Source: Caecitellus pseudoparvulus (lineage: Eukaryota > Protista > Bigyra: Bicosoecida). From it: 64,000 bases of DNA. The stretch spans positions 496,001-560,000 of the forward strand of contig CBFFRQ010000032.1 in NCBI GenBank assembly GCA_965644315.1, read 5' to 3'. The translations under genes were made by a program, and so were the position numbers. How positions within the stretch are numbered: the stretch's first letter is position 1; each line of letters opens with the position of its first letter. The notes beneath the pieces were generated by a model. The model worked only from the letters and a program-made list of their open reading frames with translations. It was not told the origin of the DNA and searched no databases. Shown here piece by piece: positions 1-64,000 of this stretch.

Positions 1-3000
1 AGCTCACGCGGACCTCAGTGCGGGACGCAAGTGATGCACCCCCAGACAGTGCGTGAGCGTACTGTGCTTTGTACAGGGCTGAGAGTGAGAATGGCTTCAT
101 GTAGTCTGAGGTATCCACCGCCCCGATGGACAAGTGGGCTGGGCGCCCAGTCTCTGACATGTACCAAGCCAGTACACCTTCTCCGGACACGCCAGCTGAC
201 ACGAGCTTGGGCCCGAATGCGCCAGAGCTGGGCCCGACTCGGATGGAAGCAGTTGGGCTGTGGCTGGGCGAGGTTTGCTTGCTGGTCAGCCCTGGGACAG
301 CTCTGTGAATCTTGCGCAAGGCGCGGGCATACAAGTGCTGGGCAGCCGGTGACGTCATGCTTGCACGCATGCCTCGCAGGCCCGACAGCTCTGCCACCAA
401 ACCCATCTCTCCATTCGCCGGCATGTCTATCCAAGCATTGATGTCGACTGTCAGGGCCAGCGCGTCCGCCAGGGGATTCTTGAGGTCCCCTGGCAGGAAC
501 ACCGCTGGCCGTGCTATGGACGCTTTGATCGTCATGTCACAATCCCCCGCGACAGCTTGCTGCAGCGGACGAGGGAGGCCTGGCAAGCTTGATGGCGGGC
601 GGCCAAGCAGAGAACTCTCCAGAACGTGGTGCAGCGTGTTGTCAAGTGCAGTGTTCTGGTTGTCGTGCAAACGAGCTGCTGCGTGTTCAGCGACTGCGAC
701 TTGAGCCCTGAGCCATGCCGTGCCCTCTGGGAGCAGGGTGGACAGAGGGCCTGCAGAGCAAGCATCTGCAACACCATGTCCATCTTGGGCTCGGGCTGCA
801 CGCAGAATGGAAGCAACGGCCCCTGCTTCTGCGCCTGAAACGTCTCCATTCTCGCCTTTCACGAAAATGTGGGCAGCTGAGCCAAGCGGCTGCGGGCTGG
901 GCCTCCCGCCTGTGTAGTAGGTGCCAGGAACGTCGAGCCAGGAGAGAATCTCCCACAGCACCGGGGACAGCACAATCGCGGCGTCAGAGACGGAAGTTTC
1001 CATGGTCATTACGTTGGCATATGGCTCAGAGCCGGGCTTTGCTGCCCCGGGGGTGTCGGGCACGTAGCCCCACCGGTTCACGTCGGGCATGCAAGGGCGA
1101 CCGCTCTCGTCCACGTGAGGGCCCATGTACAGTGCAAATTCAAGTGGGGCTGGAGACATGGACCTTCCCAACAACGTTTGCCAGTAAGCCGAAACCTTCT
1201 CAGCTGCCGAACGGGCGGAATCGTCGCCTGTGGCCGCCCCCTGAGTCTGGGCAGTCGCCGATGATTCGCTCCGCATAAACAGCAGTCGTGCCAGGTGTGG
1301 GTGAACATGACTGTCTGAAAAGTCCCGACGATCGTCAGCAGCGATTTCCCGTACCTTCACGACGACTGTCATGTCCCATGCACACCCGAAAGTCACACCA
1401 ACACGCAAGTCGGAGAGGGTGAAGGTGGCAATAGTAGCCGCGCGGGGTGAGCTGGCCATATCTCGTTTGGTGGGAATCGGGCCGAGGTCCACGTTCCACA
1501 AATGCTGCGAGGGCTCTTCACTTGTGACCAGCGCGGTGGCTGAGCAGGTGGAGAGCGTGCCATGCTCTGGATGCGCTGGCGTAGGGCAGCAGAGCCTGGC
1601 TGCAGCGGCAGCTCCACAGCCAGCCGTTACCTCGTCAAGCACCTCACCCGGGTCAAAGCCCACATCTCCATCCAGCATGGTCGCCCGCACCTTCTCCAGA
1701 CGCACCGTGATGAGCATGCTCAAGTGCCCCACAGGGCCCCAAGCAGGGTAGGGACTAGGCACCACGGGTGGCGGGCCCTGCGTCCCCACGGGCAGGAAGG
1801 GCGCAGGGATGGGCGTCGCCACTTCTGAGATGTTCAAGCTCGCAATGTTCAAGCACAGCATGTAGTGCATCTGGGACAGGGACAGGCAAAGCGGGGACAG
1901 CACGATGTTCACCTCCATGGGAGGACCCGAGAGTGGATCTGTAGCCCTGCTGCCCGGTAAGCCTTGCGTTGGCAAGGCAAAGCCGGCAAGGAGAGGCGGC
2001 AGGTCCACTGAGCAATCCAGCTGAGGAAGGGCAAGCATGTCATCCAGGACAAGTTCGGGAGGCGCCAAAGCACACCGTGCGGAGTCCACAGACCACACAG
2101 CAGCACTACGGTTGACTTCCCTAACCATGCCTTCACTGGCAGCGGCTTGCAGGCGGGCCTTTGTCGTCGCTCGACTGGACACCGGGAGGGTGCACGTGCC
2201 AACGCGAAGGCCAACGATAGAAGCATGCAAGCCACATGCCGCATGGAGCACTGCTCCGGCAGGGGCGAGGTCGGGGGCCATGGGCACCCCAATGACGCCA
2301 TTTTGCTCATGTGGGCCACACAGTGCGCTTGCTCCTGCTGCAAGAAAGCCAACGTGGGGGAGCAAACTTCCTCCCACAGCAGGTAAGGGGGCAATAGCTC
2401 GATGCCCTGCATGTTCGATGGCAGCAAAGTGCCCTGGCATGCACGATAGCATGTCTGCTGTCATGATTGTGTGCTTACCAGCACTCGCAGCTGCATACGT
2501 GCGAGCCAGGCCTGCCTGCCTGACAAGGGGGGGAGCACACGACTGTGCAACGAGGTGTTCCACGCGAGCAACGAGGCCTTGGGCAGAAGAGGAATGCAAG
2601 GGGACGCCCAGCCAGACTTGCGAAATGCGAGCACGAAGCAGAGGCACGCCGGCGTTTGCGACGTGCGCAGCACAAGGTCGGGGGACGTACGGGGCCGCAT
2701 TCGGGTCTGGCCCAAGGAAAGGCGCCAGGGGCCCTTCAAATACGTGCCCGAGGAGCTCAAAGAGAACTCGCATCAGGAAAGCGATGCGTGGTCTCCGGAT
2801 GTCCGCAGCCACTTCCATGCCCATGGGCAGGCGTGGGCTCATGACGATGTCAGCCACCAACATGCTGTGCGAACGGGCAGCATCCAAGCTGGCTGGTGTG
2901 TGCCCTGAAAGAAACCGGTCAGGGGCCAAGCTGGCGTGTACGTTCAGCCAGTGCTGAGGCAAGACCCCTCGAACACGTAGCACAGGCTGTTGCGAGGGAG

Positions 3001-6000
3001 CGCTTTGCTGCGGGGAACTGCCGGCAGGAGAATGGTCACACCAAGCCCACTTCTTGAATGGAGCGGTAAGCGGTTGCGAAAAATCCACCAAGCCTGTCTC
3101 CGAGTCACTTTCCGAGCACGTGTGTGAGGCATGCAGCCAGGGCAGCACCATGCTGGTGCTTGGAGACAGGCCATGCAACAGCGCCGCCGTCTGCTTACAG
3201 TTGGCGACCACAGGCGACGCAAGTGCAGCCAACTGGCGAGCTGCGTAAGTTGTAATAGCAGGCAAGGCACCCATTCCTGGAAAGGCGTGCATCTCTGCAG
3301 CCATGGGGTTGAAGCCGAGCGAAGAGCAGGTCTCCGTGGGCGTCCGGTGCGGGCGGACAGCGCTTTGCTCCGAGCAAGGGTCCCATGCGTCAAGAAAGAC
3401 CACATGGCGCCGCTCAGTGTGCAGCGCGTGACTCAAGTGCCGGTGTGCCAGCACATCCCCCACGTGCATGGCAGAAGCTGCCGGGTTCGGGCTGCACACC
3501 GCTGAGGCCAGCCTGGCGAGGTCCTCACCACACCCCATGCTGCACGACAAGTCATGCACGTACACTCTTCGAATGTACGCTGAGATAGCCATTTGTGGGT
3601 CATCATGTTCGCAGCCGTCCTGTGCAACTGCTTTGATGGTGCTTGAACTCACAAGCGCGTCCAAGTCTTCAATCGCAATGCGCTGCAACGGGCCCTTGTA
3701 CATGTACCCGTATGGGTGGCACGATCCGTAGCCGTAGGTGACAAAATGGCTGCCAGCGGTGAGGTGTGCCGAAAAGCGTCTTTGTGCCCACATGGACTGA
3801 GATGGGGCAGTGTCAGGCCTGGACAGGACATCAGCAACAGTGCACAGCCACGGGCTGATGCCAAAGCCGTCGCTGTTGCTATCTGCCTCAGCTTTGTGGG
3901 ACCTCCTTCCACGAGGCAGAGATGCTAGCAACTCCTTGGCAACCTTGGCCCTCTTGGGCAGCAGTTGGACTCCATTTGGGCCCAGCAACCCACTCAAAGC
4001 GAATGCTTGGAGCATCTGAGAGCCGTAGGTACCCACTGGGGCGGCGCAAGGCACTGCTTCCTGATTCAGCACCAAGGACAAAGAAGGGAGATGGGCTGAC
4101 ACTGTCATGGATGGCTTGGACTTCGTGGCACTCTCTACGTCCAGCAGGGGCAACGGGGCTTCAGCAGGGACAGGGGCTTGAGCAGCAGGCGGGTCGCCAG
4201 CGTACGGCTTCGCAGGCTGCTTGCCGACCCGCTCCATGCCGACGAACTCGCATAGCTCAGCGAGCGTATCCCTGTTCACGACCAGCGCCAATGGCTGCAT
4301 GGCGACGTCAATGGACATGTCTGCAGGTGCGTGAGGAACACCCATGTCCACACGAACGCAGATTGCAGGCGCCAGGGGGGGCAGGCTAGAGTCAGCAGGG
4401 CGGGAGCGAGAGCTGCGTGAAAAGGACGGCGATGCGCCACAGCCTGCTGCAACGAGGGGTGTTCCGTCGGCTGCAGGATGGAACTGCATCAAAGTGCAAA
4501 ACTCAAGCGGGTGGGGGGGCGGCGGCGGTAAGGGGGAGGCACCAAGGGCCTTCGCGACAGCAGCTGCCGTGACGAACGTGTCCCACCCCGCACTGCGCAC
4601 TCTCCACAAGTCCTCCACAACCAGCGAATCCAGAACAACTCCGATCTCCGCACCCTTGCTGTGCGAGGCATAGTCTGCAGCAATGCATCCGATTTCAGCA
4701 TGCAGCAAAGGCCGCGCCAGCCGTCCCACCATCGCAGAGAAGACCACCCCATTCCAGTAGTGCATGCCCCTGTGAATGAAGGGTGTGGACAGCTCCACTG
4801 GGCTCTCTTGATCGAGCAAGTAACTCCAGGACGTCTGATGGGTGGTATATGCTTCCTCTGAAACTTGAAGAGTGGCTGCAGGTGCTTGTGCTGGTCGCCC
4901 AGTCGAGTGCCGCAAGACTGCACGCTGCACGGTGCGCATGGCAGCATCTTGCCGGGCCCGCAGCACCTTCCTCACACTGTCACGGCCAACTGCTGAAAAA
5001 GACTCGCTGCTTGAGCTGCTGGATGTGTCCGCGCCATCTTCAAAGAGACCGATTCCCAGCGGGTCAGGACCAAGAGATGCTGCAGTGGGATGTGACACGG
5101 CAAGTGTGGCATGAATGCCATGCAGGCGGACCTTGGCCCGTAGGAACTGTTGCAGCACCGTGGAGGGAGGGGAAGCCGGTGTGCTTTCGTCGGTACTCTG
5201 CACAGAGGCATCCCGCTGCCCGTCAGAGGGGGACAAACCTTCCAATGCAGCCGTGATGCTGTTGACGATGCGCATGAGTATGCTGAACTTTGCAGAGGTC
5301 AGGGCTAAACGGAGGGTGGTCACTTCGCAGTGCAGCCTATTGACAGGCAGGTCTTCGGCAGGGGGGGTGAGGCAAGTCATCCACTGAGCCTGCAATGCAA
5401 CAGGTGCCAGGATGTAGCTTGACTCTCCCCGCCATGATCGCAAAGGTGCGCGCGAGAGGCTGCTACTGGACAGACCTGCATCTCCTCCAGCAGGCAGCAT
5501 GTTCAAGGCGTTAGCATCGCGAAGAAACACAGGCGCAAGTGCCGATCCATCAACCATGTACATGGACAAACCCTCCAACTGCGCCCGTACGGTCTCGTAC
5601 AGGGGCGCCACGCCCACCCCCGCACCAGCCGACGCTTCGCCTGAGCCACCTGCGCGGCATGCCTCCGCCCGGTCCAGCACGCGGTTGCTTGCTCGAATGC
5701 GGCCCAGGCTTAGCACTAGCATTGGGCCATAAAGCGCCGCTGGCTCCAATGGCACTGTGACACGCAATGGCTCCAAATGGGCCTGCAGGCGAAGGCCAAG
5801 CATCCCGGAGCGTGGCACTCCAACAGCGGCAACTCTCGCACTGTATGCAGCGGGGTCTGAGAAGGCCGCCGCTGCAGCTGCAGCCTGCGAAGAAGCATCT
5901 GCGAAGGCAAGAGCTGCAGCACTGCCTGCGCTGCTCGTTGGATGAAGGAGTGAGGGGCCGCCCACCACCGTTGGGGGGCCATCCGTGACCTCAACGCGGG

Positions 6001-9000
6001 GAGCAAGAAACGCCAGCAGGGGCTGCAACGCAGCGACTGACACCTGCAAGTCAAGAGAAGAAAGCCGAGCTGCGATATCCATGAGGTTGCTGCGCCCCAA
6101 GGTCACGTCGGCCTGTAGGAGGGGGGCCTTCGTTCCAGCACGCATGGCAGCACTGCGCGTGTCCAGCATACCGCCAGCCTGCTCACCCATGAACGATGCT
6201 GCAATGGAGGAGAAGAGGTGTCCTGGCGTTTTACCTGCTCGAATGATGGGGAAAAGCCTGGGGCCTCGCCCGGGTCGCATGCCGGCTGGTGGCTGCTGCG
6301 GCCGGCTAACTCCGTCGTGAACTTCCAGGCCACCCACAGACGCCGAGACCTTCATGGGCCCCGCCGGGCGCAAGTACTGCAAGTGAGCCCTGGGAGGGCG
6401 TGCCTTGTGGTCTTGACGAGCCCCATCCCTGTGCTCAAGCAGGCGTGCCTGCGCACGCAGAACTTTGGCAGCCAAGGCGCGTGTTGCAGGGTGTGCCGCC
6501 ACGAGGCTGGGTGTCCACATCCCGACATCAGCACTCAGGTCTGTCACCGTTGCACTCACTAGCCATGACAGGGTGGACAAGCAGTGTGATACATCAGACA
6601 GTGCAATGGGCGTGCCGCTGGCGGAATGGAAGCGAAGAGTAGTTGGCTGGGCAGAGGGAACGCCTACAAAGCGCTTCACAGCGTGGGCCAGGCGGTTGTC
6701 GGCGCTGGCTCCTGGCTGAAGGGTAGCCTGTCGCATGTCTATCTTGCATGCAGCTCCTGGAACTGGCGGCAATGCTCCATGGGCAAGCACATCTCGGGAG
6801 TGAAGTGCCAGGCGCAAGTCATCCACCCGTACCCCCAACTGCAAAGTGTGGCCAAACTCGAACAGGCGCCCACCCAGCACAGCTCGGCCGTCAGAGCGAA
6901 AAGTCGTGTACAGGAGGGCATGACCAGCCGAGCTTAGGGCTGCCTCCACACGGCGTGCAGCCAGCACCCGCGCAAGCAGTGAGCGCTGGCTGGGGTCTGA
7001 TTCATCGATGTCTGGGACGTGGCCTTGAAGAATAGAGTCGGCCAAGAGCGCTGAGGAGTCTGTTGCTGTGCTGGTCACCGAGGTTGCATCGTCATCCACG
7101 TCTGCGTCCCCAGTTCCAGGTCCACCGAGCAGCGCAGACAGCGCTGACACTCGCCCTGCGGCGCTCCCAATGCTCAAGTCAGCAGGATCTGCACCAGACC
7201 ATACTGCACTTTGCAACTGCTGCCACGCCTCTGTAGATGTATCTGCAGCAGTTGCTGGCTCAGGACCCGTCGGGGCTTCCGTACCCCCCCACCAGGAAGA
7301 GAGGTCAAACCACGACGCTTGTGTCCGGTCCTCGCTTGCCTCACTAGCCTGCTGTGCATCATGTTCAGCTTGATACAACACAGCCAAACCAAGTCCAGGG
7401 TGTGATTCTGAGGAGCTGTCTGCTCCAGCGGCGCCTGCAACGACGTCCAGACAAGCGTGGGCTGGATGCAGTCGCCCCGTGGCGACAAGCCACGACAGAG
7501 TCTGCCAATACTGCATCAGCACAAAGCGCACCAGAGCCCGACCATCTGGCGTTGCCAGCGCAGCAGATGCAGACCTCACTTGCTTCCAACACAGCTCCTG
7601 CACTGCCGCTGCGGGTCCAGAGAGAGCCTCGCTGAAGCACTTCTTGTGCCAGGCCACAGCCCGCGCACTTGAGCAGTGCTGCACTGCAGCCACGGCGCGG
7701 CTGAATGGACTGTCTCTGGAAGCGTCTGCGAGTGCTGCTGAGTCGGCCGGTCGGGCTGCAAGGGTTTGCATGATGTCCGCTGCCGGCAGCTTCAAGCTGG
7801 CACGCAAGCCAGCCTCGCTGCCGGCTACGCCCCCAACACAGACTGGAGGGTGTCCGCTTGAGAGCCACTCCACAGCATGGAGAATGTCATGGTACTGGTG
7901 CTGGTGGATGTCAACATGCAGCGCACTCACGTGCACTGAGGCATCAATGGCGGGGGGGTGTGTTGTGGCGTGCTGCTCAAACTGGGCAGCTAAGTCCAGC
8001 AGGTCGTCTGTGGCGACCTGGGCCACCTCAGTCAGCCAGTGCTGCACTGGGCACTCCACGGCAAAGCGGTCATCTGCACTGCCTGCCACCTCTGCAACCT
8101 TCACGGCCTGGAGGTTCTCAGTGGAAACCCTGTCTTTAAAACCCAACAAGCGCAGCATTTCTCGCTCATTTTGCCGCACCTCTGCCTCCAAGCTGCCGTC
8201 TTCGTCGGCACCTGAAGCCACAGCAGGCTGCGCATCAACCATGCCTGACAGAGCAGGAGCACCTGCACGATGAGCACACAGAGGGGTGCCGCTTCCCGCT
8301 CGCTGCACCCACAAGGAGCAGCAGAAGCCGAGCGGGTCGTCCACGAACTCTTGAAACTGAGCAGTCAGCGTGGCTTCTGCCTCGCTCTCAGCACCGTCCT
8401 CAGCAAGCTCTCTGGCCCACGCAATCGCTTCGGCGGGCAGTGACGTGGGCAAGTGCACGGAAATGTCTTCGGCCCAGTTGTCTGGTAGCTGTTGCTGCAT
8501 CAGGCGTTGCAGCTCTGACACGGGCGGCACACCAGTGTCGTTCACAACCACATTCACCTCTGCTGACAGGGGCTGCAGCACGAATTGGCGCTCCCCGATG
8601 AAGTCCAGCACTAGCAAACGCTTGACAGGGTTGCTGACCGCAGGGGTGGCGCCCGAGCTGCCAGCCTCTTCCACGAAGCCGTCAAAGCGAACTCCGTCCC
8701 GCGCAGCACACTCTTCCGCGTAATATGTGAGGGCCCCTTGGTGACGCTCCCGAGCCATCTGTGCCAAGTTTGCAGCATGTCCTGCATGCGCAGAATCCAG
8801 TACATCGTGCAGCGTCGCGCTGGCCATGCCACTGCCCAGTGCGGCCATCAGACCGCCCGCGGAACGCATGCTCGGGGGCAAAGCCAACGCCGTCGCAAGG
8901 CCGTTGGCATCAAAGCTGTGCCTGGGCGGGCTCACTCCCCCAGGCAGTGACATGGGGGGGGGAGCACTGTCTCCATGCGTCAAGGCGGCGGAGTATGCCT

Positions 9001-10084
9001 CATGCGGGGCCAGGCCTGCCCGCACTTCCGCCAGGACCCGTGCCGCGGACAGCCGGGAGTGGCTGTCCACGTACACTCCCAGCTTCGTCAGGTTGGCCCG
9101 CTTGCGAATGAACCCGCTCTCGTGCCCGAGCAGCCCCCCTGCCCCTCGCACAGATTCGCTGGGGTTCATGCTGTGGTCCAGGGAGACGAGGGACAGCGCC
9201 CCGAGCTGCAGGCCCACTGCGTACAGGGGGTGCGGCACCTCGCTCCGCTCGGGATCAGTGGCAGATGGGGTGCCCTGCTGCAGGGCCAGGGCCTGGACAG
9301 TGGCCCCTGCGCCCCCACTGTCTGGATCGGCACCAGAGAGCGGCTGAGTGTCCCACTGCACTGACTCCAGGCGAACGTGCACGTCCGTGATGCTGACTTG
9401 CGCAGCGTCCAGTGCCCGCGTGATGAGGCGCTGCATGAAGGGACTCATGGCCGCCTTGCGCTGCACTGGAGCCTCTGCACCCTCTGCTGCACCAGTCTCA
9501 TCGGCTGCCTGAGCACGAGACCCCGTCGAGGGTTGCGCACTTCCTGCTTGGGTCTGGGCTGCCGGGAGTTGGGCCTGCAATGCTTTCACGGTGGCGTCCA
9601 GCGCGCCCAACTCAGCGCGAAGCTTCTCGTCGGGGGTCATGTGGGTCTTCAAAGTGGCAAGCACGTAGAGACCATCCAGATTCACCCTCAACGGTGCAGA
9701 GAACAACTCCGTCCACGAAAGCTGCACGGTGGGAAAGCAACGGGTGCGTGCGGTGTGTGATGTTGACAGCCGAATGGCGAGGCACACACGTGTATCTGCA
9801 GCTTGCGAATGTGAACAGAGGTCACTGCAACTGGAAGCTGCATCCCTGCCAGCAACTTGTCCGTGTTCAAGTCCTGTGTGAACTCCAGAGGGGCGAGGAG
9901 TGGCGGCAGGGGAGCAATTTCCGCAGGCAGCGGCGCAGCCTCGTACGATGTGCTGAAGGGTGATGCTGGTGGGCGTGATGACAATGCTGTCACCGTCCAG
10001 GCACTCCTTGTGCACAAATGCATCCAGGGTTGGTCCCAGCTGCTGCATGACCCAGCCCTTCAGGGCACGCGTCAAGAACGACAT
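1..10084 (-). CDS. VPS13: VPS13-family bridge-like lipid transfer protein (5' part; gene continues past the left edge)
   Basis: Exons 10084-9947 (MSFLTRALKGWVMQQLGPTLDAFV...ITLQHI), 9873-9790 (DLNTDKLLAGMQLPVAVTSVHIRKLQIH) and 9721-<1 (LSWTELFSAPLRVNLDGLYVLA...FMQRLITRALDAAQVSITDVHVRLE...YAVGLQLGALSLVS...IRKRANLTKLGVYVD). This is the Chorein_N signature. Downstream segments look like RBG repeats (IRRPRIAFLMRVLFELL; LRARISQVWLGVPLHSSSAQGLVARVEHL; IKASIARPAVFLPG). Introns of 73 and 68 nt are GT-AG. No minus-strand ORF in the track terminates in this frame between 9721 and 1, so the frame is open for about 3,240 codons. Confidence 0.9.
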   Translation of the reverse strand, partial: MSFLTRALKGWVMQQLGPTLDAFVHKECLDGDSIVITPTSITLQHIVRGCAAACGNCSPAATPRPSGVHTGLEHGQVAGRDAASSCSDLCSHSQAADTRVCLAIRLSTSHTARTRCFPTVQLSWTELFSAPLRVNLDGLYVLATLKTHMTPDEKLRAELGALDATVKALQAQLPAAQTQAGSAQPSTGSRAQAADETGAAEGAEAPVQRKAAMSPFMQRLITRALDAAQVSITDVHVRLESVQWDTQPLSGADPDSGGAGATVQALALQQGTPSATDPERSEVPHPLYAVGLQLGALSLVSLDHSMNPSESVRGAGGLLGHESGFIRKRANLTKLGVYVDSHSRLSAARVLAEVRAGLAPHEAYSAALTHGDSAPPPMSLPGGVSPPRHSFDANGLATALALPPSMRSAGGLMAALGSGMASATLHDVLDSAHAGHAANLAQMARERHQGALTYYAEECAARDGVRFDGFVEEAGSSGATPAVSNPVKRLLVLDFIGERQFVLQPLSAEVNVVVNDTGVPPVSELQRLMQQQLPDNWAEDISVHLPTSLPAEAIAWARELAEDGAESEAEATLTAQFQEFVDDPLGFCCSLWVQRAGSGTPLCAHRAGAPALSGMVDAQPAVASGADEDGSLEAEVRQNEREMLRLLGFKDRVSTENLQAVKVAEVAGSADDRFAVECPVQHWLTEVAQVATDDLLDLAAQFEQHATTHPPAIDASVHVSALHVDIHQHQYHDILHAVEWLSSGHPPVCVGGVAGSEAGLRASLKLPAADIMQTLAARPADSAALADASRDSPFSRAVAAVQHCSSARAVAWHKKCFSEALSGPAAAVQELCWKQVRSASAALATPDGRALVRFVLMQYWQTLSWLVATGRLHPAHACLDVVAGAAGADSSSESHPGLGLAVLYQAEHDAQQASEASEDRTQASWFDLSSWWGGTEAPTGPEPATAADTSTEAWQQLQSAVWSGADPADLSIGSAAGRVSALSALLGGPGTGDADVDDDATSVTSTATDSSALLADSILQGHVPDIDESDPSQRSLLARVLAARRVEAALSSAGHALLYTTFRSDGRAVLGGRLFEFGHTLQLGVRVDDLRLALHSRDVLAHGALPPVPGAACKIDMRQATLQPGASADNRLAHAVKRFVGVPSAQPTTLRFHSASGTPIALSDVSHCLSTLSWLVSATVTDLSADVGMWTPSLVAAHPATRALAAKVLRAQARLLEHRDGARQDHKARPPRAHLQYLRPAGPMKVSASVGGLEVHDGVSRPQQPPAGMRPGRGPRLFPIIRAGKTPGHLFSSIAASFMGEQAGGMLDTRSAAMRAGTKAPLLQADVTLGRSNLMDIAARLSSLDLQVSVAALQPLLAFLAPRVEVTDGPPTVVGGPSLLHPTSSAGSAAALAFADASSQAAAAAAAFSDPAAYSARVAAVGVPRSGMLGLRLQAHLEPLRVTVPLEPAALYGPMLVLSLGRIRASNRVLDRAEACRAGGSGEASAGAGVGVAPLYETVRAQLEGLSMYMVDGSALAPVFLRDANALNMLPAGGDAGLSSSSLSRAPLRSWRGESSYILAPVALQAQWMTCLTPPAEDLPVNRLHCEVTTLRLALTSAKFSILMRIVNSITAALEGLSPSDGQRDASVQSTDESTPASPPSTVLQQFLRAKVRLHGIHATLAVSHPTAASLGPDPLGIGLFEDGADTSSSSSSESFSAVGRDSVRKVLRARQDAAMRTVQRAVLRHSTGRPAQAPAATLQVSEEAYTTHQTSWSYLLDQESPVELSTPFIHRGMHYWNGVVFSAMVGRLARPLLHAEIGCIAADYASHSKGAEIGVVLDSLVVEDLWRVRSAGWDTFVTAAAVAKALGASPLPPPPPHPLEFCTLMQFHPAADGTPLVAAGCGASPSFSRSSRSRPADSSLPPLAPAICVRVDMGVPHAPADMSIDVAMQPLALVVNRDTLAELCEFVGMERVGKQPAKPYAGDPPAAQAPVPAEAPLPLLDVESATKSKPSMTVSAHLPSLSLVLNQEAVPCAAPVGTYGSQMLQAFALSGLLGPNGVQLLPKRAKVAKELLASLPRGRRSHKAEADSNSDGFGISPWLCTVADVLSRPDTAPSQSMWAQRRFSAHLTAGSHFVTYGYGSCHPYGYMYKGPLQRIAIEDLDALVSSSTIKAVAQDGCEHDDPQMAISAYIRRVYVHDLSCSMGCGEDLARLASAVCSPNPAASAMHVGDVLAHRHLSHALHTERRHVVFLDAWDPCSEQSAVRPHRTPTETCSSLGFNPMAAEMHAFPGMGALPAITTYAARQLAALASPVVANCKQTAALLHGLSPSTSMVLPWLHASHTCSESDSETGLVDFSQPLTAPFKKWAWCDHSPAGSSPQQSAPSQQPVLRVRGVLPQHWLNVHASLAPDRFLSGHTPASLDAARSHSMLVADIVMSPRLPMGMEVAADIRRPRIAFLMRVLFELLGHVFEGPLAPFLGPDPNAAPYVPRPCAAHVANAGVPLLRARISQVWLGVPLHSSSAQGLVARVEHLVAQSCAPPLVRQAGLARTYAAASAGKHTIMTADMLSCMPGHFAAIEHAGHRAIAPLPAVGGSLLPHVGFLAAGASALCGPHEQNGVIGVPMAPDLAPAGAVLHAACGLHASIVGLRVGTCTLPVSSRATTKARLQAAASEGMVREVNRSAAVWSVDSARCALAPPELVLDDMLALPQLDCSVDLPPLLAGFALPTQGLPGSRATDPLSGPPMEVNIVLSPLCLSLSQMHYMLCLNIASLNISEVATPIPAPFLPVGTQGPPPVVPSPYPAWGPVGHLSMLITVRLEKVRATMLDGDVGFDPGEVLDEVTAGCGAAAAARLCCPTPAHPEHGTLSTCSATALVTSEEPSQHLWNVDLGPIPTKRDMASSPRAATIATFTLSDLRVGVTFGCAWDMTVVVKVREIAADDRRDFSDSHVHPHLARLLFMRSESSATAQTQGAATGDDSARSAAEKVSAYWQTLLGRSMSPAPLEFALYMGPHVDESGRPCMPDVNRWGYVPDTPGAAKPGSEPYANVMTMETSVSDAAIVLSPVLWEILSWLDVPGTYYTGGRPSPQPLGSAAHIFVKGENGDVSGAEAGAVASILRAARAQDGHGVADACSAGPLSTLLPEGTAWLRAQVAVAEHAAARLHDNQNTALDNTLHHVLESSLLGRPPSSLPGLPRPLQQAVAGDCDMTIKASIARPAVFLPGDLKNPLADALALTVDINAWIDMPANGEMGLVAELSGLRGMRASMTSPAAQHLYARALRKIHRAVPGLTSKQTSPSHSPTASIRVGPSSGAFGPKLVSAGVSGEGVLAWYMSETGRPAHLSIGAVDTSDYMKPFSLSALYKAQYAHALSGGASLASRTEVRVS

Positions 10085-10332
10085 GGTGAAGGGTGGTGGG
10101 GCAGCTGCACAGGCACCTGCCCTGGTGGCTGCAGTCCGCGCCGCCCTGGACACACAGAGGCTGGGCGTTCTGTAAAGGGATCAGTCATACTTGTTCCCCC
10201 GCTCTTTTCATGTTGGTGTGCGTACACTGCGCCCGGGCGGTCTGTTTTGCTTGCTGCGAGAGGTTGCCCTGTGAGACTGAAACCTGCACCTGGCACTCCC
10301 GGGCAGGCGGGAGACGTTGCATTCCATGCTGC

Positions 10333-10426
10333 TCATGCAGTGGCCTCCTCGTAGCGGCGGGCCACCTCGTCGAAGTTGACGACGTTCCACCATGCGCCAA
10401 TGTACGCAGCGCGCTTGTTCTGGTAC

Positions 10427-10458
<32 letters not shown>

Positions 10459-11506
10459 GCCCAGAATGGGCACGTGGCCCTCCGTCATAGCAGGGGTGTC
10501 CTGGTTGGGGGTGGCAGACACCACCAGCTCGGCGGGGGACTTGGTCGTGTCCACGTACAGCCAGGCCCAGCCTGAGCCGAAGACGGTGGCGGCGGCGTTG
10601 GAGAACTTCTCCTTGAAGGCGTCGAACGAGCCAAAGGCGCCGTCAATGGCAGTGGCGAGCTTGCCAGTGGGTGCACCCCCCTTGCCTGGGCCCATGATGT
10701 TCCTGCGTGGCGGGGGGGGGGTTGAGTGCTTGGCGGGCTGTGCGTGGAGTGCACGGTTGCGTGGCTCACCAGAACAGAGCGTGGTTGACGTAGCCGCCAC
10801 CGGAGTTGCGGATGGCGCCCTTCAGCTCGGCTGTGGGGTCAGGAGGAGGGCATGCAGTGAGTGGGTGGGCAGGCGTGATTTCGAAGGTGCGGGTGGTTCT
10901 CGCAGAATGCTGGCCAGCCAGGCGGGCGCAACGCCACACACCTGGCACCTTGTCCAGCTGCGTCAGGACCTTCTCGAGGCCCTGCTCAGCCAGAGGCTTG
11001 TCAACCTCGGCGAGCTTGGCCATGGCGGCGTTGATCTTGCTGTGCATGGAGCGCGCGTGGCGGCGTCATGAGCAGGTGCACAGCTTGCGTCAGTGCCACC
11101 ACGCCATCGTAAGTCAGATCAGTTGTGTGCTGGGCACGCACGTGGTGTAGCCTTGCTGCGAAGGGGGGCGAAAGGACGGGAAATGATGCACATGAAACTT
11201 TCGAGTTGCTGCTCAGCAGGGCCTCCAAGCTTCGCCGCGCGGCGCAGCGAACGTGACCTTCCGCGCCAGCCGCTTGGGTGCGGAATTCGCCCGCCACCAG
11301 CTACTCATGTACGTACGTGGTGGCCCAGGTGCTGCGAGGGAGCAATGCAAGCAGGGTGTGTGAAGGAAGTGGCATGGGGTGTCTTGGGAGGGTGTGGGCT
11401 CCGCACTCACGTGCACGCGCATGGTGGCCTCATCCAGGTGGGGCTCCAGAGCGTTGTACTCGTAGGGCATGGGGGGCAGAGGCAGTTCGCCGGATGCAGC
11501 AGCCAT
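10333..11506 (-). CDS. SOD2: Fe/Mn-family superoxide dismutase, Mn-type signature, 6 exons, ~217 aa
   Basis: Exons 11506-11411, 11331-11317, 11155-11142, 11039-10942, 10830-10770 and 10702-10333 join in frame with GT-AG introns. They give [31 protein letters not shown]...[15 protein letters not shown]...FGSGWAWL...TPNQD...[16 protein letters not shown]. The GGG and NQD motifs are typical of MnSOD. Confidence 0.95.
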
Positions 11507-11613
11507 GGTGAAGGATGTGGGTGATGCTGGTGACAAAGCACAGGTGCAGGGGCATGAACTTGCTTCGGGGAGGCGGAGGATTCGTGGTGTAGATGAATTG
11601 TGTCCACGCTGCC

Positions 11614-13980
11614 TCATTGACCGCCCCAGGCAGGCCCCAGAACTGACCGTGCTCGGCTGAAGAGAGCCGCCCGCTGAGCCTCCACGGCCCTGCGAGATGC
11701 TCGCGAAGCAGCGTATGCGCGCCATGCGCCCATGACCTTCTGCAGGAGTCGGGCATGCAAGACACGGCTGTTCCCCAGAGCCGCCCGCTTAGCGGCCGCC
11801 ACTGTCTCCTCCAAGCCACTAGCACGCCCAGCCACATCCCGCGCTGGCGCAAAACCCACAGGCGCAGCTGTCTTTTCCACTGCCACTTGGAGACGGTGGG
11901 CACGTCGTGTGGCCAGGGCACGGCGCCAGACTCCCCAGGCGCGTTGCGCGCGCCGGCGAGCTCGCCGGGCTGCGAGCAGCCGCACAGTCTGCTGTGCCGC
12001 CCGAGCGGAGCATGCAGCTCGCGCCTTCAACTGCAACAAAGCTGCCCGGGCCAAGCAAGAGCTATGGTGCTTGCGCGCCTTGGCGTGGTGGCGGTGGGCG
12101 ACGTGCACCTGCGCCTGCCAAGCCCGCCACGCGTGGGACAGCACAGCTCGCCGATGAGCTGGCGCCATGCGAGACGCAGGCTTGAGCTCCATGGGCGGGC
12201 TCGCACGATTGAATCCACCTGCAATTTCAGGAGCACGTGCTGTGAGTGCGGGCGCCGAACTGGGCCCTCCCTCGCCGACTTCGGCAGGGCAGGTCACAGG
12301 CTCCGACCTCTGCGCTTGAACTGCCGCTTGAGCGCTGCCCATGAGCAGGGCCAGGGCCTGGTCCAAGGCTGATCGATCCGGTACAGGGACGGGGGCAGGG
12401 TTTTTCCGGTGTGCGCGCACTGCTGCCCGCCACTGGCCCAGCGCATGCCCCAGTGCTTTGCGCTTGGCCAATCCCACCGCAGCGGCCTCCAAGGCCTGAA
12501 GCAATGTACAGCACTGGACCTGGCGCGAGGCAGACGTCTCCAATCGCTCCAGCCTTGCCGCTGTGCAGGCCCGCCGCAGTCCGCGCAGTGCCCGCCACAG
12601 CAGGCGCACCCGCCCCCGCCCGGCCGCCACGGCAGCGAGCCTCAAGCGCCGCCGGCGCAGGGCCGCCCAGGCCTCCCACGCCCACTGCATGCACCGCATC
12701 CGCTCTTGCTGCATCGCCCGCCGACGGCGCTCTACGAGGGCTTGGCGCCGCTGGTTCGCGGCCTGCTCGCTCCACGCGTGCAGTACGCGAGCGAGCAGGG
12801 CCAGGCGCTGCCTGTGAGCGGCATCGCGCAGTGTGGCACGGCGCGCCTCCTGAGCGGCTGCCACCAAGCCGTCTACATCCCTTGCGCTTCGAGTGGGCTT
12901 CTTCTCACGCACGCGAGGAGTGGGGGTGCTGCCTGCAGGTGAGTCGGCAGAGGGCGCCAACTGTGCCGCCATCTCCATATTCCGCCACCGCCCCAGCAGT
13001 GCACAGCCTTCATCTCGAAAGGACTCAAGGGCACCCCATGGAGACAGGCCCTGCACAGGGCTCGTAGATGGCGCGTGGCTGCGCTGGTCTTGCTCGGGGG
13101 CGCTTTGTGATGCCGCTGCTGGCTGCAGGGCCGTCGGGTACCTGAACAGAGCGGAGCGCCCGCGGCTCTCTGCGGCGGCATGGGCGGCTTTGCGAGCTTC
13201 CGCAGCCTCGTCACGAAGGCGCTGGATTTCAGCTGGAGTGGGCAAGGCTGGGGCCACATGGGCCGCCGTGGACGGCGGGGCGGGGGCGAGTCTTGGGGGC
13301 ACGGCTGCCTTGGCAGGCTGCGCTGGGGGGCGGTGGGCGGCAGCCCGCTGCATCCAGCTGCGGGAGTCGTCAGGTGAGTCAAGCTCCTCGTACTTCTCCA
13401 TCAGTCCCTGCAACGTCTGCTTGCCGGTGTGCCGAGCGTGTGCTGGCTTGCGTTTGGGCCCGTGCCTGCTGCGGCTGCTGCGCTCGACGGGTGACTTGGG
13501 TGCGGACCGCCGAGGCAGCTCCCGCTTCGCCAAAGGGCGAAACGATGAAGATACCTGTGATGCGCGTCCCCGCAGCTCAAGACCCGCATGCGCGCCTGTT
13601 TCAGGCGTGTGGCCAGGCGCAGTGTCGCGACCACGCCGAGTTTCGTGGCGTTTCGCTGGCTTGCGCGCCGGCCTCGGCTGCGCGGCTGCCTGGGACTTAA
13701 CCCGCCTCGCCTCGGAATCTACAGTTCGATAAGACTCGAATGCATCGTGTGCAGCCTTCAGCATCTCGCGAGAAGGCTTGGCTTCGCTGGAGCGCTGCTG
13801 GCTCGCCGAGCTTCCGTTGGCCGAAACGCCGCTGTGATGTCGTGGAGGGGAGTGGTAAGGAACTGCACATGCTTGTGTTGCTGGAGCTCGATGCACTCTA
13901 GGGGCACTAGCAGAAGCAAGGGCATCTTGCAAGAGCGCGTCGCTGTCAGCGAAGCAGCGCTGCAGCAGGGAATGGGACAT
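11614..13980 (-). CDS. Sfi1-like protein with putative centrin-binding repeats (788 aa)
   Basis: Single ORF with a disordered basic N-terminal half. It then has ~8 helical motifs of the type L/A-x3-L/W-x2-W (LLARVLHAWS, MQWAWEAWA, ALGHALGQWR, VLSHAWRAWQ, AQRAWGVWR, LLQKVMGAWR). Adjacent motifs are often 30-35 aa apart, as in Sfi1 repeats. Confidence 0.6.
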   Translation of the reverse strand: MSHSLLQRCFADSDALLQDALASASAPRVHRAPATQACAVPYHSPPRHHSGVSANGSSASQQRSSEAKPSREMLKAAHDAFESYRTVDSEARRVKSQAAAQPRPARKPAKRHETRRGRDTAPGHTPETGAHAGLELRGRASQVSSSFRPLAKRELPRRSAPKSPVERSSRSRHGPKRKPAHARHTGKQTLQGLMEKYEELDSPDDSRSWMQRAAAHRPPAQPAKAAVPPRLAPAPPSTAAHVAPALPTPAEIQRLRDEAAEARKAAHAAAESRGRSALFRYPTALQPAAASQSAPEQDQRSHAPSTSPVQGLSPWGALESFRDEGCALLGRWRNMEMAAQLAPSADSPAGSTPTPRVREKKPTRSARDVDGLVAAAQEARRATLRDAAHRQRLALLARVLHAWSEQAANQRRQALVERRRRAMQQERMRCMQWAWEAWAALRRRRLRLAAVAAGRGRVRLLWRALRGLRRACTAARLERLETSASRQVQCCTLLQALEAAAVGLAKRKALGHALGQWRAAVRAHRKNPAPVPVPDRSALDQALALLMGSAQAAVQAQRSEPVTCPAEVGEGGPSSAPALTARAPEIAGGFNRASPPMELKPASRMAPAHRRAVLSHAWRAWQAQVHVAHRHHAKARKHHSSCLARAALLQLKARAACSARAAQQTVRLLAARRARRRAQRAWGVWRRALATRRAHRLQVAVEKTAAPVGFAPARDVAGRASGLEETVAAAKRAALGNSRVLHARLLQKVMGAWRAYAASRASRRAVEAQRAALFSRARSVLGPAWGGQ

Positions 13981-14260
13981 GGTGCTAAGCTGGGTTCATG
14001 ACCTGGCACACACAGCAAAATCCAGAGACGGGGTAGTCGGTGTGGGCATAGTTCACAGTAATGGTTGCGCTGTTCACTCTGTAGGGGCTCTGTGTCACAA
14101 GGACCCTGGCAGCGCCGCCCTGACTTTTGAGCAAGTGCGGAAACTGAGACGCTGGAGGGTGATTTTCTGCTCGTTCGCAGAAGTGCTGCGTTGGGAACTG
14201 GGCAAGCCCGAACTCGAGGCTGGGCGTAAAACACTAGTTTTAGGCGGTGGTCACTTGCCC

Positions 14261-17200
14261 ATGCCCCGCCCGCAGGCGGCGTCCAGCTCCCCGATGCCGC
14301 GCCAAGGCCAGCGAGACACGCCACGCCAAGGCGTGCTGGATGCAAACATCCTGCACTTGCCCCCACACATCCTGGCATGGCTGTTTCGACACCTCACGGC
14401 GCAAGAGCTGTGCAGACTGCATAACACATGCAGGGCACTCGGCCCTTCCTTGCCTCCTTCCATTCTCCATGCAGCTTGGGCCCACGCCCTGGTTCGCGAC
14501 TGGGCCGTGCTTGCTTCGTTGGGCAACCCTCGCTCTGTGCTGCTCCAAGAGCGCGGGTACGTGGAACTCGCCAAACATCTCCCTGTGAAGATTCCCCTGC
14601 TCCTGTCCTCCACCGGCCACAACGTCCGGTACCACGCTGCCTCGCGCCTGCTGGCACCCCTGCAGCTGCTGAGCGGTCTTGAGGAGTACAGGCGTTGCCT
14701 GGTCTCCTCCCACAACGAGGCCATCCCCGTCACACGCATGCAGCCCCGCAGGGTCCTGGCATCGTTTGCAGAGACACTGCAGCACCTGGATGCCTTTCTT
14801 GCACGTGCGCTGCACCAGCAGCAGGAAAGGCGCAGGTTCTTGCAAGCTTCACCGCAGTGGCAGCTCGTCCCGAGCACGGCCCCCACTCCCCTACCAGAGC
14901 AGCACGACTTACAGCCGATGCAGCCTCTAAACGAGGACGCTCTGCGCGTTTGCACTGCTGACTGCCTTGAAACGTGCTTAGCGCGCTGCTGGACCAGGCG
15001 GGAACGGCCTGCTGCCACAGACCCACTGCCAGCCGCTGCCGCGGTGCTGCCTGAAGGATTATTCGGTGCAGTGGGCGATGGACTGCCAGAAGAGCCTGAT
15101 CCTGACGTGCTGGCAAACTTGCGTGCTGCAGGGGTGGAAGTGGATGGTGCTATGATGGCAGAGCAGGCTGCGGTACTCCGGGCCGCAGCGCTGGAACGAC
15201 GAGCAGATGACAGCGGCAGTGACTCAGCCTCGGATGTATCAGTGGAAGGCTCCAGCAGCTCTGATGGTGATCACTCGGACTCTAGTGGTGCAAGTGGCGC
15301 AGAGTCAGAGGAGGAGGATGCTGGGTCTGGGGTGGAGAGCTCTGCGTCGGGGCATTCGGCGTCCGAGGACGAGGGTGCTGTTCCGGTGCAGGCGCCACCG
15401 TGGGCCCCCGAGGAGGTCTTCCGGCGTCGAAGCAGCTTCAAGATTTTGGAAGTGGGCAGCGCATCGCCAAGTGGCAAGCTTCCCCGCCGACGCATGTGGA
15501 CGAGGGCCGTTCCAGAAGTCGAGCGACTCACTCCGTCGCAGCAGGCGGAGTGGCAAGCGAGAGCCGTCGGCCCCCGAGCAACAGAGAGTTGTGCTCCTCA
15601 AGTTTGGCACATGCCAGCCGATGGGCGGGATGCCAGTGCGCTCTGCCTGATGCAAGGGATACATTCACTGGACCCACTGAAAAGCATTGATGTGCAGCTG
15701 TTCCCCATCGACGCAGTGCGGGCTGCCTGGCAGGCCATGCCTCCTGGCATAACACGCGGCCCACTTGGGCATCTACATGACCACTTGTACCCGACCGAGT
15801 CTCGGGTCCTGGAAGCCCGGCAAGCAGCACTCACAGCCGCCCGGGCCGTCCTGCACCGCCTGCAGGGGCGCTTGCAGCACACCTTGCAGCAAGAAGGTGA
15901 TGTACTGCGCGTGCCCAGTGTCATCTTGCGGAACATGTGCCAACGCGGCACAGTGCCGTTCGCGCACAGAGCCAGAGGCATATCCAGGCCGAGCCCTTTG
16001 GAGCAAGCCCACTTGGGCCGCCACAATCAGACCGAAGGCTCACCAAAGAAGCTGTACGCGGATGGAGTGGAACATCTGCGCAAGGCCAGGAGGATCATCC
16101 ACGAGGCTGCTTACGAAGACACCAACAGCGAAGATAGCTTTGTCTGCCTCCCCAGAATGTGCTTGCCTTGTGCGCAGCTGTGGAGCTCAACCGCCATGCA
16201 GGTGTCGCTGGTGGTTGGCCTCCTTGTTGTGCTACTTGTCCTGGCCATGTGGAACGGCGTGGCTTGCACGGTCGCCAGAGAGGCCAGGATTCTTCCTGAG
16301 TCATCTGGCAACTTGGGCAGGGCCATCGCTCAAGTGTTCGTCATCGACATCCCCTTCTTCATCACTGACGCCTGCTTCTTTTCACTTTGGGGCATCGCAC
16401 TCTTTCAGCTCGTCCAGCTTCGCGGTGTGGATGACGCCACCTCACAGACACTCATGACCACTGCGGGGGTCGCATGGGCGTTTCGAGCAATTTTCACGCT
16501 GGATGCACTCCTCGCCGAGTTGTGGCCCGGCTCGCTCGTGTCCCCCATCACGTTCGTGAGCGGCACTTACATCGAAGCCACCCCACCAGCTCTGCACATG
16601 TCCGGTGAGCAGCGATCTGTGCCCTGGTTGCCACTTCCACGTCTGCCTGGGGTGCGCCTGTTCATGGAGGACTGGATTCCGACGCACTCCACAATGCCCC
16701 GAGACGCTGCCCTGCTCCTGGAGCGAGCAACGCATGGGGAATGGTGGGATCCCACCACGATGCTTTCCCCTGGTCAGTTCTTGGTTTACACCACTCGGAG
16801 AAGCATCGCACTTGCAATTGTGTTCTTCCTTTCTGGACTACTCGTGGCCCTGACCCGCGAAAACGAGCCGTGGACACCCCTCGGCAGGTGCTGCCTGCAC
16901 CCCGGTCGCCCGCACGAGGCACGTAGACGCTGCATCGTCGCACTCCACTGGTGCTGTGGCGCTGTGCGAATGCTGCTGTCACCCCTGCTGCTCGTCAGCA
17001 CACTCTTCATTGAACCAGTGGCCTTTATGCTGCGCAGCACGTTCGCTTGGACTGGCTGGGTGCTTCACGAAGCGTGGATGTGGGTCACGTCCCTGCAGTA
17101 CACCCCCCCGTCGCTCCTCGCCACGGGCGAAATTGCCGCCCTGTACATATCGCAGGCAGAGTTCGTGAGCCTCGCAGATGCTTCTGTGAGGCGCATGCTT

Positions 17201-19651
17201 GACGCAACAGTTTCTGACGAATTCTTTCGGGGAGGAGCCCCGGAGGTGCGCCTTCGCGACGTGTTGGCCGAGGCTGTGACCTTCACGCTCCCCAACGAGC
17301 ACGGTCCCCAGCCGCTGCGAGCTGTCCGTAAGCACTTTCTCGCAGTCTGGAGCATGAGCACTGAGTGCATTCAGTCCCTGATGAAGAGCTCCCTGGCTGT
17401 GGCTACCCTCGCTTCAACCACCGCGTTGATGCTGGGTGCCGCAGGCCCCCCTGACCAGCTGTTGCAGGCCGGTGCTGCGCTTGTTTCATCCCAAGTGAGT
17501 CACGCTGTTGCCAACTTCCCCTCTCCTTCGACACCGTGGCACTTTGTGCTCCTGGGTGCCGGGACGGTGGCTTTGTGTGCCGTACTGGCGCAAATCCTGT
17601 CTGCCATTCGAGGCTGGGCAAGCCCCAGTCTCGCACTGGCTGCTTGGCTGCGGAGAGGCAACATGCCCGCCACGCAACCGGTGCAGCAGGGCGGGGTAGA
17701 AGCTGAGAAGGACCTGGCCTTCATAGTCAGCCGTGCTCAGGGAGGGCTTGCCAGTGAGTCCCTGGACGAGCTCCAAACCTGCACACGGGACCCGCTTGGG
17801 CCGCAGCAAGTAAGCGGGGTGGCTGTCCCGCTGGTGGCTGCCGCGAAAAGGTGGCAGTCGCCTGAAGATCGCCGGCCGCTGGATGCTCACAAAGTTCTGG
17901 AAGCTGCGCTGGGCGAGATGCGCCTGGTGAGGCAGGTGCTCCCCCTCGCGGCAGTCGGTCAGATTGCCACCTGCGTATGCTGTTGGGTTGTGTTGATTGT
18001 GTTCGCGCTCACCGTTCCCTTCCCCCAGCCGACACATGAAATCAGCGCAGACGTTGCGCTTGCAGGGTGGACCGGCTCGGCACCGCGGAAGCAATGGCAG
18101 CGCGATGCCGAAGTGCAAGTGCATCAGCAATGGAGAGCCATGGTGCACTGGCTGGATCCGCTTGCCTTGGTGGATGATGTGGCGGTGAAACCGTGGGTTG
18201 CAGAGGATTTTGCCTGGTGGCAGCTGCCGACGAGCCCCTTGACCATCGCGCACTGGGCCCCAGCCTCAGTGCTGCCCATGCCCCTGCGCGAAGCCAGCCA
18301 GCGCGGACCCGGCGCTGCGATGAAAGAAGGCTGGGCGGACATTTTCTTTAACCACTCAAGGCCCATGGCAGTCTCCTGGCGCAGCTTTGGGCGCTCGTAC
18401 AGTGGACACCTGCACAGGCGATGGGATGGGCAGCACGTACAGCCCCCTATGTGCGACGGCAAGGCAAGCCTAGCATTCAAGAAGCTCAGACAGCAAGGTA
18501 CAGCCCATCAGCAGGAGTCCACCTCTTCTACATCCTCAGTGTACCACCAACATGTGCAGCACGGTGGCAAGTTGGAGCTGTTGGCCCCACCCAAGCGCGA
18601 TGCCGTGTGTGCCTACCCCCCAACAGGGCGAGTCATGCCGCATGTTGCTTACAAGTCCGCGTGGTACATTCAAAACCACCGCCAGACGTGCCCTGAGTTG
18701 CTGGGTCACCTGTACAGTGCTCAGCCAGCCATGCATGGCGCGAACACGGCAGTGCTGACTAAGTGGGCAGGCTTGAACACCTTGCTGGTGGCCCTGTCAG
18801 CCTCCCTGCCCCTAGCTATCTTTATTGTGCTCCCTCTGTGCCTTGGCCTGTGCGAGTGGTCTGTGAGGGACCCCTCTTCACTTGACTTTGAGCGCTTCAG
18901 GTCGTCCACTTTGCGGCAAGAAGTGCCTTGTACGGAAGCACTGTGCACGGGGCAAGTTGCAGCAATGTGCACAGCGGGGCTGTGCACAACATCCCTTGGC
19001 GTTTGGGTCATTCAACTGGCCACCATGCACACCCTCATCGCTGCTGCGATGTTGGAGTTTCTCCTCCTGCAAGAAGTGGCGCTGATGCCCGTCTTCTTGT
19101 TGGTCTGTGCCTTGGGTGGGGCTGCAGCAGCCATGGTCGAAGAGGCCGTCCAAGAGCGCATGAGACGCTGGAACTGGCCTGAGTGGGCGCATGACGCAGG
19201 AACACTAGGGCTCGTTGCTCTCGTGGCGGGCTGCATCAGCACCACAGGTACACTCACCATGGCGCACATCGCCAGCGTGAACCGCTGCGAGAGTGCCATT
19301 GCTTCTGGTGCAACGTACCACCACCCTCTCGCGTACATATGCAGAGCTGGTCGGTCTGAGGGGCAGCGTGCCTGGATTCCCGATGCCCTGGCAGCTGCTG
19401 TGCCGGAGGCCGCTGCGTTGTGGTTGCCTCACCAAGAAGCTGTCGGCATGCTGCAGACCCACGGCTCGGTTGCTGCAGCTGTGCAAGCTAAGACGCCCAC
19501 GTGGTTGCTTGTCATGGTCTCGTCAGTCAAGGTGGTGCGACGGGTTTGTGGGAGCACGCTGCTCATTGCAACCCTGCTGTGGGCTGGCATGGTTGTGCTG
19601 TACTTGCGGCGGGGAGCTCCGCGTGGGCTTGCGCGGCAGCGGGTCACGTAA
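14261..19651 (+). CDS. Large F-box-containing multi-pass membrane protein of unknown function (~1,800 aa)
   Basis: The open frame is 13979-19651 and the likely start is ATG 14261. An F-box-like motif ILHLPPHILAWLFRHLTAQELCRLHNTCRAL lies at ~14348-14440. It is followed by an acidic Ser-rich tract and about 12 hydrophobic TM-like segments (e.g. VSLVVGLLVVLLVLAMW, IALAIVFFLSGLLVAL, LLIATLLWAGMVVLYL). Confidence 0.75.
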   Translation: MPRPQAASSSPMPRQGQRDTPRQGVLDANILHLPPHILAWLFRHLTAQELCRLHNTCRALGPSLPPSILHAAWAHALVRDWAVLASLGNPRSVLLQERGYVELAKHLPVKIPLLLSSTGHNVRYHAASRLLAPLQLLSGLEEYRRCLVSSHNEAIPVTRMQPRRVLASFAETLQHLDAFLARALHQQQERRRFLQASPQWQLVPSTAPTPLPEQHDLQPMQPLNEDALRVCTADCLETCLARCWTRRERPAATDPLPAAAAVLPEGLFGAVGDGLPEEPDPDVLANLRAAGVEVDGAMMAEQAAVLRAAALERRADDSGSDSASDVSVEGSSSSDGDHSDSSGASGAESEEEDAGSGVESSASGHSASEDEGAVPVQAPPWAPEEVFRRRSSFKILEVGSASPSGKLPRRRMWTRAVPEVERLTPSQQAEWQARAVGPRATESCAPQVWHMPADGRDASALCLMQGIHSLDPLKSIDVQLFPIDAVRAAWQAMPPGITRGPLGHLHDHLYPTESRVLEARQAALTAARAVLHRLQGRLQHTLQQEGDVLRVPSVILRNMCQRGTVPFAHRARGISRPSPLEQAHLGRHNQTEGSPKKLYADGVEHLRKARRIIHEAAYEDTNSEDSFVCLPRMCLPCAQLWSSTAMQVSLVVGLLVVLLVLAMWNGVACTVAREARILPESSGNLGRAIAQVFVIDIPFFITDACFFSLWGIALFQLVQLRGVDDATSQTLMTTAGVAWAFRAIFTLDALLAELWPGSLVSPITFVSGTYIEATPPALHMSGEQRSVPWLPLPRLPGVRLFMEDWIPTHSTMPRDAALLLERATHGEWWDPTTMLSPGQFLVYTTRRSIALAIVFFLSGLLVALTRENEPWTPLGRCCLHPGRPHEARRRCIVALHWCCGAVRMLLSPLLLVSTLFIEPVAFMLRSTFAWTGWVLHEAWMWVTSLQYTPPSLLATGEIAALYISQAEFVSLADASVRRMLDATVSDEFFRGGAPEVRLRDVLAEAVTFTLPNEHGPQPLRAVRKHFLAVWSMSTECIQSLMKSSLAVATLASTTALMLGAAGPPDQLLQAGAALVSSQVSHAVANFPSPSTPWHFVLLGAGTVALCAVLAQILSAIRGWASPSLALAAWLRRGNMPATQPVQQGGVEAEKDLAFIVSRAQGGLASESLDELQTCTRDPLGPQQVSGVAVPLVAAAKRWQSPEDRRPLDAHKVLEAALGEMRLVRQVLPLAAVGQIATCVCCWVVLIVFALTVPFPQPTHEISADVALAGWTGSAPRKQWQRDAEVQVHQQWRAMVHWLDPLALVDDVAVKPWVAEDFAWWQLPTSPLTIAHWAPASVLPMPLREASQRGPGAAMKEGWADIFFNHSRPMAVSWRSFGRSYSGHLHRRWDGQHVQPPMCDGKASLAFKKLRQQGTAHQQESTSSTSSVYHQHVQHGGKLELLAPPKRDAVCAYPPTGRVMPHVAYKSAWYIQNHRQTCPELLGHLYSAQPAMHGANTAVLTKWAGLNTLLVALSASLPLAIFIVLPLCLGLCEWSVRDPSSLDFERFRSSTLRQEVPCTEALCTGQVAAMCTAGLCTTSLGVWVIQLATMHTLIAAAMLEFLLLQEVALMPVFLLVCALGGAAAAMVEEAVQERMRRWNWPEWAHDAGTLGLVALVAGCISTTGTLTMAHIASVNRCESAIASGATYHHPLAYICRAGRSEGQRAWIPDALAAAVPEAAALWLPHQEAVGMLQTHGSVAAAVQAKTPTWLLVMVSSVKVVRRVCGSTLLIATLLWAGMVVLYLRRGAPRGLARQRVT

Positions 19652-19884
19652 GTGGCCCCCCTCGCCAGCAGAAATGCAGCCGTTTGCATCTAAGCCACAA
19701 AACCATTGCGTCTGCCACTCTACAAGCAGCCCACCAGCCCCTTGCAACCCCAAGTGTGCGTCGAGCGTTGACAGCTCCCCCCAACTTCCGCACCTCCCTA
19801 CACCGCACCTCGTGCCCTGCCCACACAGACCCAGCACGCGGCTTGCCTGCCCACTAATCCAGTTGCTATCAGCTCCCCTTTGCA

Positions 19885-20915
19885 ATGGTGCGGGCGTTGG
19901 CCTTTGTGCAACCGATCACAGCCGCTGCCTGAGTCTGGCGTGGCATTGCTCTCCTCCCTGCACGTTGCAGGCTGCTTCATCCCGCGGACCTGGGCGCGCC
20001 CGCCTCTTTGGCGGCAGCTTGCGCAAGCCTGAGAAGGTGCGTGTTGCTCTTCAGCGCACAGTAGCACCCTGTCGTGTGGAGCTTGGGCAGCGAGGCGGCT
20101 GCCGTTGGCGCGCCCAGCACGCCTGCTCCTGCCGCCGTTTGGATGGCTGTTTCCGCACTGCACCACACGCGCTTTCTCCCCTCAGCCCAAGCTGGATGAG
20201 GAGCAGACCGAGGAGCTGCGTGAGGCTTTCAACTTGTTCGACACAGATGGTTCTGGTGGGTTCCAGTCTGCGTGTCTTCAGCGCCCGTAGCGGGTGCTTG
20301 CCTTGCCGTGGCGCGTGTGACCCACTCACACTCAAACTCCTGGCCCGCTACAGGCACCATCGACGCCAAGGAGCTGAAGGCAGCCATGCGCGCCCTGGGG
20401 TTCCAGGTGAAGAAGGCTGACGTGCGCAAGATGATTGCCGAGGTGGACAAGGACGACAGCGGAGCCATTGACTTCGACGAGTTCGTGGCCATGATGACTG
20501 GCAAGATGGTGCGTCGCCCGCGCCTTGCCAGCCGCCAGACAGGTCTCAGCCGAGCATCTCCCACCTCCACACCCTGCAGAGCGAGCGTGACAGCAAGGAG
20601 GAGATCTTGAAGGTCTTCGAGCTCTTCGACGATGAGGGCACCGGAAAGATCGGCTTCAAGCAGCTCAAGCGCGTGGTGACAGAGCTGGGAGAGAGCCTCA
20701 GTGATGAGGAGATGCGGGAGATGATCGAGGAGGCCGACAGGTGAGTCTTACGCTGAAGGGACGGCCCCGTGTGTGGCCGCGCTGCACTGCCGCTGCCGCG
20801 CCGCTGCAGGGACCACGACGGCTTCGTCACAGCAGACGACTTCCTGCGCATCATGAAGAAGAAGAGCGAGAACCCCCTGGATGACTTGTCGGACGACGAC
20901 GAGGATGACTTTTGA
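19885..20915 (+). CDS. CETN: Centrin (caltractin) family EF-hand protein, 6 exons, ~186 aa
   Basis: Exons 19885-19887 (ATG only), 19971-20036, 20186-20255, 20354-20508, 20580-20740 and 20810-20915 join in frame. Translation: [97 protein letters not shown]...[23 protein letters not shown]...[13 protein letters not shown]. The 5' exons are less certain. Confidence 0.92.
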
Positions 20916-21171
20916 GGGTTTGAGGCCTGAATGCACACCCAGCGCGCGACGTGGCACTCCCACTTGCGCCATTGGCGTTGCCGGCTCGAAGCCAAAAACG
21001 ATGACCGAAACACCACACGTCCAAGCGGCAGTGCAGGGTGCATGCAACGGTTTGCGTGCCTCGGAGCCCTGCACGGAGCTGCCCAGACGGCTTGGGAAGC
21101 CTGCGCTGCGCAAGCGCGGCTGCACGTCACAAGGTTGAGGCAGTGCACTTGCCCCGCCAGCTCACCCCAAG

Positions 21172-24100
21172 ATGCCGAAGCGGGGAGCTGACAAGGAGGC
21201 TGCCCAGGTGGCAGACCTTGTAGACACCATTCGCAAGAAGAAGGGCTTCAAGCAGCTGGTGACGTACAACATCCAGCTGCTCGAGAAGGCAGTCGCTCCG
21301 ACCAAGGACAGGTACGTGCTGTTGGTCTCAGGCCCAGGCCGTGCCGCTGCGCCGCCTGTGAAAGCCAGAGCTGGATATTTGGCCAAGGCTGTACTGGTCG
21401 TGGCTTCCAGCTGCGTGTTGCTTTTCGCGCCGTTCCTGGCCGGCTGTGCGGACGGGGGCCCTGGAAGTGCTCCAACCCACCGGAAGTCTAGACACCTTGA
21501 GCTTGAACCTTGGCCTGCCTGGTCCATTGCTCAGCGCAAGCATGGATAGGCGGCTGTCTGTGGAGTATTTGAGCTTTGTCCTCTTCATTTTCCGTTGCCT
21601 CGTGCCCCGCCCGCTGCCTGCCAGCGCCTGCTGCAACGCTCACCAAGCCCTGCTGTGCACTGCAATATCCGCAGGTCATGGGAGCGCAAGGCGAAGATTG
21701 CCTTCGAAGTCGGGGCTTGCGAACTTCTGGCAGAGCTGCTGGAGTCGTTTGGAACGTCCCCTGAGATCTTCCGCTCCAGCATGCTGGCTCTCAGCGCGCT
21801 GGGGCACTTTGACGCACACCTCGCCCACATGCTGCAGACTGGCATTGCAACACAGATCGTGTCAGCCTGCGCCAGCTACTTCACCAATGCCTGCGAGGAT
21901 GACGACGTGTCTCAGGACACAGCAGACAACATGGAGACGGCCTTCAAGCTGATGAACCGCTTGGCCAGCCACAACGTGCAGGGTTTTGCCGACATTGGCG
22001 GCGTGACCTCCTCCGTCACCATTGCCTTCTCTGCATGCCAGTACACGCCCTCCCGTCCCTCCAAGTACACCGCCAAGTACCTGTCCACGGTGGTGCAGGC
22101 TGCGGGCGTCCTGCTGGACAGCGTGTCTCGCACGAAGGCTGGCATGGACTGCCTGGTGGAGCCCACCATGGTGGACCAGCTGCTGGTGTGTGTGTCCACC
22201 AGCTTCTTCACCAGCACCGCTGAGCCTGGCGCAAACGAAGCCAGGTCCACCTTCCGCAAGACCTTGCCTCCTGCAGCTTCCTCAGGCAGTGGCGACAGCG
22301 CAGATGGCCTGGCAGACCAGCATCTTGGCCCCATTCTCAAGCTGCTGGACCGCCTGTCCCGAACGCAGACTGGGCTGGGGTACCTGCAGGCCAGCACCAG
22401 CGCAGTCACACAGCTTTCAGCGACCATGACCATTGTGCAGCATGTGCCTGCACTGGTGGTGCTGGTGGTGCGCCTGCTGGGGCGTATCCTGGAGGGCGAC
22501 TTCTCACGCTTGCTCACGACTGTGGAAGGCTTCACGCAAGAGGGGGGCGTTGCAGAGGAAGCTGACCGCATCCTGGCAGCTCGCATGTTGGCGTCCTTGC
22601 TGCAGGATGAAGAGTATGTGGAGTTGGTGGCGAGGGCCGGGGCCGGCGATGCCGTCATGCGCCTGCTGGGGGCCGCCCGTGACGTGGACATCCTCGTGGC
22701 CAAGGCGTGCTTGTTCACTGCTTTGCGGGAAGTTGCCGCCTTCTCCACGGAGAACAGGGCGACCCTGGCACAGTCTGATGCTGTGGGCATCACCTGCCGC
22801 GCTCTCGCCGCACACGCTGCGGACCCACTGCTCACCTCGGAGGCGTCCCAGTGCCTCGCGCAAATCATCGACTGCCGTGAAATCGCGGAGTTACTCGTGG
22901 GCACAGAGGTGGAGGTGGACGGTGTTGGAGCCATGGGTGGCACCGACTTGGTGGGGTACCTTGTCTCCGCCCACCAGGAGTCGGCCGATGAAGGCGACGC
23001 AGTGGGCTCCGTGTTGCTGCTGGTGGAGCGCCTGGCGTTCTTCGAGTGTGTCGGCGACGCGGCGTGGTGCCACGCCGTGGCTGACGGCGCCCTGGCTGCC
23101 ATGGGCATTGTCACAGGCAACTTTGAACTGCAGTGCGTCGCTACGGATGTGCTGATTTACCTGGCTGACAACGAAGACGCGACGCGGCACATGGTGCAGG
23201 GAGGCTGCATCGCCCACTGCATCCGCAACCTCAAGGGGGACGCCATCCCCAACGCCGAAGACGCAGCTGCGCTGGGGCTGGTGCGTCCGCCCACCGCTGA
23301 GCTTGCGAAACTCGTCGCTTCGTCCCTGTACCTCATGGCTTCCATGTGCACCGTGCCAGACCATGTGCCCGTGGCCAAGGAAGGCGGCTGCATCAGGGGC
23401 GTGCTGGCAGGCTTCACGCGGTTCCCCACTGACCCCGTCGTGTACGCCAACTTCCGTGACGTCATCCGTGTGCTGAACATCAGCGAGGAGGAGGTGTTGG
23501 AGTCCCTGCACCGCGTAAACTACTGGTGCCGCCAGCTGCGGGCCATGTACACGACGGGGGAGGAGGCCTGGCGCCCTGCAGACGAGCTCATTGCCCTGCG
23601 AGGCGTGGGGCTTCCGGAGGACACTGTGCCTGTCGAGGACACCGCACAGAATGTGTCCAAGATGACCATGACTGCAGCTGCCGAGCTGCTGCTGGAGGGC
23701 ATCTCGCTGCTGGAGGCAGTGGCTGTCTCACCCATGCTGGTGGCGGTCATCGTGCGGGGGGACGGCATTGACTCCCTCCTGCACACCATGCTCATCCTGG
23801 CTTCCATCAAGACCATCAAGCGCTCCACCAAGCCCAAGCTCATCAAGGCTGCGGGGCGCTCCAAGGCAAGCCGTGCCTCCGTCTTCGATGCGGCATCCCT
23901 GCTGGGGCGTGCCGCGGGGCAGGCCAAGAAACTGCCCTCCCAGGGCATCCTTGGCAGCACGCAGGATGAGGTCATGACCCGAGCCTGCAACACGCTGTCG
24001 CAGCTGGCCCGCGTCGCATACGAGGTGTCCAGTGGGGACATGTCCAACGACGCGGACTGGCAGGAGTATGAGGAGGTGTCCTGGGACTCCATTGGGCTGT

Positions 24101-27100
24101 CCACAGACCTGTACTCCCGCAGGGTCATGGACGCCCTCACCCACAGCATGTCCACGCTGACTGGCTTGCAGCTGTTTGCTTCCTCCTCCTTGACCCTCGT
24201 CAGTTGGCTGGCTGTGGGCTCCACGCCGCTGCTGACGCGCACCCAGGTGGAGCTGCTGGTGTCCTCTGGCGTTGTGGAGGCTTGTGTCGCGCTCATGCGG
24301 GCACACCAGAGTTCCATGACCGTGTGCTCTGACGCTGCGGGGGCGCTTTCACGCATCGCAGCCATTAGCAAGGGTGCCGTGGCCGTTACGACCCGAGGCG
24401 CCTCCCGGCAACTCATCCGCATGCTAGGCCCAGCGGCCCGCATGCGCACCGATGCCGGCGATGAGCTTCTGCTGGCGTTCTTGCGCCTGCTGGAGACGTG
24501 TTCGTCTGCGGGCGAGTCCTGCACAATCCTGAAGAAACAGGGCCTCGTGGACGCCGTCGTGGAGGCTGTGGAGGGCATCATTTCCGGCACCTCCTTCGGC
24601 CTCACTGCAGCAGGGGAGGAAGGGGAGGGTGGTGGCGCGACTGGCACAGGGCAGCGCTCAGAGCACATGGTGAACTCCTCCACGCGCTCTGCCATCGAGA
24701 CGACGGTGTCCTCCATCCTGTCCTCCCTTGTGGACCGTGCCGAGGTGCAAAATGTCCTCGTGGACCTCGTCGCGCAGAAGGACAGCCTCATCGAAGCAGT
24801 GCAGACGTACGAAGCTGGCACGACGCTGGCGTGGCCGTCCTTTTCCTACGGTCGCCTCTCGGCGCTGGCGTCTAAGTTCGGCCTGCTCTCCGGCACCGAC
24901 GCCGCCATGCGGGTGGGCGCCGATGTGCTGGCCAGCGGGGCGCAAGCTATGCAAGAGCTTGGGTCCCACGCAGTGTACATCATGGCCACGGACAACGCCG
25001 CAGAAGTCGTGCCAGACCCCGCCACCTGCCAGGCAGAGATGGCCATCCTGCTCCCTGTGACGCTGCGCTCCTTGAAGCAAGTGTTACGCAGCATGGGAGC
25101 TGGACTCAGCCCTGAGGAGCTGGAGCCGGATGAGCTGGAGGCTGTGCGCACCACCGCCCAGAATGCCGCTGAGTACGTGATCACGACGGCACGGGACCAC
25201 CCCGAGCACTCCGGCGATGCTCTCGCTGCCCTCGCTGCCATCGCATTGGAGCCCACCGCTGCCGCGCTGCTGCCTGGTTCTGCTGAGGGTACCGGCATGG
25301 ACATCATCCTCAGCGCCTTCCACCGGGGAGGCGAACTTGGCAATGAGCGGCTGTCCACCGCGTGCATGATCACCCTGAAGGGCATCGCGAGTGTGGAGGA
25401 GATGAAGTCGCACGTTGCCGTGCCGGAGGTGGTGGCCACCACCCTCACACAGCTTGGCGACACGGTGAACGAGGCTGGCGCAGACATGCAGAGCGCAGCC
25501 CTCGCACTGCTGGCGCTGCTGGCGGACAACGAGACCGTTCTGCACGACTTGGTGACGGGCGGCATCTTTGGCATCATTCGCACAATCTTGACCCGGCACT
25601 GCGGTGACCCGTACTCCCCCAACGAGGCCCTGCTGAAGGCCGTCGCTGAGCTGCTGCCACGCCTGTGCTCTGCGTGGGCGGTGGTGGGTGAATCAGCTGA
25701 AGGAGGCGCCGAGGGAGAGTCTGCCTCAGCCGCCGCAGGCACCTTGCGCCGGGTGGCGCGGGTGTCGCAGTCCTCCACCGGGTACTTGGACTCGCCAGAG
25801 ACCATGGTGGCGGTGCTGCACCTCATTGCCCACGCCTGCTCGGCGCGCACGACATCCACCGCAGTGGCCCAGCGCAACAAGGACGCCCTCATGGAGGCGG
25901 GCGCCGACGACATGGTCGTCCTGGCCATGTCCAGCTCCGCTGCCACGGCTGCGGTGCTGTCCAGTGGGCGGCGAGCCCTAGCAGCTCTGGGCCTCTCGTC
26001 CAAGTTCAAGTCGTACGTGCAGCAACTTATGGAGCACTGCGAGAGCATCGACGCATGGCTGGAGGCAGGCTGGGAGCCGGACTGCGCCGAAGTCACGGAG
26101 ATCGTGGCGGGAGGCGGTGACGTGCTGCGGAACATGAGCGCCATGCTGGTCACAGGAGGCGGCGCAGAGGAGGAGGAGGGCGGCGGCGATTCGCTGGAGG
26201 AGGAAATGGTGGCCAACATGCTGTCGGAAGTCATGCTGACTGACATCTTCAATGCTGTGCTGGCCATGATCACGACGCTGTCCCCCATGCAGGTGCAGCG
26301 CAACGACACGGCCTCCATGGCCGGCACCACCGTCGCTGACTGCTACACCAAGCGCGCAGATGCCCTCAGTGTCAGCGTGCAGATCGTTGGACGCCTGGCA
26401 AAGTTGGTGCCACTGGCGCTGCAGGTCAAGGGCGAGGAGGCGGTGGAGGGCGTCAGCGCAGACACCATCGTGGCCACGGCACACGCCGTCATCCGCCTGG
26501 GCGTGGCTGAGGTGCGCGTCGTGGAGTCAGCGGTGCGCGCAGTGCAGGCGTCCCTGGCGGTTTGGCCTGGCGACACCCTGTCTGCCACCGTGTCCCACCG
26601 CCTCGTGCCGACGCTGACCCGCCTTGCTCGCCTCGTGCGCCACGCGCTGCACAAGGCCAAGCTGTCCGGCTCCAACGCCAAGGCGGGCAAGGTGGGCCCC
26701 ATGTCCCACCTGAGCACGTCTGACCTGCACCGCCTGGAGGGTGCCATCGTCACCTGCCTGAGGGAGGTGCAGACCTCCTCTCAGCGCCTGCTGTCGGCTG
26801 GCGGGGAGGATGCCGCCAGCATCAAGACTGGCGCGGCCTTCCTGGACCTCCTGCTGTGTGCCGCCGTCGCCGACCCGCCTGGTGAAGACCCCATTGGTGC
26901 CGACGACGACGGCGACTTGCCTGAGCTCATCAACGCCGTCTTGGATTCAGAGGGCGGCATGGACCTGCTGTGGGAGGCGCTGGAGCTGCTGCCCGCCACC
27001 ATCAAGCCCCGGGCCGTGCGGGGTGGCGGCATGTTCGCCTCCTCCTCCGACAAGTCTGCCGAGCTGCCCGAAGGTGTGGCTGCAGACGAGGAGGAGGAAA

Positions 27101-30100
27101 TGTCCGTGGAGGGCGCGCAGGCCCGCGTGCGCGTGCTGCATGCCCTGCTCAGGGCGGTGATGGAGCGGGAGGTGCCGGAGGATGAGCAGGGACTCCCGGT
27201 GGGACCAGACTCGGCAGTGCTGAACGGCCGAGTGGCTCGCCTGCGTGCGCTGTTTGAAGGCCTCAAGTCTGCAGAGGACCTAGTGTACGGGACCGGCCGC
27301 CGGTGGAAGCGCAAGGTGCTGTCAGGCAAGGACACAACGGGCAAGAGTCCCATCGAACGCTTCCGCCATGCTGCCAAGCAGGTCATGCTGGCCAACCGGT
27401 GGGGAGGCTGGGAGCACGAGGAGCCGTCCAGCAAGCAGCAGGCTGGGGAGGCGGGGATCGCCGCCAACAGCCAGGTGCTGGACGTGACAAAGGCATACGG
27501 CTGTGGTGTGCGCAACCTGGCACTGCGCCTGCTGTCCCGCATGGATGTGGACGGCAGCGACTCCGAAGCACAAGGCCTCATGTGCACGCCTGCGGTGGTG
27601 GGCGACGTCGCGGAGCTGCTCATGTTTGACAAGACGCACCCCTCCGCAGAGCTGGTGTCTGGGGAGCCTGAGGCCGGCACTGAAGAGGAGGGGGAGGAGC
27701 CGGATGCCGTCGCTGCGGTGTTCGGAGGCGTCACGACGGAGGCGCTGCGCGTCATCGCCAGGCTGGCGGGGCTGTACGCGCCCAAGGGCCCCGGCACGGA
27801 GGAGGCTGCATCCCTGCACAAGGCTCGCATCCACGCCATGGCGAAGCTGGGCGTGTTTAACGCGGCGGCCCTCGCCCTGCGGTCCCAGCCCACGAACCTG
27901 ACCTTCGCTCGCGAGGCGGTGCTGCTGCTGAATGGTGTGTGCTCCGTGGATGAGGTGGGTGTCGCGGGCGCAGGGTTGAAGCAGGAGGCCCTGCTGGCCA
28001 TGCAGGCCACTGTCAAGTCCTTCCAGGGAGACCAAGTCGTGCAAGAGGCTGGCTCGGAGTTGGTGGCGGTGCTGTCGGAAGTGTATGCTGGGCAATCAGG
28101 CCGAGTGTTCGGCGTCAAGTGTGGCGGCGCCTCGGAGCAGGCCAAGGACTGCCGGGTCACTCGGCACAAGTCCAGTGACGGCTCGCACTACGAGTACCAG
28201 CTGGGCCCTGGCGAGCGCGTGCGGGAGTGCCCCGCGGAGTTCGCAACCATGATGGAGGGGCTGGTGAAGCTGAACGACATGTCCCGCATGCTGGATGAGA
28301 CGGCGGTGGTGGCGGTGCCGGCGGATGTCATCCAGCGCATGGTGGACGGCATCCACGCCCATGCACACGACCCAGGCGTCAGCGGCATCCTCATCTGCGC
28401 CCTGGGCAAGCTGGCAGAGAACGAAGAGAACCACCCCGCTTTGATGAAGGCCAAGATCGTGGAGACGTGCAAGTCGCTTCTGGCGACCCACGAGGAGGAC
28501 GCCAAGGTGTGCTCGGGCATCGCGGCAGTGTTGCAGCCGCTGTCCTTTGACCCCGACTGCACCATTGCCATCAGCGACTCAGGCTGCACACGGGAACTGG
28601 TGAAGATGACAGAGCGCTTCAAGGGCTTCATGACGCGCTTCTGTGGCCCGCCGATGTCCTGGCCCATGGAGGGTCACGAGGCAGAGAACCAGGAGCCTCT
28701 CATGGCCACGGGGGCGGGGGCGGAGGAGAAGAACACCCTGGACCCCCGCCTGGCCAAGGTGTGCGTGCAGACGCTGGCCAACCTAGCCTGTGCCAACGAG
28801 GAAGAGCCTGCCGAGGCCAGCAACCCCGCCTTCAAGGGCAAGACGCCGCGCAGCGTGGATGTCATCGTGCAGGCCAAGGGCATTGCCACCTTTGGCAGCC
28901 TCATGAAGGAGCACATGGACAACCCCCGCCTGCTAGAGGACGCCATGTGCGCCCTGAGCAACATCGCATACGTGTCCGTGGACATCCAGCTGGAGATCGG
29001 GCGGGTGTGCATCGACACCGTCATCGCCGTGGCCATGAACTTCCACAGCGACGAGCATTTGTTCCGCATGGCCCTGCGCGCCATCGGCAACCTGACCCGG
29101 TGTGACGAGAACATCATGCGCGTCGTGGGGTATGGCGCCATCGAGGCCATCGTGAAGGGCATGCGCTTCCACAAGGGCGTCCCCGAGGTGCTGCAGCTGG
29201 CGGCCGACGTCATCGGCAACTTGGCGTCTGTGGACAAGGAACAGATCTCGATGGAGCTGGGCACCAGCATCCTGCGAGAGTGCAACGATGCCCGCCACGC
29301 CCACGATGCCTCCAATGGGCAAGCGGAGAAAGATGCCTTCCTCAAGCGCATCACGGGCTTGGAGACCGCGAAGGATGCCGTCTGCACTTGTCTGTACGAG
29401 GATGGCGGGCCCCAGGCGCTGCTCGCCGCCATCGAACAGTACAACACAGAAGAGGACCTCGTGACGGCCTGCCTGCGCGCGCTGCACTACGCCGGATCTG
29501 GCGAGGTGCTCATCGGCCGCATGATCGAAGAGCAGGGACTGGTGGACAAGGTCGTCCTCGCAATGCGCTCCTGTGACTACAACTCAGAGCTCTTGCGGCG
29601 TGGCGTGCGTGTGCTGGGCCAAGCGCTGACGGTGGGTGCAGCCCGGCAGCACGTGCTGCGGGCTGGCGTGCCCCAGGTCCTCCTCACTGCCATCGACACG
29701 CACCACCAAGTGGACCCCAGTGACCCCGACAAGACTGCTTCAGCCATGGGCCTGTGCTCCACGTGCTATGCCGTGCTGCACGAGATCCCCTGCGACTCGG
29801 TCTTCAGCAGCGTGCGTGAGCTGGGCAGCATCAACGTCACACTGAAGATCTTGCGGCAGCACATCAAGCATGCCCAATACGCCGCCATCATCCTGTCCGT
29901 GCTGGACGGCTGGTGTGACCAGCCAGACCTGAACGAGATGGTGGCCAAGCAGGGCATGCCCGTCATCATCGACTTGGGTAAGATTCATATGGAGGATGTG
30001 TTCTTGCTGGCGTCTGTGCTGCAGTTCACCAGCAAGCTGGCGAAGCGCGAGCAGAACTACAAGGCACTGCTGGAAGGCAGGGTCATGCAGCTGCTGGAAA

Positions 30101-30852
30101 CCGTCACCACAGACATGCTGCGGAAGAACGCCGCAGACAAGGATGCCGAGATCGCGTACAAGCACCGACCTGTCACCATGCAGTTGGTGCAGCTGATAGC
30201 TCGCCTGGTGCATGCTGGCAAAGAGGCGTGTCACGGGGTGCTGGAGGCGGGCGGCTGGAAGCTGCTGTCCAGCCTCAAAACCGCCTACGAGGCGCTGCAG
30301 AGCGGCGGGCAGATCTTCTACGACCGGGAGACGTGCGAGAGCATCGAAGGCATCCAGGCCGCCCTGAAGAAGCACGAATTTCCCGACCTGGAGATCCCCG
30401 GCTTCAACACGGGCGGGGAGGCTGCAGAGGAGGAGGAGGAGCCTCCCTTGGAGGGCCCCCCTGGGCGCATGTTGGAGACCATGCTGAGCAAGAGCTACAG
30501 TGCCAGCGCGTGGGTGGACTCCTGCAAGCAGAAACTCAAGGTGGCTGTGGCCTTCCTGCCCGTCTCCAAGTCTCTCGTCGTGGAAGCCACTGGGACTGAC
30601 ACGGGCAAGATGCCCGTCGTGACACTGAAGCACAGCGACGTGGGCAAGCCTGTGGAGGCGTTGCCCGATGGCGTCAAGGCAGGCGGCATGTTCAGCAAGG
30701 GCCCCAACGCCAAGAAGGTGCTGCAGCTGAAAAGCGCTGCTGGAGAAGTCCTGGCGGTCATGGAGCTGGACTCTGAGAAGGACAAGGCTGTGTTCAGCAG
30801 TGTCCTGGAGTACATCAAGAAGGGCGGCACCAGAGCTGCTTCAAAGAAGTAG
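21172..30852 (+). CDS. Giant armadillo-repeat protein with C-terminal PH-like domain, GAC (glideosome-associated connector)-like, ~3,105 aa
   Basis: Exon 1 is 21172-21311 (MPKRGADKEAAQVADLVDTIRKKKGFKQLVTYNIQLLEKAVAPTKD). A 363-nt GT-AG intron is followed by exon 2, 21675-30852. ARM-like helices run throughout (e.g. EDAMCALSNIAY...FRMALRAIGNLTRCDENIMRVVGYGAIEAIVKGM...VLQLAADVIGNLAS). There is a beta-rich C-terminal module ending in MELDSEKDKAVF. GC3 codon bias is strong. The ARM call is firm; the GAC homology is from memory. Confidence 0.7.
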
Positions 30853-31195
30853 ACCTCCCACTGCGTTTCCACTTCGCTTGCGGAGGCGCTGGCGAGGCAC
30901 GCTGCCGATTTGCCGGCACACTTGGGCATTACTTGTTGTGTTCTGCACCCCAATGCACGTACGAGTCAAGCTGGTCGGTCACCTTGCCGTGCCGTGCCCT
31001 GGAATCGGTGAGCCTGTCCATGTCGACGAGCCACCAGGTGCTGAGCATGGACAAGCGAAGCGGCCTGGCAGTCCGCCCGGCGTGCAACAACGCAAAACAA
31101 CGCACCTACGAGCAGGAATGCGTCACTCCTTTCCAACACCTACATCGCCAAGAAAGCAGGCGTTGCTCTCGGGCGTAGAGTAGCGGCACACCGCC

Positions 31196-32198
31196 ATGGC
31201 TGAAGCTTCGGGCAGCAGCGCCTCAACGGCACAAGCTGCCCCACTGCAGCATCAAGGCAGGTCACCGCGACTGTCGCATGCTGACGAGGAGCCTGCAACA
31301 CGTGCCGCGTCCGCATCACCTGTGCAGGTGCTGAGGCTTTTGAGGAAGGCGCCGCAGAGGACGAAGCGGCGGGGCTTGAGAAGGCAGACCTGAAGGTGCG
31401 TGTAGAATGGTGACAAGACTCCAGCGCAGCTTGTGACAGCATGACGAGCCGGGCGCAGATCATTTTGCTGGGAGACTCTGCCGTTGGCAAGTCCAAGCTT
31501 GTGGAGCGTTTCCTCATGGACAACTATCACCCACGGCAGGTGCGTGGGCGGTGCCCAGCAGCACTGGCGTTATGCGCCAGCGTTTCACCACGTCTCCGAC
31601 ACCGAGCACCTGCGCGCCCTGCAGCGGTCGACGTTCGCCTTGACTTTATTTCGACACGAGACCACTGTTGATGATCAGCCTGTCAAAGTTGGTGAGTGTC
31701 CCCTGTGCGGCCGCCACAGCTCCCAGCGCCCCATCACTTTCCCACCGCCTGGCTGGTGCTGTGCCGACAGACTTCTGGGACACCGCGGGGCAGGAACGCT
31801 TCGCGTCCATGCACCCCAGCTACTACTACAGGGCTCACGCCTGCATCCTGTGCTTTGACATCACGCGCCAGGAGACGTACATCAACCTGAAGCAGTGGTA
31901 CAAGGAGCTGCGGCAGTACTGCGAGAGCATCCCCGTCATCTGCGTCGCCAACAAAATCGACGAAGACATGCGGGTGACCCGGAAGCGGTTCAAGTTCCCC
32001 ACCGACCACGGCATGAAGTTCTTCTTCGTCTCCGCCGCAGACGGCACCAACGTCGTGCAGATGTTCCAAGAGGCCGTGCAGCAGGCGTGGGAGGCGAAGC
32101 AGAAGGACGGTGACTTCATGACAGAGCTCATGACCCTGCTGGAGGACGACACGCTGGGCGCTGCAGGGGGGGGCGACGCGCCCGCACCTGCTCCCTGA
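31196..32198 (+). CDS. RABL2: Rab-like protein 2 (ciliary small GTPase)
   Basis: Exons 31196-31256 (uncertain), 31328-31395, 31459-31539, 31625-31691 and 31771-32198. They give ADLKIILLGDSAVGKSKLVERFLMDNYHPRQRSTFALTLFRH...DFWDTAGQERFASMHPSYYYRAHACILCFDITR...ANKID...FVSAADGTNVV. There is no C-terminal prenylation Cys, which is characteristic of RABL2. Confidence 0.93.
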
Positions 32199-32205
32199 AT
32201 GCATT
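32198..32205. terminator. Palindromic AATGCATT between convergent RABL2 and kinase stop codons; candidate bidirectional 3'-end signal
   Basis: The sequence TGA-ATGCATTGCAAATG-TCA gives AATGCA on both strands in a 14-nt gap. The same hexamer follows most stop codons in the window. Confidence 0.5.
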
Positions 32206-32212
32206 GCAAATG

Positions 32213-34802
32213 TCACTGCCGGCTGGGCGGGGGGGAGCGCCCACGGCCCGCGAAGGGGGGCCCGTCCGGGCCGGGGCGACCCCCCCACCGGTGAGTGAGC
32301 GGGGGGTGTGTCTGCTGCCGCTGCAGTTGCTGCGTTTGTCGGGAGGGGGGCGCCCAGCCCTGGTCGTACCTTCCTTGCCCTTGGCTTCGGGGGTCCGGGC
32401 GGTGTGGCGCCACCGCTGGTGCCGGCTCTCGCCGCAGGGCGGTGGCCTCCACATCCTCTGCAGTCACGCCTTCCCCCAGCAAGGCAAGGTTGCGGGGGCT
32501 GCGCGCCAGCAGTACGTGCCGCAGCAGCGCTCGCCCACGCACGACAGGCGGGGCAGACCCCCACCATGCCGCTGCGGAGCCAGGTGCGTGAGCGTACGCC
32601 ACACCCCCAGACTCGACGGGCACGACCAGGGACATGCTCTCAAGCTCCTTCTGCCGTGCAGCAACGACGCTGGCAGCCTCTGCTTCTGGGCTCGAGGCCG
32701 GGACGCTGGAAGGTGTCCCCTGCTCCTGGGAGGCGTCCTCAAGGGGCGCAGGGGGGGCCGTCAGGGGGGGGATGCGCCTCTCCCCCTGCGCCGCTGCCAG
32801 CGCTGCCCTGAGGGTGTACCCTGCGATGCGCGTGACAGGGTCGGCGGCGGCACCGCAAGGGTGCTGCAGCAGCTGCCGCATGCTGGCCAGCACCTCCTCC
32901 GGCACCTGGAAGGGGGAGCTGAAGCAAACAGGCCCCCAGGCCGCCAGCACTGCCGAGGTCGCCTTGCTCCACGCGGCATCTCGGGTGCCCCCCCCCTGCA
33001 CCGACGCCAGCGTGGTGCTGCACAGGGCACGCTGCACTGCCGAAGGCCATGTGCTGCGTGGCACCGCGGGTGGGGGGGGCTTGGGGGGGGCGCTGGGCGC
33101 AGCGCTGGCGGCTGGCTTGGGGGGCAGGTTTGGCGGCGTCGTCTGCTGAATGTCGGGGTCCAGCGCGGCGCTGCGCCCACCCCCCTCGCGCACCACGAAG
33201 ACCCCTTGCCCCTGCACATGCACAGGCACACGCAGGAAGTTGAACAGGGCGTGTGCCAGCGCCGTGGCTCGGCAGTGCAGGGTGGGGTGCAGTTGCCCGA
33301 TGGTGCTGACGGCAGTGGAGGGAGGGGGCGGCGGGGGAGGGGGCGGCACACTGGCTTGGAAGGCGGCCGTGGCCACGAGGGGCGTGCCGTCCCGCGACAC
33401 GATGCCCAGGGCCATGCCCGTCGTGCCCCACTCGGCGGAGGGGATGCTAGGCGGGCTCGCCTCAACGGCCCCCTTGGCCACATCGGTGCCTGGTTGACGG
33501 GGGTACCACGCCCCTCCCCGGCTGTGCAGCACCAAGTCACTGGCCTGGCGGCACAGACGCAAATCGAAGAAGCCTTCCGGAACGGTGGACAGCTGTGGAG
33601 TGGGCAGCTGCGCCGTGGCTGCGCCGCCCCCTGCCGGAGGTGAAGCGGAGGGTGGCGGCAGCAGGTCCACTGGGGATGGGATGTGCAGGGCAGGAGGGGG
33701 GGGGCTCTGCCCTGTCGTGGCTGCGTCGGCCGCAGCTGACAGGCAGGCGGCGATGAGGCCATAGTCGGGCTTCGCGTCGGGCTTGCAGCGCCTGAGGTGC
33801 TGCTGCCACACCAGCAGTGGCAGGGCGAGGGCGGGAGGCACTCCGTGCTGGGCGAGCAGAGCGCAGGGGTGCTCCGCATGGTGGCGCTTGAGTTTCAGCA
33901 CCCGCTCGTGCTTGGCGGAGCTGCTGATGCCAGTGGCGTTGCTGGCCTTGCGCCAGGGCGTGTCTGGCAGGGCCAGCTCCAGCACGGCGTACAGCAGCGA
34001 CCACATATCGTCTAGACGCCCGAGAGGCAGCTTGGCTAGGGCGCGCATGCTGGCGTAGCGAGAGGTGCCGAAGAAGCGGGTGGGCGTGGAGGACAGGGGC
34101 AGGGGGTTGCCAGCCTCGTCCACATACCGCCGTGCCAGTCCGAAGTCCAGGATGTTCAGGAAGGCGGCGGGGGTGAAGGGGGGGGGTGAGGGGCCCCCCA
34201 CCACCCCCTGCAGTGACGTGCAGAAATTGCTCGGCTTCACGTCCTGGTGGACAAAGCCCTCCCTGTGCAGGGCCTCCAGCGCCGTCAGCATCTGCAGCCC
34301 CATGTGGAAGGGCGCGCTACCTGCCAGGCGCTTGCCGGGCTGTGCCTTCCGCACTTGGGACAGGTTGGGGCCCAGGATCTGCATGACCAAGGCTGGAGAG
34401 GGCGGTGCCGAGGCGGGCAGGCCGACGTCTGCCGCGGGGAGCACCTCGAACAGGCGCGGGACAAAGGGGTACTTTTGCATGCGCTGCATGACTTCGCCTT
34501 CCAGCAAGAGTGTGGAGGCGGCATCTGAGGTGCGACGGGGGGGGCGTGAGAGACCTTTTGGCGTGCGGCTGAAGAGCGGGCAGTTCGCACCTGACGACTT
34601 CTCCAGCTTCACAGCGACGATTTCTGAGTTTGACGTGTTTACTGCGGAGAAGATCTCCGAATTTGTCCCCTGTGTGTGGAGGGTGGTCCCGCCTCTGCTT
34701 CCCCGCACATGCCTCTATTTCCGCTCGGCGCTCCAGACGCACCTCACCCAGCGGTCCCAGGATGCGGAACCGCCCTCCGACGGTGTCCCCGGTCTTTAGC
34801 AT
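32213..34802 (-). CDS. TTBK: Tau-tubulin kinase-like (CK1 superfamily) Ser/Thr kinase with Pro/Ala-rich C-terminal extension
   Basis: Exon 34802-34743 (MLKTGDTVGGRFRILGPLGE), then an exon from 34669 (GTNSEIF...VAVKLEK), and a probable in-frame 66-nt intron at 34590-34525. Motifs: LVMQILGPNLSQVRK, GFVHQDVKPSNF, ILDFGLARRY, FFGTSRYAS, GRLDDMWSLLY, PWRK, KPDY. Confidence 0.8.
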
Positions 34803-35724
34803 GGCGTAGTTAACTGCCTTGGCTGCGCACAGCCTCTGCCAAGCTCACTGCTTTGCGGGGGCGGGCGCCACCCACCACGCAGAGTGCCCGTTGCGGATTT
34901 TGCCTCTACCACACCTTCCCTTTGAGCCAAGCGGGCAATGCCAGCTCTTTGCAGGTGCGTCAACTTGTTGTGGTATTCAAGGCATTACTGTTTTGAATTT
35001 TCGACGCAGTGCTGTTTCTGCTGCAGTGCGGCTAGTCTTTCATAGGCTTGGCAAGCACTGCGCCTGTCAGATGGCCTGCAATTGCAGCTGGTCACCCACA
35101 CGGCACACGGTGATAGCCGCGCCATCGTACCGCCAGTGCCCTTGGAAAGAGTCAAAGTAGCTGTAGGGTGGTCGTGGTACTGTGCCTGTGCCAGTTTGGG
35201 GGCAGATCCATGCATTCTGCCTGAACAAGCAATGAAAAAGTGACTGCACTTTGGCAAAGTGCAGCTAGCTTTACTTGCTACAGTTGGGTGAATGAACAGA
35301 GGAGAACGGGACGCGTTAGTGGTAGAGGAGGTTTAGCCGGTGAGGAAGGCGTGCTGTGTGCAAATGCACAAGTCTTGCCGGCCCAGGCAAACGCCTCGCT
35401 GTCCCTGCCTCGAGCCGTCCACCGTTCATCGTGTCACGCCCGCCTGCGTGCTCGTCTTGCAGGCACTGCAGCGAGCTCGCGCTCAAACTCGGTCAACGAC
35501 AATGATGCCTTGCCCACTCTCGCAGCTGCAGCAAATCTGTACGTCCCATCTTATGTGCAAGGCCTTGCACTTGATTGCACGCGCTTTCATGATCAGCGTC
35601 TGCGTTTTGTGGGGCTGTTAGCTTGTCTCGCGTTCGCCGCGGTGCTGCGCCAGAGTGAGGCAAGTGTCACAAGTGGCCGTTTCGGGGCGTCTGTGGAGAC
35701 TCCCTTCCCAAGTTTCTGGCTGCC

Positions 35725-38700
35725 ATGGACCACGATGACTCTCAAGATGGAAGGTCCATGTTGTTTGCTTCCCTGGCGCCTTCTGCGGGCCCTGAGGACA
35801 CCCAAAGTGAAGGCATCCTGGCAGGCCTGTCGCCGTTCCCGGAATTTGGAGCCGCCAACCCAGCGCCACACGAGGAGGGGCCAGTGGACAAGAGCCGCAG
35901 GGAGTCGTTGCCTTTTTCTGTCTCCATGAGCATGTCCAGCCATTCCATGCTGCGCGAGAGGAGCTCTGCGAACGTGCAAACTGCCCGCAGCGGCAAAGCG
36001 GCAACGGCGCCAACGGCCGCTGGCTCCCCCCCACGTCCCAGCCCGCAGGCGGCGTCCGATGCGGCATTCGCAGAGGTGCTGGACGAAATTTCCACTATCG
36101 ACCTCACCTCTCCCGCAAAGCAGCGCAGCCGCAAGGCGTCTGTTGACGGTGGCCATGGTGAACCGGCAGGTGCGCTGCCAGGCGCAATTTCCGCAAGCTC
36201 TGCAGCTGCCACCTCTGAAGCCGCGGGCATGCAGAGCGCCGGGCAGCTGAGGCTGGCAGACCTGCACCACCCTGGCATTGTGCCTGCCACGCCCCACACT
36301 GCACGCATGGTGGCTGACTTCGACAGGAAGCTGAACGCGCTGGTGTGGAGCCCGACGGTTGGCTCTGGCGAGCTCGGTGTTGACACTCCCCGGTCCACAA
36401 GCGGCAGCGAAGTGCTGACTGCGTCATCCCACGGAGCCACACCGTCCAGTGCCTGTGTGGGGGACATGTCTGACGCGGCGCTGGCTGCCTTGGCTGGCGA
36501 GGCTGCCTTCTCCCCCCTCCCGCCCGGTTCTGCCAGTGGCCTGTCTTTCGAGGAGGCGGTCACCACAGCCGCTGCTGTGAAGGAGCAGTCCCGAGAAGGG
36601 GAGACCGGGGGCCCCGACGGCATGGATCAGCTGTCCTTTGTGTCTGAAATCACCCAGGTGAGCGAGGAGGGGGGCACCGGCCACGGCGCCACGCCCCATG
36701 CCACGCCCACCCTGCTCAACACGCCCCCCTCTGGCGGCACGATGAGTCTGGGCACCGGCACATCCTCCAGCTCCGGCACGACCCCACCTGGGGCCAACTC
36801 GGCGCGAGGTACACCCGTGGCACCCCACAGTGCCACCTGCATCCCCTCAGCCCTCCCCTCCCTGCCCGAGGCCGGCGTGGAGGATGAGGAGGAGGAGGAG
36901 GAGGAGGAGGAGGATGGGTCTCCCCAGCCGAGGGTGTGGCACGGCACGCCCCCCATGGCGCAGGCGCCGCCAGTCTGCTCGTCGAGGTCCAGCAGCACCG
37001 CTGAGCCAGCGGCAGAAGTGGTCACGCCCTCCACGCGCTCAAGCCGGCCCACGCCCCCCCCAGCCCAGCACGCCCCGACACAGAGGGGCGAGGAAGGGGT
37101 GCAGGAGGTGCACAGCCAGCCAGGAGGCGTCCAGGAGGGGGGCAGCGACCCCTGGGACTGGGACGTGCCCAACGCCCTGCAGGAGGGGCAGGAGTCGGGG
37201 GATGACAGCGATGCCAGTGTGTACGTGAGCGGGGCGGCGGCAGAAGCGCTGCTGCAGGCGGCGGCTGAGGACATTGAGGACGCTCACCGCTTTCAAATCG
37301 GCCAGCGGGAGCTGCAGGAGCAGTCAGGTGCCGACCTCAGCGGCGTGCTGCCTGCCACCTCCTTCGGCGCCAGCCCCGCGACATCCACGGCATCCTCAGC
37401 TAGCTCGGGCGGAGAGGGCGGCTTCACGCCCTTCTTCCAGCAGCAGTCAGGGCCCATGGGCAGCCTGTCTGGCAAGGCCACCACTGCCCGGCGCCCTGCC
37501 TTTGCGTCAGCAGCGGGGGGGCAGCCTCATGGTGTCCAGCCTGCACAGGCTCGGCAGGCAGGTGGACGACCTCGCCGGCGCCTGGCTCGCACGCCAGGGG
37601 CAGGCAGCCCCGCCCACACGAGCGAGCCGGCTCCCGCGGAGGGCGCGACGCCACCACAGTCTCCTCCCCAGGCGGGGGGGGACACCCCCCCTGCCTTGGA
37701 AGCCCAGCCCCGTGCGTCCAGCGTCCCCCCCCGCCGGAGCGTGGCCTCACCGCACACGCTGGCCACCACAGCCCGCACCGTGGCTCGCAGTAGCACGCCC
37801 CCCCCCTCACGGCACGCTGGACTGGACAGCAGCCCACAGCCCACTCCTGCGCTTACCCTGCCCCGACCCGGGCCCGCGGCGACGCCCCTCGCCAACCCAT
37901 CAGCCACCCCCCAGCGCCCCCTGCTCCGTCCGCGCCCGAGCTCTCAGGCGCGCAACGCCCAGCCACCACAGCAACACCGCGCAGAACACCGAACGGCCAC
38001 TGATGTGACGCGAGATGCGGCGGCTGACCGTGTTCCAGATGGTGTTCCGGCCCCCACGGTCCCGCGCCTGGACGCTTCCCCGCCCACACAGCCCACCACC
38101 CTTGCACCGGCGAAGCCTCCGACAGTGTCTTCCACGGCAGCCGGGCGCAACGCTGAGGCAGCCCAACCTCCCCACCGCCATGTCCTGGCATGCATTCTCC
38201 AAGTGCCTCGCGCCTCGGCGGGGTGTGAGCTGCGCGCAAGCGCAGGGCAGCCCGCCACCGTGCACTTCCCTGTGCGGGCTGCCTTTGAGCACCGCCACTC
38301 CGCGTGTGATGTCACGCTGCAGGCGAGCCTGCGCCTGGAGGACTCCTGCCCCGGCCTCCTGGCCCCTGCCCTGACAGTGTCGCCTTCCGCGACGCGACTC
38401 TCACTGCAGGGGGGACACCTGCACACGGCAGCGGCGCAGGTGAGCGTCACTGCCAGTGTCTCGACCCGCCTGGCTCAGCAATTGCCGGGGCGGTGTACGG
38501 TGTTCGTGGACCTGCGGGCAGTGGACGGGCATGGGACTGCCACTGCTCCGTGTGCCGTGCCCATTCAGCTGGTGCTGGAGGCGCCACCGCAGCCTGCCCC
38601 AACGCCAGCAGCACAAGAAGCCCTGTCTGTGTCTGACGATGCCAGCACAGTGCACCAGTCGCTGGATGTCAGCGCCGCACCCTCTGCGGTGGACACGAGC

Positions 38701-41700
38701 GTGGACGTGTCTGTCGCGTCAGTGGAGGGGGACGGGGACGTGACGCAGTGCACCGTCACCACTGTGGGCGGCGGTATCGACGTGGCAGGAGCATGCAAGG
38801 AAGCACTCCGCTCTGTCTTGGCAGCGTGCAAGGTGGCTGGTCTGGTGGTGGGCATGCGCGTCAGCGGGGCGGGGGTCACCCTGCGCCCCCCCCGCCACGC
38901 TGCTGAGCTGCACCTGCCTGCGGCCGCTGCCCACACCACACAGGTGTGTACGGTGCAGCTGCAGAGCAGCCTGCTCTTCGCCGTGCGTCGCTCCACCAAG
39001 CGCAGTGGCAGTCGGCGACCCAGTGCCCGGTGCGAACGCCAGGCCATTGCCGCGCTGCGCGATTTCTTGGGAGTCTGGATGAGCGGCGCGCGGGGCGCTG
39101 GCGTGCGCGTGGATGTGGCGAGCAGCGTGCAGCCAGCGCCACAGGACCCGGCCACGCCGACGCCACACCTGCTGTCGTTCCCCGAGCCGGGTACATCCGA
39201 GGGTGGTGCTGCCACCCCTGCCCCCGCTCTGTCCCTGCCCAAGGCCGAAGGCACCGTCATCCTCACACCCTCCCTGCACTTGCTGCCGCAGGAGGAGGGC
39301 GAGGAGGCGCCGCCCGGGTCCCTGGCCAGCTTCACAGTGTCTGCCACGGCGCAGTCCGCCCTGTCCACGGCCGTGCAGGGCCGGGCGCGCGGCCCCGGTG
39401 CTGCGCGTGCCAGGCTGCAGTGGGTGGTGCTGGGCCTGGCCCTGCGCGGCCTGGCCCCCTGGCCCTGCCTCGTGCAGTGGGCGCTGGGCGGAGGCAACAC
39501 CGCTCAGGTGGTGCCCCGCCAGTGCAACGGCGGGGGCTGGTTCCGGCTGTCCCACCTGGACCGCCCGCCACGCGTGCGAGCCGTGTCCGCTGCCACCGCC
39601 GACGCCTGGCCCGTCACCTGCCCCTTGCTCGTGTGGGCTGGCGCCGCAGACGTGTCTGCCTCCCTGCTCCCAGGCGGCGGCGCGGTGCGGGTCTTCAACG
39701 GCGGCACGCGCACCGCCTTCCTGTGCACGGCAGGGAGCGAGGACCCCGTGGAGCCCCAGGCGCTCCTGCTGCCCCCCGGCAACTCTGCCGTGCTGCAGGT
39801 GAGGGACATGTCTGACGCCAGCATGCTGACGGAGGCAGGCGAGGCGTCCCTACGAGTGCCAGTGTCTCTGCTGTGGGGCACCGAGGCTGGTCGGCGCCGG
39901 TGGGCGTACCGCCTGGCCTGTGCGGCCGGCACTGTCGGCTCCACTCCCCGCGGCATGAAGCGCCTCTTGCGGTGCGGAGCGCTCTCGCAAGGCGGTGTGG
40001 AGCATCGCCTGCTCACGGTCCTGCCCTTCTTGGATGAGGGCACGCCTGCCTCGGCGGCTCAGTGTCTCGCCAAGCCGCCACCGCACGTGGCACCGGAACT
40101 GGCGGTGCAGAGCCCAGAAGGCACGACGTGCTCGCCTGGAGTGGGGCCGACTCCCTGGCACGCCACGACGGTTGTCGTGACGCGGCCGTTGGGCGGAGAA
40201 CACAGCCATCGTGACGGCGCCAGCCCACACTCCAGCCTGTGTGCCTCTGACGTGGAGGATGTGGAGACACTCGGCAGCCAGCCCACACCCGAGTGCAGCA
40301 GCCTCCCTAGTCCCAGGGCAGTGCCTGCTGTGCCATCGCAGGGAACAAGCACAGTGGCAGACTCGCCAGGGCCAGCCGCCCTCCACAGCACGCCAACTGG
40401 GACCCCAGAGGATGCCGCTGACACTGTGGGGGGCAGCGACCACACAGGCAGACATGGCGACGCCAGCAGGGCTGAAGGGGGGGCTCAGGTCGTGGACACG
40501 GTGGCTCTGCAGCCGCGCGCATCGCCCCCTCAGCCGCTGCCTCCCTCCCTGCTGCACCCTTCCTCGACACGCCCAGCAGCCGTGCTGCGCCAGTTCACGC
40601 AGCGCCCACAGGAAGGGGGGTCTGTGCGCCACCCGCAGTCTGAGACTTCCCCCCTGCGTCACTTGCGGGAACAGCTGACGGTGGCTGCTGAGCAAGCGCG
40701 TGGCTTCACGGCGCACCCCATGCCGACAGGAGAAGTGACTGCCACCACGGCTGTGTCAGATGCAGTCTCGGACTTCTTGGCAGGCATGCCCACCGACACG
40801 CTCAGCATCAGTAGTGTGGACCTGTCGGAGGACGGCTTGGGCGTGTTGGGCGCCGTGGGTGAGCTGGCCCAGCTGCTGCCAGCACGTCAACGGGAGGCAC
40901 CGGCAGACGGCCCCAGCGCAAGCGGCGGCCAAGGACACGCAGCAGCGCGCTGTGTTTCTTGGGCCAGCAGCACCTGCAGCGACGTAGGGGAGGCGGAGGC
41001 GGCTGCGGCAGCGACCCCCCCCGAGCCCCACGCGACGCCCAGCGACGTTGGCAGCAGCGTGTCTCGATCAGGCCCCGCCCAGGCGCCAGCTCCCGCCCCG
41101 CCACGCCCCGTGGACATTGCTGCGACCAGTCCCAACTGGTACGTGCACCCAGAGTGTGCTGCGGTGACGTGGCGTGGGGGGCTCCGCTCAGGCCCAGCAC
41201 TGCGCCTCGTCAACCGCGGCCCCACGGCCGTGCACCTGGCCTTCGCAGCCACTGTGCCCTGGTTCGCCCCCGAGCCAGCCTTCGGGACGCTGCCTGCGCA
41301 CAGCTCCCTCACCGTCGTCCTACGCCAGGCGGCAGGGGACGCCGCTCCCTTGCTGCAGCACGTGGCGGCTGCCGCCGGTGGCGGGGACAGTGTGGACAAC
41401 CAGGCCTTGGTCGCGGCGGTCAACTGCGAGGGGGGCGGGCGCCTGTCCAAGTCGCTGGGCACCTTCGTGTGTGCCCTGGGCGTGGTGCCGCTGCCACTCT
41501 CTGCCGCAGGGCGTGGCGTGCATGCGGCCGTGAGCGGTGACTCGCTCGCCTTCGCACAGGTGGTGCGCGTGACCCTCACACGCAGCGCACTGCAGGACAT
41601 GGGCGTCGCCGAGGCAGTGGGCCTGCAGGACGCCTCCTTCTCCACTGCGGGGGATGCCACCGCCACCACCGCCTCCTTCGCCGCCTCCCTCTCCACGCTC

Positions 41701-42654
41701 TCACTGGGCACCGGCCGCCCTCGCCGCAACGTATCGGACAGCGCCACCCAGACTGAGCAGGAGCAAGCTGCCTTTCCTCCCAGCCCCGCCTCGTCAGCGA
41801 CAGAGTCTGCGCGTATGGGCGAGACGGGTGTGCAGATTGTACACTCTGAGCCGTCTCCCGTGCGGGAGCGGGCATCACCTGCTGCGCCCACGTCCACGCG
41901 CAGCGGCACACCAACAGGCACGCCGCAGCACAGCACGGTGCGCACAACACCCACCCCCCCTTCGTCAGGCGGCACGGGTGCTGGGGACAGCCTCGCAGAG
42001 GTGCGGCTGGGCGACTCGTGGAGCAGCTTGGGCGCCGCCTCTGCTTCTCGCTTGCCCCACCTCCTGGCACTGCGGGCACGGCTGTCCACGCCCTGCCCCC
42101 CCTCGCCAGCGTCACCTCCTGCTCTGCCACCTCAGCGCTGCCTGGTGCAGCCACTGCCGCAGCGAGTGCGGTTAGTGGCCCCCGCCACTCCAAGCTCGCC
42201 TGCGGCAAGTCCCCCCCCTGCCACCCGCCGTGACGCCGCCACATCTCCCAGCCACCGCACTCCGCAGCAGGATGCCACCCCTGCGAAGCACTTGCGATGC
42301 ATTACCTTCGCGCCAGCTGCTGAGGGGCAGGTGTCTCGAGTGCGGGTGCAGGTGTGCAACAGGGGTGGGCAACCCGTCACAGCCACCGTGCAACTGAGCG
42401 TCTTGCTGCGCCAGGAAGGCGAAATGGTCGTGTCGCCACTGCGGAACCGACACTGCGCCTTCTTCGTGAAGCCGCAACATGCCTGCTTCACCATCCAGCC
42501 TGGCACCTTCGCCATGCTGCCCGTGTACTTCTGCCCCTCTCGCAGCGACAGTGTCAGCCGGGCTGTACTGCGTGTGGCCAGTCTGGGCACAGACGGAGCC
42601 ACGCGGCACCTGCACGCGGAGGCCTTGCTAGTGGGCGCCACAGCTCGCTCGTGA
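35725..42654 (+). CDS. CEP192: CEP192/Spd-2-like centrosomal scaffold (2,309 aa) with C-terminal ASH/PapD-like Ig folds
   Basis: Intronless ORF with a long S/T/P-rich acidic disordered N-terminus. The segment VRVFNGGTRTAFL...VEPQALLLPPGNSAVLQV...VSLLWGTEAGRRRW (~39685-39903) resembles the Spd-2 region NxGxRxAF...GxExxR. ASH-like domains occur at ~41137-41330 (LRLVNRG...PEPAFGTLPAHSSLTVVL) and ~42290-42650 (VQVCNRG...FFVKPQHACFTIQPGTFAMLPVYFCP). Confidence 0.65.
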   Translation: MDHDDSQDGRSMLFASLAPSAGPEDTQSEGILAGLSPFPEFGAANPAPHEEGPVDKSRRESLPFSVSMSMSSHSMLRERSSANVQTARSGKAATAPTAAGSPPRPSPQAASDAAFAEVLDEISTIDLTSPAKQRSRKASVDGGHGEPAGALPGAISASSAAATSEAAGMQSAGQLRLADLHHPGIVPATPHTARMVADFDRKLNALVWSPTVGSGELGVDTPRSTSGSEVLTASSHGATPSSACVGDMSDAALAALAGEAAFSPLPPGSASGLSFEEAVTTAAAVKEQSREGETGGPDGMDQLSFVSEITQVSEEGGTGHGATPHATPTLLNTPPSGGTMSLGTGTSSSSGTTPPGANSARGTPVAPHSATCIPSALPSLPEAGVEDEEEEEEEEEDGSPQPRVWHGTPPMAQAPPVCSSRSSSTAEPAAEVVTPSTRSSRPTPPPAQHAPTQRGEEGVQEVHSQPGGVQEGGSDPWDWDVPNALQEGQESGDDSDASVYVSGAAAEALLQAAAEDIEDAHRFQIGQRELQEQSGADLSGVLPATSFGASPATSTASSASSGGEGGFTPFFQQQSGPMGSLSGKATTARRPAFASAAGGQPHGVQPAQARQAGGRPRRRLARTPGAGSPAHTSEPAPAEGATPPQSPPQAGGDTPPALEAQPRASSVPPRRSVASPHTLATTARTVARSSTPPPSRHAGLDSSPQPTPALTLPRPGPAATPLANPSATPQRPLLRPRPSSQARNAQPPQQHRAEHRTATDVTRDAAADRVPDGVPAPTVPRLDASPPTQPTTLAPAKPPTVSSTAAGRNAEAAQPPHRHVLACILQVPRASAGCELRASAGQPATVHFPVRAAFEHRHSACDVTLQASLRLEDSCPGLLAPALTVSPSATRLSLQGGHLHTAAAQVSVTASVSTRLAQQLPGRCTVFVDLRAVDGHGTATAPCAVPIQLVLEAPPQPAPTPAAQEALSVSDDASTVHQSLDVSAAPSAVDTSVDVSVASVEGDGDVTQCTVTTVGGGIDVAGACKEALRSVLAACKVAGLVVGMRVSGAGVTLRPPRHAAELHLPAAAAHTTQVCTVQLQSSLLFAVRRSTKRSGSRRPSARCERQAIAALRDFLGVWMSGARGAGVRVDVASSVQPAPQDPATPTPHLLSFPEPGTSEGGAATPAPALSLPKAEGTVILTPSLHLLPQEEGEEAPPGSLASFTVSATAQSALSTAVQGRARGPGAARARLQWVVLGLALRGLAPWPCLVQWALGGGNTAQVVPRQCNGGGWFRLSHLDRPPRVRAVSAATADAWPVTCPLLVWAGAADVSASLLPGGGAVRVFNGGTRTAFLCTAGSEDPVEPQALLLPPGNSAVLQVRDMSDASMLTEAGEASLRVPVSLLWGTEAGRRRWAYRLACAAGTVGSTPRGMKRLLRCGALSQGGVEHRLLTVLPFLDEGTPASAAQCLAKPPPHVAPELAVQSPEGTTCSPGVGPTPWHATTVVVTRPLGGEHSHRDGASPHSSLCASDVEDVETLGSQPTPECSSLPSPRAVPAVPSQGTSTVADSPGPAALHSTPTGTPEDAADTVGGSDHTGRHGDASRAEGGAQVVDTVALQPRASPPQPLPPSLLHPSSTRPAAVLRQFTQRPQEGGSVRHPQSETSPLRHLREQLTVAAEQARGFTAHPMPTGEVTATTAVSDAVSDFLAGMPTDTLSISSVDLSEDGLGVLGAVGELAQLLPARQREAPADGPSASGGQGHAAARCVSWASSTCSDVGEAEAAAAATPPEPHATPSDVGSSVSRSGPAQAPAPAPPRPVDIAATSPNWYVHPECAAVTWRGGLRSGPALRLVNRGPTAVHLAFAATVPWFAPEPAFGTLPAHSSLTVVLRQAAGDAAPLLQHVAAAAGGGDSVDNQALVAAVNCEGGGRLSKSLGTFVCALGVVPLPLSAAGRGVHAAVSGDSLAFAQVVRVTLTRSALQDMGVAEAVGLQDASFSTAGDATATTASFAASLSTLSLGTGRPRRNVSDSATQTEQEQAAFPPSPASSATESARMGETGVQIVHSEPSPVRERASPAAPTSTRSGTPTGTPQHSTVRTTPTPPSSGGTGAGDSLAEVRLGDSWSSLGAASASRLPHLLALRARLSTPCPPSPASPPALPPQRCLVQPLPQRVRLVAPATPSSPAASPPPATRRDAATSPSHRTPQQDATPAKHLRCITFAPAAEGQVSRVRVQVCNRGGQPVTATVQLSVLLRQEGEMVVSPLRNRHCAFFVKPQHACFTIQPGTFAMLPVYFCPSRSDSVSRAVLRVASLGTDGATRHLHAEALLVGATARS
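36886..36912 (+). repeat. (GAG)9 trinucleotide repeat encoding poly-Glu in the CEP192-like gene
   Basis: Nine perfect GAG units flanked by GAT codons (EDEEEEEEEEED). Confidence 0.95.
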
Positions 42655-42661
42655 ATGCACG

Positions 42662-43546
42662 TCACGCGTCAGAATCGTCCTCACTCTCGTCGCTGCTGCT
42701 GTACCCGACCAGGGCGGCCTGGGCGGCGACAGGCGCCGGCGCGGCGGCAGGTTCGGCGGGAGCAGGAGAGGAGGGCTGCGGCTTTGTCCTGACGTGCAGC
42801 AGGGCTGCTGCACTGGGCAAGGCTGGCTGGCTGGCCCGCCTGCGTTTCGCGGCGGCTTCCTGCTCCACAGTCAAAGGCTCTTGCTCGGGACCGGGCGACG
42901 CTGCCGTGTCCTCGTCTGCCACAGTGCCGCGAGGGCGCTTCGATCCACCCTGAGAAGCCCCAGGCTCGCGACTCTCTGCCTGCTGCTGCACTGCTGCGCT
43001 GGCGTGGGTGTCCGAGGCTGCATCCTCCTGCAAGGCAGACTTGGCAGCGATCGCTGCGAGGAAGGCCACCTCGTCGTCTTTCGCTTGCTTTCGTTCCAGG
43101 GCACGCTTCTGCTTCTCTCGAGATGCGACTTCGCTCAGAAAAGCGGCATCATCGTCGTCCATCGTCGTTTGGGGCTCTGCGAGGGGGCGGGAGGAGACGA
43201 CAGGTGGCGATGCGGAAATTGCTTCACGCCCAGCCACTGTCGCAGCCCAGTTCGGAGTCACGCACGGAGCTGTGCAGCACGCTTTTCGTAGGATTCCAAT
43301 TCTCCAGCTGCCTTGTGTGCCTGTAGTTGAGAGTACAGTGCCCCGGCGCCGCCAGGAAGCTTCATCTTATCCGCCAGACTGGCGGGTGCCTGGCTTTCGT
43401 CCTGCACCTTCACCGTCTCCACATGGTAGCCCTGGAAGCATGGGGTTCAGAGGCGGGGTGAAGGTGCCATCGCAGCCTATTCCTACACAGACATCCCCAC
43501 GCACATCGCTGGACCGCTGCACTTCGGCCTTGACGAACTTGGACAT
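42662..43546 (-). CDS. FAM192A: FAM192A/PSME3IP1/Fyv6-family nuclear protein, 3 exons, ~240 aa
   Basis: Exons 43546-43505 (MSKFVKAEVQRSSD), 43431-43266 (...GALYSQLQAHKAAGELESYEKRAAQL) and 43176-42662 (PQTTMDDDDAAFLSEVASREKQK...DDEVAFLAA...LVGYSSSDESEDDSDA) join in frame. They match the family pattern LYxxLQxxK...DxDxxxFL and the LVxYSSSD acidic tail. Confidence 0.75.
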
Positions 43547-43718
43547 GTTGCTGGCGTGCTCCTCAACTCGGCAAAGGCGCAGCGTGGCGTCTGGGGACTG
43601 CTTCCAACGTGGCCAGGCCAGCTGCGTTGATGACGGCAAATGCTACAGAATGCATTTTGGCGCCATGTGATGGAGTCGCCAAAGTCACTTCACGAGGCCG
43701 CAAGCCCCCCTGCCGCGC

Positions 43719-46700
43719 TCAACTGCCGCTGGACACGAGTCGGTTGCAGAATCGCCCCGCAGCCGCACACACTGTGCTGACGCTGAGGTTGCGCTCAATG
43801 GAGGAGACCTTGTTGCCGTACTTGACAGCCATGAAGAGGAAGTACACTGTGAGGGCAATGAAGGCCATGTTCACAGTGACGATCAGACCCGTCACCGCCA
43901 GGCGTGTCTCATTGCCGCAGTTGTCGCACGCGAACAGGTACAAGCCGCCCTGGAGGGTGAGGATGGAGGTGATGATGGAGTACATCTCCTGTTGGTTCAG
44001 CAGCTTCTTGCCGAACGGCATGGCACGCGTGTGCACCACGACGAACGCCGTCAGCACCACCAGAGCCAACATGGTCTGTGACACGATGCCCAGCGGCGCC
44101 AGCAGCACGCCCATGACTGCGAACAGCACCTTGCGCAGCATGGTGAGTTCCTCCCACCAGTAGTACTGCGGCTTGAAGGAGGCGTACAGGAAGCCGAAAG
44201 TCGCGCGCACGTTGGGGTCGGTTTGCAGCTGGGTGCGTCGGCTCCACAGCACGGCGAAGGCGCCTGCTGGGATGCCGAATGCGTACAGCACGAAGAAGGG
44301 GACGCCGACGCCGTACATCCACACGGCTGTGCTGGGGTCGTTGCACTGCACAGCTTTGTCCGCCACCAGGAACTGGTCATCACTGCCGTCGATGGAGGTG
44401 CAGGTGAACAGGCGCAGCGTGATGCGGGTGAGTGTGGGGTGGATGAGGAACGCTGTCACGATGACGGACACGAAGAAGTACGACCAGTGGCTCTGCCCCG
44501 ACAGCTTGCCGTGCAGCGCCGAGGAGCTGGCGATGTCCCAGCTGCGCTTGGCTGTAGCCTCCTTGGGCGACGCGCCCGCCTGCAGCGCCGCGGCGGTGGC
44601 AGTGGCCCGCTTCAGGGCCAGGTGGGACTCCGCACGGGCTTCCGCACGACTGTCGTAGCCCCGCTCATCTGCCATGGCGTCCCCTCCCATGGTCTCCTCT
44701 TCCTCCTCGCTCTCCTCCGAGGCCTTCGTGGCAGTGGCTAGGGGCAGCGGCACGTCGGAGGGCGAACGGGGCGCGGCTGTCGCCCACGCAGCAGAGCCCT
44801 CCTCACTGCTCGACACGGAGGCGCTGAGGGAGGGCCGGGGCTTGGGCACGAGGGCGACGTGGGAGGGTGACGGGTCACGAATACTGGAGTGCTGGGGGGC
44901 GATGGACACCGCGGGGCCGCTGGAGGCAGCGCCCGAAGGCGAGCTGACCTCCACCACTTCGTCGCCACTGGCAGCGACGGGGGAGGCCTTCTCCTTGAGC
45001 GTGTCGTCCAGCACCTCCACGTCCCCGGTCACCTTGCTGGCGGCAGCCGGCGGGGGCTTGGGCTTAGACTCGTCCTCCCCCAGGTCCACTGGGGCTGCAT
45101 CCCCCACCACGTCCAAGCCGTGCACAGAGTGCCCCTGCTGCACGTCTTTGTCCCTGCAGCGCTCGCAGCACATCCGGTTCCACACGTGGCGCTCCCAGAT
45201 GGCAGGGCACCCCAGTCCGTAGTGCAGCAGCCAGAAGCCAGCCAGGAAGAGGAACAGGATCCAGGGCAGGGAGATCATGACGATGGCCCGCAGGAAGAAG
45301 GCCGAGCCTTGCAGCAGGGAGAAGACGTCCGTGGTGGACGCCACGCAGTCCGGAGACACCAGCTGGTCGCTCACTGACGACGCCGCGTCAATGCCAGTGA
45401 ACATGCGCTCCACGACACCCGGCCACTTCAGCGGGAACGAGGCAGCCATGGCCACCACCTGCAGGTGTGTGAACAGGTTCTTCAAAATCGCCACTGGCAG
45501 CTTGCCTGGCTGGCCCTTAGCCTTGAGCGCCATGAAGGTCATGCCGCCCACCACCACCACTGCCAGCAGGGAGCCGCCTGCCAGCGCGACCACGTTCAGC
45601 GTCGGCGAACTGCACTGAGCACAGCCAGCCTTGCCCTGCCTGGCGTAGTTGGGGGCACAGCGGTTGCACAGTGTGCCAGTGTACCCGTCCGCGCAGGAGT
45701 CAGCGGCTGACGCGAGGCCTGCCGAAGTCTCGTTGGCGAACACGAAGGTGGTCGCGTTGCCGACAGTGCGCATGACTGCGTCAGGCGACTCGGACATGCG
45801 GGCCGCACTGCTGTGCATGCCCAGGGCGCTGGGCAGCACATAGAAGGCGGAAGGATCGCTGTCCTCTTCGTACCCCGCGCAGGCGGTCGGTTCGTCACAC
45901 TCGGCGAAGATGAGGGGATCCCACGGCGTGCGCCAGAAGCCAGCGCGCACGACGACTCGGTGGGCAGGCTGTCCACCACAGTACGCTCCGCTGGGGCAGG
46001 CTGTGCAGACAACGTCCACCAGGTCGGGCGCATTCGTGGCCAAGTACTGACTGTCCGAGCACACGTCGAAGACGGGGGGTGTGGGGAAGCTGAAGGGAGA
46101 CCTGCCAGCCGCATTCACAGCGACGACACGGAACAGGTATGGTGGGGCCTGGAACACGCTGTCTGCCAGGGTGTAGCGACGGGCTTCGTAGTTGGCAGCC
46201 TGCATGCGCCGGGCAGCCCGCTGCAAGGCGCTGCGCAGCTCGGGGGAGATGTCTGCCGCCGCCTCAGCCAGCACTTGCTCCACTGTCAGCACCTCCACGG
46301 TGGTGTCACTCACAGCATGCGTCTGCTTTTCCAGAGCCGCAATTGCCTCGGCATTGCCCAGAGTCATGGTGGTGGCGTTTGTGGTGTAGTACACCTCGAA
46401 GGACGTTGTCGTTGACGCCGAGGACGTGATGTCTGTCAGGGTGATGAACGTGTACTGGATGGTGCGAGCTGCTCCGTCGTCGTCTGCGACGGTGTTTGCT
46501 CGTAGTGCGAGGGGTGCTGGAGGCACATCTCCCGCCCCGAAGTAGCTAAACAGGGTGTTCGGGGCGGACCTGACGCCGACTCGGTTTGTCACCTCCACGC
46601 TCAAGCCGACGTCCTTGAACTGCGTTTCCGGCACGGTGCACTTGAGACGAGTCGTGACGGAGTCAGTGAGGACGTTCCCAGTGGAGCCAGTGATGCCCGT

Positions 46701-49700
46701 GACAACCACACCAACGCATGCCTCGCCTCCGATGCTCACTTGCGAGCTACCAGCAGCTTGCTGCTCAGCCGTGTCATCCCGCGCAACCAAGTCCACGACG
46801 TCAATCACGACAGACTCGCCCACGTCTGCGGTGGCAGGGGCAATGGAGACGACTTGGGGCTGGTGAAGCACACGGATGTGCCTGGTGTTGGTGTTCACCG
46901 AGCCTTGCCCGACGACTGACACGGATCCCTCGGAGATGGTCAACGCGCCATCCACAGCACCCGCAGGCAGGGCGAGGCACCGAACGTTCATGGCATCCAA
47001 GCGCACCCAGGAAGTGCATGGCACGCCAGCCAAGGTTACCATGCTGATGTCAGCTTGCTCGAGGCCAAAGTGCACGCCAGTCAGCGTGAAGTTCGGAGCA
47101 TGTGGCCCCGCGAACATGAACGGCGGATCTACCGAGTCGACCCGCGGGGCTTTGAAGGAGAAGTAGTTAATGGCAGCATCGGGGTCCACCACGGAGCTCG
47201 AACACTGCTGCATGACGCACACTTGGATGAGCTGCTGCTGACCGCGACCCTGGGGGGTGACGATGACGAGGCGACCGTCGTTTGACCACGTGACATGCTG
47301 GGCCATGTGTGCGCCAACGTGCACAATGACCTGGCCTTCAGCCTGCAAGTCTTTAGATGCTGTTGCGTGCTTGAAAACGGCGGCATCTGAGAAATTCAGG
47401 GCGCTGAAGCCACTGCCGAGGAGCACCACTTCGTCGCCGCCCCCCACCTCGCCGTTCGCATTCGGCAAGGTGGCGAAGAGTTGGGGGGGGTTGTATGAGT
47501 ACACTCGGGCTGGGGAAATAGTGTGCCCGCCACTGGTCTCATCGAGGAACGAAGCAGTGTCCAGTTGCCCATCCACACGGACACGGACTGTCCAGTTGCC
47601 GCCCACACCGGGAGGCACGGTGCAGGTGACGTAGCTCGTGGATGCGTCGCCCGTCCGGACAAAGGTTGGGCTGGAGCATGAGCGCAGCTGGAACTTTGGG
47701 TGTTGAAGCGTCACTGCGTCGACCGTGTGCTGCCCTCCCGAGAAGGGGTCGCTGCTGGACGCGGCGAAGCCACACGCTTGACCTTCCGCTCCCAGCCCGC
47801 TGGCATCGATGCGCAGCAGCACACCCCCCGTGCTGGGAATGCCAAGCAAGTCCTGGCTGGCAAGTGCCACGCCTAGCACCTGGGGTCGGCGGAAGCCCAC
47901 AGTGTACGAGGGGCGAGGGTTCACATGCCCTTCGGTGGAGGACTCTGGGAGCTTCCAAGAGGACTGCTCATACCAGGCATCCCCAGAAGCGTCCACCTGC
48001 CCATTCACGGTGACGCGGGGGATCCAACCAGTGCCAACACCAGACGGCATGGGGACTGTCAGGGCCGTGTCATTGATATGAGAGGGGAAGGCGGTTGCGC
48101 CGAGGTCCAGGCGACTGCAGGCAGAGTGGTCTGGGCGCTCCCAGTGTACTTGGATGCTGCCTCCTGTTCGCCCCGGCGTGCCGAAGTTCAAGCCAGTGAT
48201 GGTGACAGTGGAGCCTGCTTGCACGACAGAGGGGAACTGCTGCGTGATGAGAGGCCTGTCGTACGAGAACACCGAAGTGCTTGTTCCGGACCCCGTCGGG
48301 AGGGACACCGTCACCTGCGGAGTGGCACCCGTGCCCTCTGGCAGGGTGCAGTCTACCCGATGCGTGGGCAGCGAAACCACAGCAAGTGTGCCAGCCACAA
48401 GCGGGCACTGCGCCCCAAACACAGACACGGTCAGGTCATCTTCGTTCACCAGGCCAGGGCGAGTAGCAAGGTCAATGGGGCTGACGTCAAATGAAACCTG
48501 GATGACAGTGCCGCCAGCGGTGGGAGCAGTGCGGGGCAGGACTGCAGATACCACGACTGGGTCGGATGGTGGGTAAAAGCGCGCCACTTCCCCCCGCCGC
48601 CATTGCGCTGGGACGTCAAAGGGGTCTCCGAACTCGGAAAAGGAATACACGACGCCTTGAAGCTGTGATACATGCACGAGACGCCCCCACGAGGGGTGGT
48701 TGAAGTGTGTGTGGGGCTCCCACTGGAACGCTGTCCCCGAAGGGTCCATGCTCTCCCAGGGCGTGAAGATGCGCCCCGCGACAAGCTCGGCACTGATGCG
48801 AGGGTTCGCAGAGGAGCCGCCCAGCCCAGTGATGGACTCTCCAAAGCTCGGGAAAGGGGCATCTTGGGTCGCCTCCCCCACCTCAGTGGAGAAGGAGGTG
48901 AGGGGGACTGCCGGAAGATCCCTCAGCTGCACGTTGGGCACTGTCACCCGTGCACTGAGCGCTACCTGCGTTCCATCGTCACCTTCTGCCTCGGCAACAG
49001 CCTCCAGCTCCAACACTTGAACAGCTGCGACTGCAGCATTGGCAGTCACGCTCTGGCGCGGGTTGTGCTTCAGCAGGCGCTCGCCACCGAATGCATACAG
49101 TGTGCCGTCTTGCTGCACGACGGCAGGGCGCACCAGGGGAATGCGGAGACGAGGGCCGTGCTGCCTCCAGGCTTTGCGGGAAAGGTCGAAGACGTCAATT
49201 GACGTGTACGGGCGCTCGTCATCACCCAGACACACCTCCTCACTGAAAGAGTCAGCGTTGGCCAGAGCGTCTGCCGTCCACCAGTCCGTCTCGTTGCTGG
49301 TCACCAGCTGCTGCTCAGTCCCTGTCACTCGCTGCTCCTTGCGCCAGAATCGAGGTTTCCACCACTCGGCTGACGAGGAGTCAAACAAGCCAGCATTGCT
49401 TGCGATGCGGGTCGTGCTCTGGTCAGGCAGTTCTGAGCGGGAGCCTCCAGCCACCTGCAACGCACGCCTGTCGCATTGACCACCGTCAAAGCCGCAGAAG
49501 GAATGGTCACAAGCAACGTCACATTCTGTGTTCTGGGTCAAGCCGATATCGGGGCACTCCGTGCCGACTAAGCACTTATACACGTCGATGCCACTGGGAG
49601 GGTCTGTGGGGCAGTCCCCGTCATCGAATCCACACTTCAGAGTGTTGCAGTCTGCTTGGCAGGTTCCGTCTCCTAGCATGCCGGGCAGACAACCGTCCAG

Positions 49701-52700
49701 AAAGCACGAGTCGGTTTGTTGAGAGCAAGCCTCGTATGGAATGGAGCCAGTAGCATCATAAGGTGGCCTGGAACAGGCCCACGAATTGCACACTGAGTCA
49801 CACTCGTCGTCTCGAAGGAAGAAAGGATTGCATCCAGACTCAGCACACAGCTCCGCATCATTGAGCAGCACGTTGGGGCAGCCATCGAAGGAGATCTCCC
49901 CCACGCCACAGCTGGGATGGAGGCACTCCATGTCACACTGGCCATTGCCGATTTTACTGGCCGGGAAGTCGCATCCGTGGTCCTGGCAGATGGATAGATC
50001 GGCGATTCCCTTCTGTGTGATCGTCGCCGAGGCTGGGTTCTGTACACTGCACCGCAGCTGCTGGATGGGTCCGCACTCCGGACGGTTGCAAGCTGTTTTG
50101 CACACAGAACTCGTGGCTTGTGCTATGTTTGGGCAGCCATTGACGATGCAGGGCTTAACTTCGGGAATGTTGGGTTCATGTGGGCCACAATCGCCAGCAT
50201 CAAAGCCGCAGGCGTAGAAGTCGCACGCCGGATCACAGGTCCCATCACCGAAACTCGACACTGCACACCCACTGCTCTGCACACGAGCAGGGCATGTCTG
50301 CGGCCCTTGATTTGAGCAGAGCTGGAGATCATCGCCTGGCCTGCACTCGTCAATGTTGCAATCCGGGTCGCATGCTCCATTATTCACTTTCCTCGCGTCA
50401 CGGCAACCCTTCGCGAGACACTGAGCCATGTCAACACCACGCTGGGCTTTGCGTGCACACCTTCCATTATCATGGCCACATTCGGGCTTGTTGCAGACCT
50501 GGTCGCAGTTATTATTGTCTAGCAACTCTGGCGTGCACTCATGGAAGTCAAAGCACATGTGCCTGGGCCCGGAGCCTTGCTTGTTGCCATCGTCAAGTGC
50601 CCCTGCCACTCCGTTGGCAATGGCGATCGGGTCAGCGCCGCGCGGGACATCAGGGGGCAGGGTGGACGTGACTTCACCCGAACCAGACTCCACGTCGCAC
50701 TCCTTTCGACCCCCCACGAGCCAAACTTGATCCCCCACCAGCACCGCACCAGCCTGGTCACGGCCGAAGGGCATGTCAGGGAACACGCTGTCCACCCAGC
50801 CTGGGTTCTGTGCTGACGTATTGTAAGTCTCTATTGTGTGGACGAAGGTGACGTTGTCCACAATGAGGTAAGGCTGCTTCCACTGAGCTCGTTCGGCGTG
50901 GGAGCTCTTGACCTGCACGCCGCCCAGAACGACAAGGGCTTCATCATCCACGTTTACAACGTTGAAGTCCTCTCGTGGTGTCAAGAGAGGCGGGCCGCTG
51001 CGCCACACGCCAGATGACACATTGAAGATGGCAACAGAGGAGGTGCTTTGCCCACTGGCACCATTCAGTGGTTCCGAGGCAGAGTACAAGCCTGAGTCTG
51101 GGCTACGCGTTGGTGCCGTATTGCCACCGATAAGCCACAGCTCGCCTTGGAAGGCGATGAACTGGAATCGGCTCCGCTGGGGTTCCGCTGGGGCTTGTCC
51201 TGTGCTGGGTATGGTCTCCCAGGCTGCCCCTGCGCCGGCCATGCGCCACAGATCCACGCGGGCAGCGGACTCCAACGACTCGGTAGGAAAGAACACTTGT
51301 CTTGAGGCTTGCTGGAGTTCCGTTGGATACGTGACACTCGTCAGCAGCGGGTTGACTTTGGAAGTTGGCAGGTAGTGCGTGTCTGGGCGCTGCCGCACAA
51401 AGGCAGAGCCGACAGCCAGGCGCTCTCGACCTCCTCGTCCACCAGAGCCACCTGACACAGTCTCTGATTGCGCATAAAGCAAGATGTCGTTGAACCACTC
51501 ATCTGTGGAGGAGGCATTTCTGACACTCTCTGGGATGAGGGAGGCGTAAGGATCTTCTTCGGATTGCAAGTGCCGCAGAGTGCCAGAATGGTGCGCGTCC
51601 AGCCCACCGCAGGCAGGCGTTCGGCAATGATGACCAGATGACACCGTATCATCGTCCGCAGTGCCATCCAGAAGGAAGTTTGCCGAGTCACATCCATCCC
51701 GTAGGCAGTGGGCCATGTTGAACGAGCTAAAGAAGGGCACCGCATGATCGGCAAAGGCTTCGATGTGCGTGCCACAGTCCCCCATGTCATAGCCACAGGA
51801 AGGAATATTACAGCCTGCTTGACACCTGCCATCTCCCAGCTGCCCAGGCAGCGTGCAGGAAGCCCCACACCTAGCATTGAAGGGTCCTGACGCGACTCCA
51901 GATTTTGGCGTGCACCCGCCCAGGCGCTCCTCGGCGGTGCCACAGGCTGCAGTGTGGCAGTCGGGGTCACACTCATCGTTCAGCAGCAACAGCAGTGAGG
52001 GGCAGCCGCTTGCGAGGCACGTGCCCCAAGTCTCAGGCATCAGCTCCCCAGATCCACCGGCCTCGAGGCTCGCGTACGTGCCATCGCAGTCGCCCCCGTC
52101 GTACAGACAAGCGGGAATGTCGCAGTTGGGTGTGGTGTTGTCACAGTTGCCGTCGCCGAGCTTGGACTGGCAGCCTGCAGGGCAGGCGTTCCGTTCGTTG
52201 GTGGTGTAGTCGTAGAGATCACCAGCGCAAGCGTATCGCTCCTCTTCCCCACAGGACGGGTCAAGACAGGCAGGCGCATCACAGTCGCCACCGAGATCTG
52301 CAAGCGTGCATGTGTCGTCGCAGAATTGTGAGTCCACTGGGCCGGGCTCCGCTGGTGCACAGAAAGGTCCAGCGTTCAGAATGTCCAGGTTGCCACACGC
52401 GGGAGCCTGGCAAGCGCTTTCGCTGGGGGTAGCAAGGCGTGATGCGTGGCATTTTTCGTCGAGTAAGTGCATGGCAGAGTGGCAATCACCACCCAGGCAC
52501 AGGCCGAGGTCGAAGTTGGCTCCTTTGTCAGCCAAAGCCAACGAATGGATCTTCACACCACAATCCCCCATGTCAAAGCCACAGGTAGGGGTGTTGCAGT
52601 CGGGATCACACACTCCATCTCCAATGTTGCTGGTCGTGCACACATCAGAGCACTTGCCGGAGAACTCCGCAGCCGTCCAATGTGCTGGCACAGGGTCGCA

Positions 52701-55700
52701 GCCGCCAAGAACCACCTCAGCATTGCCACAGTCTGCGTGAAGGCACGTTGCGTCGCACGTATGGTCGTACAGATTGTACACTGACTTGCAGCCACTCTGC
52801 AGGCAGGCTTTTACACTCGTTGGGTGCTCCAGGATACCGGCAGATCCAGAAAACCAGGGTTGTGACTCACTGCCCTCGGTTAGGCAGTCGCCATCGTCGT
52901 ACCCACAGGAAGGAGTATCGCAGTATGGCGAGCCCAGATTGCAGTTGCCGTCATTGATGGTGGAAACGCAAGAGGCGGGGCAGGAGTTGCGCATCATGGG
53001 GCTAGAAGAGATGGCGGGCTGCGCCAAGCAGACCTCAGTCTCGGCGTTGCCGCAGACTGGGTTCAGGCACTCTGAATCGCAGTTCGTGTTCTGCCGCTTC
53101 GCAAGCGAGCAAGATCCAGCAGTGCAAGCTGTCATGTCAAAGACGTCCCTGAAGCACGCATCTTCATCAAGTGAGCCGCAGGCGGGGCTGCGACAGTCCA
53201 CGTAGTCACACGTGTCATCCACTAGGCGCATGGCGTTTGCACAGGTGCTGCTCAGGCAATCGGACATGTCGAACTGACTGTCAACGCTGACCAGGTCTTC
53301 AGTGACCAATCCGCAGTCTCCATGATCAAAAGCACACGCGGGCACGAAGCACTGTGGATGGCAGAAGGAGTCACCAACCTTGCTTGTGTCACAGCCAAGA
53401 GAGGCGCAGGTCTGCTCCAGCTCGTCCGTTCGGGCCCAGTTCGAGCTGAGAGGCACGCACCCACCAAGAAGCACCTCTGCTGTGCCACATTCAGGAGTGT
53501 TGCACTCTTCGTGGCAGATGTTGTCGGTGAGGAACATGATGGAAGGGCAGCCGCTTTGCAAGCACTCCCGTGCTGATGAGCCGAAGTACGTTGCCCTGGA
53601 GAAGTCCACGGCATCTATGCTCGTGGCCCCGATGTCTCCGTCGTCAAAGTTGCACGCGGGGACGTCGCATGCCGCGTTTTCAACACCGTTCCCGATCGTG
53701 GCGATGTTGCAAGTCGTCGCATGGCAGTCTTCAAGCTGGTCAGATGTGTAGCTACTCTCTGAGAACCCAGGGCAGTTGTCTCGGGCAATGGTGCCACAGG
53801 CGGGATGCAGGCATTCGTAGACACAGTTTGTGCCCGTTGCAGCGCCCTGGGATGGGCACCCGGCTTGGGAGCACAGGCCCCAGTCTGGGCCGGGGAAGCT
53901 GGAGCCCCCGCCACCCCCACCACAGTTCTGCCCAGTGCAACCATTGTTGCCGTCATCGGTGCTGGAGGATCCCGTGAACGATCCAGTCGCGGGGTCTCGG
54001 GCTGACTGGTAGTACGTGCCTCCGGAGTTGGCAAAGAGGAAGTCCCCGTCAGCATTGCCCGCCATGCCCACGACGTGGGTGCTGGGAACGTCCAGGCCGT
54101 CCACTTGGAAGTCCAGCGTTTGGGCGAGGGCGGCGCCACGGGTGGTGCCTGAGCCATACAGAGTGACGACTTCACTCTCAGCCACATGCGTGGCATTGTA
54201 CAGCACAGCCCGCAGCTTCGATTGGCGGGGATCTCCGGCAGCGCGGACTTGGTACGGAGGACGAATGGGGCCGCTGCCTCCTCCACCCCCTCCGCCTGGC
54301 TGCCCGTCCTGCAGCACGAGTGCCTCGGTAAAATTGTACGTGTTGGCGCCTGCGATGATGTACACCTCATCCTCTGCAGCTGCAGCCGCCTCATCATAGG
54401 CAGCGCCGTTCGCCAGTGTGATGATGCGAGAGGGCAGCTTGGTGATGTACCGTGCGAAGCCCAAGTAGCCACTTTCTCCCACTCCATCTGCAATGCCAGG
54501 CATGTTCTTCGAGCGGGCCAAGGCCAGGTCATCCACATCTTCCTCATCCACAGCGAGCACGGCCGTGGCTGAGTGCTGGTCCAGGGTGGACTGTGTCGCG
54601 TCGGCGAAGTTCTGCGCCAGTTGGATCGGGCTTGCTTCTGGGTCACCGATGATGGTCTCAATGGCCAGGACGGACTTGATCTCGTCGTCTCTGAAGCTGA
54701 CCCGCCGCAGCAGCCCGGCGATAGGGTCCAGCACCAGCAGGCGCCCCTGCGAGTCCCACTCCATCGAATACCCAACGAAGGGCGTGACGCGGCTCGTGGC
54801 TGCGTCGCCATCTACAGGGTTCCATGTGTCGTCGAGTGCCTTTGCGCCAGGGCCTGTGGGGTCACTCCAGGGGCCGTTTTGCAAGTTCAGCGTGGTAACG
54901 TTCTTGACGTTTCCGTCGTCGTCCAGCCAAGCGCGGCGCAGGGCGGGGCCGTCGAAGAACAGCAGGGAGTTGGTGGAGTTGTCGAACGCCAGAGCCGTCG
55001 GCGCAGTCATGAGCCTGGCTGTGCGGGGTGCTCCGTCCGTGAACGAGTTCCTCGAGATGTTGCAGTTGTCGATGTTGGAGGGTGCCGGCGCGCCGGCCAC
55101 CTCGTACTCGCACACGTCCTCTTCAGCGCTCACCAGCGCTGCCGCGACACGGAACGTCGCCCCAGAAGCAAAGGCGCGGCGGATGGTTCCAAAACCCTGC
55201 GAGGGGTGGCAGGTGAGGTGTGTGGGGGCAGGTAGCGCAGAGGGTTCGACAGCTGGTCACGCACGCGCTCGGTGAAGTAGATGTCGCAGGAGCGGGGGCT
55301 GACGACGAGCCCCAGGATGTGCCCCAGGCGAGTCGCCCGCCCATTGGAGGCAATGGTGGTCCCAGCGGACGTCGCTGGGACGTTGCGCTTGCCAGCGACC
55401 TCCCGCTTGGCAAAGCCGGTTTCCTGGCCGCCGACCAGAAACATCTGGTAGTTTGCGGAGTCCACGAGGACGACCTCGTTGCCACAGGCCGGCGCCATGT
55501 GGTTACCGATGGACTGGAAGGCCATCTGGCCGTCACCGGAGCCAACGTCGGTGTCTGGATTGGAGCCTGTGGCAGGAAAGCAGCGGTGGAAAGGAAGTGC
55601 AGTGCAGCAGCGCAGTTGTAACGTGGGGCTGGCCGTACCTCCGAGGACGGCACCGCCGCTCCATATGGCTGCGAAGGATCGTGGTGTAGGCGTGGAAGTG

Positions 55701-55880
55701 AGAAGGGAACGCAAGGGAGGCAAGGCACGCGGCAGGGAGCATCTGTGGGACTGCTTGAGTGCCCATCGATCACTCACTGGCAGGCGTTGTTGCGTGGGCG
55801 TCTTCGAACACGAGCACACCCAGCGACAAGAGCAGCCCAAGCGAGCACAAGGACGCCTTGAATGGAGTACGCAGCGCCAT
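43719..55880 (-). CDS. Giant cell-surface polytopic receptor-like protein (~3,970 aa): signal peptide, NHL propeller, LNR arrays, Kelch, IPT/TIG, FN3, Cys-rich, ~9 TM
   Basis: Exons 55880-55778 (signal peptide MALRTPFKASLCSLGLLLSLGVLVFEDAHA), 55668-55639, 55566-55265 and 55196-43719 join in frame. Motifs in order: NHL-like (IYFTERGFGTIRR, APTALAFD); LNR-like CxxxxIGDGxCDxxCNxxxCGFDxGDC; Kelch (LWLIGG, LVVLGG, VWLVGG, LYAFGG); IPT (PTAGGTVI, VTITGLNFG, VVLLGSGF, FTLTGVHFG); FN3 (YLFRVVAVNAAGRSPFS); CADGYTGTLCNRC; and a TM block with FGFLYASFKPQYYWWEELTMLRK. Confidence 0.88.
49473..50555 (-). repeat. Array 2 of 8 LNR (Lin-12/Notch)-like Cys-rich modules
   Basis: Examples: CAVSSFGDGTCDPACDFYACGFDAGDC, CLPGMLGDGTCQADCNTLKCGFDDGDC, CDVACDHSFCGFDGGQC. 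Confidence 0.85.
51595..53885 (-). repeat. Array 1 of 15 LNR-like modules organised as three copies of a 5-module unit
   Basis: Examples: CTTSNIGDGVCDPDCNTPTCGFDMGDC and CLQSGCPS...CGTAEVLLGGC. Module types recur with period 5. Confidence 0.85.
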
Positions 55881-56139
55881 GTCTGCCGTGGTGTGCGCCC
55901 TTGAGCTGGACCAGCGGCAGCGCAAAGCGAGGCGAAGATGACCGCCGTGAGCGTGTCGCATGCGACGACCTCGAAGCAAATGGAGTGTGGCCGTGTCTGC
56001 GTGAAGGCGGCAGTTGCCACTTCAGTACATGCAGCCCTGTGCTGACTGCGCAAGTTGCAGAGGAGCACCTGATTGAGCATTGAGTGGGACAGTTGGATTT
56101 GCGGGTTCGAGGCAGGTGCGCCGTGCTTTCACGCTGCGG

Positions 56140-57510
56140 TTACCTCTTGCTGGAGGGCGGGAGGGCGGCAGCGTCTGCTCCATCTCGTGCCCGCTTGCTC
56201 CCCCCAATATCAGCACTTTGCACAGTGCCCCCAGGCGCAGGCTTGGTGGGTCCACCATCACAAGCGCCACTTGCCGCTGCAGAAACACCCGCTGGCGCAG
56301 GTGAAGCCTCAGCCGCCGCGGCTGCGAACGCTTTCGCAGCACTCAAGTGCATGCCTTTGGGCGTCACTTGCACCCGCTCATACAGCAGCACGTACGCTGG
56401 CTGGGCCAGGGCGGTTTCCGCGTCCACTTTCCGCACGGCGCCGTCATCAGCCTCCCACCACTGCTTGCCCTTGCGCAGGAACGCAGTGTAGTGGCCACAC
56501 CGGGGAGAAGGCCCTTTGTGCACAACAAGGGCCCGCAGAGTGTACAGGGGCCGTTTGCTGGGGTGTGGCCCCGCGAGAGGGTGGCTGTGCAAGGCTGTGT
56601 CATGCACTTCTTTGCGCAGCACAAGGTGCGACAGAGAGAGCGAGAGGGGGAACGACAGCCCACCCCCAGCCTTCGTGATGCGTTGGTGATGTGCTGCAGC
56701 AGCCCCCTTCATCCATGCCTGCAGCGAGGGCGGCGCTGCGGCGCTGGCGGCCGGCGTGCTGGCGTGTGCGAAACGCAGCAGGTGAATGGCCAGCGCTTCA
56801 GGCGCAGCTGCCAGTCCCAGTTGCTTCTTCGCAGACACCTTATCCGCACAAGCTGCACAAGCATATGCAGAGGAGCCAGTGAGCTGCTCTGTTGCGAAGT
56901 GAGCCTTCAGCGCTTGGTCAAGGGTGGCGTGTCCCGCGATGTCCAGAGAGAGCGCCTCCACATCTTGAAACGTGTCCGAAACGCCGTTGCAGGCGCTGCA
57001 GACGATGCGGGACACCATGCGACCTCGGAAGATGGAGCAGGGGCCAGTGCCTGCCGCATCTGCTACATCGGCACATGCTGCTAAAATGCCCAGCAACAGC
57101 TCGTGGGCGTCTTCCTGTCGCCTGTGCCGCAGACCTGAGACGGCACGCACAGCAGCTGCGACAAGTGCAGACGGAGTCAGAGCAGACTGCCCGCCACTCG
57201 ACTGCTGCAGCTGCTGGTGTGTCAGCAACAGCGCCTCCAGCAGCTGGTGCTGTGCTCGAAGTTTCCCAGACGGCGCCTCCTCACGTCTCGCTGCGTTGCA
57301 CAAGAACCACAGGAGCTGGGGGAAGGCAGCGACATTGCACAGTCCCTGCACCATGGAGTTCAGGTAGCACGTGCTTCCCAGGTTGGCCATGCCCCGTGTT
57401 GTGGAGGTCGTCGCCTGTGGAAGTGGCTCGGCAAGCAATTTCCGCAGCAGCTGCTGCTCTGCAAATGCCTCAGCCTCGTCCGCCTGAGATGGGGGTGCAG
57501 CTGGATTCAT
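56140..57510 (-). CDS. Ubiquitin-specific protease (peptidase C19; USP36/42-like), ~456 aa
   Basis: Cys box GMANLGSTCYLNSMVQGL, QEDAHELL, two CxxC Zn-finger pairs, His box LVVHKGPSPRCGHYTAF, WWEADD and AYVLLYER. The likely start is MNPAAPP at 57510. Confidence 0.92.
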   Translation of the reverse strand: MNPAAPPSQADEAEAFAEQQLLRKLLAEPLPQATTSTTRGMANLGSTCYLNSMVQGLCNVAAFPQLLWFLCNAARREEAPSGKLRAQHQLLEALLLTHQQLQQSSGGQSALTPSALVAAAVRAVSGLRHRRQEDAHELLLGILAACADVADAAGTGPCSIFRGRMVSRIVCSACNGVSDTFQDVEALSLDIAGHATLDQALKAHFATEQLTGSSAYACAACADKVSAKKQLGLAAAPEALAIHLLRFAHASTPAASAAAPPSLQAWMKGAAAAHHQRITKAGGGLSFPLSLSLSHLVLRKEVHDTALHSHPLAGPHPSKRPLYTLRALVVHKGPSPRCGHYTAFLRKGKQWWEADDGAVRKVDAETALAQPAYVLLYERVQVTPKGMHLSAAKAFAAAAAEASPAPAGVSAAASGACDGGPTKPAPGGTVQSADIGGSKRARDGADAAALPPSSKR

Positions 57511-57862
57511 TGGCAAATGATGGCGGGAGTCAATCAGATCGACGCAGTGCCTTGTGCTGGCGTCGACCAGGCTTCGCGCTAGCCAAACGCAGCGGGGACT
57601 GGGCAGCGTTTTGAGCTGCCGCACGTCAGAGAAGCTGGCTTGTGAGGAGCGCTCTCAGCGCAGTGGCAGAGTCAAACGCCCCACAAAAAAATCTGACCTG
57701 CTTCAGTTTTGCTGCACTTTAAATTGGCGCAGGCGTCTTGCATAGGCAGAAATCTTCAGTGCGTGGAGCGGGTGAGAAGCAGGATCCAATTGGCCTGAGC
57801 CCGTTGAATGCCGATTCGGAGCAGGGCGGAGCTTCCAGCGTCTACCAGGTGACCTGCAAGCT

Positions 57863-59963
57863 ATGGAAAGGTCATCATCACCACAGAGCGATGACGATGG
57901 GCGTGGAAGCCCCGTTGTGTTGGGCCCCGCCGCCTCCACGTGTGCGGATTCTGGGGACGCGTCAAATTCCGCAGCCGACAGGGAGGTGTTGCTGGCACCC
58001 AGGGCAGGTGGCGCGGAAGAGGATGACGAGCCGCCTCTTCCTGTGGGGCAGCTTGGAATCCTCGCCATTGCCATGTTCACGAACGCATTCATGCTGACTG
58101 TGCTCTTTCCGTTCGTGGGCGCCATGGTGGAGACGCTGGACCTCACACACGACAAGCGGGAACTAGGTGAGGGCCAGCTGCTGCGCACCCCGAGAACACG
58201 AGCGCACGGCCCCCCTTTCCTGTCTCGTAGGCTATTACGCGGGGTATATCGGCGCCGCGTTCATGGCTGGGCGACTCTGTACCAGGTGAGAGAATCCGCG
58301 GTGCTTCTCGCCGCTGCGTGATACGGCTGCACGCCGCGTTGCGCCACCGCACCTGCGCAGCTACGGGTGGGGCTGGTTTTCTGACAGGTATGGCAGGAAG
58401 CCAGTCATGGTGATTGGCATCACCGCCATGGTGGTGTTCTCCATCGGTTTCGGGTGTTCGTTCAACTTCGCCTGGGCGCTGGCTATGCGTTTCATGACCG
58501 GGTTCTGGAACGGCATCGTCGGCACAGGCAAGACCATGGTGTCGGAGATCTGCACCGACAAGCAGCAGCCTCGCGGCATGGCTGTTGTGACGGCCACGTG
58601 GGGGCTGGGACTCGTCATCGGCCCAGCAGTGGGCGGCGTCCTGAGCCTGCCGCATGACAAGTGGCCCCAGGCCTTCCCCGAGTCATCCATCTTCGCACAC
58701 TTCCCCTACCTCCTGCCCATGCTCATCGCCAGCGTCATCGGCGCCATTGCGCTTGTTCCGACGGTGCTGTTCTTGCCAGAAACTCTCCCCCCGAAGGTGT
58801 TGCGGCGGCATGCTGGGGATTGCTGCAGCCCCCTGCGCTGGGGCTGTGGGGGGGGCGGCGCTGCTCCCACGCGCGGAAAATACCAACCAGCACATGGGGA
58901 AGATGTTGAAGACGACGCTGTGGTGGCTGGTGAGGGCGCAGATGGTGAGCCTGGGGGCATTGAGTTGGTGGGCGGAGGTGCGGGCACCGCGCCACAGCTG
59001 CCACTCGACACGGCAGTTGCAGCAGAGGAGGGTGGAGGGGAGCCCGTGCAGGAGCAGGGCCAGCCTGAAGGAAGTGCAAAACAGCCGTCCTTATTGACTA
59101 ACCCCGTGGTGATGACCACCGTCACCATGTATGCCGTGTGGAGCACCGCCAATATCATTCTGAACGAGGTGGTGCCGTTGTGGGCACTGGCGCCCCACGA
59201 CGTGGGCGGCATCCAGGTGGGCACGTCGGAAATCGGAGCCAGCATGGGGGTCGTGGGTGTGTTCTTGATTGTGTTCCAGGTGTTCATCTTCCCGCACCTG
59301 TCAGCGGCGTGCAACGGCCCCCTGTTCATGCTGCGACGGGTCACGATGGCGTACGTTCCGTTTGTCTGCTGCATGCCGCTCGCGTCCGTCTTCGACGACG
59401 TGTGGGTGCGGCTGGTGGCGGTGACACTCTTCAACTGTGTGCGGTCTGCCTTCGGCACAGCTGCCTTCACCAGCATCTTCCAGCTCATCAACAACAGCGT
59501 GCACAGCCAGCAGCGCGGCGCCGTCAACGGGCTGGGCATGGTGGTGGGGTCCATGGGCAAGGCCATCGGGCCCGCCATTGGCGCGGTCATGTTCGCGTGG
59601 TCCTTGTCGGAGGGGGGTGGGCAGCCCCCCCTGGACTACGGCTTCACGTTCTACGTCTGTGCGATCATCGGCGCCCTGGCCTGCGGCATGAGCTATGCGC
59701 TGCCCACCTCCCTGAACACCAAGCTGGAGAAGGCAGAGTCTGGCACAGGTGCAGGTGGGCCTGTGGCCCTGGGAACTGGGGCTGGGCAGGCCTCCACGCC
59801 GCCTGCACACGGCGCTGAGCTGCTGCAGTCCAGCCCGGCCAGCGGCAGCAGCAGGGAGGAGGAGGGTGGGACAGAGTCCCCACTGCCGCTGGCTGCGGCC
59901 GTGTTTGCCGTGGGAGAGGCGTCTGACGACAGCAGTGATGAGGAGGCGCGTCTTGCCCGCTGA
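57863..59963 (+). CDS. Major facilitator superfamily transporter, ZIF1/ZIFL-like
   Basis: Exons 57863-58166, 58231-58285 and 58361-59963 give TVLFPFVGAMV...GYYAGYIGAAFMAGRL...WGWFSDRYGRKPV (MFS motif A)...RFMTGFWNG...GLVIGPAVGGVL...FPYLLP...QRGAVNG. About 12 TM segments. Confidence 0.92.
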
Positions 59964-60186
59964 GGTGGTGTGCTGTCCCTGCTGAGTGTGCTGGACAAGT
60001 CGACCTCGCGCCGGATTGCAGCGAGGCAGACCCCCCGTGTGCTTTGAAGGGGATGGCTCGGATTCTCTGGCTTGTCAATTCCAATCCAACCTTCATGTGA
60101 ACCATGCAAGGCCCAGGCATCCGTCCTGTGTGTCCAGGGGGTGCTTGTTGTCCCTTCGTCGCGGCAAGCGTTTCCCGTGAAACGCC

Positions 60187-60748
60187 ATGGCTCACACCAC
60201 ACAGGCCACATGGTCCAGGCAGACACTGTCGGAGGAAAAGGCACTGGGCAAGCTAATTGTGAACTTTCGAGACACCAGTGATGAACGCAGCAGCTTCATC
60301 TTGGCTTCGGCTCGGGCAGCGTTGAAGGCGCTGCACAAAGGCGACCTCAAGGTGAGGCTCGTGGTTCCCGAGCGCGGCATTTTCACGCGCAGCTCGCCAC
60401 TCAGGAGCACATGGCCTGAGCTGAACGCCACAGAACTTCTCGGAAGTTGCCAAGCGCATGGTGGAGGAGTGCACCTCCCGGTATGAAGGAGCGTGGCATT
60501 GCTGCGTGGGGGAGAGCTTCGGTGCGTCGTGAGCAAGAGCGCTGCCGCGGCGGCAGGAAGCACCCCCGCGCGCTATCTCGCACTACAGGCTGTCACATGA
60601 CGGAAGAGAGTGACTCGTGCGTCGCTGCACTGGGCTGACCCTGCCATGCTGCGGCTTACCCACTGCCCCCGTGCCACGCCGCTCACTTCACAGCACCATG
60701 TGCTTCCAATTCGGCAAGGTGGCTTTCCTCATCTTCAAGCACGGCTAA
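60187..60748 (+). CDS. Dynein light chain type 1 (LC8-family, probably axonemal variant), 4 exons, ~111 aa
   Basis: Exons 60187-60351, 60434-60521, 60589-60616 and 60694-60748 join in frame via GT-AG introns. Translation: ...ARAALKALHKGDLKNFSEVAKRMVEECTSRYEGAWHCCVGESFGCHMTEESDSTMCFQFGKVAFLIFKHG*. This matches the LC8 pattern YxxxWHCxVGxxFG...LIFK. Confidence 0.88.
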
Positions 60749-61150
60749 GGCGTTGGGTTACGGCGAGTGTGGCTTGATGCCTACCCTTGGGTGGCCTGCT
60801 TGGCTCAGTGGCTTCGTGAAGGGAGGCCTTGCCCTCCTTTGCTCAGCTGCGGCTGCCTCAGCTCCGCTGCACCATGCACGCAGCACTGAGCATGAGGCCC
60901 AGCAAGCGGCCGTGCCCGCGGGGATCAATGGTGGTACTTGACTCCCGCACGCATGCTTGCTTGCTTCCTGTGCTCGTGGAGGGTTTTGCTGAGCAAGGCG
61001 GCAACCCCTCCTCCATCCAACGAACCGTTCTCCGGAAGCAGTCCACGCTTGGGCGACCAAATTCATTCCTCCACATGTGAACGTGTCGCCAGCTTGGATG
61101 CTGTTTGCTTTCTGGACACCGCTGCGTTGACCGGGGGCAGCAGAAGCACC

Positions 61151-62550
61151 ATGGCAGCCGTCGCAGCAGCTGGCTCGGGCCTGCTGCAGCAGCAGCCGAC
61201 GGGGACGCATGGCGTCGAGTCGTACTACACCCAGCGCCTGGATGAGCTGGACTTAAAAATCCGTGAACGATCTGAGAACCTGCAGCGCCTGCGGGCCCAG
61301 CGCAACGAGCTGAACTCCCGAGGTGAGTGCTGGTGGTGTGAGCATGAAACGCCACCCCTGCCAAACGCTGACGCCGCTGCCTTCTGCACAGTGCGGCTGC
61401 TGCGAGAGGAGCTGGTGTTGCTGCTGGAGCCAGCCAGCAGCATTGGCGACATTGTGAAGCAGATGGGGAAGGAGAAGGTCCTTGTGAAGGTGTGTGGCAC
61501 GGCGCTGCGCCGTCAGTACCTGCCTGGCGTTTCACCACGCCCGCAACGCCGGCTGACGCGTGCGCTGCACTGGGGCGCCACCCCTCGCCACAGGTGGGGC
61601 AAGACGGCAAGTACGTGTGTGAAGTGGATTCAGAGATCAAAATCACAGACCTGAAGCCGAACACGCGTGTGGCGCTGAGGTCAGACAGCTACAAGGTGCA
61701 CAAGATCCTGCCCAGCAAAGTGGACCCGCTGGTGTCCCTGATGAAGGTGGAGAAAGTGCCCGACGCCTCCTATGACATGGTGGGAGGCTTGACCAAGCAG
61801 ATCCAGGAGATGAAGGAGGTGATCGAGCTGCCCATCAAGCACCCCGAGCTGTTCGAGGCGCTGGGCGTGGCACAGCCCAAGGGTGTGCTGATGTACGGCC
61901 CCCCCGGCACGGGCAAGACGCTGCTGGCACGCGCCGTGGCACACCACACAGACTGCACTTTCATCCGAGTGTCGGGCGCTGAGCTGGTGCAGAAGTACAT
62001 CGGGGAGGGCGCCCGCATGGTGCGCGAGCTCTTCGTCATGGCGCGGGAGGCTGCCCCTACCATCATCTTCATGGACGAGGTGGACTCCATCGGCTCCTCC
62101 CGAGGGGGCGGCAGTGGCAAGGGCGACAGCGAGGTGCAGCGCACCATGCTGGAGCTGCTGAACCAGCTGGACGGCTTCGAGGCGACGCAGAGCATTAAGG
62201 TCATCATGGCCACCAACCGCATCGACATCCTGGACAGCGCCCTGCTGCGGCCGGGGCGCATCGACCGCAAGGTGGAGTTCCCCCACCCCAACGAGGCTGC
62301 GCGTGAGCACATCCTCAAGATCCACTCCCGCAAGATGAACCTCATGCGCGGCATTGACCTGCGCAAGATCGCGCGCCAGATGGCGGGCTGCAACGGCGCC
62401 GAGTGCAAGGCTGCCTGCACTGAGGCTGGCATGTTCGCTCTCCGTGAGCGCCGCATCCACGTCACGCAGGAGGACTTCGAGATGGCCTGCGCCAAGGTGA
62501 TGAAGAAGGACGGCGACCGGGACATGTCTGTTTTGAAGCTGTTCAAGTAG
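61151..62550 (+). CDS. PSMC5: 26S proteasome regulatory AAA-ATPase subunit RPT6
   Basis: Exons 61151-61322, 61392-61489 and 61594-62550 give [20 protein letters not shown]...[20 protein letters not shown]...[38 protein letters not shown]...IIFMDEVD...SVLKLFK. Confidence 0.97.
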
Positions 62551-62747
62551 TTGGCAGGTGCTGGACTGTGCTGGAGAATGCATCCGTCGGCATGATTGGC
62601 ACCCTACCCAAGCGGGATGCCAGAGCGGGGTAAACATGGTGCACAGCGACCATCACGCTTGAATGGACAATGTACACGACTCAAGAAACCTCTTCAGGTG
62701 GTGGAAGTGAAGCAGGACATGCGTGCGTGGGCCGAACCAAATTCAGC

Positions 62748-64000
62748 ATGTGGCCATTGTTCGTGTTGCTTGCTGCAGCTGCGCAGTTGGCCAACGCAGG
62801 CCAGTCCTCGGCCGGCTTGAAGGAGTTGTCCTGCGTCCGGATTTCCGAGCCGGATCAGGGGATCCTGCCTGTTCAGGAATGGATGCTGAATGATGACTTT
62901 TGTGATTGTATGGACGGCACTGATGAGCCCCATACAGCAGCCTGTGCAAGGCACACAGCTCGAAAGGTGCGGGCGCGTTTTGCGTGCGTTTCGGGCGCCG
63001 TTTTCAACATCGACGCGCTCCCTGCAGTTTGAGTGCTACCGTGGAGGCCAAGAGGTGTTCCACTCAGTTGTCCATGATGGGGTTTGTGATTGCTGTGATG
63101 GAAGTGATGAGCCTGACGGGTGCCCTGACTCCTGCGGCAAAGCCATGAGTGACTTGGCTGATGCTGCTGGCGTTCTGCTGGACAAGCTGTCGCAGCAGGC
63201 AGAAGGCAAGGCTGCCCTTCTTGCAAGAGCCAGAGCTCAGTGGCACCATTGGAGAGGCTTATCAGCCACCCTCAAAGCCAATCTGCAGCAGCTGACTGTC
63301 CTAGAGGCGCTGTTGGAGCACCGGCTTGAAGTGGAGCGAGTGGTGCAAGACGAAGCACAGCGGGAGGCAGCGTTCAATAAACGGCATGCGTTGACGGTTG
63401 GCATCGCACTGGGCCAACCTCTGCGACAAGCTGCCACGGAGCCGCCCCTTACGTGGCCGTTTGGCAGTGGGTCTGGAGTGCCGGTCTCTGAGACCCTGCT
63501 GCCCAACGCGTCTGAGGCATTCGTCCGCGCTGGCGCTGCCCTGAGCACCAGCACACTAGCAAAGCATGTGCAAGGAGTGGGAGATGCTGTGCAGCACAGG
63601 ATACAGCGCAAGGCGCACAAGCTTGCGCCAAGCTGGCCTTCCCACGTGCTCAGTGCCGCGGAAGCCGTTTCGCAAGGTTGCACTGCCACAATAGCCAATG
63701 CCGCCTTCATGCGACACTGCACAGTGCACCACGGGGGAGAAGAAGAGCCTGTCATGGTGCCTGGCGCCTGGATCCAAGGGTCCCAGGTCCAAGGCTCCCG
63801 TGTCCGACTTTCGCCTGCACTTGTGCAGCGCCACATTCGGCCGCTCAGCGCGGCGGCAGCCTTGCTGAACGGGACAATGCCCACAGTTCACGGAAAACCT
63901 TCGCTGTTGGGATTCTTGTCCGCGTTGCCTGGTTCTGGCAGCGTGCCTGTCGCAGCCTTGATCAAGGAGGCTGGGGCGCTGCCAGCTGAAGCGTACGCCG
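62748..64000 (+). CDS. Glucosidase II beta subunit (PRKCSH)-like protein, 5' part; continues past the right edge
   Basis: Exon 62748-62966 has the signal peptide MWPLFVLLAAAAQLANA and LNDDFCDCMDGTDEPHTAAC. The exon from 63028 has FECY...SVVHDGVCDCCDGSDE...CPDSC followed by a coiled coil. The frame is open to the window end. Confidence 0.82.

Follow-up and report, generated by a model that had tools for sequence, protein, structure and literature searches.

LNR modules in Notch guard a cleavage site. The nonagonal cadherins of stramenopiles, reportedly described by Fletcher, van West and Gachon in 2016 (Gene 593:64), are said to be giant proteins with a nine-pass C-terminal module. Passages of two papers cite these cadherins as a named family (PMC7409359, PMC11603286). 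The CRMPs of Apicomplexa and ciliates combine large, Cys-rich modular ectodomains with an EGF-like/ephrin-receptor-like core and nine helices; they hold the N-terminus outside the cell and the C-terminus in the cytosol, and act in the contact-triggered exocytosis of rhoptries and mucocysts (PMC9670195, PMC9815656). In fungi, Pkd2 of S. pombe carries a signal peptide and combines an extracellular with a 'TRP-like' membrane domain (PMC6727746); it is reported to be a stretch-activated, Ca2+-permeable putative channel, the reconstituted protein being permeable to Ca2+ upon membrane stretch (PMC9727806). For fungal relatives within PF06011, roles as flavin carriers or in the regulation of Ca2+ homeostasis have also been put forward (PMC9600462). 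As regards LNRs in stramenopiles and other protists, a search of the literature returned nothing beyond a gene count from Ectocarpus, in which 16 genes carry a Notch domain and a Notch receptor is lacking (PMC3879662).

The window analysed here is a stretch of 64,000 nucleotides from the bicosoecid Caecitellus pseudoparvulus. Within it, a minus-strand gene (43719-55880; all features below lie on this strand) encodes one real giant surface protein of this marine protist, assembled from parts that recall each of these systems: an ectodomain of ~3,300 residues that carries two long LNR arrays, a Cys-rich juxtamembrane region and a C-terminal module of nine membrane helices.

One giant spliced gene

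The gene has four exons, with three short introns at its 5' end and a last exon of 11.5 kb. Exon 1 (55778..55880), placed by sequence reading and a frame check and lying outside the coverage of RNA contigs, holds the start codon (55880) and encodes a signal peptide ~30 residues long, with a positive n-region, a 15-residue hydrophobic core and A-H-A ahead of the likely cleavage point. Intron 1 (55669..55777; 109 nt, GT..AG) is predicted from splice consensus and frame continuity only. The 30-nt exon 2 (55639..55668) was found in a spliced metatranscriptome contig of run X1, from which intron 2 (55567..55638; 72 nt, GT..AG) had been removed; the same intron is retained in X5, a DNA-like run from a close strain whose reads cross it unspliced. 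Exon 3 (55265..55566), also covered by the X1 contig, opens a conserved N-terminal beta-rich domain and matches the orthologue locus (L001:1367-1669) at 37% identity, with an identical end, Y-F-T-E-R. For intron 3 (55197..55264; 68 nt, GT..AG) no splice joint was seen in the RNA contigs; it is predicted because frame continuity needs its removal, an internal stop closing the frame of exon 4 within it. Of the three introns proposed in the initial annotation, the second is therefore supported by RNA, and the first and third stand as predictions.

Exon 4 (43719..55196) runs for 3,825 codons without a stop. Counted from its first start codon, the open reading frame has 3,804 codons (43719-55133), and the same frame is open over 3,845 codons when the start codon is disregarded. 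With the 145 residues from upstream exons, across which the reading frame is kept, the predicted product has 3,970 residues, in agreement with the single spliced protein with signal peptide that had been proposed. Metatranscriptome contigs, one of them spliced, match the gene at 95-99% identity, as from a close strain. One might argue that several genes, or a pseudogene, have been read as one, given that RNA supports one of the three introns and that the read comparison covered the 5' half of the locus. Such an artefact is scarcely credible, however, against 3,825 codons uninterrupted by a stop, orthologues that keep the same unbroken order of parts at 44% identity, and paralogues that are collinear from the N-terminal domain through to the membrane module; division into two genes was rejected on the collinearity of the orthologues.

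A modular ectodomain with two LNR arrays

The remainder of the N-terminal domain (54009..55196), ~375 residues delimited by conservation, is common only to the paralogues on contigs C44 and C62 and to the orthologues, and is presumably the ligand-binding tip. It is NHL-like at motif level only, and its labelling as an NHL-like propeller was not confirmed: a Pfam search at E up to 10 gave no NHL or other relevant match, a profile search of the PDB gave no match, the AF2 model from a five-sequence alignment was unusable (pLDDT 34.6), alignment with one NHL protein of the same genome reached an hhalign probability of 1.4%, and a six-frame NHL search of the genome produced no match at this gene. 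Language-model features alone point to NHL (0.95, low recognition).

The LNR modules themselves are genuine, as first read from the letters. Over the whole protein PF00066 scores 127 bits (gathering threshold 21.2; E 3.4e-37), and Cys spacing yields 23 modules, 15 in array 1 (51609..53939) and eight in array 2 (49473..50555), of which the profile scores eight and seven individually. Six cysteines in the order C-x4-6-C-x8-10-C-x3-C-x4-C-x6-9-C are present in 21 of the 23, and two modules at the edges have four. In this spacing they resemble the LNRs of Notch, PAPP-A and GNPTAB/Stealth, and ten keep the Ca2+-ligand signature of those proteins, G-D-G with the acidic tail C-x-[FYWH]-D-x-x-D-C. The other 13 are variants, and their binding of Ca2+ is doubtful because the canonical acidic tail is absent from them. 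The contrast with Notch, PAPP-A and GNPTAB lies in this loss and in number, 23 modules against two or three. The Notch comparison goes no further: the protein lacks the EGF array and ankyrin domain of Notch, one of its LNR arrays sits inside a Kelch domain, and Pfam scans of the protein revealed no heterodimerisation domain of the NOD or NODP type behind the LNRs. A Notch homologue was rejected on these absences, and for want of NOD/NODP a Notch-type negative regulatory region is not supported either.

Both arrays occupy positions that paralogues fill with other sequence. Array 1 sits at a linker that holds ~160 residues in paralogues, with one weak LNR-like module in the C62 paralogue, and consists of approximately three super-repeats of five modules with a mutual identity of 41-42%. 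Array 2 lies in a loop that is ~370-390 residues long in paralogues, with low-complexity sequence in the one on C44; the boundaries of the loop, GGRK[QE]C and PYTSxDVxD, are kept in paralogues. Copy number differs between orthologues, with 23 modules here against 16. LNRs have probably expanded at these two linker positions, to 15 and eight copies, through tandem duplication.

Around array 2, the Kelch domain is split in two. Its first three blades (50697..51296), which end in G-G-R-K-E-C, pass the Pfam cut-offs for Kelch_6 (30.1 bits against 25.3) and Kelch_1 (26.3 against 20.1); the remaining blades (48579..49232) give weak Kelch matches, and both halves, ~six blades by eye, are collinear with uninterrupted parts of Kelch domains in paralogues. 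Kelch repeats that enclose eight further LNRs, as first proposed, are thus substantiated by the above-threshold scores. The same holds for the IPT/TIG domains, six of which form a stalk (46530..48578) in stretches of two and four (PF01833, 61.6 bits against a cut-off of 20.9). The FN3 label given to the next segment (46068..46529), which has an insertion of ~60 residues, was not confirmed: the fn3 profile reaches 12.7 bits (cut-off 25, E 0.15) and covers the F-G strand motif only, and we retain the name FN3-like. One relative matches fn3 at E 5.9e-12 within the aligned stretch.

Directly after array 2 stands an R-R-A-L motif (49458..49469), a candidate site of proteolytic processing. The RRxL pattern follows array 2 at once in this protein, in the orthologue P0001 and in P0009, and recurs at homologous linkers in paralogues; overall it occupies the homologous position after array 2 in five of six compared sequences, and it is found in the first linker in four of the five sequences that cover that region. 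About 0.5 motifs of this type would be expected from composition in the whole protein. After array 1 the site is degraded here to L-R-H-L.

The membrane module and its family

The Cys-rich juxtamembrane region (45612..46061) resembles DUF7630 and EGF_laminin domains through weak matches below cut-off (DUF7630, 22 bits against 27) and stops three residues before helix 1. Within the aligned stretch of relatives, DUF7630 is found in 29 of 39 and Ephrin_rec_like in six of 39. Helices 1-3 and a conserved loop on the extracellular side (45216..45605) are supported by hydropathy, conserved columns and an AF2 model with pLDDT 80-94; a cytoplasmic loop of ~240 residues follows (44490..45215), rich in Ser, Ala and Glu, predicted to be disordered (pLDDT <50), unaligned and variable between paralogues. 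Helices 4-9 (43818..44489; pLDDT >90) contain the PF06011-like part and the block FGFLY..K...YWWE.....RK, the most conserved part of the family, and a short cytoplasmic tail with the stop codon completes the reading frame (43719..43817). The ~9 helices and their motif, as originally noted, are thus confirmed by a confident AF2 model, hydropathy and sequence. Signal peptide and helix count together would set the N-terminus outside and the C-terminus inside; Cys pairs are conserved in loops predicted to face outwards. The signal peptide and the types of domain suggest a location at the cell surface.

As judged from sequence, the module has distant kinship with the fungal Flc/Pkd2 family, PF06011, which upholds the proposed likeness to a TRP-like/FLC block. 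The profile is matched by 19 of 39 relatives (best E 8.5e-15), and the atlas neighbours of the module are PF06011 clusters. In this protein the score is 25.8 bits, below the gathering threshold of 28.5, and spans profile positions 266-399 of 426, so that helices 5-9 correspond to its C-terminal third. In common with the fungal proteins, this one has a signal peptide, an N-terminal domain outside the cell and a C-terminus in the cytoplasm (PMC6727746). Unlike these, which have a small ML-like ectodomain, the present protein extends ~3,300 residues outside the membrane, and its membrane module is split by the long disordered loop. The predicted module resembles no solved structure: Foldseek found no PDB match with E at or below 0.001, the best match in a wide VIA-align search (Z 7.7) is at noise level for helical bundles, a profile search of PDB sequences found no match within the helices, and neither Foldseek nor VIA-align matches included TRP or PKD2 chains. 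A canonical TRP or polycystin channel, with a six-helix subunit and pore loop, was rejected given the nine helices and the contrary fold searches.

The Cys-rich region and nine helices form a chassis that is far from unique. The 30.6-Mb genome holds at least 67 matches to it, mostly at the ends of giant frames with tips of another kind (RCC1, Kelch, TIG, beta-helix, cadherin); 47 fall in open frames of at least 2,000 codons. Ectodomains of the paralogues contain Kelch, RCC1, TIG or beta-helix/Ephrin_rec_like domains, and those of the C44 and C62 paralogues are collinear with the present protein from N-terminal domain to membrane module. Public data hold 7,787 cluster representatives of the chassis, with the match towards the C-terminal end in long proteins, and the same fold is predicted in clusters from Chlorophyta, Haptophyta, Ciliophora and Cnidaria. 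Within the genome the family probably comprises dozens of paralogues in which stalk and membrane core are constant and the distal tip is swapped. As the chassis serves dozens of other giant receptors in the genome, the gene represents no novel type of system but an unusual version of a family that is widespread and little studied. The 'undescribed' system of the initial annotation gives way to this view, given the genomic and public matches and the overlap with families that already bear names in the literature.

That overlap is with the nonagonal cadherins and, possibly, the CRMPs. With the former the protein shares giant size, a protist cell surface and nine membrane passes at the C-terminus, as modelled by AF2 and hydropathy. 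Two cadherin-bearing open frames in the genome, C57 (5,061 codons) and C69 (4,528 codons), give weak matches to the membrane module (E 4.8e-5 and 1.3e-4), and these values, with the reported description of the family, suggest a weak link. Cadherin repeats are nevertheless absent here, where the tip consists of N-domain, LNRs and Kelch: PF00028 has no match in the protein, a genome-wide cadherin search misses the gene, and three more distant paralogues examined for cadherin have none, carrying Ephrin_rec_like, beta-helix or TIG instead. With CRMPs, compared by description, it shares the Cys-rich region directly before nine helices, the probable N-out/C-in topology and, in the six relatives noted above, Ephrin_rec_like inside the aligned segment whose end is formed by the helices; unlike CRMPs, it has no Kringle or MAR domains.

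Proposed function and significance

Taken together, the protein is likely to be a receptor or adhesin of the plasma membrane, from a large eukaryotic family whose giant modular ectodomains are joined by a Cys-rich domain to a nine-helix core; contact would be signalled through the ectodomain to that core. The beta-rich N-domain and Kelch domain would form the tip, as in the two paralogues; the LNR arrays, rich in disulfides and loaded with Ca2+, would act as spacers or binding modules and give the ectodomain greater length and stiffness. Once a ligand or a surface, be it prey, substratum or another cell, is engaged, the signal may be transmitted via the TIG/FN3/Cys-rich stalk to the core, which could signal inwards by Ca2+ conduction or by way of its cytoplasmic loop of 240 residues. 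The most likely form of this arrangement is a contact or adhesion receptor with calcium-stiffened LNR spacer or binding modules. Sensing of Ca2+ by LNRs is unlikely in an extracellular domain bathed in the Ca2+ of seawater.

Channel activity of the nine-helix core is possible by analogy, and the stronger proposal that the nine helices themselves constitute a Ca2+-permeable, mechanosensitive channel akin to Pkd2, pulled open by the ectodomain as a tether, deserves consideration even if we think it unlikely. Kinship with PF06011 and the precedent of Pkd2, with its similar layout (PMC6727746) and Ca2+ permeability under stretch (PMC9727806), speak for it, and a long rigid stalk of TIG domains and LNRs would suit the transmission of force. 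Yet the PF06011 match is partial and under the curated cut-off, the fold searches did not recover a channel fold, whether TRP, PKD2 or another, and the fungal relatives have also been described as flavin carriers or Ca2+ homeostasis regulators (PMC9600462), so that a channel is just one of the roles proposed even for them. Rather doubtful, too, is the opposite extreme, an adhesin or anchor of the cell coat whose role is structural alone, fixed in the membrane by the nine helices and with no signalling. Adhesion-type domains (TIG, FN3-like, Kelch, Cys-rich repeats) and a large, diversified repertoire of paralogues agree with it; a core of nine helices whose charged and aromatic motifs are invariant, conserved across the 7,787 representatives, nonetheless far exceeds the needs of an anchor, and the fungal relatives influence Ca2+ (PMC9727806, PMC9600462).

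A Notch-like mechanoreceptor, in which LNRs shield the RRxL sites that follow them until force or loss of Ca2+ exposes these to cleavage, with shedding or activation, is very improbable. The position of RRxL directly after array 2 in three sequences and at homologous linkers in paralogues, set against the low number expected from composition, speaks for it, as does the guarding role of LNRs in Notch. Against this, RRxL is also present in paralogues without LNRs and so is independent of them, the site after array 1 is degraded, no NOD/NODP domain is found in the Pfam scans, and seawater Ca2+ should keep the LNRs loaded. Joining the two ideas by analogy, so that LNRs and RRxL form an NRR-like force- or Ca2+-dependent proteolytic switch on a Pkd2-related, Ca2+-conducting core, would be a long shot; if true, it would constitute an independent, non-animal route from mechanical contact to signal.

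The contact or adhesion receptor favoured here comes from a family that ranks among this protist's largest repertoires of surface proteins, and nine-helix receptors are common in marine eukaryotes. If the family is machinery for contact-gated Ca2+ signalling, it would tie fungal Pkd2/Flc to the CRMPs of parasites and to the repertoires with which free-living protists adhere. The gene provides an experimental handle: its LNR arrays are tractable for assays of Ca2+ binding and folding, two array-less paralogues could serve as natural controls, and it offers conserved candidate cleavage sites. Taken singly, it is one further domain combination in a family made by domain shuffling.

What sets the gene apart is the placing of LNR arrays on the nine-helix chassis; the chassis itself and long LNR arrays also occur elsewhere. 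The combination was found only in this gene and in orthologues from two other sequence sources: P0001, with an identical order of parts, and P0009, a fragment from a third source that matches P0001. A word-based full-length search for similar giant LNR-array proteins returned the orthologue only, and the one other LNR gene in the genome encodes a Stealth/GNPTAB-type protein with two LNRs. Searching for the LNR array alone gave two proteins, and a metagenome scan two loci. Among these, the uncharacterised protist proteins P0156 (JGI, 1,167 aa) and L010 (a metagenome locus with a 1,372-aa ORF) have tandem arrays of 17 and at least 12 LNR modules respectively by Pfam, at odds with the earlier premise that LNRs typically occur in two or three copies; unlike the present gene they are without the nine-helix chassis, and their identity to its arrays is only ~25%. 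By eye, P0156 has a TSP1-like module and no nine-pass module, and L010 has hydrophobic helices at its N-terminus.

Gene model and ectodomain

The giant LNR-rich surface protein is encoded on the minus strand at 43719-55880, most of it in an open reading frame of 3,804 codons at 43719-55133, counted from the first start codon (in the six-frame view, the frame of the large exon is open over 3,845 codons). The ATG at 55880 is followed by a plausible signal peptide, and three GT..AG introns of 109, 72 and 68 nt in the 5' part separate exons of 103, 30 and 302 nt, which join in frame to the large exon beginning at 55196. The product totals 145 + 3,825 = 3,970 residues, in agreement with the ~3,970 aa of the initial annotation; its frame continuity was checked by script, with searches run exon by exon. 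RNA evidence for the three introns proposed there is confined to intron 2 (55567-55638), which is spliced out in a contig of the marine metatranscriptome run X1 and retained in X5, a run from a close strain that resembles DNA data, with an even depth of ~41. No RNA joint for introns 1 and 3 was seen in the read contigs tiling 50598-55669; we infer both from frame continuity, from a stop codon within intron 3 that closes the exon-4 frame, and from an orthologue locus whose similarity to exon 3 (37% identity) stops at the same Y-F-T-E-R. The X1 contigs tile 50598-55669 at 95-99% identity, the 5' half being the part compared with reads, so the RNA libraries contain contigs from a near-identical strain. 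Neighbouring long ORFs at 35725-42654 (plus strand) and 56140-57624 (minus strand) are separate genes, the former (2,309 codons) converging on the 3' end across a gap of ~1 kb.

Numbering residues from position 55133, LNR (PF00066) is recognised by Pfam at 127 bits (E 3.4e-37), and six-Cys spacing delimits 15 modules at residues 421-1175 and eight at 1527-1887, eight and seven of which, respectively, are scored individually by Pfam. The canonical acidic tail is preserved in ten modules, the remaining 13 being variants; the unit of array 1 is a five-module super-repeat of ~255 residues, with copies 41-42% identical. Kelch profiles exceed their cut-offs at residues 1290-1480, with weaker signals again from ~1970 onward, followed by six IPT/TIG domains (~2186-2868, Pfam) and a Cys-rich juxtamembrane region weakly matching DUF7630 (22 bits, cut-off 27). 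The 15 + 8 modules first counted, the placing of eight within Kelch repeats, the several IPT/TIG domains and the Cys-rich region are thus all borne out. The FN3 label, resting on a stretch of just 12.7 bits, is tentative, and so is the NHL-like propeller assigned to the N-terminal domain (~490 residues, beginning in exon 3). Language-model features suggested NHL repeats there (0.95, recognition low), but Pfam scans gave no match, a PDB profile search found nothing, structure modelling was unsuccessful (pLDDT 34.6) and an hhalign comparison with one of the genome's true NHL proteins returned a probability of 1.4%, reducing the label to a motif-level resemblance.

A widespread nine-helix family

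For residues 3141-3804, an AF2 model based on an alignment of 39 relatives predicts with confidence (pLDDT mostly >90, pTM 0.68) nine membrane helices, three before and six after a ~240-residue disordered cytoplasmic loop, matching the ~9 originally noticed. Together with the signal peptide, these predicted helices place the N-terminus outside and the C-terminus inside, so that invariant Cys residues occupy predicted extracellular loops. FGFLY..K...YWWE.....RK, already singled out in the initial annotation, is the family's most conserved block. The TRP-like/FLC-type kinship suggested there also finds support: the study protein scores 25.8 bits against PF06011, slightly below the cut-off of 28.5, 19 of the 39 relatives match it (best E 8.5e-15), and PF06011 clusters are atlas neighbours of the module. 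DUF7630 is matched by 29 of the 39, and the same predicted fold recurs in clusters from Chlorophyta, Haptophyta, Ciliophora and Cnidaria bearing DUF7630, Ephrin_rec_like or PF06011.

Queried with the last 244 residues, the 30.6-Mb genome contains at least 67 matching places; 47 lie within open frames that span 2,000 to 8,030 codons. In sampled paralogues the TIG stalk, Cys-rich region and membrane module are constant and the tip varies: Kelch (contigs C44, C62), RCC1 propellers (C18, C40, C53), eleven TIG domains (C56), or Ephrin_rec_like with or without a beta-helix (C52, C81). Paralogues occur in local groups of two or three, some on opposite strands (C8, 70-95 kb; C50, 66-88 kb; C68, 555-568 kb; C40, 294-307 kb), an arrangement that suggests expansion through local duplication. 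Two cadherin-bearing frames also match the module weakly, perhaps tying it loosely to the 'nonagonal cadherins', a name reportedly dating from a 2016 paper. Public data hold 7,787 cluster representatives (E 0.001 or better), including a Saprolegnia protein of 4,039 residues; in long proteins the match sits towards the C-terminus.

Array origin and proposed function

The N-terminal domain is common to just two paralogues, C44 and C62, which are collinear with the study gene end to end save for the missing LNR arrays. Where array 1 sits, they have a ~160-residue linker, and where array 2 sits, a Kelch loop of ~370-390 residues (low-complexity in C44) flanked by conserved G-G-R-K-[QE]-C and P-Y-T-S-x-D-V-x-D. 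At the array-1 site, the C62 paralogue (L003 open frame, residues 591-623) bears one weak LNR-like module, scored with a home-made profile (domain E 2.3e-4); a single LNR may therefore precede, and possibly have seeded, the expansion. An orthologue, P0001 (ENA contig, 3,467 residues), has 44% identity and arranges its parts identically, its arrays numbering 10 + 6 LNRs. A third source supplied the fragment P0009, which shares 74% identity with P0001; of the 150 best relatives of the membrane module, none besides these two contains LNRs. The novelty lies in joining two LNR arrays, one of which interrupts a Kelch domain, to a nine-helix chassis, an arrangement conserved in three sources.

As a member of the nine-helix family, the study protein is probably a receptor for contact or adhesion. 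Its tip (N-terminal domain and Kelch) would bind something, the LNR arrays, enlarged by tandem duplication, would serve as disulfide-rich, Ca2+-loaded spacers or additional binding surfaces, and the TIG/FN3/Cys-rich stalk would link the ectodomain to a membrane core signalling inward. Apicomplexan and ciliate CRMPs, which have homologues in Dictyostelium and a role in contact-triggered exocytosis, combine an EGF-like or ephrin-receptor-like core with nine helices; they share this topology, and their described architecture is alike (PMC9815656, PMC9670195). The receptor/adhesion/channel system first proposed survives in part, as a receptor or adhesion protein whose core has kinship with a family of putative mechanosensitive Ca2+ channels; given its public representatives, it is not an undescribed system.

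Whether that core itself conducts Ca2+ is more doubtful. Homology to S. pombe Pkd2 favours conduction, because the reconstituted protein becomes Ca2+-permeable upon membrane stretch (PMC9727806), but the profile score is weak, PDB profile and structure searches found no solved structure resembling the module, and TRP and polycystin channels are absent among its structure matches. Guarded cleavage of the Notch type is a long shot: Pfam scans found no NOD/NODP domain, although RRxL recurs just after the arrays or in equivalent linkers, its position being homologous across orthologues and paralogues (study gene, L001, L002, L003, P0004, P0009; 4/5 sequences in the first linker, 5/6 in the Kelch insert). 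The study gene reads R-R-A-L after array 2 (49458-49469, minus strand) and L-R-H-L-Q after array 1 (51555-51569, minus strand), and P0001, P0009 and L002 have a third RRxL site, in a loop of the TIG region. The motif resembles dibasic or subtilase-type processing sites and is a candidate site of ectodomain processing. The Ca2+-sensitive role initially suggested for the LNRs we infer to be unlikely in seawater.

LNR arrays in other genes

The sole other LNR gene of the genome encodes a Stealth/GNPTAB-type enzyme (L006, G000:C13:231500-239500, open frame 1485-4814, minus strand), in which regions CR1-CR4 with two LNRs follow the conserved eukaryotic arrangement. Brown algae reportedly have 16 Notch-domain genes and lack a Notch receptor (PMC3879662). 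The LNR count is not unprecedented, and long arrays are not confined to the study gene. P0156, a JGI protein of 1,167 aa with 17 canonical tandem LNRs scored by Pfam, shows that long arrays arose more than once; this protist protein is rich in Lys and, by eye, also contains a TSP1-like module. A 1,372-residue ORF on a metagenome contig (Ga0307391_10001786; L010:320-4438) has at least 12 LNRs scored by Pfam and >20 four-Cys LNR-like modules by eye, and is a different, likewise undescribed, way to mount an LNR array on a membrane. Several hydrophobic helices stand at its N-terminus, ahead of the LNR-like modules.
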